In this document: positions 1-64,000 of the stretch, in pieces
Layout: each line of letters starts with the position of its first letter
Numbering within the stretch: the stretch's first letter is position 1
NCBI GenBank assembly: GCA_965219085.1
Contig: OZ244720.1
Span: forward strand, 2,336,001 to 2,400,000
Direction of reading: 5' to 3'
Source of the DNA: Dehalococcoidia bacterium
Lineage (GTDB): Bacteria > Chloroflexota > Dehalococcoidia > UBA2979
DNA: 64,000 nt
The notes under the pieces: generated by a model
What the model saw: only the letters and a program-made list of their open reading frames with translations
What the model was told of the DNA's origin: nothing
Database searches by the model: none
Program-made: the position numbers and the translations under genes

Positions 1-1532
1 TTCACGTGGTGGAGGAACGTGGTGAGCAGGCGCGCCAGCCACGAGATCAGCCAGCGGCCGAGCCGTGCGATGACGGAGCGCATCGGGATCGGCTCGAACG
101 CGACGCCCGCCGCCTCGAGCTGCTGCTGCAGCACGTCGCGGAGCACGCCATTGCGATGCTGCCAGCTGTACGTCTCGATGAGTCGCGTTCCGAGTTCCGC
201 GTGGATGCGGCGCTTCCATTCGACCCCCTCGGTGTAGCGCTTCCACGTCGGGGGCGGCCGGCCGTTCTCGTCGAGCGCGAAGTGCTCGATGTAGATGTCG
301 TGGGCAGGGAGGTAGAAGTCCGGCCGGTACTGGCTGTACTCCTGGGTCGCCGTCCGCTCCGGGAACTGCTGCTCGTAGCGGAACGCGACGCCGTGCAGGG
401 TCAGGAAGTTCGCGATCTCCAGCTCCTCGACGCTCTTCACGAGGTCGCCGCTGAGCGTGCGCAACTCCGAGTTGCGCACGTACTCGTAGTACTCGCCGGC
501 GCTATTGAAGCTGAACGGTGACCGGTACGGCGCGCGGTGATGCGCGACGAAGTCCGTGACGACGCCCGACTGCCGCGGGTCGCCCAGGAGGTCCCGGAGC
601 GCCTCGTCGACGGCGCGTTGGAAGGCCGCGTCGTCCTGAGCGAGCCGGGAGATGGTCGGGGCCACGCTGGTGTCGGCGATGACGCGGCGGCCGAAGGCGT
701 GGAACGTGAACACGTTGGTCGCCTTGAGGTCGGCGGGGAGCCGCTGGCGCACCTCTGCCGCGGCGGCGGCGTTGAACGCCAGCACGAGGATCTCGTCGGG
801 TGGCACGCCCTCGTTGCGCACGAGGTGCGCGACCTTGCCGATGATTACCGCGGTCTTGCCCGTGCCGGCGCCCGCGAGGACGAGCGTGGCGTCCTCGTCG
901 GTCGCGATGGCGAGCGCCTGCTCGTCGGTGAGCGCGACGCGGAGCGCCGTGCGGGCGGCGGCCTGCACGGCTGGGACTCGCTCCGCCGCGAAGCGCTCGT
1001 TCGCACGCTCGCGCGCGGCCTCGAACGCCCCGGCGGGTTCGAGCGGCGCGAGCCGGCGGAGGGCGTCGGCGGCGTGCGGCGGCAAGTGGTCGCGTGCGAA
1101 CGCCCCGTGGCACTCCCGCACCACCGAGGCGAGCTCCTCGTCGAGCGTGCCGACCGCGGATCGACGCGCGTAGCGGCCGCCGTCGAGGAACCGACGCAGC
1201 GCGGTGTCGACCCGCACCAACTCGGGACCGACGGTCGAGGCGCGGTGGGCGGCCGCCGCGCGCGCGGCTTCGACCACCGCCAGGGCCGACGGCTCATCGA
1301 GGCCCCCGATCGTGTGCCGGGCGCCGTCGGCGGTGCGGATCGTGAGCCTGTGCCAGAACCAGGAGCGGCGCACCTCGATCGCGTCGACAGAGCCGACGGG
1401 GATCGCCGTCGGGGTGCTCGCACCTGCGTTGACGCGCAGGGTCTCGCTGCTGATCGAGATGGCCGAGGGGCCGGGCTGCCAGAGGCGATAGAGCGAGGCA
1501 CTGCGGGCGCTCGCGCGTGGAGTCATTTCCAT
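1..1532 (-). CDS. helD: UvrD-family DNA helicase IV (HelD-like), 5' part; runs off the window's left edge
   Basis: Hand translation of the minus strand from ATG 1532 (alt. 1526): Q-motif/Walker A 'LTDEQALAIATDEDATLVLAGAGTGKT', 'ILVLAFN', 'TFHAFG', then 'VKSVEELEIANFL...YRPDFYLP..DIYIEHF'. Not in the ORF track because there is no stop in the window. Confidence 0.85.
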   Translation of the reverse strand, partial: MEMTPRASARSASLYRLWQPGPSAISISSETLRVNAGASTPTAIPVGSVDAIEVRRSWFWHRLTIRTADGARHTIGGLDEPSALAVVEAARAAAAHRASTVGPELVRVDTALRRFLDGGRYARRSAVGTLDEELASVVRECHGAFARDHLPPHAADALRRLAPLEPAGAFEAARERANERFAAERVPAVQAAARTALRVALTDEQALAIATDEDATLVLAGAGTGKTAVIIGKVAHLVRNEGVPPDEILVLAFNAAAAAEVRQRLPADLKATNVFTFHAFGRRVIADTSVAPTISRLAQDDAAFQRAVDEALRDLLGDPRQSGVVTDFVAHHRAPYRSPFSFNSAGEYYEYVRNSELRTLSGDLVKSVEELEIANFLTLHGVAFRYEQQFPERTATQEYSQYRPDFYLPAHDIYIEHFALDENGRPPPTWKRYTEGVEWKRRIHAELGTRLIETYSWQHRNGVLRDVLQQQLEAAGVAFEPIPMRSVIARLGRWLISWLARLLTTFLHHV

Positions 1533-1638
1533 GCGCGTGATTATTCCAGAGATCGCGCATGTGATTGAGTGCCGACCGCACGACACACGGCCCCGGGGCG
1601 CGGGGGCCTCGGGCTGCTCGGGAGACGGGAGCGAGGCG

Positions 1639-2970
<1,332 letters not shown>

Positions 2971-3025
2971 TCATCGGCCGACGGCATGCCGCGGACAAGG
3001 CGGGCGGCGAGGGCTCGGCGCGAGG

Positions 3026-3937
3026 CTAGTTGGCGCGCGGGTGGGCCTGTTCGAAGACCTCGCGGAGGTGGCTGTCGGCGAGGCGCGTGTAGATCTGCGT
3101 CGTCGAGACGTTGGCGTGGCCGAGCAGCTCTTGCACGTCGCGGACGGAAGCGCCGCCCCGCAGCATGTGGGTGGCGAAGGAGTGGCGGAGGGTATGCGGC
3201 GTGACGCGGCTGCCGATCTCGGCGGCTTTCGCGTAGTTCTTGAGGATCATCCAGAAGCCTTGCCGCGTGAGCCGCTCCCCGCGCCGGTTCACGAACAGCG
3301 CCTCCTGCGGCCGGGCCTTGAGCAGCCTCGGGCGTGACTCGTCCAGATAGCGCTCCACGGCGTCCATCGCCTTGTCGTAGACGGGGATGGTGCGCTCGCG
3401 GTCGCCCTTGCCGATGCAGCGCACCGAACCGGGCCGCGGCGTGAGGTGCAGGCTGTCGAGGTTGAGCGAGACGAGCTCGGTGACGCGCATCCCGGTGGCG
3501 TACATCAACTCGAGCATGCTGGAGTCGCGGATCGCCTCGGGGGTGTCGGAGGTGAGGGGCTGCCGCAGGAGCGCGTCGATCTCCTGGGTGCTGAGCGGCT
3601 TGGGCGTGGCCTTGGGCGCGCGCGGCGAGTCGATCGAGGCGGTGGGGTTCTCGGTAAGGTCGCCGTGGTCGAGCAGATAGCCGCAAAACGACTTCACGGC
3701 CGCGACCTTGCGGGCGATGGTGGCCGGCGCGTAGCCGCGCTCGCCGAGCCAGCCGACGTAGCCGGTGATCAGGTCACGGTCGATGGAACTGGCCTTGGGG
3801 ACCTCGCCGTTGTCGGCGCGCTCGGTGGCGAAGGAGGCGAAGCGGGTCAGGTCGTTCCGGTAGGCGTCGATGGTGTTCCGGGAAGATCCGCGCTCGGCGG
3901 ACATGTAGTGCAGGAACGCGTCGATCCGATCCTCCAC
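3026..3937 (-). CDS. xerD: Site-specific tyrosine recombinase XerD
   Basis: 'ERGSSRNTIDAYRNDL', 'LMYATGMRVTEL', 'GKGDRER', 'LTRQG', 'TPHTLRHSFATHML', 'VQELLGHA...TTQIY'; GTG start at 3937. Confidence 0.93.
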   Translation of the reverse strand: MEDRIDAFLHYMSAERGSSRNTIDAYRNDLTRFASFATERADNGEVPKASSIDRDLITGYVGWLGERGYAPATIARKVAAVKSFCGYLLDHGDLTENPTASIDSPRAPKATPKPLSTQEIDALLRQPLTSDTPEAIRDSSMLELMYATGMRVTELVSLNLDSLHLTPRPGSVRCIGKGDRERTIPVYDKAMDAVERYLDESRPRLLKARPQEALFVNRRGERLTRQGFWMILKNYAKAAEIGSRVTPHTLRHSFATHMLRGGASVRDVQELLGHANVSTTQIYTRLADSHLREVFEQAHPRAN

Positions 3938-4049
3938 CCGGGGCCCCCCACCACGCTCACCGGCTCGATCCTGCGCGGCGCGAGTATACAGGGACGTGAT
4001 CTCGGCTGGGGAAAATCGCGTCTGCCGCAAATCGGTTATTTCTCGATTG

Positions 4050-4754
4050 TCAAGCGGGTTTGCCGCCCTCGTCGGGAAATGCGCCCTCTCCAATCAGCGG
4101 CACGAAGCGGCAGCCGCCCAGCGATCTCCGCCGCAGCCGCTCGCCGCGCTTTGTGATCACGAGCAGCTCCTGCTCCGCCCGACGCCCCACCGGGATCACG
4201 AGGCGCCCGCCCTCCGCGAGCTGGTCGACGAGGGTCGTGGGCACCTCGGGCGCGGCGGCCGTCACCACGATCGCGTCGAACGGTCCGTCGTCCGGCGCGC
4301 CGAGGGCCGTACCGGCCGGCCGACAGCGCACGTTGCGAATCCCGAGGCGGCGCAGCGTCGCCCGCGCGCGGCGGAGCAGCGCGCCGACGCGCTCGACGGT
4401 GACGACCTCGCGCGCGAGGCGCGCGAGCACGGCCGCCTGGTAGCCGGATCCGGTACCGAGCTCGAGCACGCGCTCCTCGCCGTCGAGGGCGGCGGCCTCG
4501 GACATCATGGCCACGATCAGCGGCTGCGAGATCGTCTGCCCGCTACCGATCGGCAGCGCGCCGTCGTCGAAGGCGTGGCGTCGCAGGCCCGCCGGGACGA
4601 ACTCGTCCCGTGGTACGGCGCGCATCGCGTTCAAGACGCGCCGGTCGCGGACGTGGCGGCGGATGAAGCGCAGCATGCGCTCCTCGGCGCGGTCGCGCCC
4701 AGCGTCTGCCGGGCTGGGTCCTGCGCCGTTGCCGCCGCGCGTGCCGGGGGCCAT
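4050..4754 (-). CDS. pcm: Protein-L-isoaspartate(D-aspartate) O-methyltransferase
   Basis: 'LPIGSGQTISQP', 'VLELGTGSGYQAAVL', 'GPFDAIVVTAA', 'CRFVPL'. Confidence 0.95.
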   Translation of the reverse strand: MAPGTRGGNGAGPSPADAGRDRAEERMLRFIRRHVRDRRVLNAMRAVPRDEFVPAGLRRHAFDDGALPIGSGQTISQPLIVAMMSEAAALDGEERVLELGTGSGYQAAVLARLAREVVTVERVGALLRRARATLRRLGIRNVRCRPAGTALGAPDDGPFDAIVVTAAAPEVPTTLVDQLAEGGRLVIPVGRRAEQELLVITKRGERLRRRSLGGCRFVPLIGEGAFPDEGGKPA

Positions 4755-4773
4755 CGAGTCGGGTCCGGCGCCG

Positions 4774-6660
4774 CTACAGCGAGCGCTTGACGGTCTCCGC
4801 CAAGCGCGTGCTGAAGCCCTCGACCGCCGCGATGTCGTCGACGCTCGCCTGGCGCAGCGCCTTCACCGAGCCGAACGTGCGCAGCAGCGCGCGCTTGCGC
4901 TTCGGGCCGACGCCGGGGATGGCGTCTAGGGCCGAGCGGCGCGTCTGCTTGCCGCGCAGCGTGCGGTGGTAGGTGATGGCGAAGCGGTGCGCCTCGTCGC
5001 GCACGCGCTGGAGCAGGTAGAGCGCCTGTGACGTGCGAGGCAGCACGATCGGCTCGTCGACGTCGGCGACGAAGACCTCCTCCTCGCGCTTCGCCAGCCC
5101 GCACACCGGCACGTCCCCGAGCGCGAGGTCGCGCATCACGTCGAGCGCCGCGCCGAGCTGCCCCTTGCCGCCGTCGATGACGACGAGGTCGGGCGTGACG
5201 TCCCACGGGCTCGGCTCGTCCGGCTCCGGCGGCTCGTCTGCGGCAGGCGTGGCGTCCGCGGGCAGCGCCTTTGTCTCCTCGCGCGAGCGGGCGAGACGCC
5301 CGAAGCGCCGCGTCAGAACCTCGCGCATCGAGGCGAAGTCGTCCTGGCCCTCTACGGTCTTGATGCGAAAGCGCCGGTACTCCTGGTTGCGCGGGCTGCC
5401 GTCCTCGAACACCACCATCGACGCCACCGTGTTGGTGCCCTGGATGGTCGAGATGTCATAACACTCGATGCGTCGAGGCGGCTCCGGCAGGTCGAGCTCG
5501 TCCTGCAGCAGCGAGATCGCCGCAGCGGTCTTGTCGCGGTTGGCGAGCCAGCGCACGCGCTGCATCGCCAGCGCCTCGCGCGCGTTCTCCTCGGCGGTCG
5601 CCACCAGCGCGCGCAGCTCGCCGCGCTCCGGCACCGCGATGTCGACCGCGCGCCCGCGGCGCTCGCGCAGCGCCGCCCGCAGCTCCTCGCGGTCGGCGGG
5701 GGCGTGCGACAGCAGCACGGTGCGCGGGATGTACGTTGCCGACTCGAAGAACTGCGCGAGGAACGCGCCCAGCACCTCGGCGTCGGTCGCGTCGGTCGCG
5801 CCATCGAGGGTGAACGAGTCGGTGTCCGCGACCACGGTGCCACGCACGAAGAAGACGTGGACACACGCCTCGTCGCCCTCGCGCGCGAGCGCGAAGATGT
5901 CGGCGTCGAGCGACGAGGTGGTGGCCATGCGCTGGCGCTCGGTGACGCTGCGGATCGCGTCGGCCTGGTCGCGCAGGCGGGCGGCGCGCTCGAACTCGAG
6001 GGTGTCGGCGGCCGCGCGCATCTCCCCCTCGACGCCCTGCAGCACCTCGCTACTGCGGCCCTCGAGGAAGAGCAGCGTCTGGTCGATGACGCCTCGGTAC
6101 TCGTCCTCGGTGCAGTAGCTCGTGCACGGCGCGATGCAGCGCTTGATGTAGTAGTCGAGGCAGGGGCGGGGGTCGGTGCCGGTGATCTCCTTCGAGCACG
6201 ACCGCCACGGGAACAGCTTCTTGACCACGTCGAGCGTGCGCCGCACCGAGCCCGCCGAGGCGTACGGCCCGAAGTAGCGCGCACCATCCTGCTCGACGCG
6301 GCGGGTGATGGTGACGCGCGGCCAGTCGTGCTGGACATCGACCCTGAGGTATGGGTAGTGCTTGTCGTCCTTGAGCCGGACGTTGAAGACGGGCTGGTGG
6401 CGCTTGACGAGCGTCGCTTCGAGCATCAGCGCCTCGGCCTCGTTGGCGGTCACGACGTGGTCGAGCGTCTCGATCTGCTCGACGAGCGTGCGCACCTTCG
6501 GCTCGAGGCTGCGGCCGGAGCCGAAGTAGGAGCGGACGCGCGCGCGCAGGCGCTTGGCCTTGCCGACGTAGATCACCTCGGCGCGGGCGTTCTTCATAAT
6601 GTAGACGCCTGGGCGCTCGGGGAGGGCGCGCGCCTGGTGGAGCACGGTGGAGGAGGTCAT
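4774..6660 (-). CDS. uvrC: Excinuclease ABC subunit C
   Basis: GIY-YIG 'PGVYIM...VIYVGKAKRLRARVRSYF', 'RIECYDIS', 'PDLVVIDGGKGQL', 'RDEAHRFA', C-terminal HhH 'IPGVGPKR'. Confidence 0.98.
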   Translation of the reverse strand: MTSSTVLHQARALPERPGVYIMKNARAEVIYVGKAKRLRARVRSYFGSGRSLEPKVRTLVEQIETLDHVVTANEAEALMLEATLVKRHQPVFNVRLKDDKHYPYLRVDVQHDWPRVTITRRVEQDGARYFGPYASAGSVRRTLDVVKKLFPWRSCSKEITGTDPRPCLDYYIKRCIAPCTSYCTEDEYRGVIDQTLLFLEGRSSEVLQGVEGEMRAAADTLEFERAARLRDQADAIRSVTERQRMATTSSLDADIFALAREGDEACVHVFFVRGTVVADTDSFTLDGATDATDAEVLGAFLAQFFESATYIPRTVLLSHAPADREELRAALRERRGRAVDIAVPERGELRALVATAEENAREALAMQRVRWLANRDKTAAAISLLQDELDLPEPPRRIECYDISTIQGTNTVASMVVFEDGSPRNQEYRRFRIKTVEGQDDFASMREVLTRRFGRLARSREETKALPADATPAADEPPEPDEPSPWDVTPDLVVIDGGKGQLGAALDVMRDLALGDVPVCGLAKREEEVFVADVDEPIVLPRTSQALYLLQRVRDEAHRFAITYHRTLRGKQTRRSALDAIPGVGPKRKRALLRTFGSVKALRQASVDDIAAVEGFSTRLAETVKRSL

Positions 6661-6748
6661 GCGTCCAGTGTAGCGCCGCGTGGAAGTAACCCCGCCGCTG
6701 CCGATGGCGGTGCGAGCCTGCTAGGCTGTCTTGTGTAGTGGGGCTGGC

Positions 6749-7534
6749 ATGACGGACAACGCCGCCGAGCGACCGTGGCTGCGGTTCCGCATCACGGGGA
6801 ACGATCCCGGCGGAGTGGATGTCCGCGCACTGGCGGACATCCTCGAGGAGTTGGCCCGCGCGACCCGCTTCATCGCGGACGAGCTGATCGGGCTCGGTCG
6901 CCCGCGCGGCGCGCTGAGCCAACTCGAGCGCTCTCTCGCCGCGTTTCGGGTGGTCTCGGTCTCGCTCGGGAGCCTCGATATGGCACTGGCGGCACCGCCG
7001 CTGGCGGCGACAGGAGACGAGGCCGGGCAAGAGGCCGACTCGCTCACGCCCGACATGGTGGCCGGGGCGCTCATCGAGGAGATCGAGGCGGTGTCGCGGG
7101 TCGAACTCAGCCCTCTGGGCGGGTACGAGCGAAGGCACGCCGTCGAACGCCTGATGTGCTCCGCAGCCCGAATCGGCGACTCAGTCGATGTGGCGCACTG
7201 CCCGGCTGAGGGCCGCGACATGCGAGCGCAGGTGCAGTTGACCCGGGCGGTATTGGTGACTGCCGGACTCACGTCGGCGCCGCGCGCCGACTCGAACCGG
7301 AACGCGGGGAAGCAAGTGGTGTGGCTGCGGCGGCAGTTGCACGTGCGCGACATCGAACGGCAGGGCGGCCTCGCCCACCCCCCCCAATCCATTGAGGAGT
7401 TGGCCCGCGAGCAGGGCTTGCTCGACAGGCCGCCCGCCGACTACCCGACGCTGCTCGCTGATCTGTGGGAGACCGAGGAGGAGGCGGCAGCTTTTCGCGA
7501 GGAGATCCGGAGAGGGCGTAGCGCCTCGCAGTGA
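6749..7534 (+). CDS. Hypothetical protein; large N-terminal domain plus a C-terminal antitoxin-like segment, coupled to the PIN gene
   Basis: 261-aa ORF from ATG 6749; GTGA overlap with the PIN ORF; acidic tail 'SIEELAREQGL...LLADLWETEEEAAAFREEIRRGR'. Confidence 0.65.
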   Translation: MTDNAAERPWLRFRITGNDPGGVDVRALADILEELARATRFIADELIGLGRPRGALSQLERSLAAFRVVSVSLGSLDMALAAPPLAATGDEAGQEADSLTPDMVAGALIEEIEAVSRVELSPLGGYERRHAVERLMCSAARIGDSVDVAHCPAEGRDMRAQVQLTRAVLVTAGLTSAPRADSNRNAGKQVVWLRRQLHVRDIERQGGLAHPPQSIEELAREQGLLDRPPADYPTLLADLWETEEEAAAFREEIRRGRSASQ

Positions 7535-7956
7535 CCACGGGACAGCCCCGCGACTTCGTGGTTGCTGACACATCGGTGCTTTCGTACTTCACACGCCGGG
7601 TGCCACCCGAGCCTGCGTATCGTGAGATGTTGGCGGGCCGGACCATCGGGCTCTCGTACTTCGTCCGCGCCGAATTAGAAGGCGCGACCTGGGATCCGCC
7701 GCAGCGTGACCGTCTGAATGCCGTGTACGAGGAGTGCATCAATCTTGCTCCGGGCACCGCGACTACGATCTGGTACAACAGGGGTCACGCCATGCGCAGC
7801 CAACTCAAACTGGCCCGGGACGTCGGTGACATGGATCTCTGGATCATCGCCTACGCGGCCGAGTACGCAGTCCCGTACATGTCGCACGATCGCAGGGCGT
7901 GTGAGATAGCCCGCGCCCTCGGCGTTGAGGTGCTCACAGCGCTCGGCCAGGCCTGA
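7531..7956 (+). CDS. PIN-domain (VapC-like) ribonuclease toxin
   Basis: PIN acidic residues in 'VVADTSVLS', 'VRAELE', 'DMDLWIIAYA', 'YMSHD'; 141 aa. Confidence 0.85.
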   Translation: MTTGQPRDFVVADTSVLSYFTRRVPPEPAYREMLAGRTIGLSYFVRAELEGATWDPPQRDRLNAVYEECINLAPGTATTIWYNRGHAMRSQLKLARDVGDMDLWIIAYAAEYAVPYMSHDRRACEIARALGVEVLTALGQA

Positions 7957-8096
7957 TCCCGCGCGCGAGTAGCGCGCGCGGTGACGTCGCGGCTCACACG
8001 TACGGAGGCACGAGCCGAGCGTGCGCGCCGTAGCACCGCCGTCGCCGCACGGGGTATCCTCGGTGTGCGACCCCGCGACTTCGCCGGAGGAATCGG

Positions 8097-8333
8097 ATGC
8101 CGGAGCAGTACAAGCTGCCGTACACCCTGAGAGCGCCATCCGAGGAGACCGAGGATATGTACCTGGCGGAGGTGCCCGTGCTCCCGGGTTGCCGGGCGTG
8201 GGGCGCGACCGCCGAAGAGGCTCTGCATAACCTCGAAGGCGTGGCTGCGGACTTCATCGCCTCCTGCGAGCAGCACGGTGATCCCCTTCCCGCAGCCATT
8301 GCCGAAGCCGGGGAGCTCGTAGTCGCCGTGTGA
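8097..8333 (+). CDS. hicB: HicB-family antitoxin (short, no DNA-binding domain)
   Basis: 'YLAEVPVLPGCRAWGATAEEALHNL...GDPLP'. Confidence 0.88.
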   Translation: MPEQYKLPYTLRAPSEETEDMYLAEVPVLPGCRAWGATAEEALHNLEGVAADFIASCEQHGDPLPAAIAEAGELVVAV

Positions 8334-8539
8334 CCTATCGGGATCTGGCCCGCAAGCTGAGAGCCCTCGGCTGCGAGTTCGATCGCCAGTCGCGCGGCTC
8401 TCACGAAATCTGGCGTAATCCCGCCAACGGCGCGCGGACGACTGTCCCGAATTGGGGAGGCAAGGACCTGCGTACCGGGACGATCCGAGCGATCGTGCGG
8501 GATCTTCGCGTGGACACGAGGGCCTTCGACGAGGCCTGA
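8330..8539 (+). CDS. hicA: HicA-family mRNA interferase toxin
   Basis: 'LRALGCEFDRQSRGSHEIW...TTVPNWGGKDLRTGTIRAIVR'; GSH catalytic motif; 4-nt overlap with hicB. Confidence 0.9.
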   Translation: MTYRDLARKLRALGCEFDRQSRGSHEIWRNPANGARTTVPNWGGKDLRTGTIRAIVRDLRVDTRAFDEA

Positions 8540-8611
8540 TCCCGCCCACCGCATCGCATTGACCGCGGCCGCGCCCCTCCATACGCTCGCCGGGCACGAG
8601 GAGGCCCCAGC

Positions 8612-9830
8612 GTGGACTTCGAGCCGGCATACACGCCCGAACAACGAGGCTTCCGCACCGAGGTGCGCGACTGGCTCGACGATCACGTCCCTCAGATCGA
8701 GGGCGATCAGGACTCGGACGAGAACTACCCGAAGTAGCGCCAGCTCGGCCGCGACCTCGGCGAGAAGGGCTGGCTCCGGCCCACCGCACCCACGGAGTAC
8801 GGCGGCGGCGGACTGACCATCGACCACGCCATCGTCCTCGCCGAGGAGATGGACCGGCACAACCTCAGCATGCCGCCGTACTACGACAGCGGCGGCAGCC
8901 TCGGCGGCGCCAGCATCCTCGTCTGGGGCAGCGAGGAGCAGAAGCGCCGGCTCCTGCCCCCGATCTTCCGCGGCGAGACCGTCACCTGGCAGCTCCTGAC
9001 CGGCCCCGAGGCAGGCTCCGACCTCGCCTCGACACAGACCGACGCCGTCCGCGACGCCGACGAGTACGTCATCAACGGCACCAAGATCTTCATCGGCGGC
9101 TCGCACGATGCCGACTCGTTCTGGACTATCGCGCGCACCGACCGCGATGCGCCGCGCCACCAGAACGTGAGCTGGTTCATGATCCCCGCCGACCTGCCCG
9201 GCATCACCGTCGATCGCATGTACCTGCTCGGCGATGGCGGCGAGGGCATCGGCAGCGGCTACAAGAACACGATCTACTTCGACAACGTGCGCGTCCCCAT
9301 CGAGAACCTCGTCGGCGGCGAGAACAACGGGTGGGCAGTCGCCAGGACGCACCTCGAACTCGAGCACGGCTCCGCGGGCGCATCGGCCGCAACGTGATGT
9401 TCGAGCGCACGCGTGAGCGGCTGCGCTCGCTGCCCTCGAACGGCTCGCACCCGCTCGACGATGCGGAGTCGCGCGGCCTCCTCGCCGACGTGTTCATGGA
9501 GACCGGAGTGCAGCGGCTGCTCGACCTGCGCAACTTCTGGATGAACCGCTCGCACGAGGAGATGAGCTACGAGGGCCCGCAGGCCTCGTACTTCCGCAAG
9601 ATGAGCAACCTCCGCGTCGCGCAGACACTGATGGAGCTGCTCGGCCCCTACACGCTGCTCGACGACACCGGGGAGTTCGACGACGCGCAGGGCTGGTTCG
9701 CCTCGTTCCAGCGCAACGCGATCGTGCAGCTGCACCCGGCGGGACGGCGGACATCCAGAAGGTGATCATGGCCCGCCGCATCGGCATCGGCCGCGAGGTG
9801 CGCGAGCGCGCCGGCAAGACCGTCGAGTAG
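8612..9830 (+). pseudogene. Acyl-CoA dehydrogenase, disrupted by an in-frame TAG and two frameshifts (or by assembly errors)
   Basis: GTG 8612 'VDFEPAYTPEQRGFRTEVRDWL'; TAG in frame at 8735-8737; 'GPEAGSDLAS', 'NGTKIF', 'YFDNVRVP', 'GENNGW'; single-base losses near 9376-9378 and 9735-9739 restore '...GRIGRNVMF...' and 'HPGGTADIQKVIMARR...' ending at TAG 9830. Confidence 0.85.
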
Positions 9831-9836
9831 CCGGCC

Positions 9837-10984
9837 GTGGACCTCTCACTCACCGAGGAACAGCAGCTCCTCAAGCAGGGCGTCGAGGATTTCGTGGCAC
9901 GTGAGGCGACGCGCGAGGAGGTCGTCGGCTCGCCGACAGCGACCTCGGCTTCTCGCCGGAGCACTACACGCGCATCGCCGAACTCGGCTGGCTCGGCGCG
10001 GCCATGCCGGAGCGCTACGGCGGCGCGGGCATGGGACTGACCGACGCTGCCGTGCTGTTCGAGGCCTTCGGCTACGCGGCGCTGCCCGGCCCGTTCGTCT
10101 CCTCGGCCGTCGTCTCGGCGCTCATCGTCGAGGAGGCGGGGAGCGAGGAGCAGCGCGCGGCGCTGCTGCCGCGCATCGCCAGCGGGCAGGCGATCGCCGT
10201 GCTCGCGCTCACCGAGGCCGCCTACGGCTGGGGCCCCGAGGGCGTGCACATGCGCGCCCACGTGAGCGGCGGCGACTACGTCCTCGACGGCGTCAAGCTG
10301 TTCGTACACGACGCGATGGGCGCGACGCACTTCATCGTGGCCGTCCGTACCAGCGACGCCGCAGGGCTCTCCCTGCTGCTCGTCGACGCCTCGGCGCCGG
10401 GCGTCTCCGTACGCCGCCTCGATAGCTTCACGGGCTCGGAGTGCGTCGTGCGCTTCGAGGGCGTGCGCGTGCCGGTCTCGGCCGTGCTCGGCGAGGTCGG
10501 AGGGGCCGAGGCACCGTTGGAGCGTGCGCAGGCGCGCGCGACGCCGGTGCTCTGCGCCTACCAGGTCGGTGGCGGCCAGGCAGCGTTCGACATGGCCGTC
10601 GCCTACAGCCGCGAGCGGCGGCAGTTCGGCCAGCCGATCGGCCGCTTCCAGCACGTCCAGCACCACATCATCCAGCTCGTGAACCACGTCGACGCGTCAC
10701 GCTGGACGACCTACGAGGCGCTGTGGCGGCTCGACGAAGGCAAGCCGGGAGGCGAGGTCGCCTCGCACCTCGCGAAGGCGGTGACGAGCGAGGGGTTCGT
10801 GCAGGCCGTGAACTTCTCGCACGAGGTGCACGCGGGCGCGGGCGTGATGCACGAGTACGGGCTGACGCTCTACACGCAGCTCTCGCGCTCGTTGTACCAC
10901 CACCTCGGCAGCCCGCGTTGGCGCCGCCGCCGGCTCGGCGACCTCCTCGTCGGCCACGACCTTGGCCCCGACCCACTCGACTGA
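9837..10984 (+). pseudogene. Acyl-CoA dehydrogenase (partner subunit of a tandem ACAD pair), one frameshift
   Basis: 'VDLSLTEEQQLLKQGVEDF' then a shift near 9927 into 'LADSDLGFSPEHYTRIAELGWLGAAMPERYGG', 'LDGVKLFV', 'RRQFGQPIGRFQHVQH', 'EVHAGAG'. Confidence 0.85.
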
Positions 10985-11062
10985 CCGTGTGCCGGTCGAG
11001 TGGTTCGGCGTCGGTGCCTGATCCCGGCGCTGTAGAATGCAGGTGCGCCGGAGCGACCAGAG

Positions 11063-11620
11063 ATGACGACCACCGAGACCAAGCTCCTGACGGCCGACGA
11101 CTTGCTGCGGCTCTACAGCCAGGGCGTGCGCGGCGAACTGATCCGGGGGGTGCTCGCCGAGACCATGTCGACGGGACAGTTGCACGGCAGGATCGTCGCA
11201 AAGCTGGTCGCGGCGCTGGTCAACTTCGTCGACGCGGCGGAGCTTGGCACCGTCGTCACTTCCGACTCGGGTGTGCGGCTCGAGCGCGACCCGGACACGG
11301 TGCGCGAGCCGGACATCGGCTTCACGTCAGTAGCGCGGCTGCCGCTCGACGAGGTCGTCGGAGGCTACGCGGAGGTGGTGCCGGACCTCGTGGTCGAAGT
11401 CTCGTCGCCGGGCGACACCCGGCGCGCGGTCAACGACAAGGCGCGGATGTGGCTGAGCTACGGTGCGCGCCTCGTCTGGGTGGTGCACCCGGACACGCGC
11501 ACGGTCGATGTGCACAGGCCGGATCAGGCCGCCTCGACCCTCAGCGAGGACGAGACCCTCGACGGCATGGACGTGCTGCCCGGCTTCACCTGCGCGGTGA
11601 GCACCGTCTTCGGGGCGTAG
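11063..11620 (+). CDS. Uma2 (DUF820) family PD-(D/E)XK endonuclease-like protein
   Basis: 'ELIRG', 'HGRI', 'VREPDIGF', 'PDLVVEVSSPGD', 'GARLVWVVHP', 'VLPGF'. Confidence 0.92.
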   Translation: MTTTETKLLTADDLLRLYSQGVRGELIRGVLAETMSTGQLHGRIVAKLVAALVNFVDAAELGTVVTSDSGVRLERDPDTVREPDIGFTSVARLPLDEVVGGYAEVVPDLVVEVSSPGDTRRAVNDKARMWLSYGARLVWVVHPDTRTVDVHRPDQAASTLSEDETLDGMDVLPGFTCAVSTVFGA

Positions 11621-11625
11621 CGCGC

Positions 11626-12068
11626 CTACTCCTCACCCGCCTCCGCCATCTGCTGCGCCAGTTCGTCCATGTCGATGTCCTCGATGTGGGTGGCGATGGA
11701 CCAGCGGTTGCCGGACGGCTCGAGGATGCGGGTGATACGGGTGCCGTAGACCTGATCCTCGGGGTCGGCGACGGCCGTGGCGCCGGCCTTGACGGCCATG
11801 ACGTACGTGCTGTCGACGTCCTCGACGTAGAGGTGGATCTGCGCGTCGGTCGCGGGGAAGTCGGGCGGTGTCACGTCCGCGACCATTACCACCGAGTCAC
11901 TGATCTCGACCTCGGCGTGACCGATCTCACCGCCGGGCATGGTCATGCGCATGCGCTCGACCGCCCCGAATGCAGTCGCGAGGAAGTCGAGGAACGCCGC
12001 GGCGTCTTCGACGACGCAGTAGGGGTAATCGCGGCGTAGCCGTCCGGGATCGGCTTGGCGGCGGGCAT
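11626..12068 (-). pseudogene. VOC/glyoxalase (PhnB-like) protein with one frameshift near the 5' end
   Basis: ATG 12068 (GGGAGG RBS) 'MPAAKPIPDGYAAITP' joins 'YCVVEDAAAFLDFLATAFGA...GHAEVEISDSVVM...LYVEDVD...PSGNRW' if one C is added to the run at 12022-12025. Confidence 0.85.
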
Positions 12069-12168
12069 GGCGCCTCCCTCGATAGATGGGCCGACGAGGT
12101 CGTGGCACGCGCACGCATTCGGTGCGCGCAAGGTGGCGAGTGAACCGCTGAGGCAACCGGAGACGCGC

Positions 12169-12200
12169 CGCGCCCGCCCGCCGTGAGGCGGGCGGGCGCG
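12169..12200. terminator. Perfect 14-bp GC hairpin; probable terminator or stabiliser downstream of the nitronate monooxygenase gene
   Basis: CGCGCCCGCCCGCC-GTGA-GGCGGGCGGGCGCG; no long U tract. Confidence 0.6.
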
Positions 12201-12231
12201 AATCTGCGCTACGTGCGCGGAGGGTCGGCGG

Positions 12232-13341
12232 CTACGCGCCGATGGGCTGGCCGCTGAAGCGCTCGGCCGCCTCCTGCGCCTCCTCCATCAGGTCGAAGAT
12301 GACCTGCCGCGCGGGCTTGATCGACGTGATGTGACCCACGCCCTGCCCGGCCGGCGGGCCGCTCCAGTCCTCGAGGTGGTGGTCGTCGATGGCCTGCTTG
12401 ATCTCCGCCACCAGCATCGGCTGGAGCGGCATCGGCAGCGGGTCCGGGGCTTCCGGCGTGTCCCACGCCTCGGTCCACTTCGAGCGCACCTGGCGCACCG
12501 GCTTGCCGGTGGTCGCGCGCGACTGCACGGCGTCCTCGATGACGGCGTTCAGCAGCTTCTGCTTGGCGTACATCTCCGTCTCGGACTCGTTCGTGGCCTG
12601 CCAGATCGTGCCGCACCAGACGCCGTCGGCGCCCATCGCGACCGCGGCCGCAATGTGCGTGCCGGTGGTGACGCCGCCGGCGGCGAGGATCAGGCTGTCC
12701 GGGTTCAGTTCGTTGCGCGCCTTCACGACCTCGGGCACCAGCGAGAAGGTGCCGATGCGGCCACTGTGGCCGCCGGAGTCGCCGCCCTGCGCGATGATCG
12801 TGTCGACCTTCGCGTCGAGCTCACGCACCGCCTGACGCCGCAGCCCGATCAGGCCCCACACCTTCGTCCCCGCGGCGTGCGCGCGGTCGAGGATGAACGC
12901 GGGGCTGCCGAGGCCGGAGGCGAAGATCGGCACGTGGTTGTCCAGCACGACCTCGAGCTGGCGCTGCGCCTTCTCCATCAGGCCGGCGTCGATGCCGCCC
13001 TCGGGCTCCTGCTTCGGAGGCGGGATGTCGTTGTCGCGCATCAGCCCCGTGACGAAGTCGCGGTGCTCCTGCGGGATCATCTCCTCCAGGTCTTCCATGT
13101 TGCCCTGCACGAACGAGGCCGGAACCAGCAGGTCGACGCCGAACGGCTTGTCGCCGACGCGCTCGCGAATCCAGCGCACGTCGCTCTCGATCTCCTCGGG
13201 CGTCGAGCCGGTCGCGCCGAGTACGCCGATGCCGCCGGCGTTGACGACCGCGGCGATGACATCCTTGGTGTGCGCGAACGCGACGATCGGGAACTCGGCC
13301 CCGTACTCCTCGCACAGTCGCGTGCGGAGTGGGTCTGCCAT
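12232..13341 (-). CDS. Nitronate monooxygenase/FabK-like FMN-dependent oxidoreductase
   Basis: 'NAGGIGVLG', 'KPFGVDL', 'IAQGGDSGGHSG', 'LAAGGV', 'GADGVWCGT', 'PAGQGVG'. Confidence 0.9.
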   Translation of the reverse strand: MADPLRTRLCEEYGAEFPIVAFAHTKDVIAAVVNAGGIGVLGATGSTPEEIESDVRWIRERVGDKPFGVDLLVPASFVQGNMEDLEEMIPQEHRDFVTGLMRDNDIPPPKQEPEGGIDAGLMEKAQRQLEVVLDNHVPIFASGLGSPAFILDRAHAAGTKVWGLIGLRRQAVRELDAKVDTIIAQGGDSGGHSGRIGTFSLVPEVVKARNELNPDSLILAAGGVTTGTHIAAAVAMGADGVWCGTIWQATNESETEMYAKQKLLNAVIEDAVQSRATTGKPVRQVRSKWTEAWDTPEAPDPLPMPLQPMLVAEIKQAIDDHHLEDWSGPPAGQGVGHITSIKPARQVIFDLMEEAQEAAERFSGQPIGA

Positions 13342-13503
13342 AGCTGTACCTCCCATGTGGTGTGCTGCGGCCGGCGCCCCGGCCGGGCGGCGGCTTCCTG
13401 TACCGCCGCGAACATAGAACGCCGTTACTGCCCTTGCAATGCACGAGGCGCCTACGGCGCGTGCGCGCCTCGCGCGCTACGCTGCGCAGCGCGGCGGCCG
13501 CTG

Positions 13504-14154
13504 ATGGAACTGCGACTCTTCCCGCTGCATACCGTGCTCTTCCCCGGCATGGCCTTGCCGCTCAACGTCTTCGAGCCGCGCTACCTGCAACTCGTCGACG
13601 AGTGCACGCGCGACGACGAACCGTTTGGCGTCGCGCTCATCCGTGAGGGCCCCGAGGTCGGCGGCTTCGCCGCCCCGGTCGACGTCGGCACGACGGCGCG
13701 CATCGAGCGCGCCGAGCCGGGCATGCTCAACGCGGTCTCGCTCCTCGCGCGCGGCGAGCAGCGCTTCCGCATCACGGAGCTGCATCACGACCGCCCGTAC
13801 CTGTGGGCCGATGCCGAGCTCATCGAGGAACCCTCGCGCGACGCGCCCGCGGAGCTGCGCGAGCGGGCCCGCGAGCAACTCATCGCCTTCGCGCGGCTAC
13901 GCTCGCAGGCCCGCGGCGAGTACGAGCGCGACCCGGGTTCCGACCCGCCCGAGGGCGCCGGGGCGCTCGCCGACGCCATCTGCGCGACCGGCGCCGGCGC
14001 GGCCGACGAGCGCCAGCGGCTCCTCGAAACGCTTGACCCCGTCGATCGCCTCACGCGCGCGGTCGAGATGTTCGAGGAGATCCTCGAACTGCTGCGCCGC
14101 CGCGTCGGCGAGGCGGCGGTGCAACGCTGGAACGAGCCGGGGGGCCTCAACTGA
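13504..14154 (+). CDS. LON peptidase substrate-binding (Lon-N) domain protein
   Basis: 'LFPLHTVLFPGMALPLNVFEPRY', 'PFGV', 'VGTTARI', 'GEQRFRI', 'RQRLLE'. Confidence 0.9.
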   Translation: MELRLFPLHTVLFPGMALPLNVFEPRYLQLVDECTRDDEPFGVALIREGPEVGGFAAPVDVGTTARIERAEPGMLNAVSLLARGEQRFRITELHHDRPYLWADAELIEEPSRDAPAELRERAREQLIAFARLRSQARGEYERDPGSDPPEGAGALADAICATGAGAADERQRLLETLDPVDRLTRAVEMFEEILELLRRRVGEAAVQRWNEPGGLN

Positions 14155-14233
14155 CGCGGCGCAGGTGCGCGCTGCGCCCCGCGCGGTACGCTGTCCCGGT
14201 GCGCGCGCCGGCCGTGCGGCGGGGGGTGTGGCG

Positions 14234-15256
14234 GTGAGCCTGACATTCGGCGTCCTCGACCAATCCCCGATCCGCGAGGGCGGTACCGCCGCCGAGGCGC
14301 TGGCCGAGACGATCGAGCTCGCGAAGGCGACCGAGCGGCTCGGCTACAGCCGCTACTGGCTCGCCGAGCACCACAACAGCCGCGGCCTCGCGAGCTCAGC
14401 GCCCGAGGTGCTGATCGCGCGCGTCGCCGCGGAGACCTCGACGATGCGTATCGGCTCCGGCGGCGTGATGCTCTCGCACTACGCGCCGCTCAAGGTCGCC
14501 GAGAACTTCCGCACGCTCGAGACGCTCTACCCCGGCCGCATCGACCTCGGCGTCGGGCGCGCGCCGGGCTCCGATGGCCGCACGGCGCAGGCGCTGACGC
14601 ACGGGCCGGGCGCGCTCGGCATCCAGCACTACCCGCATCAGGTCGCCGACCTGCTGCGCTTCGTCTCCAACCAGCTGCCGGAGGGCCACTACTTCACCGG
14701 CATCCAGGCCACCCCGCTCGGCCCCACGGTGCCGCAGCCGTGGATGCTTGGCTCCTCGCTCGAGAGCGCGAGCATGGCGGCCGAGTTCGGGGTGCCGTAC
14801 TCGTTCGCGCACTTCATCAACGAGGCGTGGGCGGGCGAGGCGATCACGCTCTACCGCCGCATCTTCCGCCCCTCGCCGTGGCTCGACGAACCGCGAGTGA
14901 GCGTCGGCGTCTCGGTGATCTGCGCCGACACCGACGAGCGCGCCGAGGAGCTGGCGATGAGCCGTTGGATGTGGCGGCTGCGCAACCGGCAGGGCCGCTC
15001 TTACGGCGTCCCGTCGGTCGAGTCCTCCATGGCCGAGGAGCTGAACGAGGCTGAGCGCGAGTACATCGACTTCCAGCGCAAGCACGCGCTCGTCGGCGGG
15101 CCGGAGCGCGTGAAGGAGCGCATGGAAGCCCTCGCCGCCGAACTCACCGCCGACGAGTTCATCGTCGTCACCATCACCTACGACTTCGCGGACCGCCTCC
15201 GGTCGTACGAGTTGCTGGCGGACGTGTTCGGGTTGGAGGGGCGAGCGAGCGAGTAG
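14234..15256 (+). CDS. LLM-class (luciferase-like) flavin-dependent oxidoreductase, YhbW-like
   Basis: 'GVLDQSP', 'GYSRYWLAEHH', 'IGSGGVMLSHYAPLKVAENF', 'PGRIDLGVGRAPG', 'LGSS', 'FAHFIN'. Confidence 0.93.
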   Translation: MSLTFGVLDQSPIREGGTAAEALAETIELAKATERLGYSRYWLAEHHNSRGLASSAPEVLIARVAAETSTMRIGSGGVMLSHYAPLKVAENFRTLETLYPGRIDLGVGRAPGSDGRTAQALTHGPGALGIQHYPHQVADLLRFVSNQLPEGHYFTGIQATPLGPTVPQPWMLGSSLESASMAAEFGVPYSFAHFINEAWAGEAITLYRRIFRPSPWLDEPRVSVGVSVICADTDERAEELAMSRWMWRLRNRQGRSYGVPSVESSMAEELNEAEREYIDFQRKHALVGGPERVKERMEALAAELTADEFIVVTITYDFADRLRSYELLADVFGLEGRASE

Positions 15257-15296
15257 CCCGGCGTCGCCGCCTCACCGTCGCGCCGCGCGCCCGCCG

Positions 15297-15827
15297 TCAG
15301 TCGTACCTACCGTTGGCGTACGTCGGCCGGTCGAGCCGCTCGAAGATGTGCGGCCAGAGGACGTCCCGGCCCGGTTCGACCGGGCCGATGCGATCCTCGA
15401 CGAGATCCTCATCAGACGCGGTCTCGCACATCCAGACTCGACAAGTGGGCGGCTCCTCCCGCGTCTCGGGGCGGAAGGCGAACATCGCGAGAGCGCCGGT
15501 CGATTCGTCGTCAGCCAACACCGAGGGCGCGTCGAAGCCGAGCAACCGCGTCTCGTTGTGGCGGCCTCCGTGGTACTCGCTGTTGTACCAGACGGCCCGG
15601 ATCGTCTGGACGTAGGGGTGGCTGTCGATCGCCATCTCGATCGGTACCGCCGGGTTCGTCCTGCCAGCCCAGAACAGCTTCGAGCTCACCCGGAGCATGA
15701 CCTGCCTCGGGACGAAGAGGCCGGCGGGGTCATCCTCGACAGCGATGGCCGGGTGCGGCAGACGCGTCGCGTACAGCGGGTCGCCGGTGAGCATGATCTC
15801 GTCGAGCCACGCGACCACGTTTCGCAC
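15297..15827 (-). CDS. Stand-alone EcoRII N-terminal effector (B3-like DNA-binding) domain protein
   Basis: Colinear with EcoRII-N as recalled from memory: 'WLDEI', 'GLFVP', 'NPAVPIEMAIDSH', 'RAVWYNS...NETRL', 'DESTGALAMFAF', 'VWMCETASDEDLVEDRIGPVEPG'; stop follows about 22 aa later, with no catalytic domain. Confidence 0.8.
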   Translation of the reverse strand: MRNVVAWLDEIMLTGDPLYATRLPHPAIAVEDDPAGLFVPRQVMLRVSSKLFWAGRTNPAVPIEMAIDSHPYVQTIRAVWYNSEYHGGRHNETRLLGFDAPSVLADDESTGALAMFAFRPETREEPPTCRVWMCETASDEDLVEDRIGPVEPGRDVLWPHIFERLDRPTYANGRYD

Positions 15828-15959
15828 GAGCCGTATCCCTTCCGCACTTCCCTCGAACGGTCCAGATCATACGACGCGTGGTCGCCTCCACCCCTGGATC
15901 GATTGCGTTCGTTATCCTGGCGAACCGGAGCGCGTGCCCGCGAGGCTGAGGGGGATCGT

Positions 15960-16664
15960 GTGGAGCTCGGCAACCTCGAACCCGGGGCCATCATCAGCTA
16001 CCACCAGATGTGCACCGAGGAACACGAGGTGCGGCTACAGCGCGGGATGAACTTCCGCCTCGACCCTCGGTACAGCGTCATGCTGATGAGCCGTCGTGAG
16101 GGCGCGCCGTACGCGGATAGCGTCGAAGACGGGGGCGAGACCCTCATCTACGAGGGGCACGACGCTTCCCGGACGCGAGGTGGACCCGACCCCGCGAGCA
16201 TGGACCAACCTCTCGCCTATGCGTCAGGCCGAGCCACGCAGAATGGCCTATTTCGCGGGGCGGCTCTCGCGTACAAGGAGGGTCGCGCCGAAGCGGAGCA
16301 CGTGAAGGTCTACGAGAAGCTCCTGCGGGGGACGTGGGTCTTCAACGGCGTGTTCCGGCTCACCGACTGCTGGAGCGAGGAGCGCGCGGGTCGCGCGGTG
16401 TTCAAGTTCCGTCTCGAGCCTGCGGAAGAAGACGCTGAACCGGCCCGCCCGGCACTGAGGGAGCGTAGTCGCATGATCCCCTCGGCGGTGAAACGCGAAG
16501 TGTGGGAGCGCGACCGTGGCCGGTGTGTGATCTGCGGCGCGACCGACGAGCTCCATTTCGACCATGACATCCCGTACTCCGCCGGCGGCTCCTCGATCGC
16601 CGCGGAGAACATTCGCATCCTCTGCGCGCGCCACAATCTCGAGAAGAGTGACCGCATCGAGTGA
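15960..16664 (+). CDS. SRA-like + HNH endonuclease (putative modification-dependent restriction enzyme)
   Basis: GTG 15960 with GAGGGG RBS; SRA-like 'SVMLMS..EGAPYADSVEDGGETLIYEG...QNG...VKVYEK...WVFNGVF..VFKFRL'; HNH 'VWERDRGRCVICG...HFDH.IP...GGS...NIRILCARHN..K'. Confidence 0.8.
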   Translation: MELGNLEPGAIISYHQMCTEEHEVRLQRGMNFRLDPRYSVMLMSRREGAPYADSVEDGGETLIYEGHDASRTRGGPDPASMDQPLAYASGRATQNGLFRGAALAYKEGRAEAEHVKVYEKLLRGTWVFNGVFRLTDCWSEERAGRAVFKFRLEPAEEDAEPARPALRERSRMIPSAVKREVWERDRGRCVICGATDELHFDHDIPYSAGGSSIAAENIRILCARHNLEKSDRIE

Positions 16665-16695
16665 TATACCCGCGTCGGCTTGGTGCGTGGGCTGC

Positions 16696-17355
16696 TTAAG
16701 GGCGGCGCCGCAACGCGTGGTCGAGGCGATCAGCGAGGGCGTGGTCGCCGATATCGCGGAGTTGGCCGGGGAGTTCTGGGCGCGAATACGGGAAGACGCC
16801 CGCCTCGCTCAGCGCGGCGCGGGCGAGGTGTGTGAGCATCGATATCTCCAGCTCAGCGGCGGCGTCATGGTCGCCGACCGCGAACATGTCGTCGCGGAGG
16901 CGCTGCACCTTCTGTGCGCGCACGCGCGCTTCGTCGGCCGACGGCAGAGCGAGGCGATCGTTCCAGTTCGCACGCAACGCGGTCCACCTACCGTCGCGCT
17001 CGAAGAGCGGTCGGCCGAACCGTACGGTCCACGAAAGGTAGTCGTGGCCCGACTTGAGCAGTCGGGGCACATCGGCTTGCTCGTATTGCCGTAAGTCCAC
17101 ATCCATCGGCGGCCGACGTAATGCGGGGCGAAGCTTCCGGTACACCAGCACGAGGTCGAGGTCGTCGATACGTTCCACGTCACGCACTGCCGAACCGGTG
17201 GCGACGATCGCATCGATCGCGACATCGCGGCGAGCGGCGGCTGCGGCGTCGCGTGTCCATTCCCACGCGGCCTTGCTCGGCCACGACCGCACGGTGGCGA
17301 GCGCGCCGTCCGACGTCGGTACCGTCACGCCTCGCGGTGTCAGTTGGTTCGTCAT
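16696..17355 (-). CDS. Minimal nucleotidyltransferase (MNT) with a C-terminal helical HEPN-like segment
   Basis: 'AIVATGSAVR...DDLDLVLV' (GS + DxD), 'VDLRQY', 'FGRPLFE'; C-terminus 'GDHDAAAE...LARAALSEAGVFPYSRPEL'. Confidence 0.75.
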   Translation of the reverse strand: MTNQLTPRGVTVPTSDGALATVRSWPSKAAWEWTRDAAAAARRDVAIDAIVATGSAVRDVERIDDLDLVLVYRKLRPALRRPPMDVDLRQYEQADVPRLLKSGHDYLSWTVRFGRPLFERDGRWTALRANWNDRLALPSADEARVRAQKVQRLRDDMFAVGDHDAAAELEISMLTHLARAALSEAGVFPYSRPELPGQLRDIGDHALADRLDHALRRRP

Positions 17356-17735
17356 CGCGCCAGCAACTCCGCCACGTAGCCAACATACTCTTCGATGGCA
17401 GCAGCGATCTCTTCGGGGTTGAGGTCGTCGGGGCGATCAGTGTCCCCGTATGCCTCATGCTTCCGCGTCTGGTTCAGGGCAACGAGCAGATCAGCCATGT
17501 CTGGAAGGCCGTGCTCTTCATGGAGCCGCTGCGCGGCCTCTTCCTTGGCCCAGTGGGAACGGGGCCGTCGCCAGCCGAGGTGTAATGCAGCGGCTACTAC
17601 GCTCGCCTCCAAGCAATAGAAGCCATACGTGGAGAGGTCCGCCCAGTCCGTAGGCTCATCCCAAGAGTCCCACACCCGTTGAAGGTGCGAGTTGGCCAGT
17701 TGAAGGGAGTGCTCGGCTGTCTGTTCCGTGCTCAA
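17352..17735 (-). CDS. HEPN-domain protein
   Basis: 127 aa, helical; 'GFYCLEASVVA...PRSH...LNQTRKHEAYGD' (Rx4Y-type HEPN); 4-nt overlap with the MNT gene. Confidence 0.75.
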   Translation of the reverse strand: MSTEQTAEHSLQLANSHLQRVWDSWDEPTDWADLSTYGFYCLEASVVAAALHLGWRRPRSHWAKEEAAQRLHEEHGLPDMADLLVALNQTRKHEAYGDTDRPDDLNPEEIAAAIEEYVGYVAELLAR

Positions 17736-17789
17736 GACGCCGCCTCTTCTTGCCCGTTGATTGTATCTAATCGCAGTCGGTAGCCAAGA

Positions 17790-18629
17790 CTAACTCTCAT
17801 ACCCCCTCGCCGCCCCCACCAACCGCAGCGCGTGCGCGTGCGCGGCGACGTCGTGGACGCGGACGACGTGGACGCCGTGCGAGGCGGCGAGGACGTTGAA
17901 GGCGAGGGTCGCCTCGAACTGGCCCGGGGCGTCCTGACGCTTCTCGTAGCCGAGCGCCTCGGCGAGGAAGCCCTTGCGGGAGGCGGAGATGAGCACCGGG
18001 TAACCCGTCGCGACGAGGTCGGGCAGGCCGCCGAGGAGGCGCAGGTTGTCGTCCAGCGACTTGCCGAACTCGAAGCCCGGGTCCAGCCACGGGCGCGGCG
18101 CGCCCGCGGCATCGAGGGCGGACGCGCGGTCGAGCAGGAAGTCGCGCACCTCGGCCACGATGTCGTCATAACGCTGGTCGGCGTCGTAGTGGCGCTGCGG
18201 GCGGCCGCGCATGTGCATCACGATCGGCGTCGCGCCGTACTCCGCGGCGACCCCAGCCATCTCGGGGTCGACGAAACCCGTCACGTCGTTGAGGCCGTCG
18301 ACGCCGGCGGCGGCTGCGGCGCGCGCGACCTCGGCCGTCCAGCTGTCGACGGTGACGGGGATGCCGTCGGTCACGAGCGCCTCGATGACCGGGCAGACGC
18401 GCTCGATCTCCTCTTGCGGCGCGATCGGTGCGGCGCGCGAGGAGGTGGAGTGCGCGCCGACGTCGATGATCGCGGCACCCTCGGCGACGAGCGCGCGCGC
18501 CCGCGCGAGCGCCTTCGAGGGGTCGACGACTGAGCCGGCGACGGGCGAGTCGGGGGAGAGGTTGAGGATCGCCATGATCGCGGTGCGATCGGTGGTGTCG
18601 ATGCGGTGCTTGCCAAGTTCGAGCAGCAC
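17790..18629 (-). CDS. folP: Dihydropteroate synthase
   Basis: 'IMAILNLSPDS', 'GAAIIDVGAHST', 'LNDVTG', 'VMHMRG', 'DPGFEFGKS', 'SASRK', 'VRVHDV'. Confidence 0.9.
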   Translation of the reverse strand: MLLELGKHRIDTTDRTAIMAILNLSPDSPVAGSVVDPSKALARARALVAEGAAIIDVGAHSTSSRAAPIAPQEEIERVCPVIEALVTDGIPVTVDSWTAEVARAAAAAGVDGLNDVTGFVDPEMAGVAAEYGATPIVMHMRGRPQRHYDADQRYDDIVAEVRDFLLDRASALDAAGAPRPWLDPGFEFGKSLDDNLRLLGGLPDLVATGYPVLISASRKGFLAEALGYEKRQDAPGQFEATLAFNVLAASHGVHVVRVHDVAAHAHALRLVGAARGYES

Positions 18630-18765
18630 GCCCTCGTCCCTCGTCGGCGGCGGGGGTGCGCCCCCCTGCCTCGGTCCTCAGTCTACGTGCGGCGAGGGCT
18701 ACGGGCGGCGGGCTGTCGCAGCGCGGGGCGGCGTCGTAGAGTCTCCGCGGAGCTCGGATGAAGCC

Positions 18766-18972
18766 GTGCAGTACACCGTCGTAATCGAAGAGACCGAGAA
18801 CGGCTACTCGGCGTACGCGCCCGACGTGCCGGGCTGCGTTGCCGCAGGCGACACCGTGTCGGAAGTCGAGGATCTCATCCGGGAGGCGCTCGCCTTCCAC
18901 ATCGAATCGCTCGGGGAACACGGGGAGCCGGTGCCGGAACCGCGGGCCTCCGCCGTACTGGTCGAGGTCTAG
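18766..18972 (+). CDS. hicB: Orphan HicB-family antitoxin
   Basis: 'VQYTVVIEETENGYSAYAPDVPGCVAAGDTVSEVEDLIREALAFHIESL..GEPVPEP'; no adjacent hicA. Confidence 0.88.
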   Translation: MQYTVVIEETENGYSAYAPDVPGCVAAGDTVSEVEDLIREALAFHIESLGEHGEPVPEPRASAVLVEV

Positions 18973-19038
18973 CTCGGGCATTGGTCTGACGGCGGGTCGT
19001 AGAGTCGCCGGGAACACGGACGGGAGCAGCGAGGCGTC

Positions 19039-19842
19039 ATGGTGGGCGAAGACATCACGGAGGCTGTGGGCGAGCCCGTCCTCGTCGCACTCGACTTCAC
19101 CGCCGTCGAGCTGCGCGTGCTCTTCACCGACATGCAGGGCGCGCCCCTCGAACGTGGCGCGTGGCCGCTGCCGCCCCTGCCCGACGAGGACGCGTGGGCG
19201 TGGCAGGTCGGCGGGCGCATCGCGACGCTGTTCGCCACCGAGGGGTCGCGGCGCTCGGCGCTCGCCATCGCCGTCGCCGCGCCCGGCGTCGTCGACCCGC
19301 TTTCCGGGACGCTCGCCCACTCGACCGGGCAGGACACGTGGGACGGACTCGCGGTCGTCGAGGCGCTGCGACGCCACATCGACACGCCCATCGCGTGCGA
19401 GAGCCGCACCAACGCGGCGCTGATCGGCGAGCGCTGGCATGGCGCAGCCTCGGGCGCCGACGACGTGCTTTACGTCTCGCTGCGCGGGACGCCCGAGGCG
19501 GCTCTGATGGCCGGTGGGCGGCCGGTGCGCGGCGCTCGCTTCTCCGCCGGCAACCTGCCGGCGATGCCCGAGCTCGAGCCGGGCCAGCCCATCGGCGACG
19601 AGGACCTCGAGACCGCCTCGGGGCTGCTCGCGGACGCCTCGGCGCTGCTGGGCCCGGAGCTCGTCGTGATCGACGGTGAGGACGGGCACACGCGGCGGCT
19701 GATCCCGCTGCTCCAGCGCGTGCTGGACGAGGTGGCGCCGGGACCGCGCGTCGTCGCCTCGGAGCTGGGGGACACCGCCGCGCTGCTCGGTGCGGCACGC
19801 CTCGCCTCCCGCCTCGCGTACGAGGGCGACCGCAAGCCGTGA
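19039..19842 (+). CDS. ROK-family protein (degenerate)
   Basis: 'LAIAVAAPGVVDPLSG', 'TNAALIGERWHGA', 'LGPELVVIDG', 'SELGDTAALLGAA'. Confidence 0.8.
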   Translation: MVGEDITEAVGEPVLVALDFTAVELRVLFTDMQGAPLERGAWPLPPLPDEDAWAWQVGGRIATLFATEGSRRSALAIAVAAPGVVDPLSGTLAHSTGQDTWDGLAVVEALRRHIDTPIACESRTNAALIGERWHGAASGADDVLYVSLRGTPEAALMAGGRPVRGARFSAGNLPAMPELEPGQPIGDEDLETASGLLADASALLGPELVVIDGEDGHTRRLIPLLQRVLDEVAPGPRVVASELGDTAALLGAARLASRLAYEGDRKP

Positions 19843-20267
19843 GCGTGCCGCCGCCGGAGCCACGAAGTGTGCGCGGGCAGCCCGCGCGGCCGTACCAACT
19901 GCGGCTCGACGCCGAGCGCGTTGGCACGCTGCTCGGCGCGGTGGCGTGGGTGCTCGGGGCGCTCGAGATCATGCGCGACCGCGGCCACGCCGAGGCGAGC
20001 GAGGAGTTCCACGAGCTGCAGGAGCAGCTCAAGCCGCGGCTGGAGTTGATGCTCATGAACGTCGCGGCGGCGCGGCAGGCGGTCGAAGACGAGGCGGACC
20101 CGGAGCTCGCCCAGCGCGTCGAGGCGGCCTACGCGCAGGTCCGCGAGGCGTTCGAGCGCTGGATCACCCTCACCGCTTCGGACACCGCGAGCGTGGCCAT
20201 CGGCCAGCGGCTGGCGGAGCTCGTCGATGACGCCGATGACGCCGGCGAGGCGGACGCGCAGACGTAG
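19839..20267 (+). CDS. Hypothetical all-helical protein coupled to the ROK gene
   Basis: 142-aa ORF with normal codon bias; GTGA overlap. Confidence 0.7.
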   Translation: MSVPPPEPRSVRGQPARPYQLRLDAERVGTLLGAVAWVLGALEIMRDRGHAEASEEFHELQEQLKPRLELMLMNVAAARQAVEDEADPELAQRVEAAYAQVREAFERWITLTASDTASVAIGQRLAELVDDADDAGEADAQT

Positions 20268-20300
20268 CGCCCGGCCGCACGAGTTCCTCGATAGCCTGTG

Positions 20301-22019
20301 TCAGTGGCCGACGTAGCGTGAGGCGAGCGGGTAGCGGCGGTCGCGGCCGAAGGCGCGCGGCGTGATCTTTACCCCCGGCGGCGACTGCCGCCGCTTGTAC
20401 TCGTTGCGGTTGATGAGGTCGATCACGCGGCGCACGATCGCCGGCTCGTAGCCGCCGCCCACGATCTCCTCGAACGACGCGTCATCCTCGACGTACGCCT
20501 CGATGATCGGGTCGAGCACCTCGTACGGCGGCAGCGAGTCGGTGTCGAGCTGGTCGGGGCGGAGCTCGGCCGAGGGCGGCTTGTCGATGACGACCTGCGG
20601 GATCACCTCGCCGCGGGTGTTGCGGTGGCGCGAGAGCGCGTAGGCGAGGGTCTTCGGCACGTCCTTGATGACCGCGAAGCCGCCGGCCATGTCGCCGTAG
20701 AGCGTTGCGTAGCCGCAGGCGTACTCGGACTTGTTGCCCGTGGTGAACACGAGCGTCCCGAACTTGTTCGACAGCGCCATGACGAGCATGCCGCGCAGCC
20801 GCGACTGCAGGTTCTCCTCCGCCGTGCCCTCGGCCGTCCCCTCGAACGGCCGCGCGAGCGTATCGAGGGCGGCCTGGTGCAGCGCCTCGATCGGCATCGT
20901 GATCAACTCGATGCCGAGCCGGTCCGCGAGGTCCTGCGCGTCGGCGATCGAGCCCTCCGAGGAGTAGCGCGATGGCAGCGAGACGCCGCGCACGTGCTCC
21001 GGCCCGAGCGCGTCGACCGCCACGGCAGCCACGAGCGAGGAGTCGATGCCGCCGGAGAGCGCGACGATCGCGTCCTCAAACCCGCTCTTGCGGGTGTAGT
21101 CGCGGGTGCCGACGACGAGCGCGTCGTAGGTCTCGGCAAGGGGATCCGGCGGTTCGAGTTCCGTCGGCGGCGCCGGCAGTCGGTCGGCGTCGGAGGCGCC
21201 GGTGATGTGCAGTGGCGGGGCGGGCTCGACGGCGTGGCGCTCGCGGCGCAGCCGCGACTCGTGGAGCCGCACCTGCCGCACCTCGTCGACCGGGATGTCG
21301 GCGACCACGAGGTCCTCGCGCATGGAGGCGCCGCGGGCGAGCACCGACCCACGCGCGTCGATGACGAGCGAGTTGCCGTCGAACACCAGCTCATCCTGCC
21401 CGCCGACCTGGTTCACGTAGGCGATCGCGATGTGGTCGTCGGTGGCGCGGGTGGCGAGCATGCGCTCGCGCTCGCGCGTCTTGCCGGCGTGGAACGGCGA
21501 GGCGTTGATGTTCACGATCACCTCGGCGCCGTCGAGCGCGGCGTCGTGGGCGGGGCCGTCGGCGTACCAGATGTCCTCGCACACCGTCACGGCCACCTCG
21601 ACGCCGCCGATGAGGAAGCGAGGCGTCTCGCGGCCGGGGTGGAAGTAGCGCTGCTCGTCGAACACGCCGTAGTTGGGGAGGCGGTGCTTGCGGTAGCGCG
21701 CGGCGATCGCCCCTTCGTGGACGATGGCGGCGCTGTTATAGAGCACGCCGTCGAACTCCACGCACCCGACGACGAGCGGCGGCAGCCCCTCGGCGTCGCG
21801 CGCGAGGGCGGCGAGCGCGGCCTCGGCCTCGTCGATGAACGGCGCGCGTACCAGCAGGTCCTCGGGCGGGTAGCCGGTCACGGCCAGCTCCGGGAAGGCG
21901 ACGAGGTCGGTGTCGAGCGCCGCGGCGCGGCGCGCGGCGTCGAGGATGCGTGCGCGGTTGCCGTCGAAGTCGCCGACGGTGGTGTTGATCTGCGCGAGTC
22001 CCACCCGCATGTGCCGCAT
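20301..22019 (-). CDS. nadE: Glutamine-dependent NAD+ synthetase
   Basis: Nitrilase domain 'AQINTTVGD..FPEL..GYPPEDL..LPNYGVFDE..CEDIW'; synthetase 'ALSGGIDS', 'ENLQSR', 'TGNKSE', 'KPPSAEL', 'NEYKRRQ'. Start at 22019 or 22010. Confidence 0.96.
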   Translation of the reverse strand: MRHMRVGLAQINTTVGDFDGNRARILDAARRAAALDTDLVAFPELAVTGYPPEDLLVRAPFIDEAEAALAALARDAEGLPPLVVGCVEFDGVLYNSAAIVHEGAIAARYRKHRLPNYGVFDEQRYFHPGRETPRFLIGGVEVAVTVCEDIWYADGPAHDAALDGAEVIVNINASPFHAGKTRERERMLATRATDDHIAIAYVNQVGGQDELVFDGNSLVIDARGSVLARGASMREDLVVADIPVDEVRQVRLHESRLRRERHAVEPAPPLHITGASDADRLPAPPTELEPPDPLAETYDALVVGTRDYTRKSGFEDAIVALSGGIDSSLVAAVAVDALGPEHVRGVSLPSRYSSEGSIADAQDLADRLGIELITMPIEALHQAALDTLARPFEGTAEGTAEENLQSRLRGMLVMALSNKFGTLVFTTGNKSEYACGYATLYGDMAGGFAVIKDVPKTLAYALSRHRNTRGEVIPQVVIDKPPSAELRPDQLDTDSLPPYEVLDPIIEAYVEDDASFEEIVGGGYEPAIVRRVIDLINRNEYKRRQSPPGVKITPRAFGRDRRYPLASRYVGH

Positions 22020-22217
22020 CGCCGCTCCGTCCGTCGAGAAAGCGTACGAGGTACGCGAACTCCACGCGCCTGATCGTACGCGATGCCGTCGCGCTGCCGC
22101 AACGCGCCCCCGCACGCCCCGCGTTGCCGTCGGCGACCCTCCGAGGGGGACGCGCTATCCTCGTGGCGCGCATGCTGGCGGTCTCGTGGCGGCCTCGCGC
22201 GGAAGGCGGGTGCAGGC

Positions 22218-23159
22218 GTGCACATCGACGTGACCGGATGGCTCCTCGAGGCTTCGGTGGTCGCGCACGAGGGCACCCACGCCGGGCAGAGCATCTGGGA
22301 GCGCTGGCACTTCGACCCCGAGCTGGTCATCCCGGTCGTGCTGCTCACCGGCCTCTACCTGCGAGGGCTCTGGGTGTGGCGTAACCGCACCCGTCAGCAC
22401 CCGCGCTGGCGCACCGCTTGCTACCTGCTGGGCATGTTCGGGCTCCTCGCGTCCGTCGAGTCGCCCCTCGACGCCGCTGCCGAGCACCACTTCTCGATGC
22501 ACATGATCCAGCACGAGATCCTCATGATGCTCGTGGCGCCGCTGATCCTGCTCGGAGCGCCGACGACCCCGGTGCTGCGAGGCATCCCGCGCGGCGTGCG
22601 GCGTCGCTTCGTCCGTCCGGTCGTGCGCCGGCGCGAGGTCTATGTCCTGTACCGCCTCGTCACGCACCCGGTCGTGGCGCTCGCGACCTTCACCGCCGTG
22701 CTGGGGCTGTGGCACTTCGCGCCCGGCTGGTACGACGCCGCGATCCGGGACGACTTCGTCCACGACGTGCAGCACTTCTCCTTCACGCTCGTCGGCGTGC
22801 TGATCTGGTGGAACGTCATCGACCCGAAGCCGCTGCGGTCGCGGCTCGGCTACGTGGGGCGGATGGGGTTCCTGGTGGTGGCGAGCACGCCGAAGTCGTT
22901 CCTCGGCGCGGTCATCGTCTTCGCCGAGGCCCCGCTGTACCAATTCTGGTCCGAGGTCGAACCGCTGTTCGCGCTCACGCCGCTCGAGGACCAGGAGCTG
23001 GGTGGCCTGCTGATGTGGGTACCGAGCCAGATGATGTTCCTGCTCGCCCTGGGCGTGGTGTTCGCGGTGTGGGCGCAGAAGTCCGAGGAGCGCCAGCGCA
23101 TCGAGGACGAAGCGCGCCTCGCCGCCACACAGGCCGCCTCGTCGGGCTCGGGCGGCTAA
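22218..23159 (+). CDS. ctaG: caa3-type cytochrome c oxidase assembly factor CtaG
   Basis: 'SPLD...FSMHMIQH', 'APLILLG', 'WH..', 'HDVQH', 'DQELGGLLMW'; start approximate. Confidence 0.88.
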   Translation: MHIDVTGWLLEASVVAHEGTHAGQSIWERWHFDPELVIPVVLLTGLYLRGLWVWRNRTRQHPRWRTACYLLGMFGLLASVESPLDAAAEHHFSMHMIQHEILMMLVAPLILLGAPTTPVLRGIPRGVRRRFVRPVVRRREVYVLYRLVTHPVVALATFTAVLGLWHFAPGWYDAAIRDDFVHDVQHFSFTLVGVLIWWNVIDPKPLRSRLGYVGRMGFLVVASTPKSFLGAVIVFAEAPLYQFWSEVEPLFALTPLEDQELGGLLMWVPSQMMFLLALGVVFAVWAQKSEERQRIEDEARLAATQAASSGSGG

Positions 23160-23303
23160 GCCCCGCGCACTCGCAGTCTTTCCGTCATCACGTCGTCCAG
23201 GCGCCAACGAGGCGCGACGACTCGAGCGCCGTCGCGCGCCGGCCGCCCGCAGACACGTATCTCGTTCAGCCTCTCGGGGCATCGGATGGCCCGGGGCAGC
23301 CAA

Positions 23304-23325
23304 GAGGCCCGCTTGCGCGGGCCTC
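23304..23325 (-). terminator. Hairpin terminator after the cta operon
   Basis: Minus strand GAGGCCCGC-GCAA-GCGGGCCTC then TT; 9-bp stem with GNRA loop, between the convergent ctaG and ctaF. Confidence 0.55.
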
Positions 23326-23361
23326 GAGCGTGGGTGAGCCGTCCCCCCGTGGGGGAGTGGA

Positions 23362-23682
23362 CTAGATGATGTCGGTGATGTCCGTCCAGAAGAGCGCGAT
23401 CAGCGCGATGAGGACGCCGCCGGCGAGCACGAACGATCCGGTGAACACCTGGCTGAGCAGCCGGTGCTCGAACCGCAGGTGCATGTAGAACGCCACCACG
23501 ATCACGAACTTGACCGCCGAAAGGATGATCAGGAGCGGGATCAGGGCGTTGCCGAGGTCCACCCAGAGCGAGGCGGCCAACTCGGCGACGGTGATGGCGG
23601 TGAGGAGGACGCCGATCCAGACGTACTGCATCGGCTGGAGGCCATGTTCCTCCTCGACGCCTTGATCGCTATGCATGCTCAT
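23362..23682 (-). CDS. ctaF: Cytochrome c oxidase subunit IV
   Basis: Three TM helices; 'KFVIVVAFYMHLRFE'. Confidence 0.9.
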   Translation of the reverse strand: MSMHSDQGVEEEHGLQPMQYVWIGVLLTAITVAELAASLWVDLGNALIPLLIILSAVKFVIVVAFYMHLRFEHRLLSQVFTGSFVLAGGVLIALIALFWTDITDII

Positions 23683-23710
23683 CGAGCGCTCCCGTCCCTG
23701 CTCGGCGCGC

Positions 23711-24421
23711 TTACGCCGGGATGAGGTACAGGACCGTGAAGATCACGATCCAGACGATGTCGACGAAGTGCCAGTACAGCCCCGCGATCTCCACCTGGAA
23801 GCCCGGCTCGGAGCCCAGCCCCCGGCGGCGGAATGAACCCAGCAGCAGCGAGCCGAGGATGATCACGCCGACCGCGACGTGGGTGCCGTGGAATCCCGTC
23901 AGCACGAAGAACGAGGCTCCGAACTGGCTTGTTTCGAGCGTCAGCCCTTCCTGCCCGAACGTGCGGAACTCGAAGACCTGGTAGCCGAGGAACATCACGC
24001 CCAGCAGCATCGTGACGAGCAGCCAGAACTTCATCATCATCGGCCGGTTGTGCTGCGCCCCGTAGACCGCGAGCACCATGGCGACACTGCTCATGAGCAG
24101 GACGAACGTGCTCTGCGAGGTCAGCGGGATGTCGAAGATGCCCTCGCAGACCGAGATGCCGGCCTCGGCTGCCGGGTGGCAGAAGTGCGAAGCCACCTCG
24201 CTGACATCGCCGCTGGCGATGGCCGCCTCGAGGGTCGCGGTGACGACGTGGGTCTCGCTCGGGAAGGGCGGGAGGGTGATCTCGCCCTTGAAGATCAGGT
24301 AGGTCGCGATTAGCGAGCCGAAGAAGAGGCACTCCGAGCCGAGGAAGATCCACATCAGGAGCTTCCGGCTGTCGATGCCAGTGGTGGTGTGGTGCTCTAC
24401 TTGGTGTTCGGCTGCTGCCAC
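23711..24421 (-). CDS. ctaE: Cytochrome c oxidase subunit III
   Basis: 'WIFLGSECLFF', 'TFVLLMSS', 'LTGFHGTHV', 'LYWHFVDIVW'. Confidence 0.95.
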   Translation of the reverse strand: MAAAEHQVEHHTTTGIDSRKLLMWIFLGSECLFFGSLIATYLIFKGEITLPPFPSETHVVTATLEAAIASGDVSEVASHFCHPAAEAGISVCEGIFDIPLTSQSTFVLLMSSVAMVLAVYGAQHNRPMMMKFWLLVTMLLGVMFLGYQVFEFRTFGQEGLTLETSQFGASFFVLTGFHGTHVAVGVIILGSLLLGSFRRRGLGSEPGFQVEIAGLYWHFVDIVWIVIFTVLYLIPA

Positions 24422-24441
24422 GAGGTGTTCCGTTCCCGGTT

Positions 24442-26241
<1,800 letters not shown>

Positions 26242-26282
26242 CTTCGGTGCCTTCCGCTACGGCCGCCTGGTGCGGCGCGCGG

Positions 26283-27362
26283 CTACTTCAGCTCGCTGAG
26301 GTACTGGGCGATAGCCCGGATGTCCTCGGCTGAGATCTCTTCCTCGAACGGCCGCATGAACCGGAGCGGCTGGTCCTTGTCGGTGATGTCGTTCTCGGGG
26401 TTGATGCCCGGCTTGACCTCACCAGGGTTGCTGATCCACTTCACGAGGTTCTCGATGTTGTTGTCGAGGATACCCGCGGCGATGGTCTGGCGGCTGCCGA
26501 CGTGCGTCAGGTCCGGGCCGAAGTCGGCGATGCTCGCCGCCGTGCCGCGGACAGTGTGGCACTCCGCGCAGCGCACCACGAACAGGGTCGCGCCGAGTTG
26601 GCCAAGCTCCGAGGTGGGCTCCACGGCGTCGGCGAGCTCGTTCGCTGCCCACGCGTCGAACTCCTCGGCGGTGTGCACGAAGACGCGGAAGCGCATGTTG
26701 GCATGCGAGGCGCCGCAGAACTCGAAGCACTGCCCGAGGAAGGCGCCCTCCTGCACGGTGTTCGGTGTGAACCACAGGTCGTTCTCGTGGCCGGGGACCA
26801 TGTCCACCTTGCCGACCAGCTGCGGAATCCAGAACGAGTGGATGACGTCGTCGGAGTAGAGCTTCACGTGGACCGGCTGGTCCACCTCGAGGTGCAGCTC
26901 GTTGGCGGTGGTGATGCCGAGCTCGGGGTACTTGAACTCGAACCACCACTGCTTGCCGGTCGCCTCGACCACCATCGAGCCCTCGGGCGGAGAGTCTGTG
27001 GTGTCGGCGATGACTTGCCAGGTGGGGACGAGCATCACGAGCACGATGGCGACGGGGATGATCGTCCACAGCACCTCGAGCCGGGTGTTGCCGTGGATCT
27101 GGTTCGCCACACGGCCAGGGCGCTCGCGGTAGCGCACGGCGAGCCAGAGCGTGATGAGCATGATCGCGACGAACACGAACATGGAGAGCCAGAAGACGAT
27201 CTCGTAGACGCCCTGGATGGCCTCCGCGACGTCAGACTTCGGCTCGATGGTGGTCAGTGGGTCGGAGCAGGAGGCGAGCAGCACCATCGGTGCCGCCGCT
27301 ACGAGGATCAGTAGTCGACGCGCCCAACGTTGGGAGATGCGCAACAGGGCCTCCTCGCTCAC
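26283..27362 (-). CDS. ctaC: Cytochrome c oxidase subunit II with fused cytochrome c (caa3), probable lipoprotein
   Basis: Lipobox 'LLASC'; 'QWWF', CuA 'DVIHSF...CFEFCGASHANM'; heme c 'CAECH', 'GPDLTH'. Start approximate (GTG 27362). Confidence 0.95.
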   Translation of the reverse strand: MSEEALLRISQRWARRLLILVAAAPMVLLASCSDPLTTIEPKSDVAEAIQGVYEIVFWLSMFVFVAIMLITLWLAVRYRERPGRVANQIHGNTRLEVLWTIIPVAIVLVMLVPTWQVIADTTDSPPEGSMVVEATGKQWWFEFKYPELGITTANELHLEVDQPVHVKLYSDDVIHSFWIPQLVGKVDMVPGHENDLWFTPNTVQEGAFLGQCFEFCGASHANMRFRVFVHTAEEFDAWAANELADAVEPTSELGQLGATLFVVRCAECHTVRGTAASIADFGPDLTHVGSRQTIAAGILDNNIENLVKWISNPGEVKPGINPENDITDKDQPLRFMRPFEEEISAEDIRAIAQYLSELK

Positions 27363-27586
27363 TCGGCACGCGCCCCGATACCCGTGCGCCGGTGCGCCGG
27401 TGCGCCGGTATCGTAACGCCGCGTGGCGGGCTCCGCACGGCGCAGTCCCCCTGCGCCTCGGTACGATTATCATCGGGCCGATCAGTGGTCAAGGCCGCCG
27501 ACCCCCTGATCCGGGGATCCGAGCCCCTCCCGACCGCCCTGATCGTTGATCGCCGCACCCGCGGCGACTAGCCTCAATGACGGCTT

Positions 27587-28144
27587 ATGGCAACGATCCT
27601 CCGCGCAATCCAGGGCCGTCTGCTCGTGATCGCCACCGGCGCGGGCCTGCTCGCGCTCCTCGCGACGCTCGTCATCGCCATGACCCGGGATGTCGGCCAG
27701 GAACGCCTCGGCGACGTGGACCCCGGCATCGAGCGGGTCCGCGCGTTCACGCTCCCCACCCTCGACGGCGAGCGCGTGGCCATCGCCGACTACGCCGACG
27801 GGCCGGTCTTCGTCTACTTCTGGGCGTCGTGGTGCGCCCCGTGCGCGAGCGAGGCGCCGCTGATCGAGCGGCTCTGGGCCGAGTACGAACCGCAGGGCTA
27901 CACCTTCATCGGGATCAACATCCTCGACAGCGAGCGTGGCGCGCGGGAGTTCGTCGAACGGCACGGGCTGACCTTCCCGATGATGATCGATGGGGACGGC
28001 GACGTGTATTTTGACTTCGGCGTGAACGGCGTCCCCGAAGCCTACTTCCTCCAGCCGGGCCTCGACGTGACGCGCAAGTACATCGGCGAGCTCCGAGAGC
28101 AGGACTTCCGCGACATGCTCGAAGATATCCGGCCGGTCTCGTGA
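27587..28144 (+). CDS. TlpA/ResA/CcmG-type thiol-disulfide oxidoreductase
   Basis: N-terminal TM helix, 'FWASWCAPC', 'GVPEAYF'. Confidence 0.9.
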   Translation: MATILRAIQGRLLVIATGAGLLALLATLVIAMTRDVGQERLGDVDPGIERVRAFTLPTLDGERVAIADYADGPVFVYFWASWCAPCASEAPLIERLWAEYEPQGYTFIGINILDSERGAREFVERHGLTFPMMIDGDGDVYFDFGVNGVPEAYFLQPGLDVTRKYIGELREQDFRDMLEDIRPVS

Positions 28145-28608
28145 ACCGCGCAGCGCTCGGACGGCTGCTCGGGAGCACGCGCGCGCGGCTCGTCGCCGTG
28201 CTCGCCCTCGCGACGATCGTGATCGGCGTGCTCGCCGTGCAGGCCGCGGACTCGTCGCTGTCCTACTACGTCACGCCCGAGGAGTTCGCGCAGGAGATCG
28301 ACACCGAGGGTCGGCGCTGGCGCGTCGGCGGGCGCGTGGTCGACGGCTCGATCGTCGAGGACGAGCGCGGCCGCCCCATCGCGTGGGTGGTCGAGGGCGA
28401 GCAGGGTGACCGGATGGAGATCACCATCGCCGACGCCGGCGTGGTGATCCCCGACCTGTTCAGCCCGCGCGCCTTCGTCGTCGTGGAGGGCGTGGCGGCC
28501 GCGGCGGGCCGCCTCGAGGCGTCGAGCGTGATCGTGCGGCACGAGCCGGAGTTCGTGACGGACCCCGACGACGCCTCGATCGCCGCGCCCGATTCCTCCG
28601 AGGAGTGA
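28141..28608 (+). CDS. ccmE: Heme chaperone CcmE
   Basis: 'SYYVTPEE', 'RVGGRVVDGSI', 'IPDLF...VVVEG', heme-binding 'RHEPEF'. Confidence 0.88.
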   Translation: MNRAALGRLLGSTRARLVAVLALATIVIGVLAVQAADSSLSYYVTPEEFAQEIDTEGRRWRVGGRVVDGSIVEDERGRPIAWVVEGEQGDRMEITIADAGVVIPDLFSPRAFVVVEGVAAAAGRLEASSVIVRHEPEFVTDPDDASIAAPDSSEE

Positions 28609-30617
28609 TGAACCTCGTCGCCACGCTCGGCGCGTCGGCGCTGCTGACGGCGCTGGCAGCGTCGTTGTTCGCCGTCGGCGCAGCGGTGTTGGGCCAGCGA
28701 CTCGCGCGACCATCGCTGATCGCGGCGGCGCGGCGCGCCATCGTCGTCACCGCGGCGCTGACGACGCTCGCGATTGGTGTGGTCGCGTACGCGCTGCTGA
28801 CGGACGACTTCTCGATCGCCCACGTCGTGGCGGTGTCGTCGCGCGACATGCTGCCGCACATGAAGTGGGCCGCGCTCTACAGCGGGCAGCCCGGCTCGTT
28901 GCTGTTCTGGACGTGGCTGCTCTCGCTCATGCTCGCGGCGTTTGCGCTGCTCACTGTGCCGCGCATCCCCTGGGGGGCCGCACACGCCACGGCGGCAAGC
29001 GGCGCGATCCTCGCGGCGTTCCTCGTGCCGGCCGTCTTCCTCGCCTCACCGTTCGAGGTGAGCGCGGTCACACCCGAGGATGGGGTGGGGCTCAACCCGC
29101 TGCTCGTCGACCCGGCGATGCTGGTGCACCCGCCGTTCATGCTCGCCGGGCTCGTGAGCACCGCCGTGCCGTTCGCGCTGGGCGCGGCGGCGCTGCTCTC
29201 CGGGCGCATCGACGGACGCTGGATCCGCGCCGTGCGCCCGTGGGCGCTCTGGTCGTGGCTGCTGCTCAGCGTCGGTAACATCCTCGGCGCGTGGTGGGCG
29301 TACACGACGCTCGGGTGGGGCGGCTTCTGGGGCTGGGACCCGGTCGAGAACTCGGCGATCCTGCCGCTCCTGCCGATGACCGCCTTCGTGCACTCGCTCA
29401 TGGTCCAGGAGCGCCGGGGGATGCTGAAGCTGTGGAACCTCGCGCTCGTCTTCGCCGCCTTCGCGCTCGCCGTGTTCGGCACCTTCAACGTCCGCAGCGG
29501 CCTCGTGGCCTCCGTGCATTCGTTCGCGCTGTCCGACGTGGGCCCGTACTTCCTCGTGGTGTTGGCGGCCACGCTCGTGGCGTCGATCGTGCTGCTGGGC
29601 TGGCGCAGCGGGCGGCTGCGCGCGGACCACGACTTCGATTCGCTCGCGTCACGGGAGAGCTCACTCATCGTCAACAACTACCTGTTCACGATCGGAGCGC
29701 TCGTCATCCTCGGCGCGACGCTCTTCCCGGTGTTCTCGGAACTCGTCGAGGGCGCCCGCATCACGGTCTCCGCGCCGTTCTACAACGACGTCATCGGGCC
29801 GCTCGTGATCGCGCTGCTCGCGCTCATCGCCGTCGGGACCGTGCTGCCGTGGCGGCGCGCGGCGGGCACGACGCTGATCCGTCGCTTCCGCGTCCCGCTC
29901 GCCGTGCTCGCCGGCAGCGCCGCGGTGCTCGCCGCACTCGGCATGCACGACCGCTTCGCGCTCGCCGCGGTCAGCGTCTCGATCGCGCTCGGCTACGTCA
30001 CGCTGCGCGAGTTCGCGATCGGCGCGCGCGGGCGGCGCGCGGCTGGGGGGCGCAGTTGGCCCGCGGCGCTGCTCGCGCTGTTCAGGCGCGACCGACGCCG
30101 CTACGGCGGGTACCTCGTGCACCTCGGGGTGGCGATGATGGCGGTCGCCGCCGTCAGCGCGAACGTCTACCAGGCGCAGTCGCGCGGCATCGTCGCGCCG
30201 GGCGCGTCGTTCGAGGTCGGCGGCTACAGCGTGGAGTTCGAGGGCCTGCGCGAGCGCGCGGGCACGGCGAACGGCATCGAGACCGAGGTGCTCGCGTCGC
30301 TCACCGTGCGCCGCGACGGCGAGACGGTCACCACGCTCGCGCCTGGTCGGCGCTTCTTCCGCAACTTCCCCGACCAGCCGATGGCGATGGTCGATGTCGA
30401 CACGGGGTGGCGTGAGGACATCTACGTGTTCCTGCAGGGATGGGACGAGGAGGGCGTGGCGGAGATCAACGCATTCGTGAACCCGCTCATGGCGTGGCTG
30501 TGGATCGGTGCGGGTGTCTACGTCCTCGGCGGCATCGTCGTGTTCGCCCCGCAGCCCGCGCGCGAGCGGGCGCCCGTGCCGGCCGTGCCCCCCTCGGGCG
30601 CGACGCGGAGTGCGTGA
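28605..30617 (+). CDS. ccmF: Cytochrome c heme lyase CcmF
   Basis: 'GQPGSLLFW', 'GLNPLL', 'HPP', 'WAYTTLGWGGFWGWDPVENS', 'RSG...SVHSF', 'HLG', 'NPLMAWLW'. Confidence 0.96.
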   Translation: MMNLVATLGASALLTALAASLFAVGAAVLGQRLARPSLIAAARRAIVVTAALTTLAIGVVAYALLTDDFSIAHVVAVSSRDMLPHMKWAALYSGQPGSLLFWTWLLSLMLAAFALLTVPRIPWGAAHATAASGAILAAFLVPAVFLASPFEVSAVTPEDGVGLNPLLVDPAMLVHPPFMLAGLVSTAVPFALGAAALLSGRIDGRWIRAVRPWALWSWLLLSVGNILGAWWAYTTLGWGGFWGWDPVENSAILPLLPMTAFVHSLMVQERRGMLKLWNLALVFAAFALAVFGTFNVRSGLVASVHSFALSDVGPYFLVVLAATLVASIVLLGWRSGRLRADHDFDSLASRESSLIVNNYLFTIGALVILGATLFPVFSELVEGARITVSAPFYNDVIGPLVIALLALIAVGTVLPWRRAAGTTLIRRFRVPLAVLAGSAAVLAALGMHDRFALAAVSVSIALGYVTLREFAIGARGRRAAGGRSWPAALLALFRRDRRRYGGYLVHLGVAMMAVAAVSANVYQAQSRGIVAPGASFEVGGYSVEFEGLRERAGTANGIETEVLASLTVRRDGETVTTLAPGRRFFRNFPDQPMAMVDVDTGWREDIYVFLQGWDEEGVAEINAFVNPLMAWLWIGAGVYVLGGIVVFAPQPARERAPVPAVPPSGATRSA

Positions 30618-30619
30618 CG

Positions 30620-31135
30620 ATGCACGTGGCGCTCCGCGTCGTCCTCGGAGCGCTTGCCGCGGCGGTCGTCGCTGCCCTCGCTGCCACATGGGCGACCGGC
30701 TCCCTCGACACGCTCAGGCGCGCGGATGCGCAGGACTTCGAGGCGCAGGCGCTGCAGATCGAGCAGCAGCTGATGTGCCCGCGCTGCATCAACGTCCGCC
30801 TCGACCACTGCGAGCTGACGATCTGCCAGGACATGCGGGCCGAGATCCGCGACCAGCTCGCGGCCGGGCGCGGCGGCGACGACATCCTGCTCTACTTCTC
30901 GGACCGCTTCGGCGACGTGGTGCTCGCCGAATTGCCGCGCGAGGGCTTCAATCTCTGGCTCTTCGGCTGGGTGGGCGGCTCGATCCTGCTCGTCGCGGTC
31001 CTCGGCGCAGCGGCCCTGTGGCGGATGCGGCGCGGCGCGACGCTCGCACCGGCGGGAGCGGGCGGCGCCCTCGACGCGTCCGAGGAGCGCTGGCTGGACG
31101 AGCAGCTGCGCAGGACGGCGGAGAGGCGCGACTGA
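30620..31135 (+). CDS. ccmH: CcmH (CcmL)-type cytochrome c biogenesis protein
   Basis: 'LMCPRC...DMRAEIRDQL...YFSDRFGDVVLAELP..GFN' plus TM helix; ATG 30620. Confidence 0.88.
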   Translation: MHVALRVVLGALAAAVVAALAATWATGSLDTLRRADAQDFEAQALQIEQQLMCPRCINVRLDHCELTICQDMRAEIRDQLAAGRGGDDILLYFSDRFGDVVLAELPREGFNLWLFGWVGGSILLVAVLGAAALWRMRRGATLAPAGAGGALDASEERWLDEQLRRTAERRD

Positions 31136-31419
31136 TGGAGTGGCTGGTGCTCGCGCTGTTCGCCGCCCTCGCCGCGGCGGTCATCGGCCTGCCGCTCCTG
31201 CGCCCCCGCGAGGCCGCGCTCGAGGGCGTTGACGGCGCCGAGCTGGTCGAGGAGCGCCGCACCCTGGTCGCCGAACTGCGCGAGCTCGACGACGACGTGG
31301 CGAGCGGCCGCATCTCCGCCGACGAGCGGCGCGATGGCCGGCGCGCCCTCGCGCCACGTCTGCGCGCCGTCACCGAGGCGCTGCGCGACGCGGGCCTCGA
31401 TCCGCGCGGCGGCGCGTGA
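31135..31419 (+). CDS. Small membrane protein resembling the CcmI N-terminus
   Basis: 'MEWLVLALF...LPLLRP...ELRELDDDVASGRISADE'; TGATG overlap with ccmH. Confidence 0.7.
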   Translation: MEWLVLALFAALAAAVIGLPLLRPREAALEGVDGAELVEERRTLVAELRELDDDVASGRISADERRDGRRALAPRLRAVTEALRDAGLDPRGGA

Positions 31420-32420
31420 CCCTGTTCGCGCGCGCCCTCGTCGCATGCGCCGCCGCGGTGTGCGCGCTGTCCGGCGGGCTCGCCTCGGCGCAGCAGCCCG
31501 AGGGGCGCATCACGGGCGTCGTGCGCGTCGGCGACTCGGGGCCCGCGACCGAGCCGGTCACGGTGCAGCTCTTCGTGCTCGGCGATGCTGGCGTGCAGTC
31601 GGCTCAGGAGACGACCACCGAGGCGGGACGGTTCGCGTTTGACGTGGGGCCCGACATCGCGCTCTCGTACGTCGTGCGCGCGGTGTATGACGGCGTGCAG
31701 TACCTCGCGCCGCCCGTACTGCTGTCGCGCGAGCTCCCGACCGCCGAGGTCGAGATCGTGGTGTACGCGAAGACGACCGAGCCGCCTCCGCTGACCATCG
31801 AGCGCACGACGGTGACCGTGCTGGGCCTCGACCGGACGGACGCGCGGATCACGTTCGTGCGAGCGGACGAGGTGCGCAATCCGTCGGACCGCATCTTCGT
31901 CGGAGACGCCGAAGGCGTGACGCTGCGCATCCCACTCCCCGACGGCGCGGTCGTCGCCGAGAGCGGCGTCGAGGGCGACACGCGTGTCGAGGGCGGCACG
32001 CTGGTGGTCGGCACGGCGCTCCGCCCGGGCGTGACGACGGTCGTCAGCCGGTACGTCGTCGGCTACGATCGGGCGCGCGACGCGTACGCGCTGCGCGTCA
32101 CCGCGCCGCTGCCCACCGATCACATGGAGGTCGCCGTGCCGACGCGATTCGCGGACGACATCCGCCCGCTCGCCGGCTCCATCGACGCCGGCACGCGCGA
32201 CGACGGCGGCGAGCCCACCACGCTCGTCGCGCGCGAGGGCGCTGCGGGGCCCGGGGAGTCGGTGAGTGTGCTCCTCGATGGCCTCGCGGGGCGCAACGCG
32301 CCGAACCCGCTCACCGGCAGGGGCGGCGCGGCGGTCGCCGTCGCGCTGGCGCTCGCGATCATCGGCGGAGGCGCGGCGGTACTGCACCTCGCCGGCCGCC
32401 GCGACGGGGCGACGGCGTGA
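31416..32420 (+). CDS. Exported beta-rich, C-terminally membrane-anchored protein in the ccm operon
   Basis: Signal peptide (ASA-Q), 'GRITGVV...GRFAF...YVVRAVYDGVQY' (carboxypeptidase-regulatory-like repeat), C-terminal TM helix. Confidence 0.7.
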   Translation: MTLFARALVACAAAVCALSGGLASAQQPEGRITGVVRVGDSGPATEPVTVQLFVLGDAGVQSAQETTTEAGRFAFDVGPDIALSYVVRAVYDGVQYLAPPVLLSRELPTAEVEIVVYAKTTEPPPLTIERTTVTVLGLDRTDARITFVRADEVRNPSDRIFVGDAEGVTLRIPLPDGAVVAESGVEGDTRVEGGTLVVGTALRPGVTTVVSRYVVGYDRARDAYALRVTAPLPTDHMEVAVPTRFADDIRPLAGSIDAGTRDDGGEPTTLVAREGAAGPGESVSVLLDGLAGRNAPNPLTGRGGAAVAVALALAIIGGGAAVLHLAGRRDGATA

Positions 32421-33073
32421 TCGAGGCGCGCGGGCTCACCCGGCGCTTCGGCGGCGCCGTCGCGCTGGACCGCGCGAGCTTCGAGGTGCCCGACGGCGCG
32501 AAGGCCGCGCTCTTCGGCGCGAACGGCGCGGGCAAGACCACGCTCCTCGCCGTGCTCTCGACGCTCCTCGCGCCGACCGAGGGCGACGCCACCGTCGCGG
32601 GCCACGACCTGCGCAACGCGCCCGGCGATGTGCGCGCCTCGATCGGCGTGCTGACGCATCGCCCGATGCTCTACGAGGAGCTGACGCCGCGCGAGAACCT
32701 CGAGTTCTTCGCGCGCCTCTACGGCGTCGAGGGCGCGGCCGCACGCGTCGAGGAGCTGCTGCGGCGGGTGGGGCTGTGGACGCGCCGCGACGAGCAGGTC
32801 GCCGTGCTGTCGCACGGCTTCCACCAGCGACTCGCGATCGCCCGCGTGGTGCTGCACCGCCCTCACGTGCTGCTGCTCGACGAGCCGGAGACGGGCCTCG
32901 ACCGCGACGGGCTGGCGCTGCTCGACGAGCTCGTACTGCGCGCGCCCGGCGTCACCGTGCTCGCCGCCACCCACCAGCGCGAGCGCGCCGAGGACTGGGC
33001 GGAACTGGTCATCGAGCTCGACCGCGGGCGCGTCCTCGAATCCGCCCCGGAGCCGGCGAGGGTGGGCGTGTGA
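32417..33073 (+). CDS. ccmA: Heme ABC exporter ATPase CcmA
   Basis: 'GANGAGKTT', 'LTPRENL', 'LSHGFHQR', 'LLLDEP'; directly upstream of ccmB. Confidence 0.9.
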   Translation: MIEARGLTRRFGGAVALDRASFEVPDGAKAALFGANGAGKTTLLAVLSTLLAPTEGDATVAGHDLRNAPGDVRASIGVLTHRPMLYEELTPRENLEFFARLYGVEGAAARVEELLRRVGLWTRRDEQVAVLSHGFHQRLAIARVVLHRPHVLLLDEPETGLDRDGLALLDELVLRAPGVTVLAATHQRERAEDWAELVIELDRGRVLESAPEPARVGV

Positions 33074-33726
33074 GCGCCGCCGGTGCCGTGCTCGCCAAGG
33101 ATCTGCGCCTGCTGTGGCGGCAGCGCGCCGGGTGGCTCTCGGCCGGCGTCTTCGCCGCGATCAGCGTGCTCACCTACTCGTTCGCGCTCGACCTCGCGAC
33201 GGGCGAGGTGCGGCCGCTGCTGCCGGGCGTGCTGTGGGTGACGTTCCTGTTCGCCGGGATCATCGCGAGCGGGCGCTCGTTCGCCGCTGAGATGGAGCAA
33301 GGCACGTTCGACGCGCTGATGGTCGCGCCGGTGTCGCGCACGGCGCTCTACGCGGCGAAGGTGGCGAGCAACCTGCTGGCCCTGCTGCTGATCGAACTGG
33401 CCGTACTGGTGCTGGCGACTATCCTCTTCAATACCTCGCTGCTCACCCTGGAGTTGATCGCGATCATGGCCCTCGGCACCGTCGGCTACGTCAGCCTCAC
33501 GACGCTGCTCTCCACGCTCGGCAGCCGCGTGCGCTCGCGCGAGGTGCTGATGCCGGTCCTGGCGCTGCCGCTCCTCGTGCCGCTGCTCATCGCCGCCGTG
33601 CGCGCGACGGGCGGTGCGCTCGACCTGCCGACGGGCGGCTACTCGTGGATCCTGCTGCTCGCGGGCTTCACCGTCTGGAGCGCGCTGGGCAGCGCGCTGC
33701 TGTTCCCGCTGGTGGCCGAGCAATGA
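33070..33726 (+). CDS. ccmB: Heme exporter permease CcmB
   Basis: 'KDLR', 'PGVLWV', 'SFAAEMEQGT', 'REVLMPVLALPLLVP'. Confidence 0.92.
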   Translation: MSAAGAVLAKDLRLLWRQRAGWLSAGVFAAISVLTYSFALDLATGEVRPLLPGVLWVTFLFAGIIASGRSFAAEMEQGTFDALMVAPVSRTALYAAKVASNLLALLLIELAVLVLATILFNTSLLTLELIAIMALGTVGYVSLTTLLSTLGSRVRSREVLMPVLALPLLVPLLIAAVRATGGALDLPTGGYSWILLLAGFTVWSALGSALLFPLVAEQ

Positions 33727-34550
33727 GCACCGGCGCCCCCTCGGTCACCTCCGTGGCCGCAGGCGGCCCCTCGGGCCTCCTGGGCGCCCTGTGGGCGGTC
33801 GTGGGGCCGGTGTACAGAGCGCGCTGGACGGTGCTGCCTCCGCTCACCGGCGTCGCGATGCTGGCGATGCTCGTCGGCGCGGTCGTGGTCGCGCCGCGCG
33901 AGGCGATCGAGGGCGAGGTGCAGCGCATCTTCTACATCCACGTGCCCTCCGCGATCGCGGCCTACCTCGCGTACTCCGTCGTCTTCGTATGCTCGATCCT
34001 CGTGCTCTGGCGCAGCGACCTGCGCTTCGACGCGGTCGCGCGGGCGGCGGCGACCGTCGGGGTGCTGTTCACGGCGCTGACGCTGGCGACGGGCGCGATC
34101 TGGGGCAAGCCGGTCTGGGGCACGTGGTGGGCGTGGGACGCGCGCCTCACGAGCACCCTCGTGCTGCTGCTCATCTACAGCGGCTACCTGCTCGCGCGCA
34201 GCCTCTCCGACGCGACGGACGTGCGCGCCGCGCGCTACGCGGCGGTGTTCGCGATCATAGGCGGCGCCGACATCCCGATCATCAACATGTCGGTGCGCTG
34301 GTGGCGCACCCTCCACCCCGATCCCATCGTCACGAGGGTCCTCGGCGACCAGGCGTTGCCGACCTCGATGCTGCTGGTGCTGATGCTGGGCATGGCGGCG
34401 GTCATGCTGCTCACGCTCTGGCTGCTCTCGCTGCGCGCGGAGACCGAGCGCATCGGCGTCGAGGCCGCCGAGCTGCGCGCCCACGTCGACCGCATCGAGG
34501 CGGGATCGACGGGTCGTGCGCCGGCGCTGCCGGGGACGGGCGGGACGTAG
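33723..34550 (+). CDS. ccmC: Heme exporter CcmC
   Basis: 'RIFYIHVP', WWD motif 'WGKPVWGTWWAWDARLT', 'WWRTLHP'. Confidence 0.95.
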   Translation: MSTGAPSVTSVAAGGPSGLLGALWAVVGPVYRARWTVLPPLTGVAMLAMLVGAVVVAPREAIEGEVQRIFYIHVPSAIAAYLAYSVVFVCSILVLWRSDLRFDAVARAAATVGVLFTALTLATGAIWGKPVWGTWWAWDARLTSTLVLLLIYSGYLLARSLSDATDVRAARYAAVFAIIGGADIPIINMSVRWWRTLHPDPIVTRVLGDQALPTSMLLVLMLGMAAVMLLTLWLLSLRAETERIGVEAAELRAHVDRIEAGSTGRAPALPGTGGT

Positions 34551-34732
34551 TGGACTACCTCGAGTTCCTGTTCGCGGGGTTCGCGGTGTTCTGGGCGGGC
34601 CTGTTCATCTACCTGCTGTGGCTACAGGCGCGGCTGCGCAGCGTGCAGCGCGAGCTGGAGACGCTCAAGGAGCGCCTCGACGAGCAGGAGGCCGAGCAGC
34701 GGGCGGGATCGGTCGCACCGCCGGCCACGTGA
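34550..34732 (+). CDS. ccmD: CcmD
   Basis: 60 aa; TM helix 'FLFAGFAVFWAGLFIYLLWL' plus charged helix, directly after ccmC. Confidence 0.8.
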   Translation: MDYLEFLFAGFAVFWAGLFIYLLWLQARLRSVQRELETLKERLDEQEAEQRAGSVAPPAT

Positions 34733-34818
34733 GCGTGTGCCGCGAGGCGTCTGCCACAGCGCGTGACGAGGCTGAGCGGTACGATGCATGGAACCTCGCC
34801 GGCACACAGGAGCAGCGA

Positions 34819-35767
34819 GTGACGCGTTACCAGGCACTGGCCGTGACGACCGTCGGCGCGACGCTCGTGCTGATCACCATCGGCGCGATCGTGCGCACGA
34901 CAGGCTCCGGTCTCGGCTGCCCGGACTGGCCGCTGTGCCACGGCCAGCTCCTGCCGCCCGCCGAGCGCACCGCGATCATCGAATACACGCACCGCTCGGC
35001 CGCCGCCATCGTGGGGCTGCTGATCGTCGCCACCGCGGCCGTCGCGCTGCTGCAGCGGCGAGGCGACGCGGTCGTGCGCAACCTCGCGATTGCGTCCGTC
35101 GTGCTGCTCGCCGTGCAGGCGTGGCTCGGCAAGGAGACCGTGGAGCGCGAGCTGCCGCCCGAGATCGTGACGGTGCACCTCGGGGCGGCGCTGACGCTGC
35201 TGGCCATGCTCAGCGCGCTCACCGTGTTCGCGTTCTACGGCCCGGAGCGGCGTCGCATCGAGAGCCGTGAGCGCGCGTCGTTCGTGCGATTGGCGACGGT
35301 GACGTCTGCGATCCTGCTGGTCATCCTCCTCGGCGGCTCCTACGTGGTCGGCTCCGACTCCACGACCGCATGCACGACGTGGCCCGGCTGCCTGCAGGCG
35401 CCGATACCGTTCGTCGAGGGCGTGCTGGAGCAGCACATCCACTGGGCGCACCGCCTGAGCACGCTCGTCGGCCTCGGCGCCGTGGGGTTCGTCGCGCTGA
35501 GCGCGACAGAGCTGCGAGGGCCGCTTGCAGAGCGGCTACAGGCCGCGTCGATGGGGCTGCTGGGGCTCTACGGCCTCCAGATGCTGATCGGCGCGGCGAA
35601 CATCTGGACCACGTTCTCCGACGTCGTGCGCGCCTCGCACCTCGCCCTGGGTGCGTCGATCTGGGCGCTCGCGGTGCTCATCGTCGTCGCCGCGGCCTAC
35701 CAGCCCGGTGAGGCGACGCAAGAGGCCGAGTCGCCGCGGCCGGCGGGCGATCGACGGGAGCCGGCGC

Positions 35768-35775
<8 letters not shown>
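34819..35775 (+). CDS. ctaA: Heme A synthase (CtaA/COX15)
   Basis: 'GSGLGCPDWPLCHG', 'EYTHR', 'VHL', 'HWAHR', 'SHL'. Confidence 0.92.
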
Positions 35776-36664
<889 letters not shown>

Positions 36665-36667
36665 GCG

Positions 36668-37513
36668 CTAGCCTTCGACCTCGAGCACGCGCAGGAGGAC
36701 GGACCCAGCGGGGGCCCGCACCTCCACCTCGTCGCCCGGCACGTGGTCGATGACCGCGCTGCCGACGGGCGACTCGACCGAGATCTTGCCGTCGGCCGGG
36801 TCGACCTCGCTGGGGCTCACGAGCTGGAACGTCTGCTCGCGGTCCATGCTGAGGTTCAACACCTTCACGGTGGAGCCGACGTTGGCGCGTCCGTGCTTGG
36901 TCTCCGGGTCGATGATCACGGCATGGCGCAGCTGGTCCTCGATCGAGCGGATCCGCGCCTCGAGATGGGCCTGCTGATCGCGGGCGGCGTCGAGAGGCGC
37001 GTTCTCGCGGAAGTCCTTGTCGGCCATGGCCGCGCGGAGCTCACTGGCGATCTGAGGGCGGCGCGCCTTCAGCCCCTCGAGCTCCTGTTCGAGGGCGGCG
37101 ACGCCCTCGATCGTCACGTAGTAGGCCTTTCCGCCGAGCTCGGCCGCCGCGCCGGCGCCGCCGCGTGCTCCGCCCGCGCGCTCTCCGAGGCGCAGGTGAG
37201 GCACGAGGTTCTCCTCCGTGAAGGCCAGGCGTGACGCATAGGCGAGGAACGCGCGGAGCGGTTCGATCTGGGCTGCGGCCGCCTCGTCGAGCTCGCTGCT
37301 CTCAGTATCGTCGTCGGCGCCGCCGAGCGCGTCGGGGAAGCGCTCACGCAGGTACGCGTCGATCTCCTCGCCAGTGAGCTTGCCCATCTCACGCTCGGCA
37401 CCGACCCACTCCACGAAGCGCTCAATCTCGGGGCGCTCGTCACGGGCCTTCTCGGGCTCGATTGCGTTAAGGAAGTGTGCGCTGGCGTTGCCGGCGCTGA
37501 TAGCCTCGGCCAT
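36668..37513 (-). CDS. greA: Transcription elongation factor GreA with a ~130-aa N-terminal extension
   Basis: C-terminal 'YYVTIEG...RPQIASEL...DKDFRENAPLDAAR...GSTV...LVSPSEVDP..GKISVESPVG'. Confidence 0.85.
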   Translation of the reverse strand: MAEAISAGNASAHFLNAIEPEKARDERPEIERFVEWVGAEREMGKLTGEEIDAYLRERFPDALGGADDDTESSELDEAAAAQIEPLRAFLAYASRLAFTEENLVPHLRLGERAGGARGGAGAAAELGGKAYYVTIEGVAALEQELEGLKARRPQIASELRAAMADKDFRENAPLDAARDQQAHLEARIRSIEDQLRHAVIIDPETKHGRANVGSTVKVLNLSMDREQTFQLVSPSEVDPADGKISVESPVGSAVIDHVPGDEVEVRAPAGSVLLRVLEVEG

Positions 37514-37683
37514 CGGCGATCAATCCCTGCTCCATCGGAGGCCGTGCTGCCGGAGTCGCGGGGCGCTTGCCCGTATGTGCGCAGCCGCCCCACGTTCGGT
37601 CGTGAGGCGCGCGAAACTCGAGTGACCGAGCGCCCCTGGTCAGCTTTCGGGTACGGTTCAGTCTAGAAGATAGACGGGACACG

Positions 37684-38454
37684 GTGTCAACGGGTCACCA
37701 CCCTCACGCGGGCGAACTCGCGAGCCTCACGACGCTCGAGGAGGAGGCCACGCGGCTCGGAGTGCCGCTCGACGCAGCCGCCCTGACGCGTTTTGAGCGC
37801 TACCTCAGGCTCATGGAGGCCTGGCGCGACCGCGCCGGCCTCACCTCGGTCACCGATCCCGCGGCCGTGCAGCGACGCCACTTCGGCGAGTCGCTCGCGC
37901 TGCTGGTCGCGCTGCGCGCGGCGGGCGTCTTGCCGGCCGGCGAGCCCGCCGGGGTCGTCGACGTGGGGGCGGGCGCGGGGTTCCCGGGCGTGCCGTTGCG
38001 CATCGTCGAGCCCGCGCTGCGGCTGACGCTCATCGAGTCCCACGGGCGGCGAGCGCGCTTCCTGGAGACCCTGGTGGACGAACTGGAACTCGGCGACGTC
38101 GAGGTGGTCACGGCGCGTGCCGAGGAGGCGGGCCGCGATCCGGCGTGCCGCGAGCGCTTCGACGTCGCGGTCGCGCGCGCGCTCGCGCCGCTGCCCGTGC
38201 TGGTCGAGTATCTGCTGCCGTTGCTGCGCCCCGGCGGCGTCATGGCCGCACCCAAGGGGAGCGGCGCCGCGCGTGAGCTCGGCGCGGCAGCGGCCGCCAT
38301 CGAGGCGCTCGGGGGATGTGCCGAGGATCCCGTGCCGCTATCGCTACCGGAGGGGGCGGGCCCGCAACAGGTGGTGATCGTGCGCCGCTGCGGCGAGCTG
38401 CCGGAGCGCTTCCCGCGCCGTCCGGGCATTCCCGCCAAGCGCCCGCTAAGCTAG
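37684..38454 (+). CDS. rsmG: 16S rRNA m7G527 methyltransferase RsmG
   Basis: 'HFGESL', 'DVGAGAGFPG', 'RAEE', 'ARALA', 'PRRPGIPAKRPL'; start uncertain. Confidence 0.93.
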   Translation: MSTGHHPHAGELASLTTLEEEATRLGVPLDAAALTRFERYLRLMEAWRDRAGLTSVTDPAAVQRRHFGESLALLVALRAAGVLPAGEPAGVVDVGAGAGFPGVPLRIVEPALRLTLIESHGRRARFLETLVDELELGDVEVVTARAEEAGRDPACRERFDVAVARALAPLPVLVEYLLPLLRPGGVMAAPKGSGAARELGAAAAAIEALGGCAEDPVPLSLPEGAGPQQVVIVRRCGELPERFPRRPGIPAKRPLS

Positions 38455-38479
38455 CAGGGCTTGCCGCTCCCACACGTGC

Positions 38480-39088
38480 TTGAGGGGGCCGACGGTGGCA
38501 CAACTCGGACTGACATTCGCGCGCCTCGCGCGCCTCGCGCGCTTCGACCTCGACGTGCTGGACGAGTTGCGGCGCGACTCCGGCGCGACCGCCCCGGCGC
38601 TCGTGGTGGCGATCTGCTCGATGCTGCTCTACGGCGTCGGCGGCTGGCTGTGGTGGGTGCGCGACGACTTCAGCGAAGCCGGGACGCTGCTCCTCAAAAG
38701 CGTCGCGATCGGCACGTTGTTCGCGCTCGTGCTGTGGCTCGCGTGGCTACTCGTGGTGTACCTGGTGCTGCTGCGGGTGGCGCGCGTGATGGCGCCTGTC
38801 GATCAGCTGCTGCGAGCCGCCGGATTCGCCGCGACGCCCCTGGTGGTGGGCCTGCTCATGGTGGTGCCCGGGGTCTCCGTGGGGGTCGGTGTGCTGGCGC
38901 TTGGCGGTTGGCTGGTGTTCACGCAGAGCGCGGTCGAGCGCTGCGCGCCGCGCGCCGGTGGCATCGCGGCGCTCGCGAACCTCGCCGGGTTCGCCGTATG
39001 GCTCGTGGTCATGTCGCTGCTCGCCCTCGGCGACGAGCCCCTTGTCCCCGGCGCGTTCCTCATCGAAGTGCTCTCAGGCGGCCGCTGA
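38480..39088 (+). CDS. Multi-pass membrane protein (YIP1-like)
   Basis: About five hydrophobic helices; 'LLRAAGFAATP'. Confidence 0.65.
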   Translation: MRGPTVAQLGLTFARLARLARFDLDVLDELRRDSGATAPALVVAICSMLLYGVGGWLWWVRDDFSEAGTLLLKSVAIGTLFALVLWLAWLLVVYLVLLRVARVMAPVDQLLRAAGFAATPLVVGLLMVVPGVSVGVGVLALGGWLVFTQSAVERCAPRAGGIAALANLAGFAVWLVVMSLLALGDEPLVPGAFLIEVLSGGR

Positions 39089-39100
39089 GCGGCGCTGGGC

Positions 39101-39622
39101 CTACTCCAACAGCTCGCCGACGACGTGCTCGTAGACCTCGGCGGTCGCTGCGTCGAAGCACACGAACGTCACCTGCTCAGGCATCGAGTCGGCCTCGAGA
39201 GCCGCCACGACCTCGCGCACCGCGATGCGCGTCGCGCGCTCCAGCGGGAACCCATAGGCGCCGGTGCTGATCGCGGGGAAGGCGACCGTGGCCGCGTCGT
39301 GCGTGCGGGCGAGTTCCAGGCTCGATCGGTAGGCGCTGGCAAGGAGGTCGTCCTCGCCCTCGTCGCCGCCGGCCCAGACGGGGCCGACGGTGTGGATGAC
39401 ATACATAGCCGCCAGGTCGTACCCCATCGTGATGCGCGCCTCGCCCGTGGGGCAGCCGCCCAGGGGGCGGCACGCCTCGAGCAGCTCAGGGCCGGCGGCG
39501 CGGTGGATCGCGCCGTCGACGCCCCCGCCGCCGAGCAGGGTGCTGTTGGCGGCGTTCACGATCGCATCGACGGGCTGCTGCGTGATGTCGCCCTGCTCGA
39601 CGTGGATGCGGTTGGGCACCAT
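39101..39622 (-). CDS. Macro-domain O-acetyl-ADP-ribose deacetylase (YmdB-like)
   Basis: 'GDIT...[27 protein letters not shown]', 'VIHTVGP', '[11 protein letters not shown]'. Confidence 0.93.
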
Positions 39623-39706
39623 CGAGACCTCCCCGGGGCATTCTAGCGGCGGCGCCGGGCGCGCTTCGTGGGCGCAAGCGCCGGGGCGCGCTAGACTGTC
39701 CGGCGC

Positions 39707-39782
39707 GGGCCTGTAGCTCAGCTGGGAGAGCGCCACACTGGCAGTGTGGAGGTCAGGGGTTCGAGCCCCCTCAGGTCCACCA
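39707..39782 (+). tRNA. tRNA-Ala(GGC)
   Basis: 76 nt: acceptor stem GGGCCTG/CAGGTCC with G3.U70, anticodon arm CCACA-CTGGCAG-TGTGG, T loop GTTCGAG, encoded CCA. Confidence 0.97.
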
Positions 39783-39826
39783 CGACCCTGTCGGACGCCC
39801 TCCCCGACGCAAGGTGGAGCGTCTCC

Positions 39827-42019
39827 GTGACCGATGCACTCGCCCGAATCAGCTCGCGTAGACCGTGGGTCACCATCGGGCTGTGGGTGGCCGCGGTCGT
39901 CATCGCCCTCGCTGTGAGCGGGCAGCTCCTCGAGAGCGCGACCACGACCGAGCTGCGACTGTCCCGCGGCTTCGAGTCGGAGGACACGAGGCTGCTGCTG
40001 GAGCGGCGGTTCCCGAGCACCCAGCAGGTCCAGGAAGTCGTGATCGTCCAGTCGGACTCGCTGACCGTGGACGACCCGGCCTTCCGCGAGCAGGTCAGCG
40101 AGGTCTTCGCCGCCATGAGCGGGCTGGGCGAAGACATCGTGGCCGGCGGGGTGCACTACTTCCTGCTGCCCGACGAGCGCCTCGTGTCCGCCGATCGCAA
40201 GACCACGATCATCCCGTTGGCGATGACCGGGTCGCTGGCCGAGGCCGAACGCAACGTCGAGCACGTCTTCGACACCATCGACGAGGTGAACACCACCGAC
40301 GAGTTCCGCGTGCTGATCGTGGGCGCCGCGAGCATCTCCTACGAAAACAACGAGTTCGCGCTGCGGGACCTGGAGCAGGGAGAACGGTTCGGGGTCCCCG
40401 TCGCGCTCCTCATCCTGCTCGTGCTCTTCGGGGCCGTGGTGGCGGCTCTGGTGCCCATCGGCCTGGCGATCGTGGCGATCATCATCGCGCTGGGCCTGGT
40501 CGCGATCATCGGGCAGGTCTACGAGCTGGTGTTCTTTGTCACCCTGATGATCACGATGATCGGACTGGCGGTCGGCATCGACTACTCGCTGATCATGATC
40601 TCTCGCTTCCGCGACGAGATGGGCCGAGGCCTGTCCGTCGCAGAGGCCGTCGAGCGCACGGGCGCCACAGCCGGGCGCACGGTGCTGTTCAGCGGCGTGA
40701 CCGTGGTGATCGCGCTGTTCGGGCTGTTCATCGTGCCGATGGCGTTCTTCCGCTCGCTCGGGCTTGGGGCGGTGCTCGTGGTGATCGTCGAGTTGGTGGC
40801 GACGCTGACGCTGTTGCCGGCCGTGCTCATGCTCCTCGGCCCCAACGTGAACCGGCTGTCGCTCCCGTTCATCGGGAAGGGCCGCACACGAGGTTCGCGG
40901 CAAGGCGCCGCGTCTGGCGGCGGGTTCTGGGACTTCACGACGCGACTCGTCATCCGGTTCCCGGTGATCGGGCTCCTCGCCGTCGGCATCCCGATGGTGG
41001 CCGTGACCTCGTTCTACTTCGACATCCGCACGGGCCTGAACGGCGTGGACACCTTCCCGGAGGGCTCGAGGACGCGGGAAGCCTTCCTCGCACTCGAGGC
41101 CGACCCCACGCTCTCGTTCGGCGTCGCCAACCCGGTCGAGATCGCCATCGACGGCGATCCGGAAGACCCGCGGGTGCAGGCCGCGGTTGAGCGCCTGATC
41201 GTGTCGCTCGCGCCGATCTCTCCGGCGACGCCGCTGATCGACGTGAATCCCGAAGGCGACCTCGCGCTGATGCGCGTCGTACTCCCCGGTGAGCCGAGCA
41301 GCCCCGCCACGGTGGAGGCGGTCAACACCATTCGCGACGAACTTGTACCTGCCGCGTTCGCCGGTACTCCCGCCACGGCCATGGTGGGGGGCCTCAGCTC
41401 CGAGGCGAGCGACGTGTTCTCGATCATCGACCGCTACACGCCGATCGTGTTCGCGTTCGTGCTGGGCTTCAGCTTCATCGTGCTGATGCTGGTGTTCCGC
41501 TCGATCGTGATCCCGGTCAAGGCCGTGTTCATGAACCTGCTCTCGGTGGGCGCGGCGTACGGGATCCTCGTGCTCGTGTTCCAGAAGGGCGTGGCGAGGG
41601 AGTTACTGGGCTTCCAGCAAGCCGAAGTGATCGACGTGTGGATCCCGATCTTCCTGTTCACGATCCTGTTTGGGCTCTCCATGGACTACCACGTCTTCCT
41701 GCTCAGCCGCGTGCGCGAGCGCTACGACGCGACGGGCGACAACGCCGAGGCGGTGGCCTACGGGCTGCGCGAGACGGCGGGCATGATCACCGGGGCCGCG
41801 CTGATCATGGTCGCGGTCTTCGGCGCGTTCGCGTCCGGGCAGACGATCATCAACCAGCAGGTGGGGTTCGGACTCGCCCTCGCGGTGTTCCTCGACGCGA
41901 CGCTGGTGCGGTCGGTGCTCGTGCCGGCGAGCATGGAGCTGCTGGGCAGCCGTAACTGGTACCTGCCGTCGTGGCTGGAGTGGCTGCCCGATCTGCGCGT
42001 CGAGCCGGTCGAGTCATAG
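39827..42019 (+). CDS. MMPL-family RND transporter
   Basis: 'GLAVGIDY', 'RFRDE', '[10 protein letters not shown]', '[10 protein letters not shown]', '[17 protein letters not shown]', 'DATLVR..LVPA', 'NWYLP'. Confidence 0.93.
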
Positions 42020-42397
42020 AGCGGCCTGGAGCAGGGCGCGGGCCCTGTACATCTTCGCGACACCGGGTGAAGCGGTGGCGCGCGCTCGGGGCCCCCGCAC
42101 GGGGGTCCGTCGAGCGATGCCGGTTGACCCCGGCGGGCCTCTCGCCGCGACTGTCCCGGCGAAACCCGGGTTCGCTTGACGGGCCGCCTCTGCGGTATGA
42201 TCGCTTCGGATTGGGCTCTGGAGCACAGGCGGCGCGGAGGTGCAGCGACGTATGATGTCTCTGCTGGCTTATGAGCCACGCGACATCGCCATCGCACTCC
42301 CACGAGCGCACTCCCACACACCCGCCGTGTCAGCCGCGTCTCGCATCGCACTGCCCGAAGCGAGAGCGTGCCCGGAATGGATGTGGGAGTAGGCGCA

Positions 42398-43642
42398 ATG
42401 CGGGACACCGCGGCGAGTGACGCACAAAACGGCCAGGCGCCTGACTCCCGGTACGTTCACGAGGGTCTCGAAGGCATCGTCCTGCCGACCGATTACCGGA
42501 TCAACGCCGAACGGGCGCTGGCCGCTGAGCCCGCAGGCGCGTCCAACTACCTCAGGCACACGCTGATCGGCGATCCCGAGATGGACGCGATCATCGGGGA
42601 GATGTCCTACCTGCCCGCCGGTGATGTCGGGTTGTTCATCCACGCCGGGATGGAACAAGACGAGGATACGCTGCGTTCGGCGCCCGAAGCGCTGCGCGAG
42701 TTCTTCCTGTCGCCGCCCCCCGACCCGCCCTGGCTCGATCGCGAAGCCTTCGGGCCGGGTATCCGTGCGTTCCATCGGGACAGCGGGATGATCCTGGTCG
42801 GCTTCGTAACCGGGGTGCTCGTCGACGGTTTCACGACGTACATCGCGAAGTCATTCGTGCTGACGGGCCGCATTTTCGATCGCGGCGTCAGGCGGCTCCA
42901 GCAGAACAACCGCCACTTCCTGGAGATCTTCTTCCCCGGGGGCCTGGAACGGTACGGCGACGGATGGAAGCTCTCCGTCCGGATCCGGCTCATTCACGCA
43001 CAGCTGAGGAGACTGCTGAGGGCCGCCGACGACTGGGACGAGGAGGCCTGGGGCGCCCCCATCAGCGCGGCGCACACGGGCTACGCCGCAGCCTGCTTCT
43101 CCGCCCGAACCATGAAGCACGCCGAGGCGCTGGGCGTTCGCTTCACGCGGGAAGAGCGCGACAGCATCATGGCGATCTGGCGGTACACGGCGTGGCTCAT
43201 GGGTATCCCGGAGTCCATCCTGGCCTCAACCGAGGAAGAGGCGCTGGACCTGTACCGGATTACCTCGCTCTGCGAGCCGCCTATGTCCGACGAGTCCATC
43301 ATCATGTCCAACGCGCTCGTCAACTCCGCTCCCCTGGTCGCGGGCGTGACGGAGTCAGCTGAACGCAGAACCATGGTGAGTAAGCAGATATTCCCGCTGT
43401 CGCGGGCGCTCATCGGCAATGAGATGGCCGACGCGCTGCGCTTCCCGAGGTCCAGAAACGTCGGAGTGCTCTTCCAGTTCAGGATGCTGCAGCGCTGGCA
43501 GCGGCTGATGGCGAAGCTACAACGCAAGGAGGTGACTGCCGACAACTTCGGCCAGCTCCTCGCGATCTCGGCGTACGACGACGAGGGAATCAGCTACCGG
43601 ATCCCCGACCATGAGCACTCGGAGCGATCCAGCCAGTGGTAG
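42398..43642 (+). CDS. MpaB/Lcp-like (DUF2236) heme oxygenase family protein
   Basis: 'GDPEMD', 'PPWLD', 'RRLQQN', 'RIRLIHAQLR', 'WGAPIS', 'WRYTAWLMGIP'; start at 42398 or 42377. Confidence 0.8.
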   Translation: MRDTAASDAQNGQAPDSRYVHEGLEGIVLPTDYRINAERALAAEPAGASNYLRHTLIGDPEMDAIIGEMSYLPAGDVGLFIHAGMEQDEDTLRSAPEALREFFLSPPPDPPWLDREAFGPGIRAFHRDSGMILVGFVTGVLVDGFTTYIAKSFVLTGRIFDRGVRRLQQNNRHFLEIFFPGGLERYGDGWKLSVRIRLIHAQLRRLLRAADDWDEEAWGAPISAAHTGYAAACFSARTMKHAEALGVRFTREERDSIMAIWRYTAWLMGIPESILASTEEEALDLYRITSLCEPPMSDESIIMSNALVNSAPLVAGVTESAERRTMVSKQIFPLSRALIGNEMADALRFPRSRNVGVLFQFRMLQRWQRLMAKLQRKEVTADNFGQLLAISAYDDEGISYRIPDHEHSERSSQW

Positions 43643-43867
43643 GCGCTCCCTGATCGCCCTGTAGTCACACTCCAGTGTTCCAGCGGGCCCAGCCGGAGCC
43701 CGTCCAGGCGGAGATGCCTCCGCCAAGCCTCGGCACGCGTCGCAGGGAGTGGCCGGGTCAGACCTCGGCTCGCCGGGGACCGCAGGCGCGCGGCCGCGCG
43801 AGGACTGAACCCTCGCTCGCCCGGTGCTACCCTCGGCGTGCCGCCCACCGAGCGCCGGGGTCCCCAC

Positions 43868-45262
43868 ATGCACCACGCCCGCCGCGTCCGCACGCTCCCG
43901 GCGCTGATCGTCGCCGTCGCGCTCGCACTATCTGTGGCCGCGTGCTCGGGTGACGACGGCAGCCCCGTGCCCGTGCGGCCCCCCGCCACCTCGCCCACAG
44001 CGGTCTCGACGCCCACCGCCACGCCGGCGACCACCGCGACCGCCACGGCCGAAGCGACTCCCGACGCGACCGCCACCGTGACCGCTGTACCCGAGGCGGG
44101 CTCGGGTACGCCCTCGCCGACTCCCACACCCTCGGCCACCGTCGCCACCGTCACCGCGACGCCGGCGCCGGCCGAAGCGCCGCTGGCCGTGGGGTTCGCC
44201 GAGGCGTTCGGTGGCCGGGAGTTCGACCGGCCGATCGAGATCGGCGTCTATCCGGTCGGGCCTGAGCCTGGCTCGGCTCCCGGCATGTTCCTCGCCGAGC
44301 AGGACGGCCGCATCCTCGTGCTGCACCCGGACGCCGACGCCGCGGCCGAGCTGCTCGACATCAGCGATCAGGTCTCGCGTCGAGGCAACGAGGAGGGACT
44401 GCTCAGCGTCGCCCTCGACCCGCGGTTCGATGAGAGCGGGCGCCTCTGGGTCTACTACTCGGCGAGCGGCGTGCCGCGCATGTCGCGGCTCGCGCGGTTC
44501 ACGGTCGACCCCGCCGACCCGCTGCGCGTGGTTCCCGATTCCGAGCTCGTGATCATCGAGGTGGAGCAGCCGTACTCGAACCACAACGGCGGCGCGATCC
44601 GCTTCGGGCCGGACGGGATGCTCTACCTCGGCTACGGCGACGGCGGATCGGGCGGCGACCCGAGGGGTCACGGGCAGAACCTCGCGACGCTGCTTGGCAG
44701 CGTCATCCGCATCGATGTCCGTGACGCCTCGAGGGCCGCTCCGTATGCGGTCCCGCCCGACAACCCGTTCGTGGGCGTCGAGGGCGCACGAACGGAGATC
44801 TGGGCGTACGGGCTGCGCAACCCGTGGCGCATGGCGTTTGACCCGGAGACGGGCGCGCTGTGGGCCGGCGACGTCGGCCAGGGCGAGATCGAGGAGATCG
44901 ACCGCGTCGAGGCCGGAGGCAACTACGGGTGGAACCGTCTCGAGGGCACCCGCTGCTTCTCCCCTCGCGAGGGCTGCGACCCTGAGGGGACGGTGCTGCC
45001 GGTGGCCGAGTACGAGCACAACCTCGGCTGCTCGGTGACGGGTGGTGTGGTGTACCGCGGCGAGGCGATCCCCGCGCTCGCCGGCCACTACCTGTTCAGC
45101 GACTTCTGCAGCGGGCGGCTGTGGGCCCTCCCGCTCGACGGCGGCGAGGTGGTCGAGATCGCGGTGAGCCCGCGGCCCGTCTCGTCGTTCGGCACGGACG
45201 CGGACGGCGAGGTGTACGTGCTGACGTTCGGCGGGGCGGTGCTGCGGATCGTGCCCCGCTGA
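43868..45262 (+). CDS. PQQ-dependent glucose/sorbosone dehydrogenase family lipoprotein
   Basis: Lipobox 'VAAC', Pro/Thr/Ala linker, 'EEGLLSVALDP', 'NHNGGAIRFGPDGMLY..GDGG', 'GLRNPWR', 'DVGQ', 'GGNYGW', 'SVTGG'. Confidence 0.9.
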   Translation: MHHARRVRTLPALIVAVALALSVAACSGDDGSPVPVRPPATSPTAVSTPTATPATTATATAEATPDATATVTAVPEAGSGTPSPTPTPSATVATVTATPAPAEAPLAVGFAEAFGGREFDRPIEIGVYPVGPEPGSAPGMFLAEQDGRILVLHPDADAAAELLDISDQVSRRGNEEGLLSVALDPRFDESGRLWVYYSASGVPRMSRLARFTVDPADPLRVVPDSELVIIEVEQPYSNHNGGAIRFGPDGMLYLGYGDGGSGGDPRGHGQNLATLLGSVIRIDVRDASRAAPYAVPPDNPFVGVEGARTEIWAYGLRNPWRMAFDPETGALWAGDVGQGEIEEIDRVEAGGNYGWNRLEGTRCFSPREGCDPEGTVLPVAEYEHNLGCSVTGGVVYRGEAIPALAGHYLFSDFCSGRLWALPLDGGEVVEIAVSPRPVSSFGTDADGEVYVLTFGGAVLRIVPR

Positions 45263-45310
45263 TGGTGACAGGCCGTATCGGGCGCGGCACACGGGCCGTA
45301 GCATGACGCC

Positions 45311-45490
45311 GTGACGATACCCGCGCTGATCGCGCTCTTCGCCGTATACGTGGTGCTCACGCTGTGGCAGATGCGGGTTGCGCTCGCCGCGCGCGAGCCG
45401 CACGCCCGCCTGGCCCACGCGCGGCGGTTGCTCGTGCTCGTCTCGGCGGGCGTGCCGCTGCTGGTCGTGCTCATCCTCGTGGCGCTGTAG
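45311..45490 (+). CDS. Small two-TM hypothetical protein (59 aa)
   Basis: Hand translation VTIPALIALFAVYVVLTLWQMRVALAAREPHARLAHARRLLVLVSAGVPLLVVLILVAL*; TAGCAT 6 nt upstream; below the ORF-track cutoff. Confidence 0.6.
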   Translation: MTIPALIALFAVYVVLTLWQMRVALAAREPHARLAHARRLLVLVSAGVPLLVVLILVAL

Positions 45491-45606
45491 CGCGCGCGAT
45501 ACGTCGAGGTGGCGTGCGTGGTTGACGGCCGCGCGAGCGTTCGTACGATCGAGTGCGCGCGTATCGCCCGGGCGGGCCGGCGTGTGACGGGAACCAGGCA
45601 GTACCC

Positions 45607-48111
45607 ATGACGACCCAGGAGCAGGCAGCACCCCAGGCCTCCGGCGACGGACGCGACTCGGCCGATCGCTACGATCCGCTCGCCGTTGAGGCGCGCTGGC
45701 AGCAGCGCTGGACCGAGAGCGGCCTCTACCACACGCCCGACCGCATGGAGGGCCGGGACAACTGGTACCACCTCACGATGCTGCCCTACACCTCGGGCGA
45801 CCTGCACATCGGGCACTGGTTCGCGATGGCGCCCTCCGACACCATCGCGCGCTTCCGCCGCATGAACGGCGCCAACGTGCTGTTCCCGATGGGCTTCGAC
45901 GCCTTCGGGCTCCCCGCCGAGAACGCCGCGATCGCGCGCGGCACGCACCCCAAGGACTGGACCGACGGCAACATCGAGCGCATGCGCGGCCAGCTCCAGC
46001 GCATGGGCGCGATGTTCGACTGGGAGCGCGAGGTCAACACGAGCGCGCCCGAGTACTACCGCTGGACGCAGTGGTGGTTCCTCAAGCTCTTCGAGCAGGG
46101 CCTCGCCTACCGCGACGGCGCGGCCGTGAACTGGTGCCCGTCCTGCAACACCGTGCTCGCCAACGAGCAGGTCCTCGACGGCCGCTGCGAGCGCTCGGGC
46201 GACCTCGTCGAGCAGCGCACGATGGAGCAGTGGTTCTTCCGCATCACCGCCTACGCCGACGAGCTGCTCGACAACGCCGGCATGGCGTGGCCCGAGCACG
46301 TGAAGCTCATGCAGCGCAACTGGATCGGCCGCTCCGAGGGCGTCGAGGCGTCCTTCGCGCTCGAGTCGCCGACCTCGGACGGCACGGACGAGATGCGCGT
46401 CTTCACCACGCGCCCGGACACGCTCCACGGCGTGACCTTCATGGTGCTCGCCCCCGAGCACCGGCTCGTCGCCGAGTTCACCACCGACGAGCATCGCGAG
46501 GAGGTCGAGGCGTACGTGCAGGCCGCAACCCACGCCTCGGATCTGGAGCGCCAGTCGACCGATCGCGACAAGACGGGCGTCTTCACCGGCTCGTACTGCA
46601 TCAACCACCTCACCAGCGAGCGCGTCCCGATCTGGATCGCCGACTACGTGCTCGCCTCGTACGGCACGGGCGCGGTCATGGGCGTGCCCGCGCACGACGA
46701 TCGCGACTTCGAGTTCGCCGAGCTGTTCGGGCTGCCGATCCCGGTCGTGATCGCGCCCGAGGAATGGGAGGGCGTGCCGCTCACGCAGGCCTACCTCGAG
46801 CCGGGCGTGCTCGTGAACTCCGGCCAGTTCGACGGGACGCCGTCCGAGGAGGCGAAGGCCGCCATCACCGCGCACCTCGACGCCAACGGCTGGGGCGGCC
46901 CGACGGTGCAGTACCGTCTGCGCGACTGGCTGATCTCGCGCCAGCGCTACTGGGGCGCGCCGATCCCCATCGTCTACTGCGACGCCTGCGGCATCGTGCC
47001 CGTGCCCGAGGACCAGCTCCCGATCGAGCTCCCGTACGACGTCGAGTTCCTGCCGACTGGCCAGTCGCCACTCGCGCTGTCCGAGGAGTTCGTGAGCACC
47101 TCGTGCCCGGACTGCGGCGAGCCGGCGCGCCGTGAGACCGACACGATGGATACCTTCATGTGCTCGTCGTGGTACTTCATGCGCTACGCCGACCCGCGGG
47201 ACGCGGACTACGCCGTCGCGCGCGACATCGCGGACATGTGGCTCCCGGTCGACCAGTACACGGGCGGCAGCGAGCACGCGACGATGCACCTGCTGTACGC
47301 GCGCTTCTTCTACAAGGCGGCACGCGACGCCGGCCTCGTCCCGGACGATGAGCCGTTCACGCGCTACTTCGCGCAGGGCCAGATCCTGGGCCCCGACGGA
47401 CGCCGCATGTCGAAGTCGCGCGGCAACGTCGTCCCGCCCGACGACCAGGTGGAGCGCTGGGGCGCCGACGCGTTCCGCGCCTACCTCATCTTCCTCGGCC
47501 CGTGGGACCAGGGCGGGCCGTACGACGTCGACGGCATCGTGGGCGTCGCGCGCTGGCTGCGCCGCGCGTGGTCGCTCTTCGTCACGCCGCCCGACACGAC
47601 CGCTGCCGCCGACGCCGCGAACGCGCGCGCGCCGCTGCAGGAGGCGCACCGCACACTCGAGCGCGTGACCGCGGACCTCGACCGCTTCCAGATGAACACC
47701 GCCGTGGCCGCGCTCATGGAGCTCACGAACAGCCTCGCGCGGCTGCGCGACGAGGGCCCCGTGCACGACGAGTCGTGGAACGGCGCGCTGCGCATGTTCA
47801 CGCTCATGCTCGGGCCGATCTGCCCGCATGTCGCCGAGGAGCTGTGGGAGCGCCTGGGGCAGCCCTACTCGGTGCACGAGCAGGCGTGGCCGGACGTCGA
47901 CGCCGCGCTCACCGCGCGCGAGACCGTCGAGCTGGTCGTGCAGGTCAACGGACGGCTGCGTGACCGCCTCCAGGTCTCGCCCGACGCCGACGAGGCCGAG
48001 GTGCGCGCGCTCGCCGACGCCAGCGAGCGTGTCGCCGCCGCGCTGGGCGGCAAGGAGCCGAGGCGCGTGATCTACGTCCCGGGACGGCTCATCAACCTGG
48101 TGGCGGGATAG
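45607..48111 (+). CDS. leuS: Leucine--tRNA ligase
   Basis: 'MLPYTSGDLHIGH', 'MQRNWIGRSEG', 'FTTRPDT', 'GTGAVMGVPAHD', 'RDWLISRQRYWG', 'RMSKS', 'VQVNG'. Confidence 0.98.
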   Translation: MTTQEQAAPQASGDGRDSADRYDPLAVEARWQQRWTESGLYHTPDRMEGRDNWYHLTMLPYTSGDLHIGHWFAMAPSDTIARFRRMNGANVLFPMGFDAFGLPAENAAIARGTHPKDWTDGNIERMRGQLQRMGAMFDWEREVNTSAPEYYRWTQWWFLKLFEQGLAYRDGAAVNWCPSCNTVLANEQVLDGRCERSGDLVEQRTMEQWFFRITAYADELLDNAGMAWPEHVKLMQRNWIGRSEGVEASFALESPTSDGTDEMRVFTTRPDTLHGVTFMVLAPEHRLVAEFTTDEHREEVEAYVQAATHASDLERQSTDRDKTGVFTGSYCINHLTSERVPIWIADYVLASYGTGAVMGVPAHDDRDFEFAELFGLPIPVVIAPEEWEGVPLTQAYLEPGVLVNSGQFDGTPSEEAKAAITAHLDANGWGGPTVQYRLRDWLISRQRYWGAPIPIVYCDACGIVPVPEDQLPIELPYDVEFLPTGQSPLALSEEFVSTSCPDCGEPARRETDTMDTFMCSSWYFMRYADPRDADYAVARDIADMWLPVDQYTGGSEHATMHLLYARFFYKAARDAGLVPDDEPFTRYFAQGQILGPDGRRMSKSRGNVVPPDDQVERWGADAFRAYLIFLGPWDQGGPYDVDGIVGVARWLRRAWSLFVTPPDTTAAADAANARAPLQEAHRTLERVTADLDRFQMNTAVAALMELTNSLARLRDEGPVHDESWNGALRMFTLMLGPICPHVAEELWERLGQPYSVHEQAWPDVDAALTARETVELVVQVNGRLRDRLQVSPDADEAEVRALADASERVAAALGGKEPRRVIYVPGRLINLVAG

Positions 48112-48125
48112 CCGCGCGCGTCCGC

Positions 48126-48851
48126 ATGCGGCTCACGGCGGTACTGGTCGCGCTCGCGGGCTGCGCCCTGCTGCTGACCGCGTGTCCCGGCGACGACGAG
48201 CCGGCGACCACGTCGGCGCACCACGCGGCCGCGCGCGTTGAGACCCTCGAAACCACCGATGGGGTGCGTCTCGACGCGCGGCACTTCCCGGCGACGGGCG
48301 AGCGGCTCGTGATCCTGCTGCACATGTACCCGGCCGATCAGAGCTCGTGGTTCGGCTTCGCCGAGGAGCTGCAGACCCGAGACGTCGACGCGCTCACCTT
48401 CGATTTCCGTGGATACGGGGAGTCCGGCGGGGAGAAGGATCCGGGTGTCGCCGACCTCGACGCGCGCGCCGCGCTCGCCTTCGCGCGCGAGCGGGGCTTC
48501 GAGCGTGTGGTGCTGATCGGGGCCTCGATGGGCGGGACGGCCGCGATCGTGGTGGCCGCCGGTGAGCCGGTGGACGGGGTGGTGGCGCTGTCCGCACCGG
48601 CCGCCATGGCCGAGCTGGACGCGGCGACCGTGATCGCGGATGTGCGGGCGCCCATCACGCTGGTCGCGGCCGGCGAGGATCTCTCCGGCGCCGAGTCGCT
48701 GCGCGACCTCGCCGCGCGCGCGGACCTCGGCGACCACGACGTGCTGCTGATGGCCGGGCGCGCGCACGGCACCGAGCTGCTGGAGGAACCCGGCCGCGAG
48801 ACCGTGCGCGGCTGGCTGCTGGACTTCCTCGACCGCGTCTGGGCGCCGTAG
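48126..48851 (+). CDS. Alpha/beta hydrolase lipoprotein
   Basis: Lipobox 'LTAC', 'FDFRGYGES', nucleophile elbow 'GASMGG', 'AHGT'. Confidence 0.85.
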   Translation: MRLTAVLVALAGCALLLTACPGDDEPATTSAHHAAARVETLETTDGVRLDARHFPATGERLVILLHMYPADQSSWFGFAEELQTRDVDALTFDFRGYGESGGEKDPGVADLDARAALAFARERGFERVVLIGASMGGTAAIVVAAGEPVDGVVALSAPAAMAELDAATVIADVRAPITLVAAGEDLSGAESLRDLAARADLGDHDVLLMAGRAHGTELLEEPGRETVRGWLLDFLDRVWAP

Positions 48852-48872
48852 GGCTCTCGCTGCCCTCGCCGT

Positions 48873-49760
48873 TCAGTTCGCCGGGCTCTGTGCGATCGTT
48901 CCGAGGCGCGGAGTTGCCGCTTCGGGCTCTTCGAGCGGTTCCGGCTCGGCGGCCGGGGGTTGCTCGCCCGTCTGCCCGAGCACCTCGAGCCGGGCGCGCT
49001 CGTCGTCGAGGGGCGGCATCGCGAAATCGTCGATGACGTCCTCCTCTGGCGGCGAGAGGTTCGGGCCGGGCTCGGCGCGCGCCTCGGGATCCTCGGCGCG
49101 AGCGAAGTGGATCGGCCCGGCGCCGCCTACGCCCGTGTCCCCGTTCGAACGTTGCTCGGCCTCGTTGAGCGAGCGTGGCGCCGCGCCCGCGTCCGCGAGG
49201 AGCGCGTCCATCTGGTCGGCCGTGACAGTGGGACGCATGGCCTCCTCGGGAGGGGCCCCCGCGAGCTGTTCGAGCCCGGACTGCACGGAGCGCTGGAACG
49301 AGCCGAGCTGGTGGTCCAGCTTCGAGAGCAGGTGGCGCGCGTACTCGTCCGCGGCCGCCATCTGCTGCCGGGCCACGAGGCGCGACTCCTCGATCCGGCC
49401 CGCCATCTCGGCGTTGGCCCCGGCATCGCGCTCTTCGGCGCGCGCGTCGGCCTCCGCGACGATCTTCGCGGCGTGCTCGCGCGCCGCGCGCGTGAGCTTG
49501 TGGTCGTCGATGAGCGCGGCGGCCTGCTCCTCGGCGCGCGCGAGCATGAGCCGCGCCTCCTCCCCGGTATTGCGGCGGATGGCGTCCATCTCGGCCACGA
49601 TCTCGCGCGCCTCGCGCACCTCGGCGGGAATGGCGACCCGGAGCTGGTCGATCGTGTCGAGCAGCTCGCGGCGGTCGACGACCGCGCGGTTGCCGATGGG
49701 CATGCGCTGCGCGCCCGCCACCTGCTCCTCGAGACGGTCGATGAGGTAGAGCAGATCCAT
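48873..49760 (-). CDS. Coiled-coil protein of the family commonly encoded downstream of coaD (ATP synthase B/DivIVA-like), with an acidic tail
   Basis: 'MDLLYLIDRLEE...MPIGNRAVVDRRELLDTIDQLRVAIPAEVREA...AADEYA'. Confidence 0.75.
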   Translation of the reverse strand: MDLLYLIDRLEEQVAGAQRMPIGNRAVVDRRELLDTIDQLRVAIPAEVREAREIVAEMDAIRRNTGEEARLMLARAEEQAAALIDDHKLTRAAREHAAKIVAEADARAEERDAGANAEMAGRIEESRLVARQQMAAADEYARHLLSKLDHQLGSFQRSVQSGLEQLAGAPPEEAMRPTVTADQMDALLADAGAAPRSLNEAEQRSNGDTGVGGAGPIHFARAEDPEARAEPGPNLSPPEEDVIDDFAMPPLDDERARLEVLGQTGEQPPAAEPEPLEEPEAATPRLGTIAQSPAN

Positions 49761-49773
49761 CGGGAGCCTCCTG

Positions 49774-50250
49774 CTAGCGGTTCCGGAACTTCTCTTGCAA
49801 CGCCGCCACCACGTGCGGCGGCGTCATGTCGCTCACGTCGCGTCCGAAGCCGGCGAGCTCGCGGACGCGTGATGCGCTGATGAAGAGGTGGTCGAGTGAG
49901 GTCATGAGGAACGTCGTGTCGACGTCGGGCGCCATCTTGCGGTTCATGAACGCCTGGTCAATCTCGTCCGTGAAGTCATTGATGTCGCGCAGCCCCTTGA
50001 CCAGCACGATCGCGCCCTCGTCGCGCGCGCTCTCGACGGTGAGCCCGCTATTGGCGATCACGCGCGCGTTCGGCACGTCCGCGACGGCCTCGGCGAAGAG
50101 CTGCACGCGCTCCTCGGTGGTGAAGAGCGCGGAGCGGCTCTCGGCGACCGCGACGATCACCGTCTCGTAGAGCAGGGCGGCGCGTCGCAGGATGTCGATA
50201 TGGCCGAAGGTCACCGGGTCGAAGCGGCCGGGGTACATCGCAGTGGTCAC
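49774..50250 (-). CDS. coaD: Phosphopantetheine adenylyltransferase
   Basis: 'YPGRFDPVTFGHIDI', 'LFTTEER', 'VKGLR', 'ISASRVRE'. Confidence 0.95.
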   Translation of the reverse strand: MTTAMYPGRFDPVTFGHIDILRRAALLYETVIVAVAESRSALFTTEERVQLFAEAVADVPNARVIANSGLTVESARDEGAIVLVKGLRDINDFTDEIDQAFMNRKMAPDVDTTFLMTSLDHLFISASRVRELAGFGRDVSDMTPPHVVAALQEKFRNR

Positions 50251-50251
50251 G

Positions 50252-50830
50252 TCAGCTCTCCTCGCGTTGCGCGTGTGGGGTGTCGTTGCTCCGGTAGAGC
50301 GCGATCGCGCCGTCGCCTTGCCGCCGCTCACGCCAGCGGGGACGGCCGGCGAGCGACGGTGGCGCATCCGTGCGTGCGGAGTGTTCGACGGCGATCACGG
50401 CCCCCTCGCCGAGGGCGCTCGCGATCGCGCTGTCGATGTCGGTCCACGCGGCATCGTCGCCGTACGGAGGATCGGCCAGCACGAGGCTGAACGCCACGCC
50501 GTCCGCGGGGCGCCAGCGCCCGACGCGCGCCGTCGTCACCTCGGCGCGGTCGGCGAAGTGCGTGCGCTCCAGGTTCTCGCGTATCACCCGGCACGCCCGG
50601 CGGCTCGAATCGACGAAGATGCAGCGCTCCGCGCCGCGTGAGAGCGCCTCGATGCCGAGCGCGCCGCTGCCGGCGTAGAGGTCGACGACGCTGTCGAGGG
50701 GCGTCCCGGCGGCTTCAAGCATGCCGAACAGCGACTCTCGCAGGCGTGCGGACGTCGGCCGCGTATCGCTGCCCGGAGGCGTGCGCAGCAGCAGGCCGCG
50801 CGCGGAACCGCCGATGACGCGAAGTGGCAT
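50252..50830 (-). CDS. rsmD: 16S rRNA m2G966 methyltransferase RsmD
   Basis: 'LRVIGG..RG', 'TRPT', 'DLYAGSGALGIEALSRGA', 'DPPY'. Confidence 0.93.
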   Translation of the reverse strand: MPLRVIGGSARGLLLRTPPGSDTRPTSARLRESLFGMLEAAGTPLDSVVDLYAGSGALGIEALSRGAERCIFVDSSRRACRVIRENLERTHFADRAEVTTARVGRWRPADGVAFSLVLADPPYGDDAAWTDIDSAIASALGEGAVIAVEHSARTDAPPSLAGRPRWRERRQGDGAIALYRSNDTPHAQREES

Positions 50831-50833
50831 GCG

Positions 50834-52924
50834 CTACCCCTGATCGTTTCCGGCCGGCCCCGGCGGTCCCGTCGGCGTCGGCTCGGGCGTTGGTTCTGGG
50901 GTAGGCTCGGGCGTCGGCTCCGGGGTTGGTTCCGGCGTCGGCTCAGGGGTCGGCTCGGGCGTTGGCTCCGGGGTGGGCTCGGGTGTCGGCTCAGGGGTGG
51001 GCTCGGGCGTCGGCTCCGGTGTTGCCTCGGGAGTGGGCTCGGGGGTCGGCTCGGGCGTCGGTTCCGGAGTGGGCTCAGGGGTCGCCTCGGGAGTCGGTTC
51101 CGGGGTCGCCGCGGCCTCTGATGTCGTGTCGTCCAAGGGTTCAGGTGTCGGCGTCGGCTCAGGGGTCGGCTCGGGCGTCGGTTCCGGCGTAGGTTCCGGC
51201 GTCGGACTCGTGGGAGCCGCGGCCGTGGGTTCGGGGTCGGCCACGCGCTGCGCGATCTGCTGGCCGACGAACACCACGCCGTCCGAGACGATCAGCGTCA
51301 CGTCGTACGTGCCGGCGCGCTGCGGCGCCCGCCACGCAACCAGGCCGCCAGTCCCCTCGATCTGGCCGCCGGACGCCGCCCACTTCGGGCGCAGGTACGG
51401 TCCGTGGGGCAGCAGCAGGTGCACTGCGTCGTCCTCGACGTAGTTGAGCACCACGTCCCACAGGTCGGGCAGCCCCGGGTCGGTCTGCGCCGCGCTGATC
51501 ACGACACCGCCGAGGCCGTAGCGGCTGGCGAGGTCGAGCCGGAACGCGGCCGAGTAGCGATTCTCGATCCAGACCGTGCGCGGGCCGCCGCGCGCCTCGT
51601 AGGCGAAGGTCACGACGCGTGCCCCGTTGTCCCAGTAGAGGCCGCTGTTGCCGGCGTCGCGGTCGAGGTTGACTGCGGCAACGGACACCACCTCGCCGGG
51701 TCCGATGGTCTCCGCCGCGCGGCTCTCCACCGTGCTCGCGAACGACAGCGCTTCGTGCAGCGTCAGCGAGCGCACGCCCTCGGCGGAGCGCTCCCGCGAG
51801 CGGCGGTCGAGCACGAGCGAGACGCGCCCGAGGTCCGTGCCGGCCGCCCGCTGCGCGCTGAGCGCTACCCCGACCTGGTCGTAGAAGAGGGTGCGGTTGG
51901 TCGGCGGCATCAGCCACACCTCGGTGGCCGCGGTGAGCGCATCCCAGTCGTAAGCGCCGAAGTCCGTGCCCGACGGCGTCGGCACGGTGACGACGAGGCC
52001 AAGGCCGCGCTCCTCGGCGCGCTCGGCGAGGGTGGCGACGAAGTCGCTGAACGCCTGGCGGCGCGCGCTGTCGAGCGCGAGGTACTCGATGTGGAGGCCG
52101 TCGGCCGCGGCATCCTCCGCGGCTGTGATGAGCGCGTCGGCGTGGTCTTCGGCGATGTCGGGGATCGTGAAGATCGCGTCGATGGTGGCTGCGTCGGAGG
52201 GCTCGGCGAGGTAGACGCCCAGGTAGACGTCCGCGCGGGTCGTGGCGCCCCGGGCGACGGTGAGCGCGCCGTCCGGGACATCGACGCCTCCCAGGGCTTC
52301 GCCGCCGGAGGGTGTCGCCGCGCGCACGCTGATGATGCCGGCGGCTGAGAGCGCCCCCACGTCGGGGGCCTCGCCCGGCTCGACGATGAGCGCCAGCGAT
52401 CGCGCGAACGTCGTGCGCGCCAGCACGGCGATGTTGGCCGGTACCTGGTCGACCTGCCCCTGCGCGGCGTTCCCGTCGTCGGTCAGCGCGATCGAGGCCA
52501 GGCGCGCCCAGTCGCCGTCCTCGTAGGTGTAGAACGCGAGGTGCTCGCTGCTGTCGGCCTGTTCGCTGAGCCGCACCGTGAGTGCGGCGGAGCCGGTGAA
52601 CTCGCCGTCGGTGGAGATGTCGTACAGCGCGCTGCGCGCGGTGAGGCCGGACGGCAGCGGCGGCAGATCGTCGCGGGCCTTCGTGCTGATGGAGGGCATC
52701 GAGTCGCCGTCGTCGCCGCGGTCGAGCAGCGAGATCGGGGGCAGCAAGAGCGCGGCAAGGATGATCCCGAGGACGGCGATGACGCCGACCACGCGCAGCA
52801 GGCCGCGGTCGCTCTCACCCTCGTAGCCGTCGTAGGGGTCGTATCCAAACTCGTCGTCGTCGCCGTCGAGGGGCTCGAACGGTTCGGAACCCGGGCGTGG
52901 GGACAGGGGATCCTGGTCCGACAT
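50834..52924 (-). CDS. Membrane-anchored surface protein with a degenerate GH18-like barrel and a PTPE-repeat tail
   Basis: TM helix near aa 42-62; 'ADGLHIEY', 'FGAYDW', 'VWIENRYSAAFRLDLASRYGLGGV'; Ig/PKD-like segment; (PTPE)n. Confidence 0.7.
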   Translation of the reverse strand: MSDQDPLSPRPGSEPFEPLDGDDDEFGYDPYDGYEGESDRGLLRVVGVIAVLGIILAALLLPPISLLDRGDDGDSMPSISTKARDDLPPLPSGLTARSALYDISTDGEFTGSAALTVRLSEQADSSEHLAFYTYEDGDWARLASIALTDDGNAAQGQVDQVPANIAVLARTTFARSLALIVEPGEAPDVGALSAAGIISVRAATPSGGEALGGVDVPDGALTVARGATTRADVYLGVYLAEPSDAATIDAIFTIPDIAEDHADALITAAEDAAADGLHIEYLALDSARRQAFSDFVATLAERAEERGLGLVVTVPTPSGTDFGAYDWDALTAATEVWLMPPTNRTLFYDQVGVALSAQRAAGTDLGRVSLVLDRRSRERSAEGVRSLTLHEALSFASTVESRAAETIGPGEVVSVAAVNLDRDAGNSGLYWDNGARVVTFAYEARGGPRTVWIENRYSAAFRLDLASRYGLGGVVISAAQTDPGLPDLWDVVLNYVEDDAVHLLLPHGPYLRPKWAASGGQIEGTGGLVAWRAPQRAGTYDVTLIVSDGVVFVGQQIAQRVADPEPTAAAPTSPTPEPTPEPTPEPTPEPTPTPEPLDDTTSEAAATPEPTPEATPEPTPEPTPEPTPEPTPEATPEPTPEPTPEPTPEPTPEPTPEPTPEPTPEPTPEPTPEPTPEPTPEPTPTGPPGPAGNDQG
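50870..51205 (-). repeat. Coding 12-nt tandem repeat (Pro-Thr-Pro-Glu) in two blocks
   Basis: About 25 PTPE/ATPE units with synonymous variation, interrupted by 'LDDTTSEAAA'. Confidence 0.95.
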
Positions 52925-52927
52925 GGC

Positions 52928-54064
52928 TTACTCCAGCCTCGGCGTTACGGGGATGACGAGTTGCTGGCCGCCCCGGAGCACGGTCAGTTCGGCGACCTGC
53001 CCCGGCGCGAGCACCTTCAACCGGTTGACGAACGGGTTTGCGAGGTCGACGGGCATCGAGTTCACCGCCACGATCAGGTCGCCCGTCTGCACTCCGGCGG
53101 CCTCCGCCGAGCTGCCGGGCTCGACGTTGGTCACGAGCGCGCCGGATAGCCGCGGGAGGCCCTCGGCCTCGGCCAGCTCCGGGGTCAACTCCATGTGCTG
53201 CACGAACGGGTACTCGATGCCGAGCCGCGGCCGGGGATGCACGCCCAGCGTGATGATGTTCTCGATGACGGGCCGCAGGCTGTCCGACGACTGCGCGAAC
53301 GCCACGCCCTCGACCGCCATACCCGTCGGCGTCTCGCGGACGACCGTGGTGAGCAGGCCGATGAGTTCGCCTGTGGCGCTGATCAGCGCGCCGCCCGAGT
53401 CGCCGAGGTTTACCGCGGCATCGGTCTGCACGAGGTCCTCGAGGACGACGCCGTTGCGCACCCACGATTGCTCCAGGCCGGAGACGACGCCGACCTTGAC
53501 GGAGTTGCCGCGGGTGAAGCCGGCCCCGGCGATGGCGATCACCGGCTGGCCGAGCCGCAGCACGCCGGAGTCCCCGAGGCGCAGGCTGCGCAGGCCCTGG
53601 CTGGGGATCGCCAGCACCGCGAGGTCGGTGTAGGGCGCGTCGTGCGCGACGAGGCGGGCGGGGCGCCGCTCGCCGTTGCTGAGCACGACGCTCATCTCGG
53701 ATGCGCCGCTGACGACGTGGAAGTTCGTGATCACGTACCCGGCGGTGTCGATCACCACGCCGGAGCCGACCGCGCGCTCCTGCGACATGCGGCCGCTTGC
53801 GTCGCGGCTGGCCGGTGTGTCGGCCACCACCGTGACCACGGCTTGCAGCGCGCGCTGGATGGCGGCGTCGAGGGCTGAAGCGGCGGCAGCACTCGCAGGT
53901 GCTTCGGTGGCAGGCACGATCGGCGTGGCCGTGGTCTCCGGCGGCTGCGGGGCGCCGTCGTCGAGCAGCAGCACGGTGACGCCGCCGGCGACGCCGCCGA
54001 CCGCGCCCGCGGCCACGGCGATCATCAGCGCGACGAGCACCGCGCCGGAGCTCCGGCTCTGCAC
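52928..54064 (-). CDS. htrA: HtrA/DegP-family serine protease with one PDZ domain
   Basis: N-terminal TM helix; 'GSGVVI..GYVITNFHVV', 'DLAV', 'QTDAAVNLGDSGGAL', PDZ 'GALVTNVEPGSSAEAAGVQTGDLI'; start uncertain. Confidence 0.88.
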   Translation of the reverse strand: MQSRSSGAVLVALMIAVAAGAVGGVAGGVTVLLLDDGAPQPPETTATPIVPATEAPASAAAASALDAAIQRALQAVVTVVADTPASRDASGRMSQERAVGSGVVIDTAGYVITNFHVVSGASEMSVVLSNGERRPARLVAHDAPYTDLAVLAIPSQGLRSLRLGDSGVLRLGQPVIAIAGAGFTRGNSVKVGVVSGLEQSWVRNGVVLEDLVQTDAAVNLGDSGGALISATGELIGLLTTVVRETPTGMAVEGVAFAQSSDSLRPVIENIITLGVHPRPRLGIEYPFVQHMELTPELAEAEGLPRLSGALVTNVEPGSSAEAAGVQTGDLIVAVNSMPVDLANPFVNRLKVLAPGQVAELTVLRGGQQLVIPVTPRLE

Positions 54065-54217
54065 TGGAGAGGGATTCGGCGAAACGATGGTGTGGCGTGC
54101 CCCCGGCCCGGGCCCCTGTCGTCCCGGTACCCCGCCGAGCGAGATTCTATCATCTGCTAACGCACTCTCGCAGGCTAGGGGGCGGGTGGTCCGCGAAAGC
54201 GGGCGGCGATCCTCACG

Positions 54218-54246
54218 TTGCAACGGGCAGGGGCGAGCGTTAACAT
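54218..54246 (+). promoter_or_regulatory. Sigma70-type promoter of the gre-like/lysS operon
   Basis: TTGCAA-N17-TAACAT in an otherwise very GC-rich context. Confidence 0.6.
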
Positions 54247-54375
54247 AGACATAAGTTCTATCGGGCCGCGTCGGCGGGGGTCATCGCCCTGACTCGTCCC
54301 GGTCCTCCCGCCGGCTGCCCACGCGGCCGGCGGTCACGTTGCGATGGGAAGACGCGGACTGTTGCGGGAGTCTCG

Positions 54376-54849
54376 GTGATGGAAGAGCACGTACTCGTCA
54401 CACGCGAAGGCATCGAAAAGCTCAAGCAGGAGTTGACCGTGCTGCGCACCAACGGCCGCGCCGAGGTGGCCGCGGCCATCCACGAGGCGCAGGAACTCGG
54501 CACCGCCCAGATCGACGGCCAATACGAAGACGCCAAGAACCGCCAGGCGTTCCTCGAGGGCCGCATCCTCGAGATCGAGAACATGCTCGAACGAGCCGAG
54601 GTGATCGACGAGGAGGCGGCGCACCGCTCGCGCGAGGTGCGCATCGGCTCGACAGTGACGGTGAAGATGCCGAGCGGCGCCGAGCAGGACTTCCAGCTCG
54701 TCGGCCCCGCCGAGGCGAATCCCTCCGAGGGCCGCATCAGCCACGAGTCGCCGGTGGGCCGGGCGTTGCTCGGCAAGAGGCGGAATGACAAAGTGGACGT
54801 AAGCACGCCCGGCGGCAACGCCACCATGACCGTCGTTTCCGTCCGCTAG
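54376..54849 (+). CDS. GreA/GreB-family factor lacking the canonical catalytic acidic residues
   Basis: 'VTREGIEKLKQEL...RAEVAAAIHEAQELG-TAQIDGQY-EDAKNRQAFLEGRI...IGSTV...LVGPAEANP..GRISHESPVGRALLG'; upstream of lysS. Confidence 0.88.
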   Translation: MMEEHVLVTREGIEKLKQELTVLRTNGRAEVAAAIHEAQELGTAQIDGQYEDAKNRQAFLEGRILEIENMLERAEVIDEEAAHRSREVRIGSTVTVKMPSGAEQDFQLVGPAEANPSEGRISHESPVGRALLGKRRNDKVDVSTPGGNATMTVVSVR

Positions 54850-54947
54850 CGACCGCTCGCGGACGCCGGCCGGGACACGCGGCGGCAACGAGAGCCGCCG
54901 TCGCTCCCACGATCCGCCGTCGACCCGGCGCAGCCCGAGGTGGCCAC

Positions 54948-56426
54948 ATGCCCAGCGAGCAGGAGCTGGTCGAACTGCGCCGCAGGAAGCGCGAGGCGCT
55001 CCTCGCCGAGGGTGACCCGTACCCCGCCACCATCAAGCGCAGCCACGAGATCGCGAAGGCGCGCGCGCTCTTCGAACGCAACGAGCGCGAGGGCCTCGAG
55101 GAGACCCGGCGCGCGCTCACCGTCGCCGGCCGCGTGATCGCGATCCGCGATATGGGACGCGCCGCGTTCATCGACGTGCGCGACGGCACCGGGTCGGTCC
55201 AGCTGCACTTGCGCCGCAACGTCCTCGGCGACGACTTCGCTCTGCTACCGCTCATCGACCTCGGCGACTTCGTCGAGGCGCGCGGGCGGGTGTTCCGCAC
55301 GCGCCACGGCGAGATCACGGTCGCTGTGCGGAGCTGGCGCGTGATCGCCAAGGCGCTGCGCCCGCCACCCGAGAAGTGGCACGGCCTCAGCGACGTGGAG
55401 ACGCGCTACCGGCAGCGTGAGCTGGACCTGATCGCCAACGAGCGATCGCGCGAGATCGCGCGCACCCGCGCGCGCGTCGTCAACGCGGTGCGGCGCTTCT
55501 TCGACGGCCGCGGCTTCATGGAGGTGGAGACGCCGGTGCTCCAGGAGCGCGCCGGCGGCGCCGCCGCCCGGCCGTTCTCGACGCACCACAACGCCCTCGA
55601 CCGCCAGCTCGCGCTGCGCATCGCCCTCGAGCTGCACCTCAAGCGGCTCATGATCGGCGGCTTTGACAAGGTCTACGAGATCGGCCGCGTCTTCCGCAAC
55701 GAGGGCATCTCGCACCGCCACAACCCCGAGTTCACGCTCCTCGAGTCCTACGAGGCCTACGCCGACTACCACGACGTGGCGCGCATGGTGGAGCACCTGA
55801 TCCGCACCGTCGTGAGCGATGTCACCGGCACGCTCGAGGTCGCGCACGGCGACCAGGTCGTGGACCTCGGCGCGCAGTGGGGGCGCACCACGTACCGCGA
55901 GGTGTTGCTGGAGCACACGGGCATCGACTACCTCGCGCACCCGGAGCCCGAACAGATGCGCACGCTCGCGCGCGACCGCGGCGTCGCGGTCGACGAGGGC
56001 GCCTCGTGGGGGACGGCGCTGGACGGGCTCATGTCGGCGTACGTCGAGCCGAAGCTCGTGCAGCCGACGTTCATCTTCGACTACCCCGCCGAGCTGTCGC
56101 CGCTCGCCAAGCGCAGGCGCGACGACCCCCGGCTCGTCGAGCGCTTCGAGCTGTTCGCGCTCGGCTACGAGCTGGCGAACGCCTACTCGGAGCAGAACGA
56201 CCCGGTCGAGCAGCGCCAGCGGCTGCAAGAGCAGGCGGCGATGGCGAGCGAGGGTGACGAGGAGGTCGAGGTGGCCGACGAGGCGTTCGTACGGGCGCTG
56301 GAGTACGGCATGCCGCCCGCGGGCGGGCTCGGCATCGGCATCGAGCGGCTGGTCATGCTCGTGACCGGCGAGCACTCGATCCGCGAGGTCATCCTCTTCC
56401 CCACCATGCGCGAGCCGGGCGGCTAG
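54948..56426 (+). CDS. lysS: Lysine--tRNA ligase (class II)
   Basis: '[15 protein letters not shown]', 'EVETP', 'GGAAARPF', '[12 protein letters not shown]', 'FRNEG', 'HNPEFT', 'LEYGMPP', 'IREVILFP'. Confidence 0.98.
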
Positions 56427-56429
56427 CGC

Positions 56430-56891
56430 GTGGGCCGGCTCATCGAGGACATCCACATCCACGCCGCGGCCGACGAGGTCTTCGCACGCATCGCGGCAAC
56501 CGGGAGTTACGGGGAGTGGCTGCCTCGCTGCTTCCACGAGTTCGACGGCGACGCCGGCGGCGCACTCGCGTGCAGGCTCGCGCTGCCGCTGCGCAGCGAG
56601 GCGGTGCGGCTCGAGCCCGCACAGGTCGAGGCGCCGGCGTTGCTGCACTTCCGCTCGGCCGAGGGCGGCGAGGCGTTCGACTCGCTGACGTGGCACGTCA
56701 ATGCCGAGGGGCCGCGCGAGGTGCACCTGGAGCTGCAGGCCGTTTACACGCCCTCGGGTGGCTTCCCTGGCGCTCTGCTCGACATGCTGCTGCTGCGCTC
56801 CTACCGCCGGCAGGCGCTGCGCGACGCGCTGTGGCGGCTCAAGTACGTGCTGGAGGGCAATGCCCCGCCGAGCGAAGGCGACCAGGCGTGA
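56430..56891 (+). CDS. SRPBCC (START-like) family protein
   Basis: 'IEDIHIHAAADEVFARIA...YGEWLP' and a C-terminal helix 'LRDALWRLKYVLEG'. Confidence 0.75.
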   Translation: MGRLIEDIHIHAAADEVFARIAATGSYGEWLPRCFHEFDGDAGGALACRLALPLRSEAVRLEPAQVEAPALLHFRSAEGGEAFDSLTWHVNAEGPREVHLELQAVYTPSGGFPGALLDMLLLRSYRRQALRDALWRLKYVLEGNAPPSEGDQA

Positions 56892-57577
56892 GCCGAGCCA
56901 CCGAGGCGCTGATCTTCGACCTCGACGGCGTGCTCGTGGACTCCGAGCCCGTGCACTGGCGCGCCTCGCACCGCCTCTTCGCGCCGCACCAGCTGACGAT
57001 GGAGGAGTACGAGCCCTTCGTCGGGCTCGCCATCGCGCCATACATGACGTGGGCGCGCGAGCACTTCGACCTCGACGCGTCGGTCGCCGAGTTGATCGAG
57101 CGCTACGCCGCCGCCGTGACCGCCGAGATCGAGTCCGGCCCGATCCCACCCCTCGACGGCGCACGCGAGCTCATCGAGGCCGCGCGCGAGCGCGGGCTGC
57201 GCGTCGGGCTCGCCTCGCAGTCGATCGCGAGCTGGGTGCACCCCACGCTGCGCGCCGCGAGCCTGGACGGCTCGTTCGACGTGGTCGTCACCGGGGGCGA
57301 GGTCGACCGCGCCAAGCCGGCGCCCGACATCTACCTGCACACCGCGCGCCTGCTCGGCGTCGCGCCCGCGGCGTGCCTCGCGATCGAGGACTCGCCGGCG
57401 GGGGTGCAATCGGCAGCCGCCGCCGGGATGCTCGTCGTGCAGTCGCGGCAGGCGTCGAGCGCGGCGCCGCCGCAGCCCGCCGCACACGTGGTCGTCGGCT
57501 CGCTGCGCGAGGTGGACCTCGACCGGCTGCCGGAGGCGTCGGTCGCGTCGTTTGCCCGCCCCGAGGGGTCACGCTAG
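56888..57577 (+). CDS. HAD-family phosphatase
   Basis: 'IFDLDGVLVDSE', 'LASQS', 'KPAPDIY', 'AIEDSPAG..AAGM'. Confidence 0.92.
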   Translation: MSRATEALIFDLDGVLVDSEPVHWRASHRLFAPHQLTMEEYEPFVGLAIAPYMTWAREHFDLDASVAELIERYAAAVTAEIESGPIPPLDGARELIEAARERGLRVGLASQSIASWVHPTLRAASLDGSFDVVVTGGEVDRAKPAPDIYLHTARLLGVAPAACLAIEDSPAGVQSAAAAGMLVVQSRQASSAAPPQPAAHVVVGSLREVDLDRLPEASVASFARPEGSR

Positions 57578-57586
57578 GCTCAACCC

Positions 57587-58081
57587 GTGGACCGTCACTT
57601 CACCGTCTCCGGCTTCCTCTCGCACGGCGGGCGCACGGCCCTGCACTGGCATCGCCTTGGCCTGTGGCTGCCGCCGGGCGGGCACGTCCAGCCCAACGAG
57701 GACCCGATCGAGGCCGTGCTGCGCGAGGTCGAGGAGGAGACGGGCGTCGTCGCCGCCGTCGTGCCCACCGCGCGCCCCTACCCGCACGAGCTGCCTCGCC
57801 AGTTGCCGGCCCCCGCCACCATCGGCGTGTACGACATCGACGAGCCCGGAAACCCGCACCAGCACATCGACTTTGTCTACTTCACGCGCCCGGCGTCGAG
57901 CGATGTCCCCGCGCTGCCCGACACCGCCGAGGGCTGGCGCTGGGTGGACGCCGATACGCTGCGCGCGCCGGGCGTGGTGCTGGAGGGTCCCGGCGGCGCG
58001 GCCGAGGTCCAGGAGGACGTGCGCCGCCTCGCCCTCGACGCCATCGCGGCGGTCGAAATGCTCGCCGCCGGCGTCGCCTGA
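57587..58081 (+). CDS. NUDIX hydrolase
   Basis: Nudix box 'PGGHVQPNEDPIEAVLREVEEETG'; 'RHFTVS', 'HQHIDFVY'. Confidence 0.92.
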   Translation: MDRHFTVSGFLSHGGRTALHWHRLGLWLPPGGHVQPNEDPIEAVLREVEEETGVVAAVVPTARPYPHELPRQLPAPATIGVYDIDEPGNPHQHIDFVYFTRPASSDVPALPDTAEGWRWVDADTLRAPGVVLEGPGGAAEVQEDVRRLALDAIAAVEMLAAGVA

Positions 58082-58094
58082 CGGACCGGGCGCC

Positions 58095-59417
58095 GTGCTC
58101 TCGATCCGCACCATCCGCGAGCAGACCGACGAACTCCGCACCGTGTTCGCGCGGCGCGGCGTGGACGCACCCCTCGACGCCATCGTGGAACTCGACCGCA
58201 GCCGCCGCGAGCTGCTCACCGAGGTCGAGTCGATGCGCGCCGACCGCAACCAGGCGGGGCGGCGCATCGGCCAGACCCGCGACCCCGAGGAGCGCCAGCG
58301 CCTCATCGACGAGCAGCGCGCCGTCGCCGACCGCCTCGACACGCTTGAGGAGCGCCTGCGCGAGCAGGAGTCGGAGCTGCGCGCACGGTCGCTCGAGTTG
58401 CCGAACACGCTGCACGAGGACGTGCAGGACGGCGGCGAAGAGGCCGGCGACGTCATCCTCGAAGGCGTCGGCGCGGCGGAGCCGTCGCGCATCGAGCCGC
58501 CCGTGCCCGTCGGCGGGGCGTCGGAGCCCGAGGCAGTCGACGACCGTCGGCCGCACTGGGAGATCGGCGAGGCCATGGGGCTGATCGACTTCGAGCGCGG
58601 GGCGAAGATCGCTGGCTCGCGCTTCTACGTGCTGCGCGGCCAGGCGGCGCGGCTGCAGCGCGCGCTCATCGCGTGGATGCTCGATCTCCACGGCGAGCGG
58701 GGCTTCGACGAGGTCTATGTCCCGTTCGTCGTGAAGGAGGAGATGCTCGTCGGCACGGGCCAACTGCCGAAGTTCGGCGAAACGATGTACCACGACGCCG
58801 AGGACGACGTGTGGCTCGTGCCGACCGCCGAGGTCCCCGTCACAAACCTCTACCGCGACGAGATCCTCGACGGCGACGTGCTGCCGATCCGCCACGTCGC
58901 CTACACGCCGTGCTTCCGCCGCGAGCGCATGAGCGCGGGGCGCGACATCCGCGGCATCAAGCGCGGCCACCAGTTCGACAAGGTCGAGATCGTCATCTTC
59001 AGCGAGCCCGACCACTCGTGGGCCGAGCACGACCTGCTCCTCAACGAAGCGCTCGAAGTCGTGCGCCAGCTCGGCCTGACCTACCGCGTGGTGCGCCTGG
59101 CCGCGGCCGACGTCACACAGTCCTCGGCGATGACGTACGACATCGAGGTGTGGGCGCCCGGCTCCGGCGAGTGGCTCGAGGTCTCCTCGGTGTCCAACTT
59201 CCTCGACTACCAGGCGCGCCGGGCGAACCTGCGCTACCGCGACGCAGACGGGCGCGTGCAGCACATGCACACGCTCAACGGCTCCGGCGTCGCGCTCCCG
59301 CGCACGCTCGCGGCCGTGCTGGAGCAGTACGACCGCGGTGGGTACATCGAGGTGCCGGAGGTGCTGCGCCCGTACCTCGGCGGCGCCGAGCAGATCGAGG
59401 CCGAGTCCGTCCCCTGA
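58095..59417 (+). CDS. serS: Serine--tRNA ligase
   Basis: 'LPN', 'HWEIG', 'GSRF', 'GTGQLPKF', 'PTAEVP', 'CFRRE', 'RGHQFDKVE', 'YQARR', 'HTLNGSG'. Confidence 0.97.
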   Translation: MLSIRTIREQTDELRTVFARRGVDAPLDAIVELDRSRRELLTEVESMRADRNQAGRRIGQTRDPEERQRLIDEQRAVADRLDTLEERLREQESELRARSLELPNTLHEDVQDGGEEAGDVILEGVGAAEPSRIEPPVPVGGASEPEAVDDRRPHWEIGEAMGLIDFERGAKIAGSRFYVLRGQAARLQRALIAWMLDLHGERGFDEVYVPFVVKEEMLVGTGQLPKFGETMYHDAEDDVWLVPTAEVPVTNLYRDEILDGDVLPIRHVAYTPCFRRERMSAGRDIRGIKRGHQFDKVEIVIFSEPDHSWAEHDLLLNEALEVVRQLGLTYRVVRLAAADVTQSSAMTYDIEVWAPGSGEWLEVSSVSNFLDYQARRANLRYRDADGRVQHMHTLNGSGVALPRTLAAVLEQYDRGGYIEVPEVLRPYLGGAEQIEAESVP

Positions 59418-59445
59418 CGCACCTGTCCCCGCCCAGTCGGTCGGG

Positions 59446-59502
59446 TTGACAACTCAGTACGCACGTTCTATATTCCGAACACTCGTACGGGACAAGTGTT
59501 CT
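59446..59502 (+). promoter_or_regulatory. Near-consensus sigma70 promoter overlapped by three LexA-type (GAAC-N4-GTTC) boxes
   Basis: TTGACA (59446-51)-N17-TATATT (59469-74); boxes GTAC-GCAC-GTTC (59457-68), GAAC-ACTC-GTAC (59477-88) and GGAC-AAGT-GTTC (59490-501), each one mismatch from consensus. Confidence 0.75.
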
Positions 59503-59535
59503 GTGTCTCGTCGGGTTGGCGACGGGGGGTGTGGA

Positions 59536-59715
59536 ATGCTGTTCGGGATGATGCTCGGACTCGTCCTGGGCGCCGCGGCGGTGCTGCTCATCGAGCAGTG
59601 GCTGCGCGCCGAGTTGGTCGACTGGCCCGGCGCGCCGAGGCGGCTGAGTGGCGGGAGTCACCTCGGTGGCCGCGGCCGGGCCGTTGGGTCGCTGCACCGG
59701 CGGTGGTGGTCGTAG
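59536..59715 (+). CDS. Small single-TM protein (59 aa), putatively SOS-inducible
   Basis: MLFGMMLGLVLGAAAVLLIEQWLRAELVDWPGAPRRLSGGSHLGGRGRAVGSLHRRWWS*; G-rich RBS upstream; first ORF behind the promoter above. Confidence 0.6.
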   Translation: MLFGMMLGLVLGAAAVLLIEQWLRAELVDWPGAPRRLSGGSHLGGRGRAVGSLHRRWWS

Positions 59716-59749
59716 CGCGCGCGAGACAGGAGGTCGCTAGACTGGCCGC

Positions 59750-60325
59750 GTGACGAGCGACGCCAGTACCACCGGCACCGCGGACGACGCGCTGAGCGCG
59801 CGCCCGACGAGGCTCGTGCGGCTGCTCTGGGACGCCTTCGACGAACTCGAACGCGTCGCCGGGGCGCTGCCGACGCCCGGCCAGGGCCGTGCGATCGGGC
59901 GGCTCAACGCCGGCAGCTGGATCGTCGCGCACGTGGCGCAGCAGCAGGACGCGTACTGGTGCACCGGCGCGCAGGGTCTCGAGCCCGACGCGTGGCTCGC
60001 AGGCCTCGAGGTCGGCTTCGGCTCGGAGCCCTCGGTGCCGGACTACCGCGAGGCACTCGACGCGTTCGCACATATCCGCGCCCGCGCGATCCCGTACCTG
60101 CGCACGCTCCGCGACGAGGACCTCGACGCGGTCACGGAGGCCTCGGACGGGTCGGGGCGCGCGCAGACGGTGGGCGACCTGCTGGTGCGCGCCGTCGCGC
60201 ACGTCTTCGTGCACACGGGCGAGCTCGCGACGATCGCCTCGCTCGTCGGAGCGCCTGACCTCGGGGCGCCTGGTCGGCTCACGCACTCGACAGCGCCACC
60301 GCCTGGCGCGGCGGGCAACGAATAG
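59750..60325 (+). CDS. DinB/YfiT-superfamily (thiol transferase-like) protein
   Basis: His triad 'WIVAHVAQQQDAYW...AHVFVHTGEL'. Confidence 0.85.
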   Translation: MTSDASTTGTADDALSARPTRLVRLLWDAFDELERVAGALPTPGQGRAIGRLNAGSWIVAHVAQQQDAYWCTGAQGLEPDAWLAGLEVGFGSEPSVPDYREALDAFAHIRARAIPYLRTLRDEDLDAVTEASDGSGRAQTVGDLLVRAVAHVFVHTGELATIASLVGAPDLGAPGRLTHSTAPPPGAAGNE

Positions 60326-60376
60326 CCCGGGGGGTATCGCCCGGGCTTCGCTGTCGGTCGACCGAGGTAGCTCGGT

Positions 60377-61651
60377 CTAGACTTCCCGGACGAGCATCCC
60401 CGTGGGCTGGCGACGCCAACTGCGGAACTTCGCGTTCTTGATGCCGGCCGCCATCGCATAGTCGCGTGCGCGACGGATGAGGCCGGACGGCACGTAGATG
60501 TAGAGCGGCGCTTCGCCGTTCTCCAGGGGCGCCCACACCAGCTCTGCCTGCTGCCGCGTGACCGTCTCGCGGGTCTCGACCTGCGCGACGATGACCGGAC
60601 GGTTGCGCGGGTGCTCGACGACGACGATGTCGGGGAAGACCTGCGAGGTGGAGGCGCCGCCCGCCGTGAACTCCAGCGCCATCGTCGGCGTCGGCAGGTT
60701 CGTATACGTGCGGTACTCCGGGTGCGCCTCGTTCGGGTACTCGAAGCGGTCACGCGCGAGCTGGCGCACGACGACCTCGATCTCGAACTGGCGGGACTCC
60801 TCGCTGCGCCGCCACGGGGTACCCGCCTCGCGCCAGTCCATGACCGCGCGCTCGTGCTTGGCCGCGAACAGCCGCATGTCCTTGCCCTGCCCGTACAGGA
60901 ACAGCAGCAGAGCGAGCGGGGCGACGAGGATGGCGATCACGACGCCGAACGTGGAGGGACCGTCGACGCCCTCGAGGAGGAACTGGAGGTTCCCGACGTT
61001 GACGTCGCCGAAGCGGATGTTGTCGAGGACATCCCAGACCCCGGCGCCGCTGAAGGTCGGGCCCGGCGTGATGAAGATCGCCGCCAGCGAAACCATCAGC
61101 GCGATGAAGGCGACGAAGCTGACGGGCGACGGCAACTTGTACTGGTTCACGGCTGGGCCCGACATGTGCGGCGCCACGGCCTCGACCTGTCCGCCCCCGG
61201 CGGGAACGGGCGGGGGCGCTGCGGCGGCTGCCACCGCGGGAGCCTCCTCGGCGGGCTCGGCTTCGGCTTCGGCGGGCGCCTCAGCTTCAGCGGGGGCCTC
61301 GGCGGCCGCGGGCTCCGGCTCCGGCGCCGCCTCCTCGGCGGGCTCGGGCGCCGGCGGCGCGGCTGCGGGCGCTCCGCCGCCACCGACCTGCGAGCGGGCC
61401 GCCGTGGGGTCGTCGAACCACAGCTCGTTGATGGCGGTGAAGTGTGCCTGGTCGTCCGGCAGGTCGGGCTCGTCGAAGATCGCGTCGACGGGGCATGCGG
61501 GTTCGCACGCGCCGCAGTCGATGCAGGCCACCGGGTCGATGTAGAGCATCCGGTCTTCGCCTTCTTCGAAGTGGATGCAGTCGACCGGGCAGACCTCGAC
61601 GCAGGACTGGTCCTGCACGTCGATGCACGGTTGGGTGATGACGAACGTCAC
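60377..61651 (-). CDS. Ferredoxin - Pro/Ala/Glu linker - 2TM - PD-(D/E)XK-like fusion protein
   Basis: GTG 61651 (GGAGGG RBS); 7Fe/8Fe ferredoxin 'CIDVQDQSCVEVCPVDC...CIDCGACEPACP'; two hydrophobic helices; C-terminal 'FPDIVVV...VIVAQVET...W...LYIYVP'. Confidence 0.85.
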   Translation of the reverse strand: MTFVITQPCIDVQDQSCVEVCPVDCIHFEEGEDRMLYIDPVACIDCGACEPACPVDAIFDEPDLPDDQAHFTAINELWFDDPTAARSQVGGGGAPAAAPPAPEPAEEAAPEPEPAAAEAPAEAEAPAEAEAEPAEEAPAVAAAAAPPPVPAGGGQVEAVAPHMSGPAVNQYKLPSPVSFVAFIALMVSLAAIFITPGPTFSGAGVWDVLDNIRFGDVNVGNLQFLLEGVDGPSTFGVVIAILVAPLALLLFLYGQGKDMRLFAAKHERAVMDWREAGTPWRRSEESRQFEIEVVVRQLARDRFEYPNEAHPEYRTYTNLPTPTMALEFTAGGASTSQVFPDIVVVEHPRNRPVIVAQVETRETVTRQQAELVWAPLENGEAPLYIYVPSGLIRRARDYAMAAGIKNAKFRSWRRQPTGMLVREV

Positions 61652-62095
61652 GCGCTGCTCTCCCTCCAGTGAGGGGATGGCTCTCGCCTGCTTCGCGCGC
61701 AATCGTATCCGCGCGCTTCGCGAGCGTCTACGCCACCCGGGCTGCGATGTGCCTCGTCGTCGGTGAGGAGACGCCGCGAGGTGCTCGCGACGGCTCCCCG
61801 CCGGAGCCCGAATCCGTGTTTTCGTCTCCGCATCGGGCTCCTCGCCGGCCCCCGATGCGCCGATCGACGCGCCCGGCCGGGCGATTGCGCAGGCCCCCCA
61901 CTACAGGTCGAGGGCTACAGGTGGTAGAACATGTGCGACCGCGCTCGCGGGAGCGCGGTACTACGGGAGGCACGCTGCAGTGACATTCGTCATCACCCAA
62001 CCCTGCATCGAGGTCCGCGATCAGTCCTGTGTCGAGGTGTGTCCCGTCGACTGCATCCACTTCGAAGAAGGCGAAGACCGGATGCTCTACATCGA
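61536..62095. repeat. Perfect 50-bp inverted repeat (61536-61585 / 62046-62095) inside the two ferredoxin domains
   Basis: GTCGACTGCATCCACTTCGAAGAAGGCGAAGACCGGATGCTCTACATCGA is identical in both genes, starting at codon 23 of each. Confidence 0.9.
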
Positions 62096-62537
62096 GCCCG
62101 TCGTCTGCATCGACTGCGGCGCGTGCGAGCCCGCATGCCCGGTCAGCGCCATCTACGACGAGGCTGACGTACCCGATGACCAGGCGTTCTTCACGGAGCT
62201 CAACGTGCTCTGGTACACCGAGCCCGGTACCGTCCGCGCGCAGGTCGCCGACATCCCCGCCCTCGAGGGCGCCGAGGAGGCACGCGCCGCCGCGGAGGCG
62301 CGCGCGGCCGCGGAGGCCGCGGTGGCGGAGGCCGAGGCCGCAGCCGCCGATGAGCCCTCGCGCGGGCTCTACAAGTACGGCGAGGGCGGTGGTATCGAGG
62401 GCAAGTGCGTGCTCTGCGGCCAGTACGTCACCAAGGGCGGCGTCATGTTCCGCGCCAAGTCCGTCGCCTGCGCCGACTGCGCTGCCAGGGCCGAGCGCAT
62501 CCGCGACCCGTACCGCCAGGTCGCCGGTCGCCGCTAG
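61980..62537 (+). CDS. Ferredoxin - Ala/Glu helix - C4 zinc-finger fusion protein
   Basis: GGGAGG RBS; same ferredoxin motif; C-terminal 'CVLC-x17-CADC'. Confidence 0.88.
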   Translation: MTFVITQPCIEVRDQSCVEVCPVDCIHFEEGEDRMLYIEPVVCIDCGACEPACPVSAIYDEADVPDDQAFFTELNVLWYTEPGTVRAQVADIPALEGAEEARAAAEARAAAEAAVAEAEAAAADEPSRGLYKYGEGGGIEGKCVLCGQYVTKGGVMFRAKSVACADCAARAERIRDPYRQVAGRR

Positions 62538-62565
62538 GCCGCCGCGTGCGGCGCCGAGTCCGACG

Positions 62566-62751
62566 GTGAACCGCTACGTCGACGAGATGTCGCGTGAAGA
62601 CCTCGTCGAGGAGGTCAAGGATCTGCTGGTGCGCGGCGTGTTCCGCCACGACGAGGTCGCCGACCCGACGATCCTCGGGAGGGACGCGCTGCGCGCGCTC
62701 GTGAAACGCATCCGCCTCCGCATGCTGGTCGAGGGCCGTACGGCCGGCTAG
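62566..62751 (+). CDS. Small hypothetical helical protein (61 aa)
   Basis: VNRYVDEMSREDLVEEVKDLLVRGVFRHDEVADPTILGRDALRALVKRIRLRMLVEGRTAG*; normal codon bias. Confidence 0.6.
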   Translation: MNRYVDEMSREDLVEEVKDLLVRGVFRHDEVADPTILGRDALRALVKRIRLRMLVEGRTAG

Positions 62752-63428
62752 ACGGACGTCGCGGCGCCCCCGGGCGGCGGGTTCGGCCTCCGGATCTCGA
62801 TGTACTGCCAACGCTCGTCCTCGCGGACACGGTACGAGTGCTCGCGCACACCGAGGTACGCGCGCAGGGTGGCGCGCTCGTAGTCGGCGCGCGTGAGCGT
62901 GGCCCAAACGTCGAGTGCGTCGCGGAGGGCATCGAGGATGCGGTCGCGCGGCCACGTCGGGCCGGGGTCGGCCGCGCGCGAGGCGGGCGCGGTCATGCAG
63001 TGGCCGATCACGGTCTCCTCGGACGCCACGAGCCCGAGCTCGGCGAACAGCCAGCGGTGCACGCGAATCGTTGCCTGCACCTGCGGCTCCGGCCACGGCT
63101 CGCCGCTGAAGCCCTCGTGCTCGATGCCGATCGCGTAGTCGTTCGGGTTGGCGCCATGCGGCAGCAGTGACCATCGCGGCGGCGTGTCGGGGTCGAGGCG
63201 TCCCGCGTGCCAGGCCTGCCGCCGGATCGGCACGTGCTGCACGATGCGGCCGTCGCGGCCGATCGTGAAGTGCGCGGACTTGTGTGTGACCCGAGGGCGC
63301 TCGCGCGCCCAGCGGATCATCGTCGCCTGCCAGCCCTGCATGACGTGCGACATCACGCCGCGCGGCGCGATCGCGCCGCCCACCGCCGCCGTCTCGATGC
63401 GCTCGACGCCCGGCATCCACTCCGCCAC
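62748..63428 (-). CDS. N-acetylmuramoyl-L-alanine amidase (Amidase_2/AmpD-like)
   Basis: 'SAHFTIGRDGRIVQHV..AWHAG', 'NPNDYAIGIEHEG', 'VIGH...DPG'. Confidence 0.88.
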   Translation of the reverse strand: MAEWMPGVERIETAAVGGAIAPRGVMSHVMQGWQATMIRWARERPRVTHKSAHFTIGRDGRIVQHVPIRRQAWHAGRLDPDTPPRWSLLPHGANPNDYAIGIEHEGFSGEPWPEPQVQATIRVHRWLFAELGLVASEETVIGHCMTAPASRAADPGPTWPRDRILDALRDALDVWATLTRADYERATLRAYLGVREHSYRVREDERWQYIEIRRPNPPPGGAATSV

Positions 63429-63527
63429 CTGTACCGCCTTCCCGTGCGACCGGCAGTCACCGTACTGGCGCGGGCGCGGGCATCCGAGGGGCGGTTGGCA
63501 CTGTGACTCTGTCGCGCGGGAGCGCTG

Positions 63528-64000
63528 CTACGTCGTCGGGGTCGGGGCGGCGGACTCCTCCTCGAGGTAGGGCAGGATCGCGTCCATGAGGTCCGTCTCC
63601 GAGTCGAGCGTGCGCCCGATGCCGGAGAGCAGGCCCATCACGCGCGCGATCAGCACCACGTCGCCGGGCACCTCGACGAGCGGGTTGGCGCGCAGCACGC
63701 GGCCGAGCCGCAGGTTGACCTCGGCGAACAGTTGCTGGTCCGCGTAGGCCCGGCCGGAGCGCAGCACGTCGCCGAGGAACGCCTCGCCGAGCTCGTAGTA
63801 GGTCTCGTCGTCGCGGACTCGGGTGCGGAAGCCCATGTCCTCCATCGCGGTGGAGATCTCCGCGCGGTGCTGCGCGATGATCGCGCTCGTGAGCACCACC
63901 ACCTGCTGCCGGAACTCGTCCGGCAGCCGCTTCGTCAGCCCGAAGTCGACGAGGCCGATGCGCGCCGGCTCGCCGTTGCGCGGCGGCAGCACGAACAGGT
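63528..64000 (-). CDS. ABC1/UbiB (AarF) family atypical kinase, 3' part; begins beyond the window
   Basis: 'NLFV...RIGLVDFGLTKRL', 'VPGDVVLIARVMGLLSGIGRTLD'. Confidence 0.8.
   Translation of the reverse strand, partial: LFVLPPRNGEPARIGLVDFGLTKRLPDEFRQQVVVLTSAIIAQHRAEISTAMEDMGFRTRVRDDETYYELGEAFLGDVLRSGRAYADQQLFAEVNLRLGRVLRANPLVEVPGDVVLIARVMGLLSGIGRTLDSETDLMDAILPYLEEESAAPTPTT

Follow-up and report, generated by a model that had tools for sequence, protein, structure and literature searches.

What might two neighbouring genes do that point away from each other, open with nearly the same ferredoxin and then continue into different C-terminal parts? Ferredoxins are usually treated as small, free and diffusible electron carriers, and a pair of long ferredoxin fusions raises the question of what holds such a carrier in place and what it serves there. 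We address this question in a 64,000-nucleotide stretch of a Dehalococcoidia bacterium genome (contig OZ244720.1), referred to below as the window. A sequence-only reading of this DNA had pointed to two divergent open reading frames 328 bp apart, and an ORF check confirms both:

60377..61651, minus strand: gene A, a 424-aa protein with a ferredoxin, a tether, two transmembrane (TM) segments and a PD-(D/E)xK-fold domain, stop codon included
61980..62537, plus strand: gene B, a 185-aa protein with a ferredoxin, an Ala-Glu segment and a C4 zinc ribbon, stop codon included
61652..61979, no strand: divergent intergenic region, 328 bp between genes A and B

Gene A starts with GTG at 61651, has GGAGGGAG 8 nt upstream of this start and ends with a stop codon at 60377-60379. 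The ORF listing also gives a longer alternative with a TTG start at 61702, yet 48 aligned homologues start at M/V-TFVIT. Gene B starts with GTG as well and carries GGGAGG upstream. The GC content by codon position is gene-like in both genes, with 0.72/0.48/0.91 in gene A and 0.72/0.49/0.89 in gene B. The anatomy that the earlier reading had given to the two proteins is the one that we find, and their ferredoxin modules are paralogues:

61385..61651, minus strand: gene A residues 1-89, 7Fe-type (FdxA-like) ferredoxin module, with Fer4/Fer4_7 Pfam matches
61980..62246, plus strand: gene B residues 1-89, 7Fe-type ferredoxin module (79% identity with that of gene A)

The near identity of the two N-terminal ferredoxins, also claimed before, extends over 89 residues, 70 of which are the same (BLASTP E=2e-51). 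Their DNA is 82% identical and forms an inverted repeat with arms at 61274-61651 and 61980-62357; of the 89 codons, 52 are the same in both copies, and the differences are synonymous in 18 and non-synonymous in 19. Both modules carry the cysteine pattern C-x7-C-x3-CP-x2-C ... C-x2-C-x2-C-x3-CP, which is complete in 72/87 A-family members and 17/19 B-family sequences. The NCBIfam model FdxA_Actino scores 106.9 bits with gene A and 99.7 bits with gene B, both below the 125-bit equivalog cut-off, and the modules cover only positions 2-83 of the 107 in this profile. The best PDB match of the gene A module is Mycobacterium smegmatis FdxA (2v2k, E=4.4e-23), and Foldseek aligns the module with 7Fe ferredoxins at probability 1.00, with TM-scores normalised to the target of 0.55-0.74. 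On the basis of motif, sequence similarity and fold, both modules are 7Fe-type ferredoxins that putatively bind a [3Fe-4S][4Fe-4S] pair.

Beyond the ferredoxin, gene A is built of three further parts:

61142..61384, minus strand: gene A residues 90-170, low-complexity tether rich in Ala, Pro and Glu (30, 18 and 14 of its 81 residues)
60878..61141, minus strand: gene A residues 171-258, pair of hydrophobic helices (at about 174-198 and 231-256; Kyte-Doolittle windows >1.6) separated by a variable loop
60380..60859, minus strand: gene A residues 265-424, juxtamembrane WRRSEESR helix and PD-(D/E)xK-fold domain (P340-D341 ... Q357-V-E359), from structure model and Foldseek

The tether is disordered in the AF2 model (pLDDT <50), varies in length in the alignment of 48 homologues and is encoded by DNA with 43-nt imperfect direct repeats. 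The AF2 model places the two helices at residues 176-194 and 234-265, and P174/S175 are at least 90% conserved in the same alignment. The segment past the second helix is rich in Arg and Lys (KDMRLFAAKHERAVMDWREAGTPWRRSEESR), which would place both end domains in the cytoplasm. With this topology, gene A would encode a membrane-anchored 7Fe ferredoxin, in which a cytoplasmic FdxA-type module is followed by a flexible tether of about 80 residues, a two-helix hairpin and a cytoplasmic nuclease-fold domain. Such a protein may act as a tethered low-potential electron carrier, the ferredoxin being kept within reach of a membrane complex.

The C-terminal domain of gene A is central to the question of function. 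Its model has a pLDDT of 92.8 and an alpha-beta-beta-beta-alpha-beta topology, and Foldseek matches it to BstEII (probability 0.98-0.99), then to PaqCI, NucC, Can2, YaeQ and others, in a list made up mostly of PD-(D/E)xK proteins. This fold raises an alternative that sharpens the sensor idea of the sequence-only reading. Here the ferredoxin of gene A senses redox state or O2 and gates a membrane-associated nuclease or phosphodiesterase of the PD-(D/E)xK type, while in gene B the same sensor controls a nucleic-acid- or RNA polymerase-binding zinc-ribbon tail of DksA/TraR-like type, the two forming a redox-responsive pair. Nucleases with Fe-S clusters are known, AddB and Cas4 among them, and FdI of Azotobacter vinelandii has a regulatory role. 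The residues of the domain speak on both sides of this alternative. D341 and E359 are invariant in 48 aligned A-family sequences, along with many Arg and Trp residues. In the wider domain family described below, the Asp is retained in 102/105 and E359 in 90/107 filled positions, the D...ExE triad (D/E/E) occurs in 67/110 and E-V-E is present in most members. A nearly invariant acidic pocket of this kind resembles a catalytic or metal site more than a surface for docking, and it counts against the respiratory reading put forward below. However, the (D/E)xK position of gene A reads Q357-V-E359: the first acidic position is occupied by Gln in 85/87 A-family members, and the Lys is absent. Thus the nuclease-like domain of the sequence-only reading stands as a PD-(D/E)xK fold, but not as a carrier of the canonical motif. 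The sensor-nuclease alternative is also opposed by low TM-scores to solved nucleases (about 0.36-0.4 at most), by a domain-only Foldseek search that gave no match with E <1e-3, by the lack of any Pfam, NCBIfam or PDB sequence match for the domain (0 hits in the PDB profile search) and by the absence of a DNA-binding domain. PADLOC returned no meaningful match for the proteins tested, and a role in a defence system was dropped. Membership in Uma2 (PF05685) was likewise rejected, as there was no PF05685 hit and hhalign of the domain alignment (A3) with the Uma2 protein of the window (11063-11620) gave a probability of 0.4% and E=0.17.

The relatives of this domain provide another line of evidence. 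Among 1.84 billion representatives, 116 relatives were found at E up to 1e-3. A Pfam scan of 30 of them left 24 without any match and found none at a nuclease-family cut-off, the best such scores being 19.4 bits for HSDR_N_2 (cut-off 25) and 16.5 bits for BsuBI_PstI_RE (cut-off 27). Judged by these searches, the domain is a member of a wider unnamed family, mostly from Chloroflexota, that is newly recognised here. Some members are small proteins that stand alone, and others are joined to subunit II of cytochrome c oxidase or to copies of the C-terminal hairpin of subunit I. For example, P0219 (672 aa, on 5 contigs, in a cluster of 4 members) combines the domain with a TM segment, CoxB and two cupredoxins, and its CoxB part passes the equivalog cut-off of TIGR02866 (150.3 against 147.7 bits). 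P0153, P0221 and P0134 combine the domain with two 'H-M/L-P-P-P-S' hairpins. The sole significant non-self match of an HMM of the P0153-type hairpins among 8420 ORFs is the C-terminal extension of the COX1 encoded in the window (E=2e-5; 41% over 73 aa by blastp). The window also encodes a caa3-type oxidase and Ccm and haem A genes, pointing to an aerobic host.

Fusions of this kind are hard to reconcile with a nuclease, and they indicate a role in the respiratory chain at least as much as a nuclease output. We judge the sensor-nuclease alternative somewhat unlikely. The same fusions lead us to infer that the C-terminal domain of gene A may be a module at the membrane face with ties to the aerobic respiratory chain. 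The reading that we tentatively put forward is therefore that gene A encodes a membrane-tethered electron carrier linked to this chain and gene B a soluble paralogue, which would have arisen by duplication of the ferredoxin module of gene A and addition of a zinc-ribbon tail. Among the points against the oxidase link, the caa3 operon (22083-27473) lies about 34 kb from gene A, with no oxidase gene adjoining the latter, and the oxidase fusions come from two small lineages only. We also considered whether the hairpin of gene A itself is of the oxidase type, and rejected this as unsupported; a profile of residues 150-268, run against 8420 ORFs and proteins, found A-family proteins only and missed both the COX1 extension and the P0153-type hairpins. 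A more specific proposal would make the domain a dedicated cytoplasm-facing module of a Chloroflexota haem-copper oxidase complex or supercomplex. Its carrier would differ between lineages: CoxB, a subunit-IV-like hairpin protein, a free amphipathic-tailed protein or a tethered 7Fe ferredoxin. Gene A would then dock a low-potential ferredoxin at the terminal oxidase, as a direct ferredoxin-to-oxygen route or a redox brake on respiration, and gene B would be its soluble counterpart, with a ferredoxin that concerted evolution keeps like that of gene A, since one and the same partner has to accept both. We consider this proposal quite improbable.

Gene B continues past its ferredoxin with an Ala/Glu-rich segment and a short cysteine-containing tail:

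62364..62534, plus strand: gene B residues 129-185, conserved tail that reads GLYKYGEGGIEGK-CxxC-x17-CxxC and has AGRR at its end (alignment A2)

The cysteine spacing of this tail is found in 17/19 family members, and all 13 matches of a search with the tail are ferredoxin-fused proteins. The CxxC-x17-CxxC spacing is typical of DksA/TraR, and together with a weak PHROG_54 match (DksA-like zinc finger, E=0.016) it favours the sensor-nuclease alternative, in which the tail would bind nucleic acid or RNA polymerase. On the other hand, Pfam zf-dskA_traR was not reported for the tail even at E up to 10, and searches of NCBIfam, PDB and, by tblastn, phage sequences returned nothing meaningful; the only other weak match is Pfam DZR_2 (E=0.039). 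DksA/TraR identity is not supported and is kept as a weak lead only. In a complex prediction of the C-terminal domain of gene A with gene B residues 118-185, where the fold of the partner was itself uncertain, ipSAE reached 0.00 and 0.01, the mark being 0.32; this result speaks neither for binding nor against it.

Could these fusions be artefacts of misassembly, of read-through of a lost stop codon or of gene calling? Some database entries are indeed split or truncated in the GC-rich repetitive tether, such as a 130-aa and a 285-aa call on one contig. The C-terminal part of gene A matches 86 protein clusters, 73 with Fer4 Pfam domains. The other 13 are short (243-355 aa) and most of them start inside the tether or the hairpin, so most ferredoxin-less forms look like alternative gene calls or fragments; P0077, P0087 and P0088 among these have unrelated N-terminal stretches. 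The gene B family comprises 17 related clusters and one more, giving 18 other clusters. The full A architecture is intact in 72/87 sequences, down to about 36% identity, and the full B architecture in 17/19, and these sequences come from many independent assemblies, megabase contigs among them. The earlier reading had named absence of the fusions in relatives, misassembly or stop-codon loss as grounds for giving it up; as both fusions recur in relatives, neither misassembly nor stop-codon loss explains them. With gene-like codon-position GC across both genes in addition, the artefact explanation is effectively refuted, and we give it practically no weight. A match to an already characterised family was another such ground, and neither architecture matches a curated family. 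Our literature searches found no description of the A or the B architecture.

A different alternative treats genes A and B as paralogous ferredoxin fusions that are independent of each other and have separate partners, their adjacency being left over from an inverted local duplication with no joint system. At least 600 stretches were matched in the locus search, mostly free FdxA genes, and the only full-length A relative among the 80 loci kept is in locus L003, where gene A has the same serS/DinB neighbourhood and no gene B next to it. The A/B pair is thus not obligate, and A is far more widespread than B (86 against 18 clusters). The 18 synonymous and 19 non-synonymous codon differences between the ferredoxins argue against recent homogenisation of the two copies. 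These observations agree with independent paralogues, as does the outcome of scans of the gap, in which no shared promoter or regulatory element was found. However, A and B members occur on contigs of identical length in 8 cases (3553281, 3778751, 59962, 1333259, 946909, 39990, 10357 and 267060 bp), which is an indirect proxy for co-occurrence and includes three contigs of only 10,357, 39,990 and 59,962 bp. Moreover, the ferredoxin of each B subgroup is nearer to that of the A proteins in its own subclade (identity 0.79 for B1-A1 and 0.78 for B2-A2) than to the other B subgroup (B1-B2, 0.68), while the B tails are clearly homologous across subgroups in the alignment. In a maximum-likelihood tree of 71/87 A-family and 17/18 B-family ferredoxins, which covers only rows with the start motif of the N-terminal ferredoxin and does not include P0245, the B ferredoxins fall into two separate positions within the A clade. 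However, the B ferredoxin may still have a single origin by the AU test, which gives p=0.094 and no rejection, so polyphyly is not established, and the idea that the B ferredoxin tracks the A ferredoxin of its own lineage is only suggestive. Within this limit, the similarity of A and B ferredoxins in the same lineage suggests that both serve the same redox partner. We hold the independent-paralogue alternative to be unlikely.

The surroundings of the two genes hold three more features:

61938..61959, plus strand: perfect palindrome ACCGCGCT-N6-AGCGCGGT, about 20 nt upstream of the gene B start
62566..62751, plus strand: 61-aa ORF downstream of gene B, with GC by codon position of 0.77/0.35/0.92
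59750..60325, plus strand: DinB_2-family gene, a conserved neighbour convergent with gene A (Pfam DinB_2 E=1.8e-10)

The sequence-only reading had proposed co-regulation from a shared promoter region. In the 328-bp gap, a scan not designed for this phylum found no sigma-70-like promoter, and no Rfam match appeared at E up to 1. The leader fold is not unusual (z = -0.62). The palindrome has one match in the window, and at least one match also arises in 26 of 100 shuffles. The corresponding stretch appears as mis-called N-terminal extensions (MCDRA.GSAV) in the B homologues P0090, P0092 and P0094. The protein collection contains the exact sequence of the 61-aa ORF; the cluster to which it belongs has 10 distinct members of 61 aa, and the contigs of two of these match in length contigs with A and B. 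With no Pfam or NCBIfam match and no usable Atlas match, the ORF is probably a genuine small gene that belongs to no known family. The distant relative L003 shares the order NUDIX, serS, small TM ORF, DinB and gene A. These conserved neighbours (NUDIX, serS and DinB) say nothing on respiration, which we count against the respiratory reading.

What the tethered carrier would mean can be stated briefly. A conserved membrane-tethered 7Fe ferredoxin would, if true, be a cytoplasmic-side counterpart of tethered cytochromes. Oxidase parts recur as fusion partners of this unnamed PD-(D/E)xK-fold family, which suggests either that the fold has a non-nuclease use in respiration or that a nuclease sits, unexpectedly, at the respiratory membrane. 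Both readings would extend the little that is known of bioenergetics in uncultured aerobic Chloroflexota. The A/B pair is also a case for how a duplicated redox module stays similar to its parent.

How do these proteins compare with known systems? Residues 1-80 share their cysteine pattern and fold with FdxA-type 7Fe ferredoxins (M. smegmatis FdxA 2v2k, A. vinelandii FdI and Bacillus schlegelii Fd), but the latter are known as free proteins 77-107 aa in length, whereas the modules of A and B are fused to long C-terminal parts and contain a 3-residue insertion, HFEEGEDRMLYI. The nearest free relatives among the matches listed are 94-95-aa ferredoxins of Dehalococcoidia/Tepidiformaceae, 64-66% identical, and one ferredoxin census left out everything longer than 200 aa (PMC7039249). 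With the PD-(D/E)xK superfamily (BstEII 9ibq, PaqCI, NucC, YaeQ, TT1808/Uma2), the gene A domain shares the core fold, the P-D that opens the second core strand and the acidic residue on the next strand. It differs in having D...QxE, or D...ExE in its wider family, in place of (D/E)xK, in being membrane-tethered and in showing no sequence-level membership in any curated family. The gene B tail resembles DksA/TraR C4 zinc fingers in its cysteine spacing after a helical Ala/Glu-rich segment, a likeness short of supported membership. RseC of the SoxR-reducing system is an analogue of gene A in topology only: it is described as having a Cys-cluster domain at the N terminus and two TM helices and as keeping both ends in the cytoplasm (PMC11729352). 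It has CX5CX2CX5C instead of a two-cluster ferredoxin and no PD-(D/E)xK domain, and the RseC family is absent from the Pfam matches of gene A at E up to 0.1. In cytochrome c_y of Rhodobacter, the haem c domain is periplasmic and held by one anchor, and no further domain follows at the C terminus. This protein is unrelated to that of gene A, which would act on the cytoplasmic side. The analogy is one of function and design only: both combine a membrane anchor, a flexible linker and a small redox domain, and membrane-anchored cytochrome c_y is described as mediating electron transfer between membrane complexes (PMC7876108).

The two genes are divergent and 328 bp apart, and both open reading frames were found where the sequence-only reading had placed them:

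61651..60377, minus strand: gene A, GTG start at 61651 with GGAGGGAG 8 nt upstream, stop at 60377-60379, 424 aa
61980..62537, plus strand: gene B, GTG start at 61980, 185 aa

The nearly identical N-terminal modules and the 7Fe pattern common to A and B (C-x7-C-x3-CP-x2-C ... C-x2-C-x2-C-x3-CP), which that reading had also described, were borne out: residues 1-89 of the two proteins are identical at 70/89 positions (BLASTP E=2e-51). The ferredoxin-coding stretches form an inverted repeat with 82% DNA identity, whose codon differences are 18 synonymous and 19 non-synonymous, and the synonymous divergence argues against recent gene conversion in the window. The codon-position GC of both genes is gene-like, the window having a GC content of 70.8%. 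In both genes the only domains that Pfam finds are of Fer4 type. The top NCBIfam model is FdxA_Actino, with 106.9 bits for A and 99.7 bits for B, both below the cut-off of 125 since the match covers no more than positions 2-83 of the 107 in the profile, and the nearest solved relative of the module is M. smegmatis FdxA (2v2k, E=4.4e-23), with which Foldseek agrees. Among the matches listed, the closest free ferredoxins are proteins of 94-95 aa from Dehalococcoidia and Tepidiformaceae MAGs with 64-66% identity, and they contain the same FEEG-DRMLYI insertion as the A/B module. A perfect 8+8 palindrome, ACCGCGCT-N6-AGCGCGGT, lies at 61938-61959, about 20 nt ahead of the gene B start. Three B homologues have this stretch in translated form, as the mis-called N-terminal addition 'MCDRA.GSAV', and it therefore seems to be conserved in the DNA itself, perhaps as an operator or a leader hairpin.

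In protein A the ferredoxin is followed by a tether of 81 residues (Ala 30, Pro 18 and Glu 14), which is disordered in the model, by hydrophobic helices at about 174-198 and 231-256, and by a basic juxtamembrane helix between the second of these and the C-terminal domain. From the N-terminal Fe-S module and the Arg/Lys-rich segment after helix 2, we infer that the ferredoxin end and the C-terminal domain are both cytoplasmic. Imperfect direct repeats (about 43 nt, 65-74% identity) occur in the tether-coding DNA at 61218-61347, in keeping with the varying tether length among homologues and with gene calls that are split in some assemblies.

A search with A residues 165-424 recovered 86 clusters, all from Chloroflexi/Chloroflexota MAGs and named at source only as 'ferredoxin family protein', 'PreA subunit' or 'hypothetical'; 73/86 have Fer4 Pfam domains. 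Most of the 13 matches lacking Fer4 start within the tether or hairpin, and these look like alternative gene calls or fragments, while three have unrelated N-terminal stretches. With the window protein included (n=87), the full Cys motif is present in 72/87 and PD...QxE in 85/87. An alignment of 48 sequences, 36-92% identical to the window protein, has invariant positions that include W273, R274, R282, E284, R287, R302, P306, T315, N318, P340, D341, Q357, E359, E362, R366, Q368, W373, Y386, P388, G390, Y398, R410 and W412. Such conservation of the architecture across the family rules out for A the misassembly or stop-codon loss that the sequence-only reading had named as grounds for abandoning its claim, and an artefact is a reading to which we give almost no credence.

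The genome scan retained 80 loci, mostly free ferredoxins, and the sole full-length A relative among the matches listed lies in L003, a locus of a low-GC Chloroflexota MAG (37% identity overall, 49% in the domain). The gene order NUDIX, serS, small TM ORF, DinB-like, gene A is the same in L003 and in the window. No B-type gene is adjacent to A in L003, and the B tail occurs in none of the 80 loci listed; thus, A is of long standing in this lineage and not dependent on B. The small hydrophobic ORF between serS and the DinB-like gene (window 59536-59715, MLFGMMLGLVLGAAAVLLIEQW...; L003 7708-7881, MLFTIILSIMFGAAITTLFQQW...) was judged alike by eye.

In protein B the conserved tail, GLYKYGEGGIEGK-CxxC-x17-CxxC-...AGRR, comes after a segment rich in Ala and Glu, and residues 86-185 recovered 17 related clusters. 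When the tail alone was compared with longer proteins, all 13 matches (one of them new) were ferredoxin-fused, so the B tail is seen in this fusion only. Its family matches are weak (PHROG_54 'DksA-like zinc-finger protein', E=0.016; Pfam DZR_2, E=0.039), and searches of PDB and phage sequences gave nothing meaningful. Downstream of B, the codon statistics of a 61-aa ORF (62566-62751) are gene-like; its cluster comprises 10 distinct proteins of 61 aa, and for two of them the contig size matches that of A/B contigs. The ORF has no family match in Pfam or NCBIfam and no Atlas match.

By the protein-cluster tables, an indirect proxy for linkage, A and B members are on contigs of the same size in 8 cases (3553281, 3778751, 59962, 1333259, 946909, 39990, 10357 and 267060 bp). 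A tree was built from the ferredoxin domains of 71 A and 17 B proteins with 11 free ferredoxins as outgroups (99 in total, after removal of rows without the N-terminal motif), and in it the B ferredoxins fall in two places within the A clade, 14 with window-type A and 3 with another A subclade, and one of these 3, from the cluster of P0101, matches the contig size of the A protein P0074, beside which it branches. Mean ferredoxin identities between the subgroups defined by subclade (B1-A1 0.79, B2-A2 0.78, B1-B2 0.68, B1-A2 0.71, B2-A1 0.69) agree with this picture, and the alignment shows clear homology between the tails of the two B groups. Taken together, the tree, the identities and the tails suggest that the B ferredoxin has been kept close to that of the resident A, via gene conversion or shared constraints. 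A single B clade was not rejected by the AU test (p=0.094), and the alternative that A and B are independent paralogues appears rather improbable to us.

The C-terminal domain of A, modelled alone with 43 sequences, reached a pLDDT of 92.8. The domain had been called nuclease-like from sequence, and its Foldseek matches uphold this, almost all being PD-(D/E)xK-fold proteins: BstEII (probability 0.98-0.99), PaqCI, NucC, Can2, AF1548, YaeQ, XisH, Bax1 and TT1808. TM-scores are at most 0.36-0.40, and none of the domain-only matches has E < 1e-3. The domain has no Pfam, NCBIfam or PHROG family match, its profile gave 0 matches to PDB sequences, and PADLOC gave only noise-level matches on the proteins tested. 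On these structural matches and absent family matches, the modelled domain is a restriction-endonuclease-like fold of an unnamed family. Other nuclease or mobile-type genes in the window encode a Uma2-family putative restriction endonuclease (11063-11620), an EcoRII-N domain protein (15297-15827) and a tyrosine recombinase (Phage_integrase, 3026-4093); when the profile of the A domain was compared with the Uma2 protein from the window, kinship with Uma2 was rejected.

A phmmer search with A residues 265-424 against 1.84 billion representatives gave 116 proteins at E <= 1e-3, with 37 at E <= 1e-10, and many of these relatives are stand-alone proteins of 130-180 aa that are 30-40% identical. Among 30 relatives scanned, 24 had no Pfam match and 0 reached a nuclease-family cut-off. 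The family signature is RFxFP...P..TYxNxP...YPDIVV...EVETxxTV...W...FYLYVPxG. Over 110 non-query matches, with filled positions as denominators, D341 is present in 102/105, E359 in 90/107 and W373 in 103/103; position 357 is Glu in 72/108 and Gln in 14/108, and 67 of all 110 matches have the D/E/E triad. The predicted family site is thus PD...ExE, its first Glu being replaced by an invariant Gln in the A family. These data bear on the main rival, which sharpens the proposal of the sequence-only reading into a redox-gated nuclease or regulator. The strongly conserved acidic pocket favours it, whereas the missing Lys, the Glu-to-Gln change in the A family, the lack of matches to nuclease families or defence systems and the fusion of domain relatives to oxidase parts speak against it, and we regard it as unlikely. 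A tail of the (L/M)(L/M)P(P/G)x(L/V)R type, such as LLPPALRP, follows the domain in 7/111 by strict pattern and in more by eye; it was seen outside the window in stand-alone and fused proteins (P0111, P0116, P0121, P0123, P0130, P0136 and P0172), and it may be amphipathic and membrane-binding.

The domain family also includes fused proteins. P0172 and P0219 combine the domain with TM helices and cytochrome c oxidase subunit II, and P0219, which is on 5 contigs, also has two cupredoxin domains and exceeds the CoxB equivalog cut-off (150.3 against 147.7 bits). In P0127 the TM helices are N-terminal to the domain. P0153, P0221 and P0134 have the domain with two hairpins, each opening H-(M/L)-P-P-P-S. 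When an HMM was built from the six hairpins, its one significant non-self match among 8420 ORFs was the C-terminal extension of COX1 in the window (E=2e-5; blastp 41% over 73 aa), and weak matches to Pfam Cyt_c_ox_IV (E=0.007) and the NCBIfam QoxB C-terminal model (E=0.0036) point the same way. A profile search detected no resemblance between the hairpin of A itself and the oxidase-type hairpin. The oxidase genes belong to an aerobic-respiration block at 22083-36664, and cytochrome c maturation and haem A synthesis genes are also in the window:

22083-27473: caa3-type oxidase, about 34 kb from gene A
22083-23159: CtaG, within the respiration block
23362-27473, minus strand: COX4_pro, COX3, COX1, and COX2 fused to cytochrome c
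24445-24594, minus strand: COX1 C-terminal two-helix extension, residues 550-599, beginning HIHMPPPSYYP, a homologue of the hairpins in P0153, P0221 and P0134
27587-34550: thioredoxin-like protein, CcmE/F/H and other cytochrome c maturation genes
34516-36664: CtaA and CtaB

Two GreA/GreB-family genes lie at 36668-37513 and 54376-54849, the former encoding 281 aa with an N-terminal extension of about 130 residues ahead of the GreA domains.

Full-text literature searches found no ferredoxin/TM/PD-(D/E)xK fusion, no ferredoxin/zinc-ribbon fusion and no account of the A-domain family, in agreement with the earlier view that the architecture is undescribed. The component folds are known ones, and it is the architectures and the domain family that are undescribed. 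As far as the excerpted text of PMC7039249 goes, a ferredoxin census used a 200-aa cut-off, and A would therefore have been missed. For the functional roles of A and B, we infer, tentatively, a tethered carrier. In this model a long flexible linker would keep the 7Fe ferredoxin of A at the cytoplasmic side of the membrane, the protein being anchored by the hairpin together with a domain that has relatives forming part of oxidase subunits, and B would be a soluble paralogue employing the same ferredoxin surface. By analogy, the proposed design of A parallels that of the membrane-anchored cytochrome c_y, as described in the excerpted text of PMC7876108, and its topology that of RseC, as described in the excerpted text of PMC11729352.
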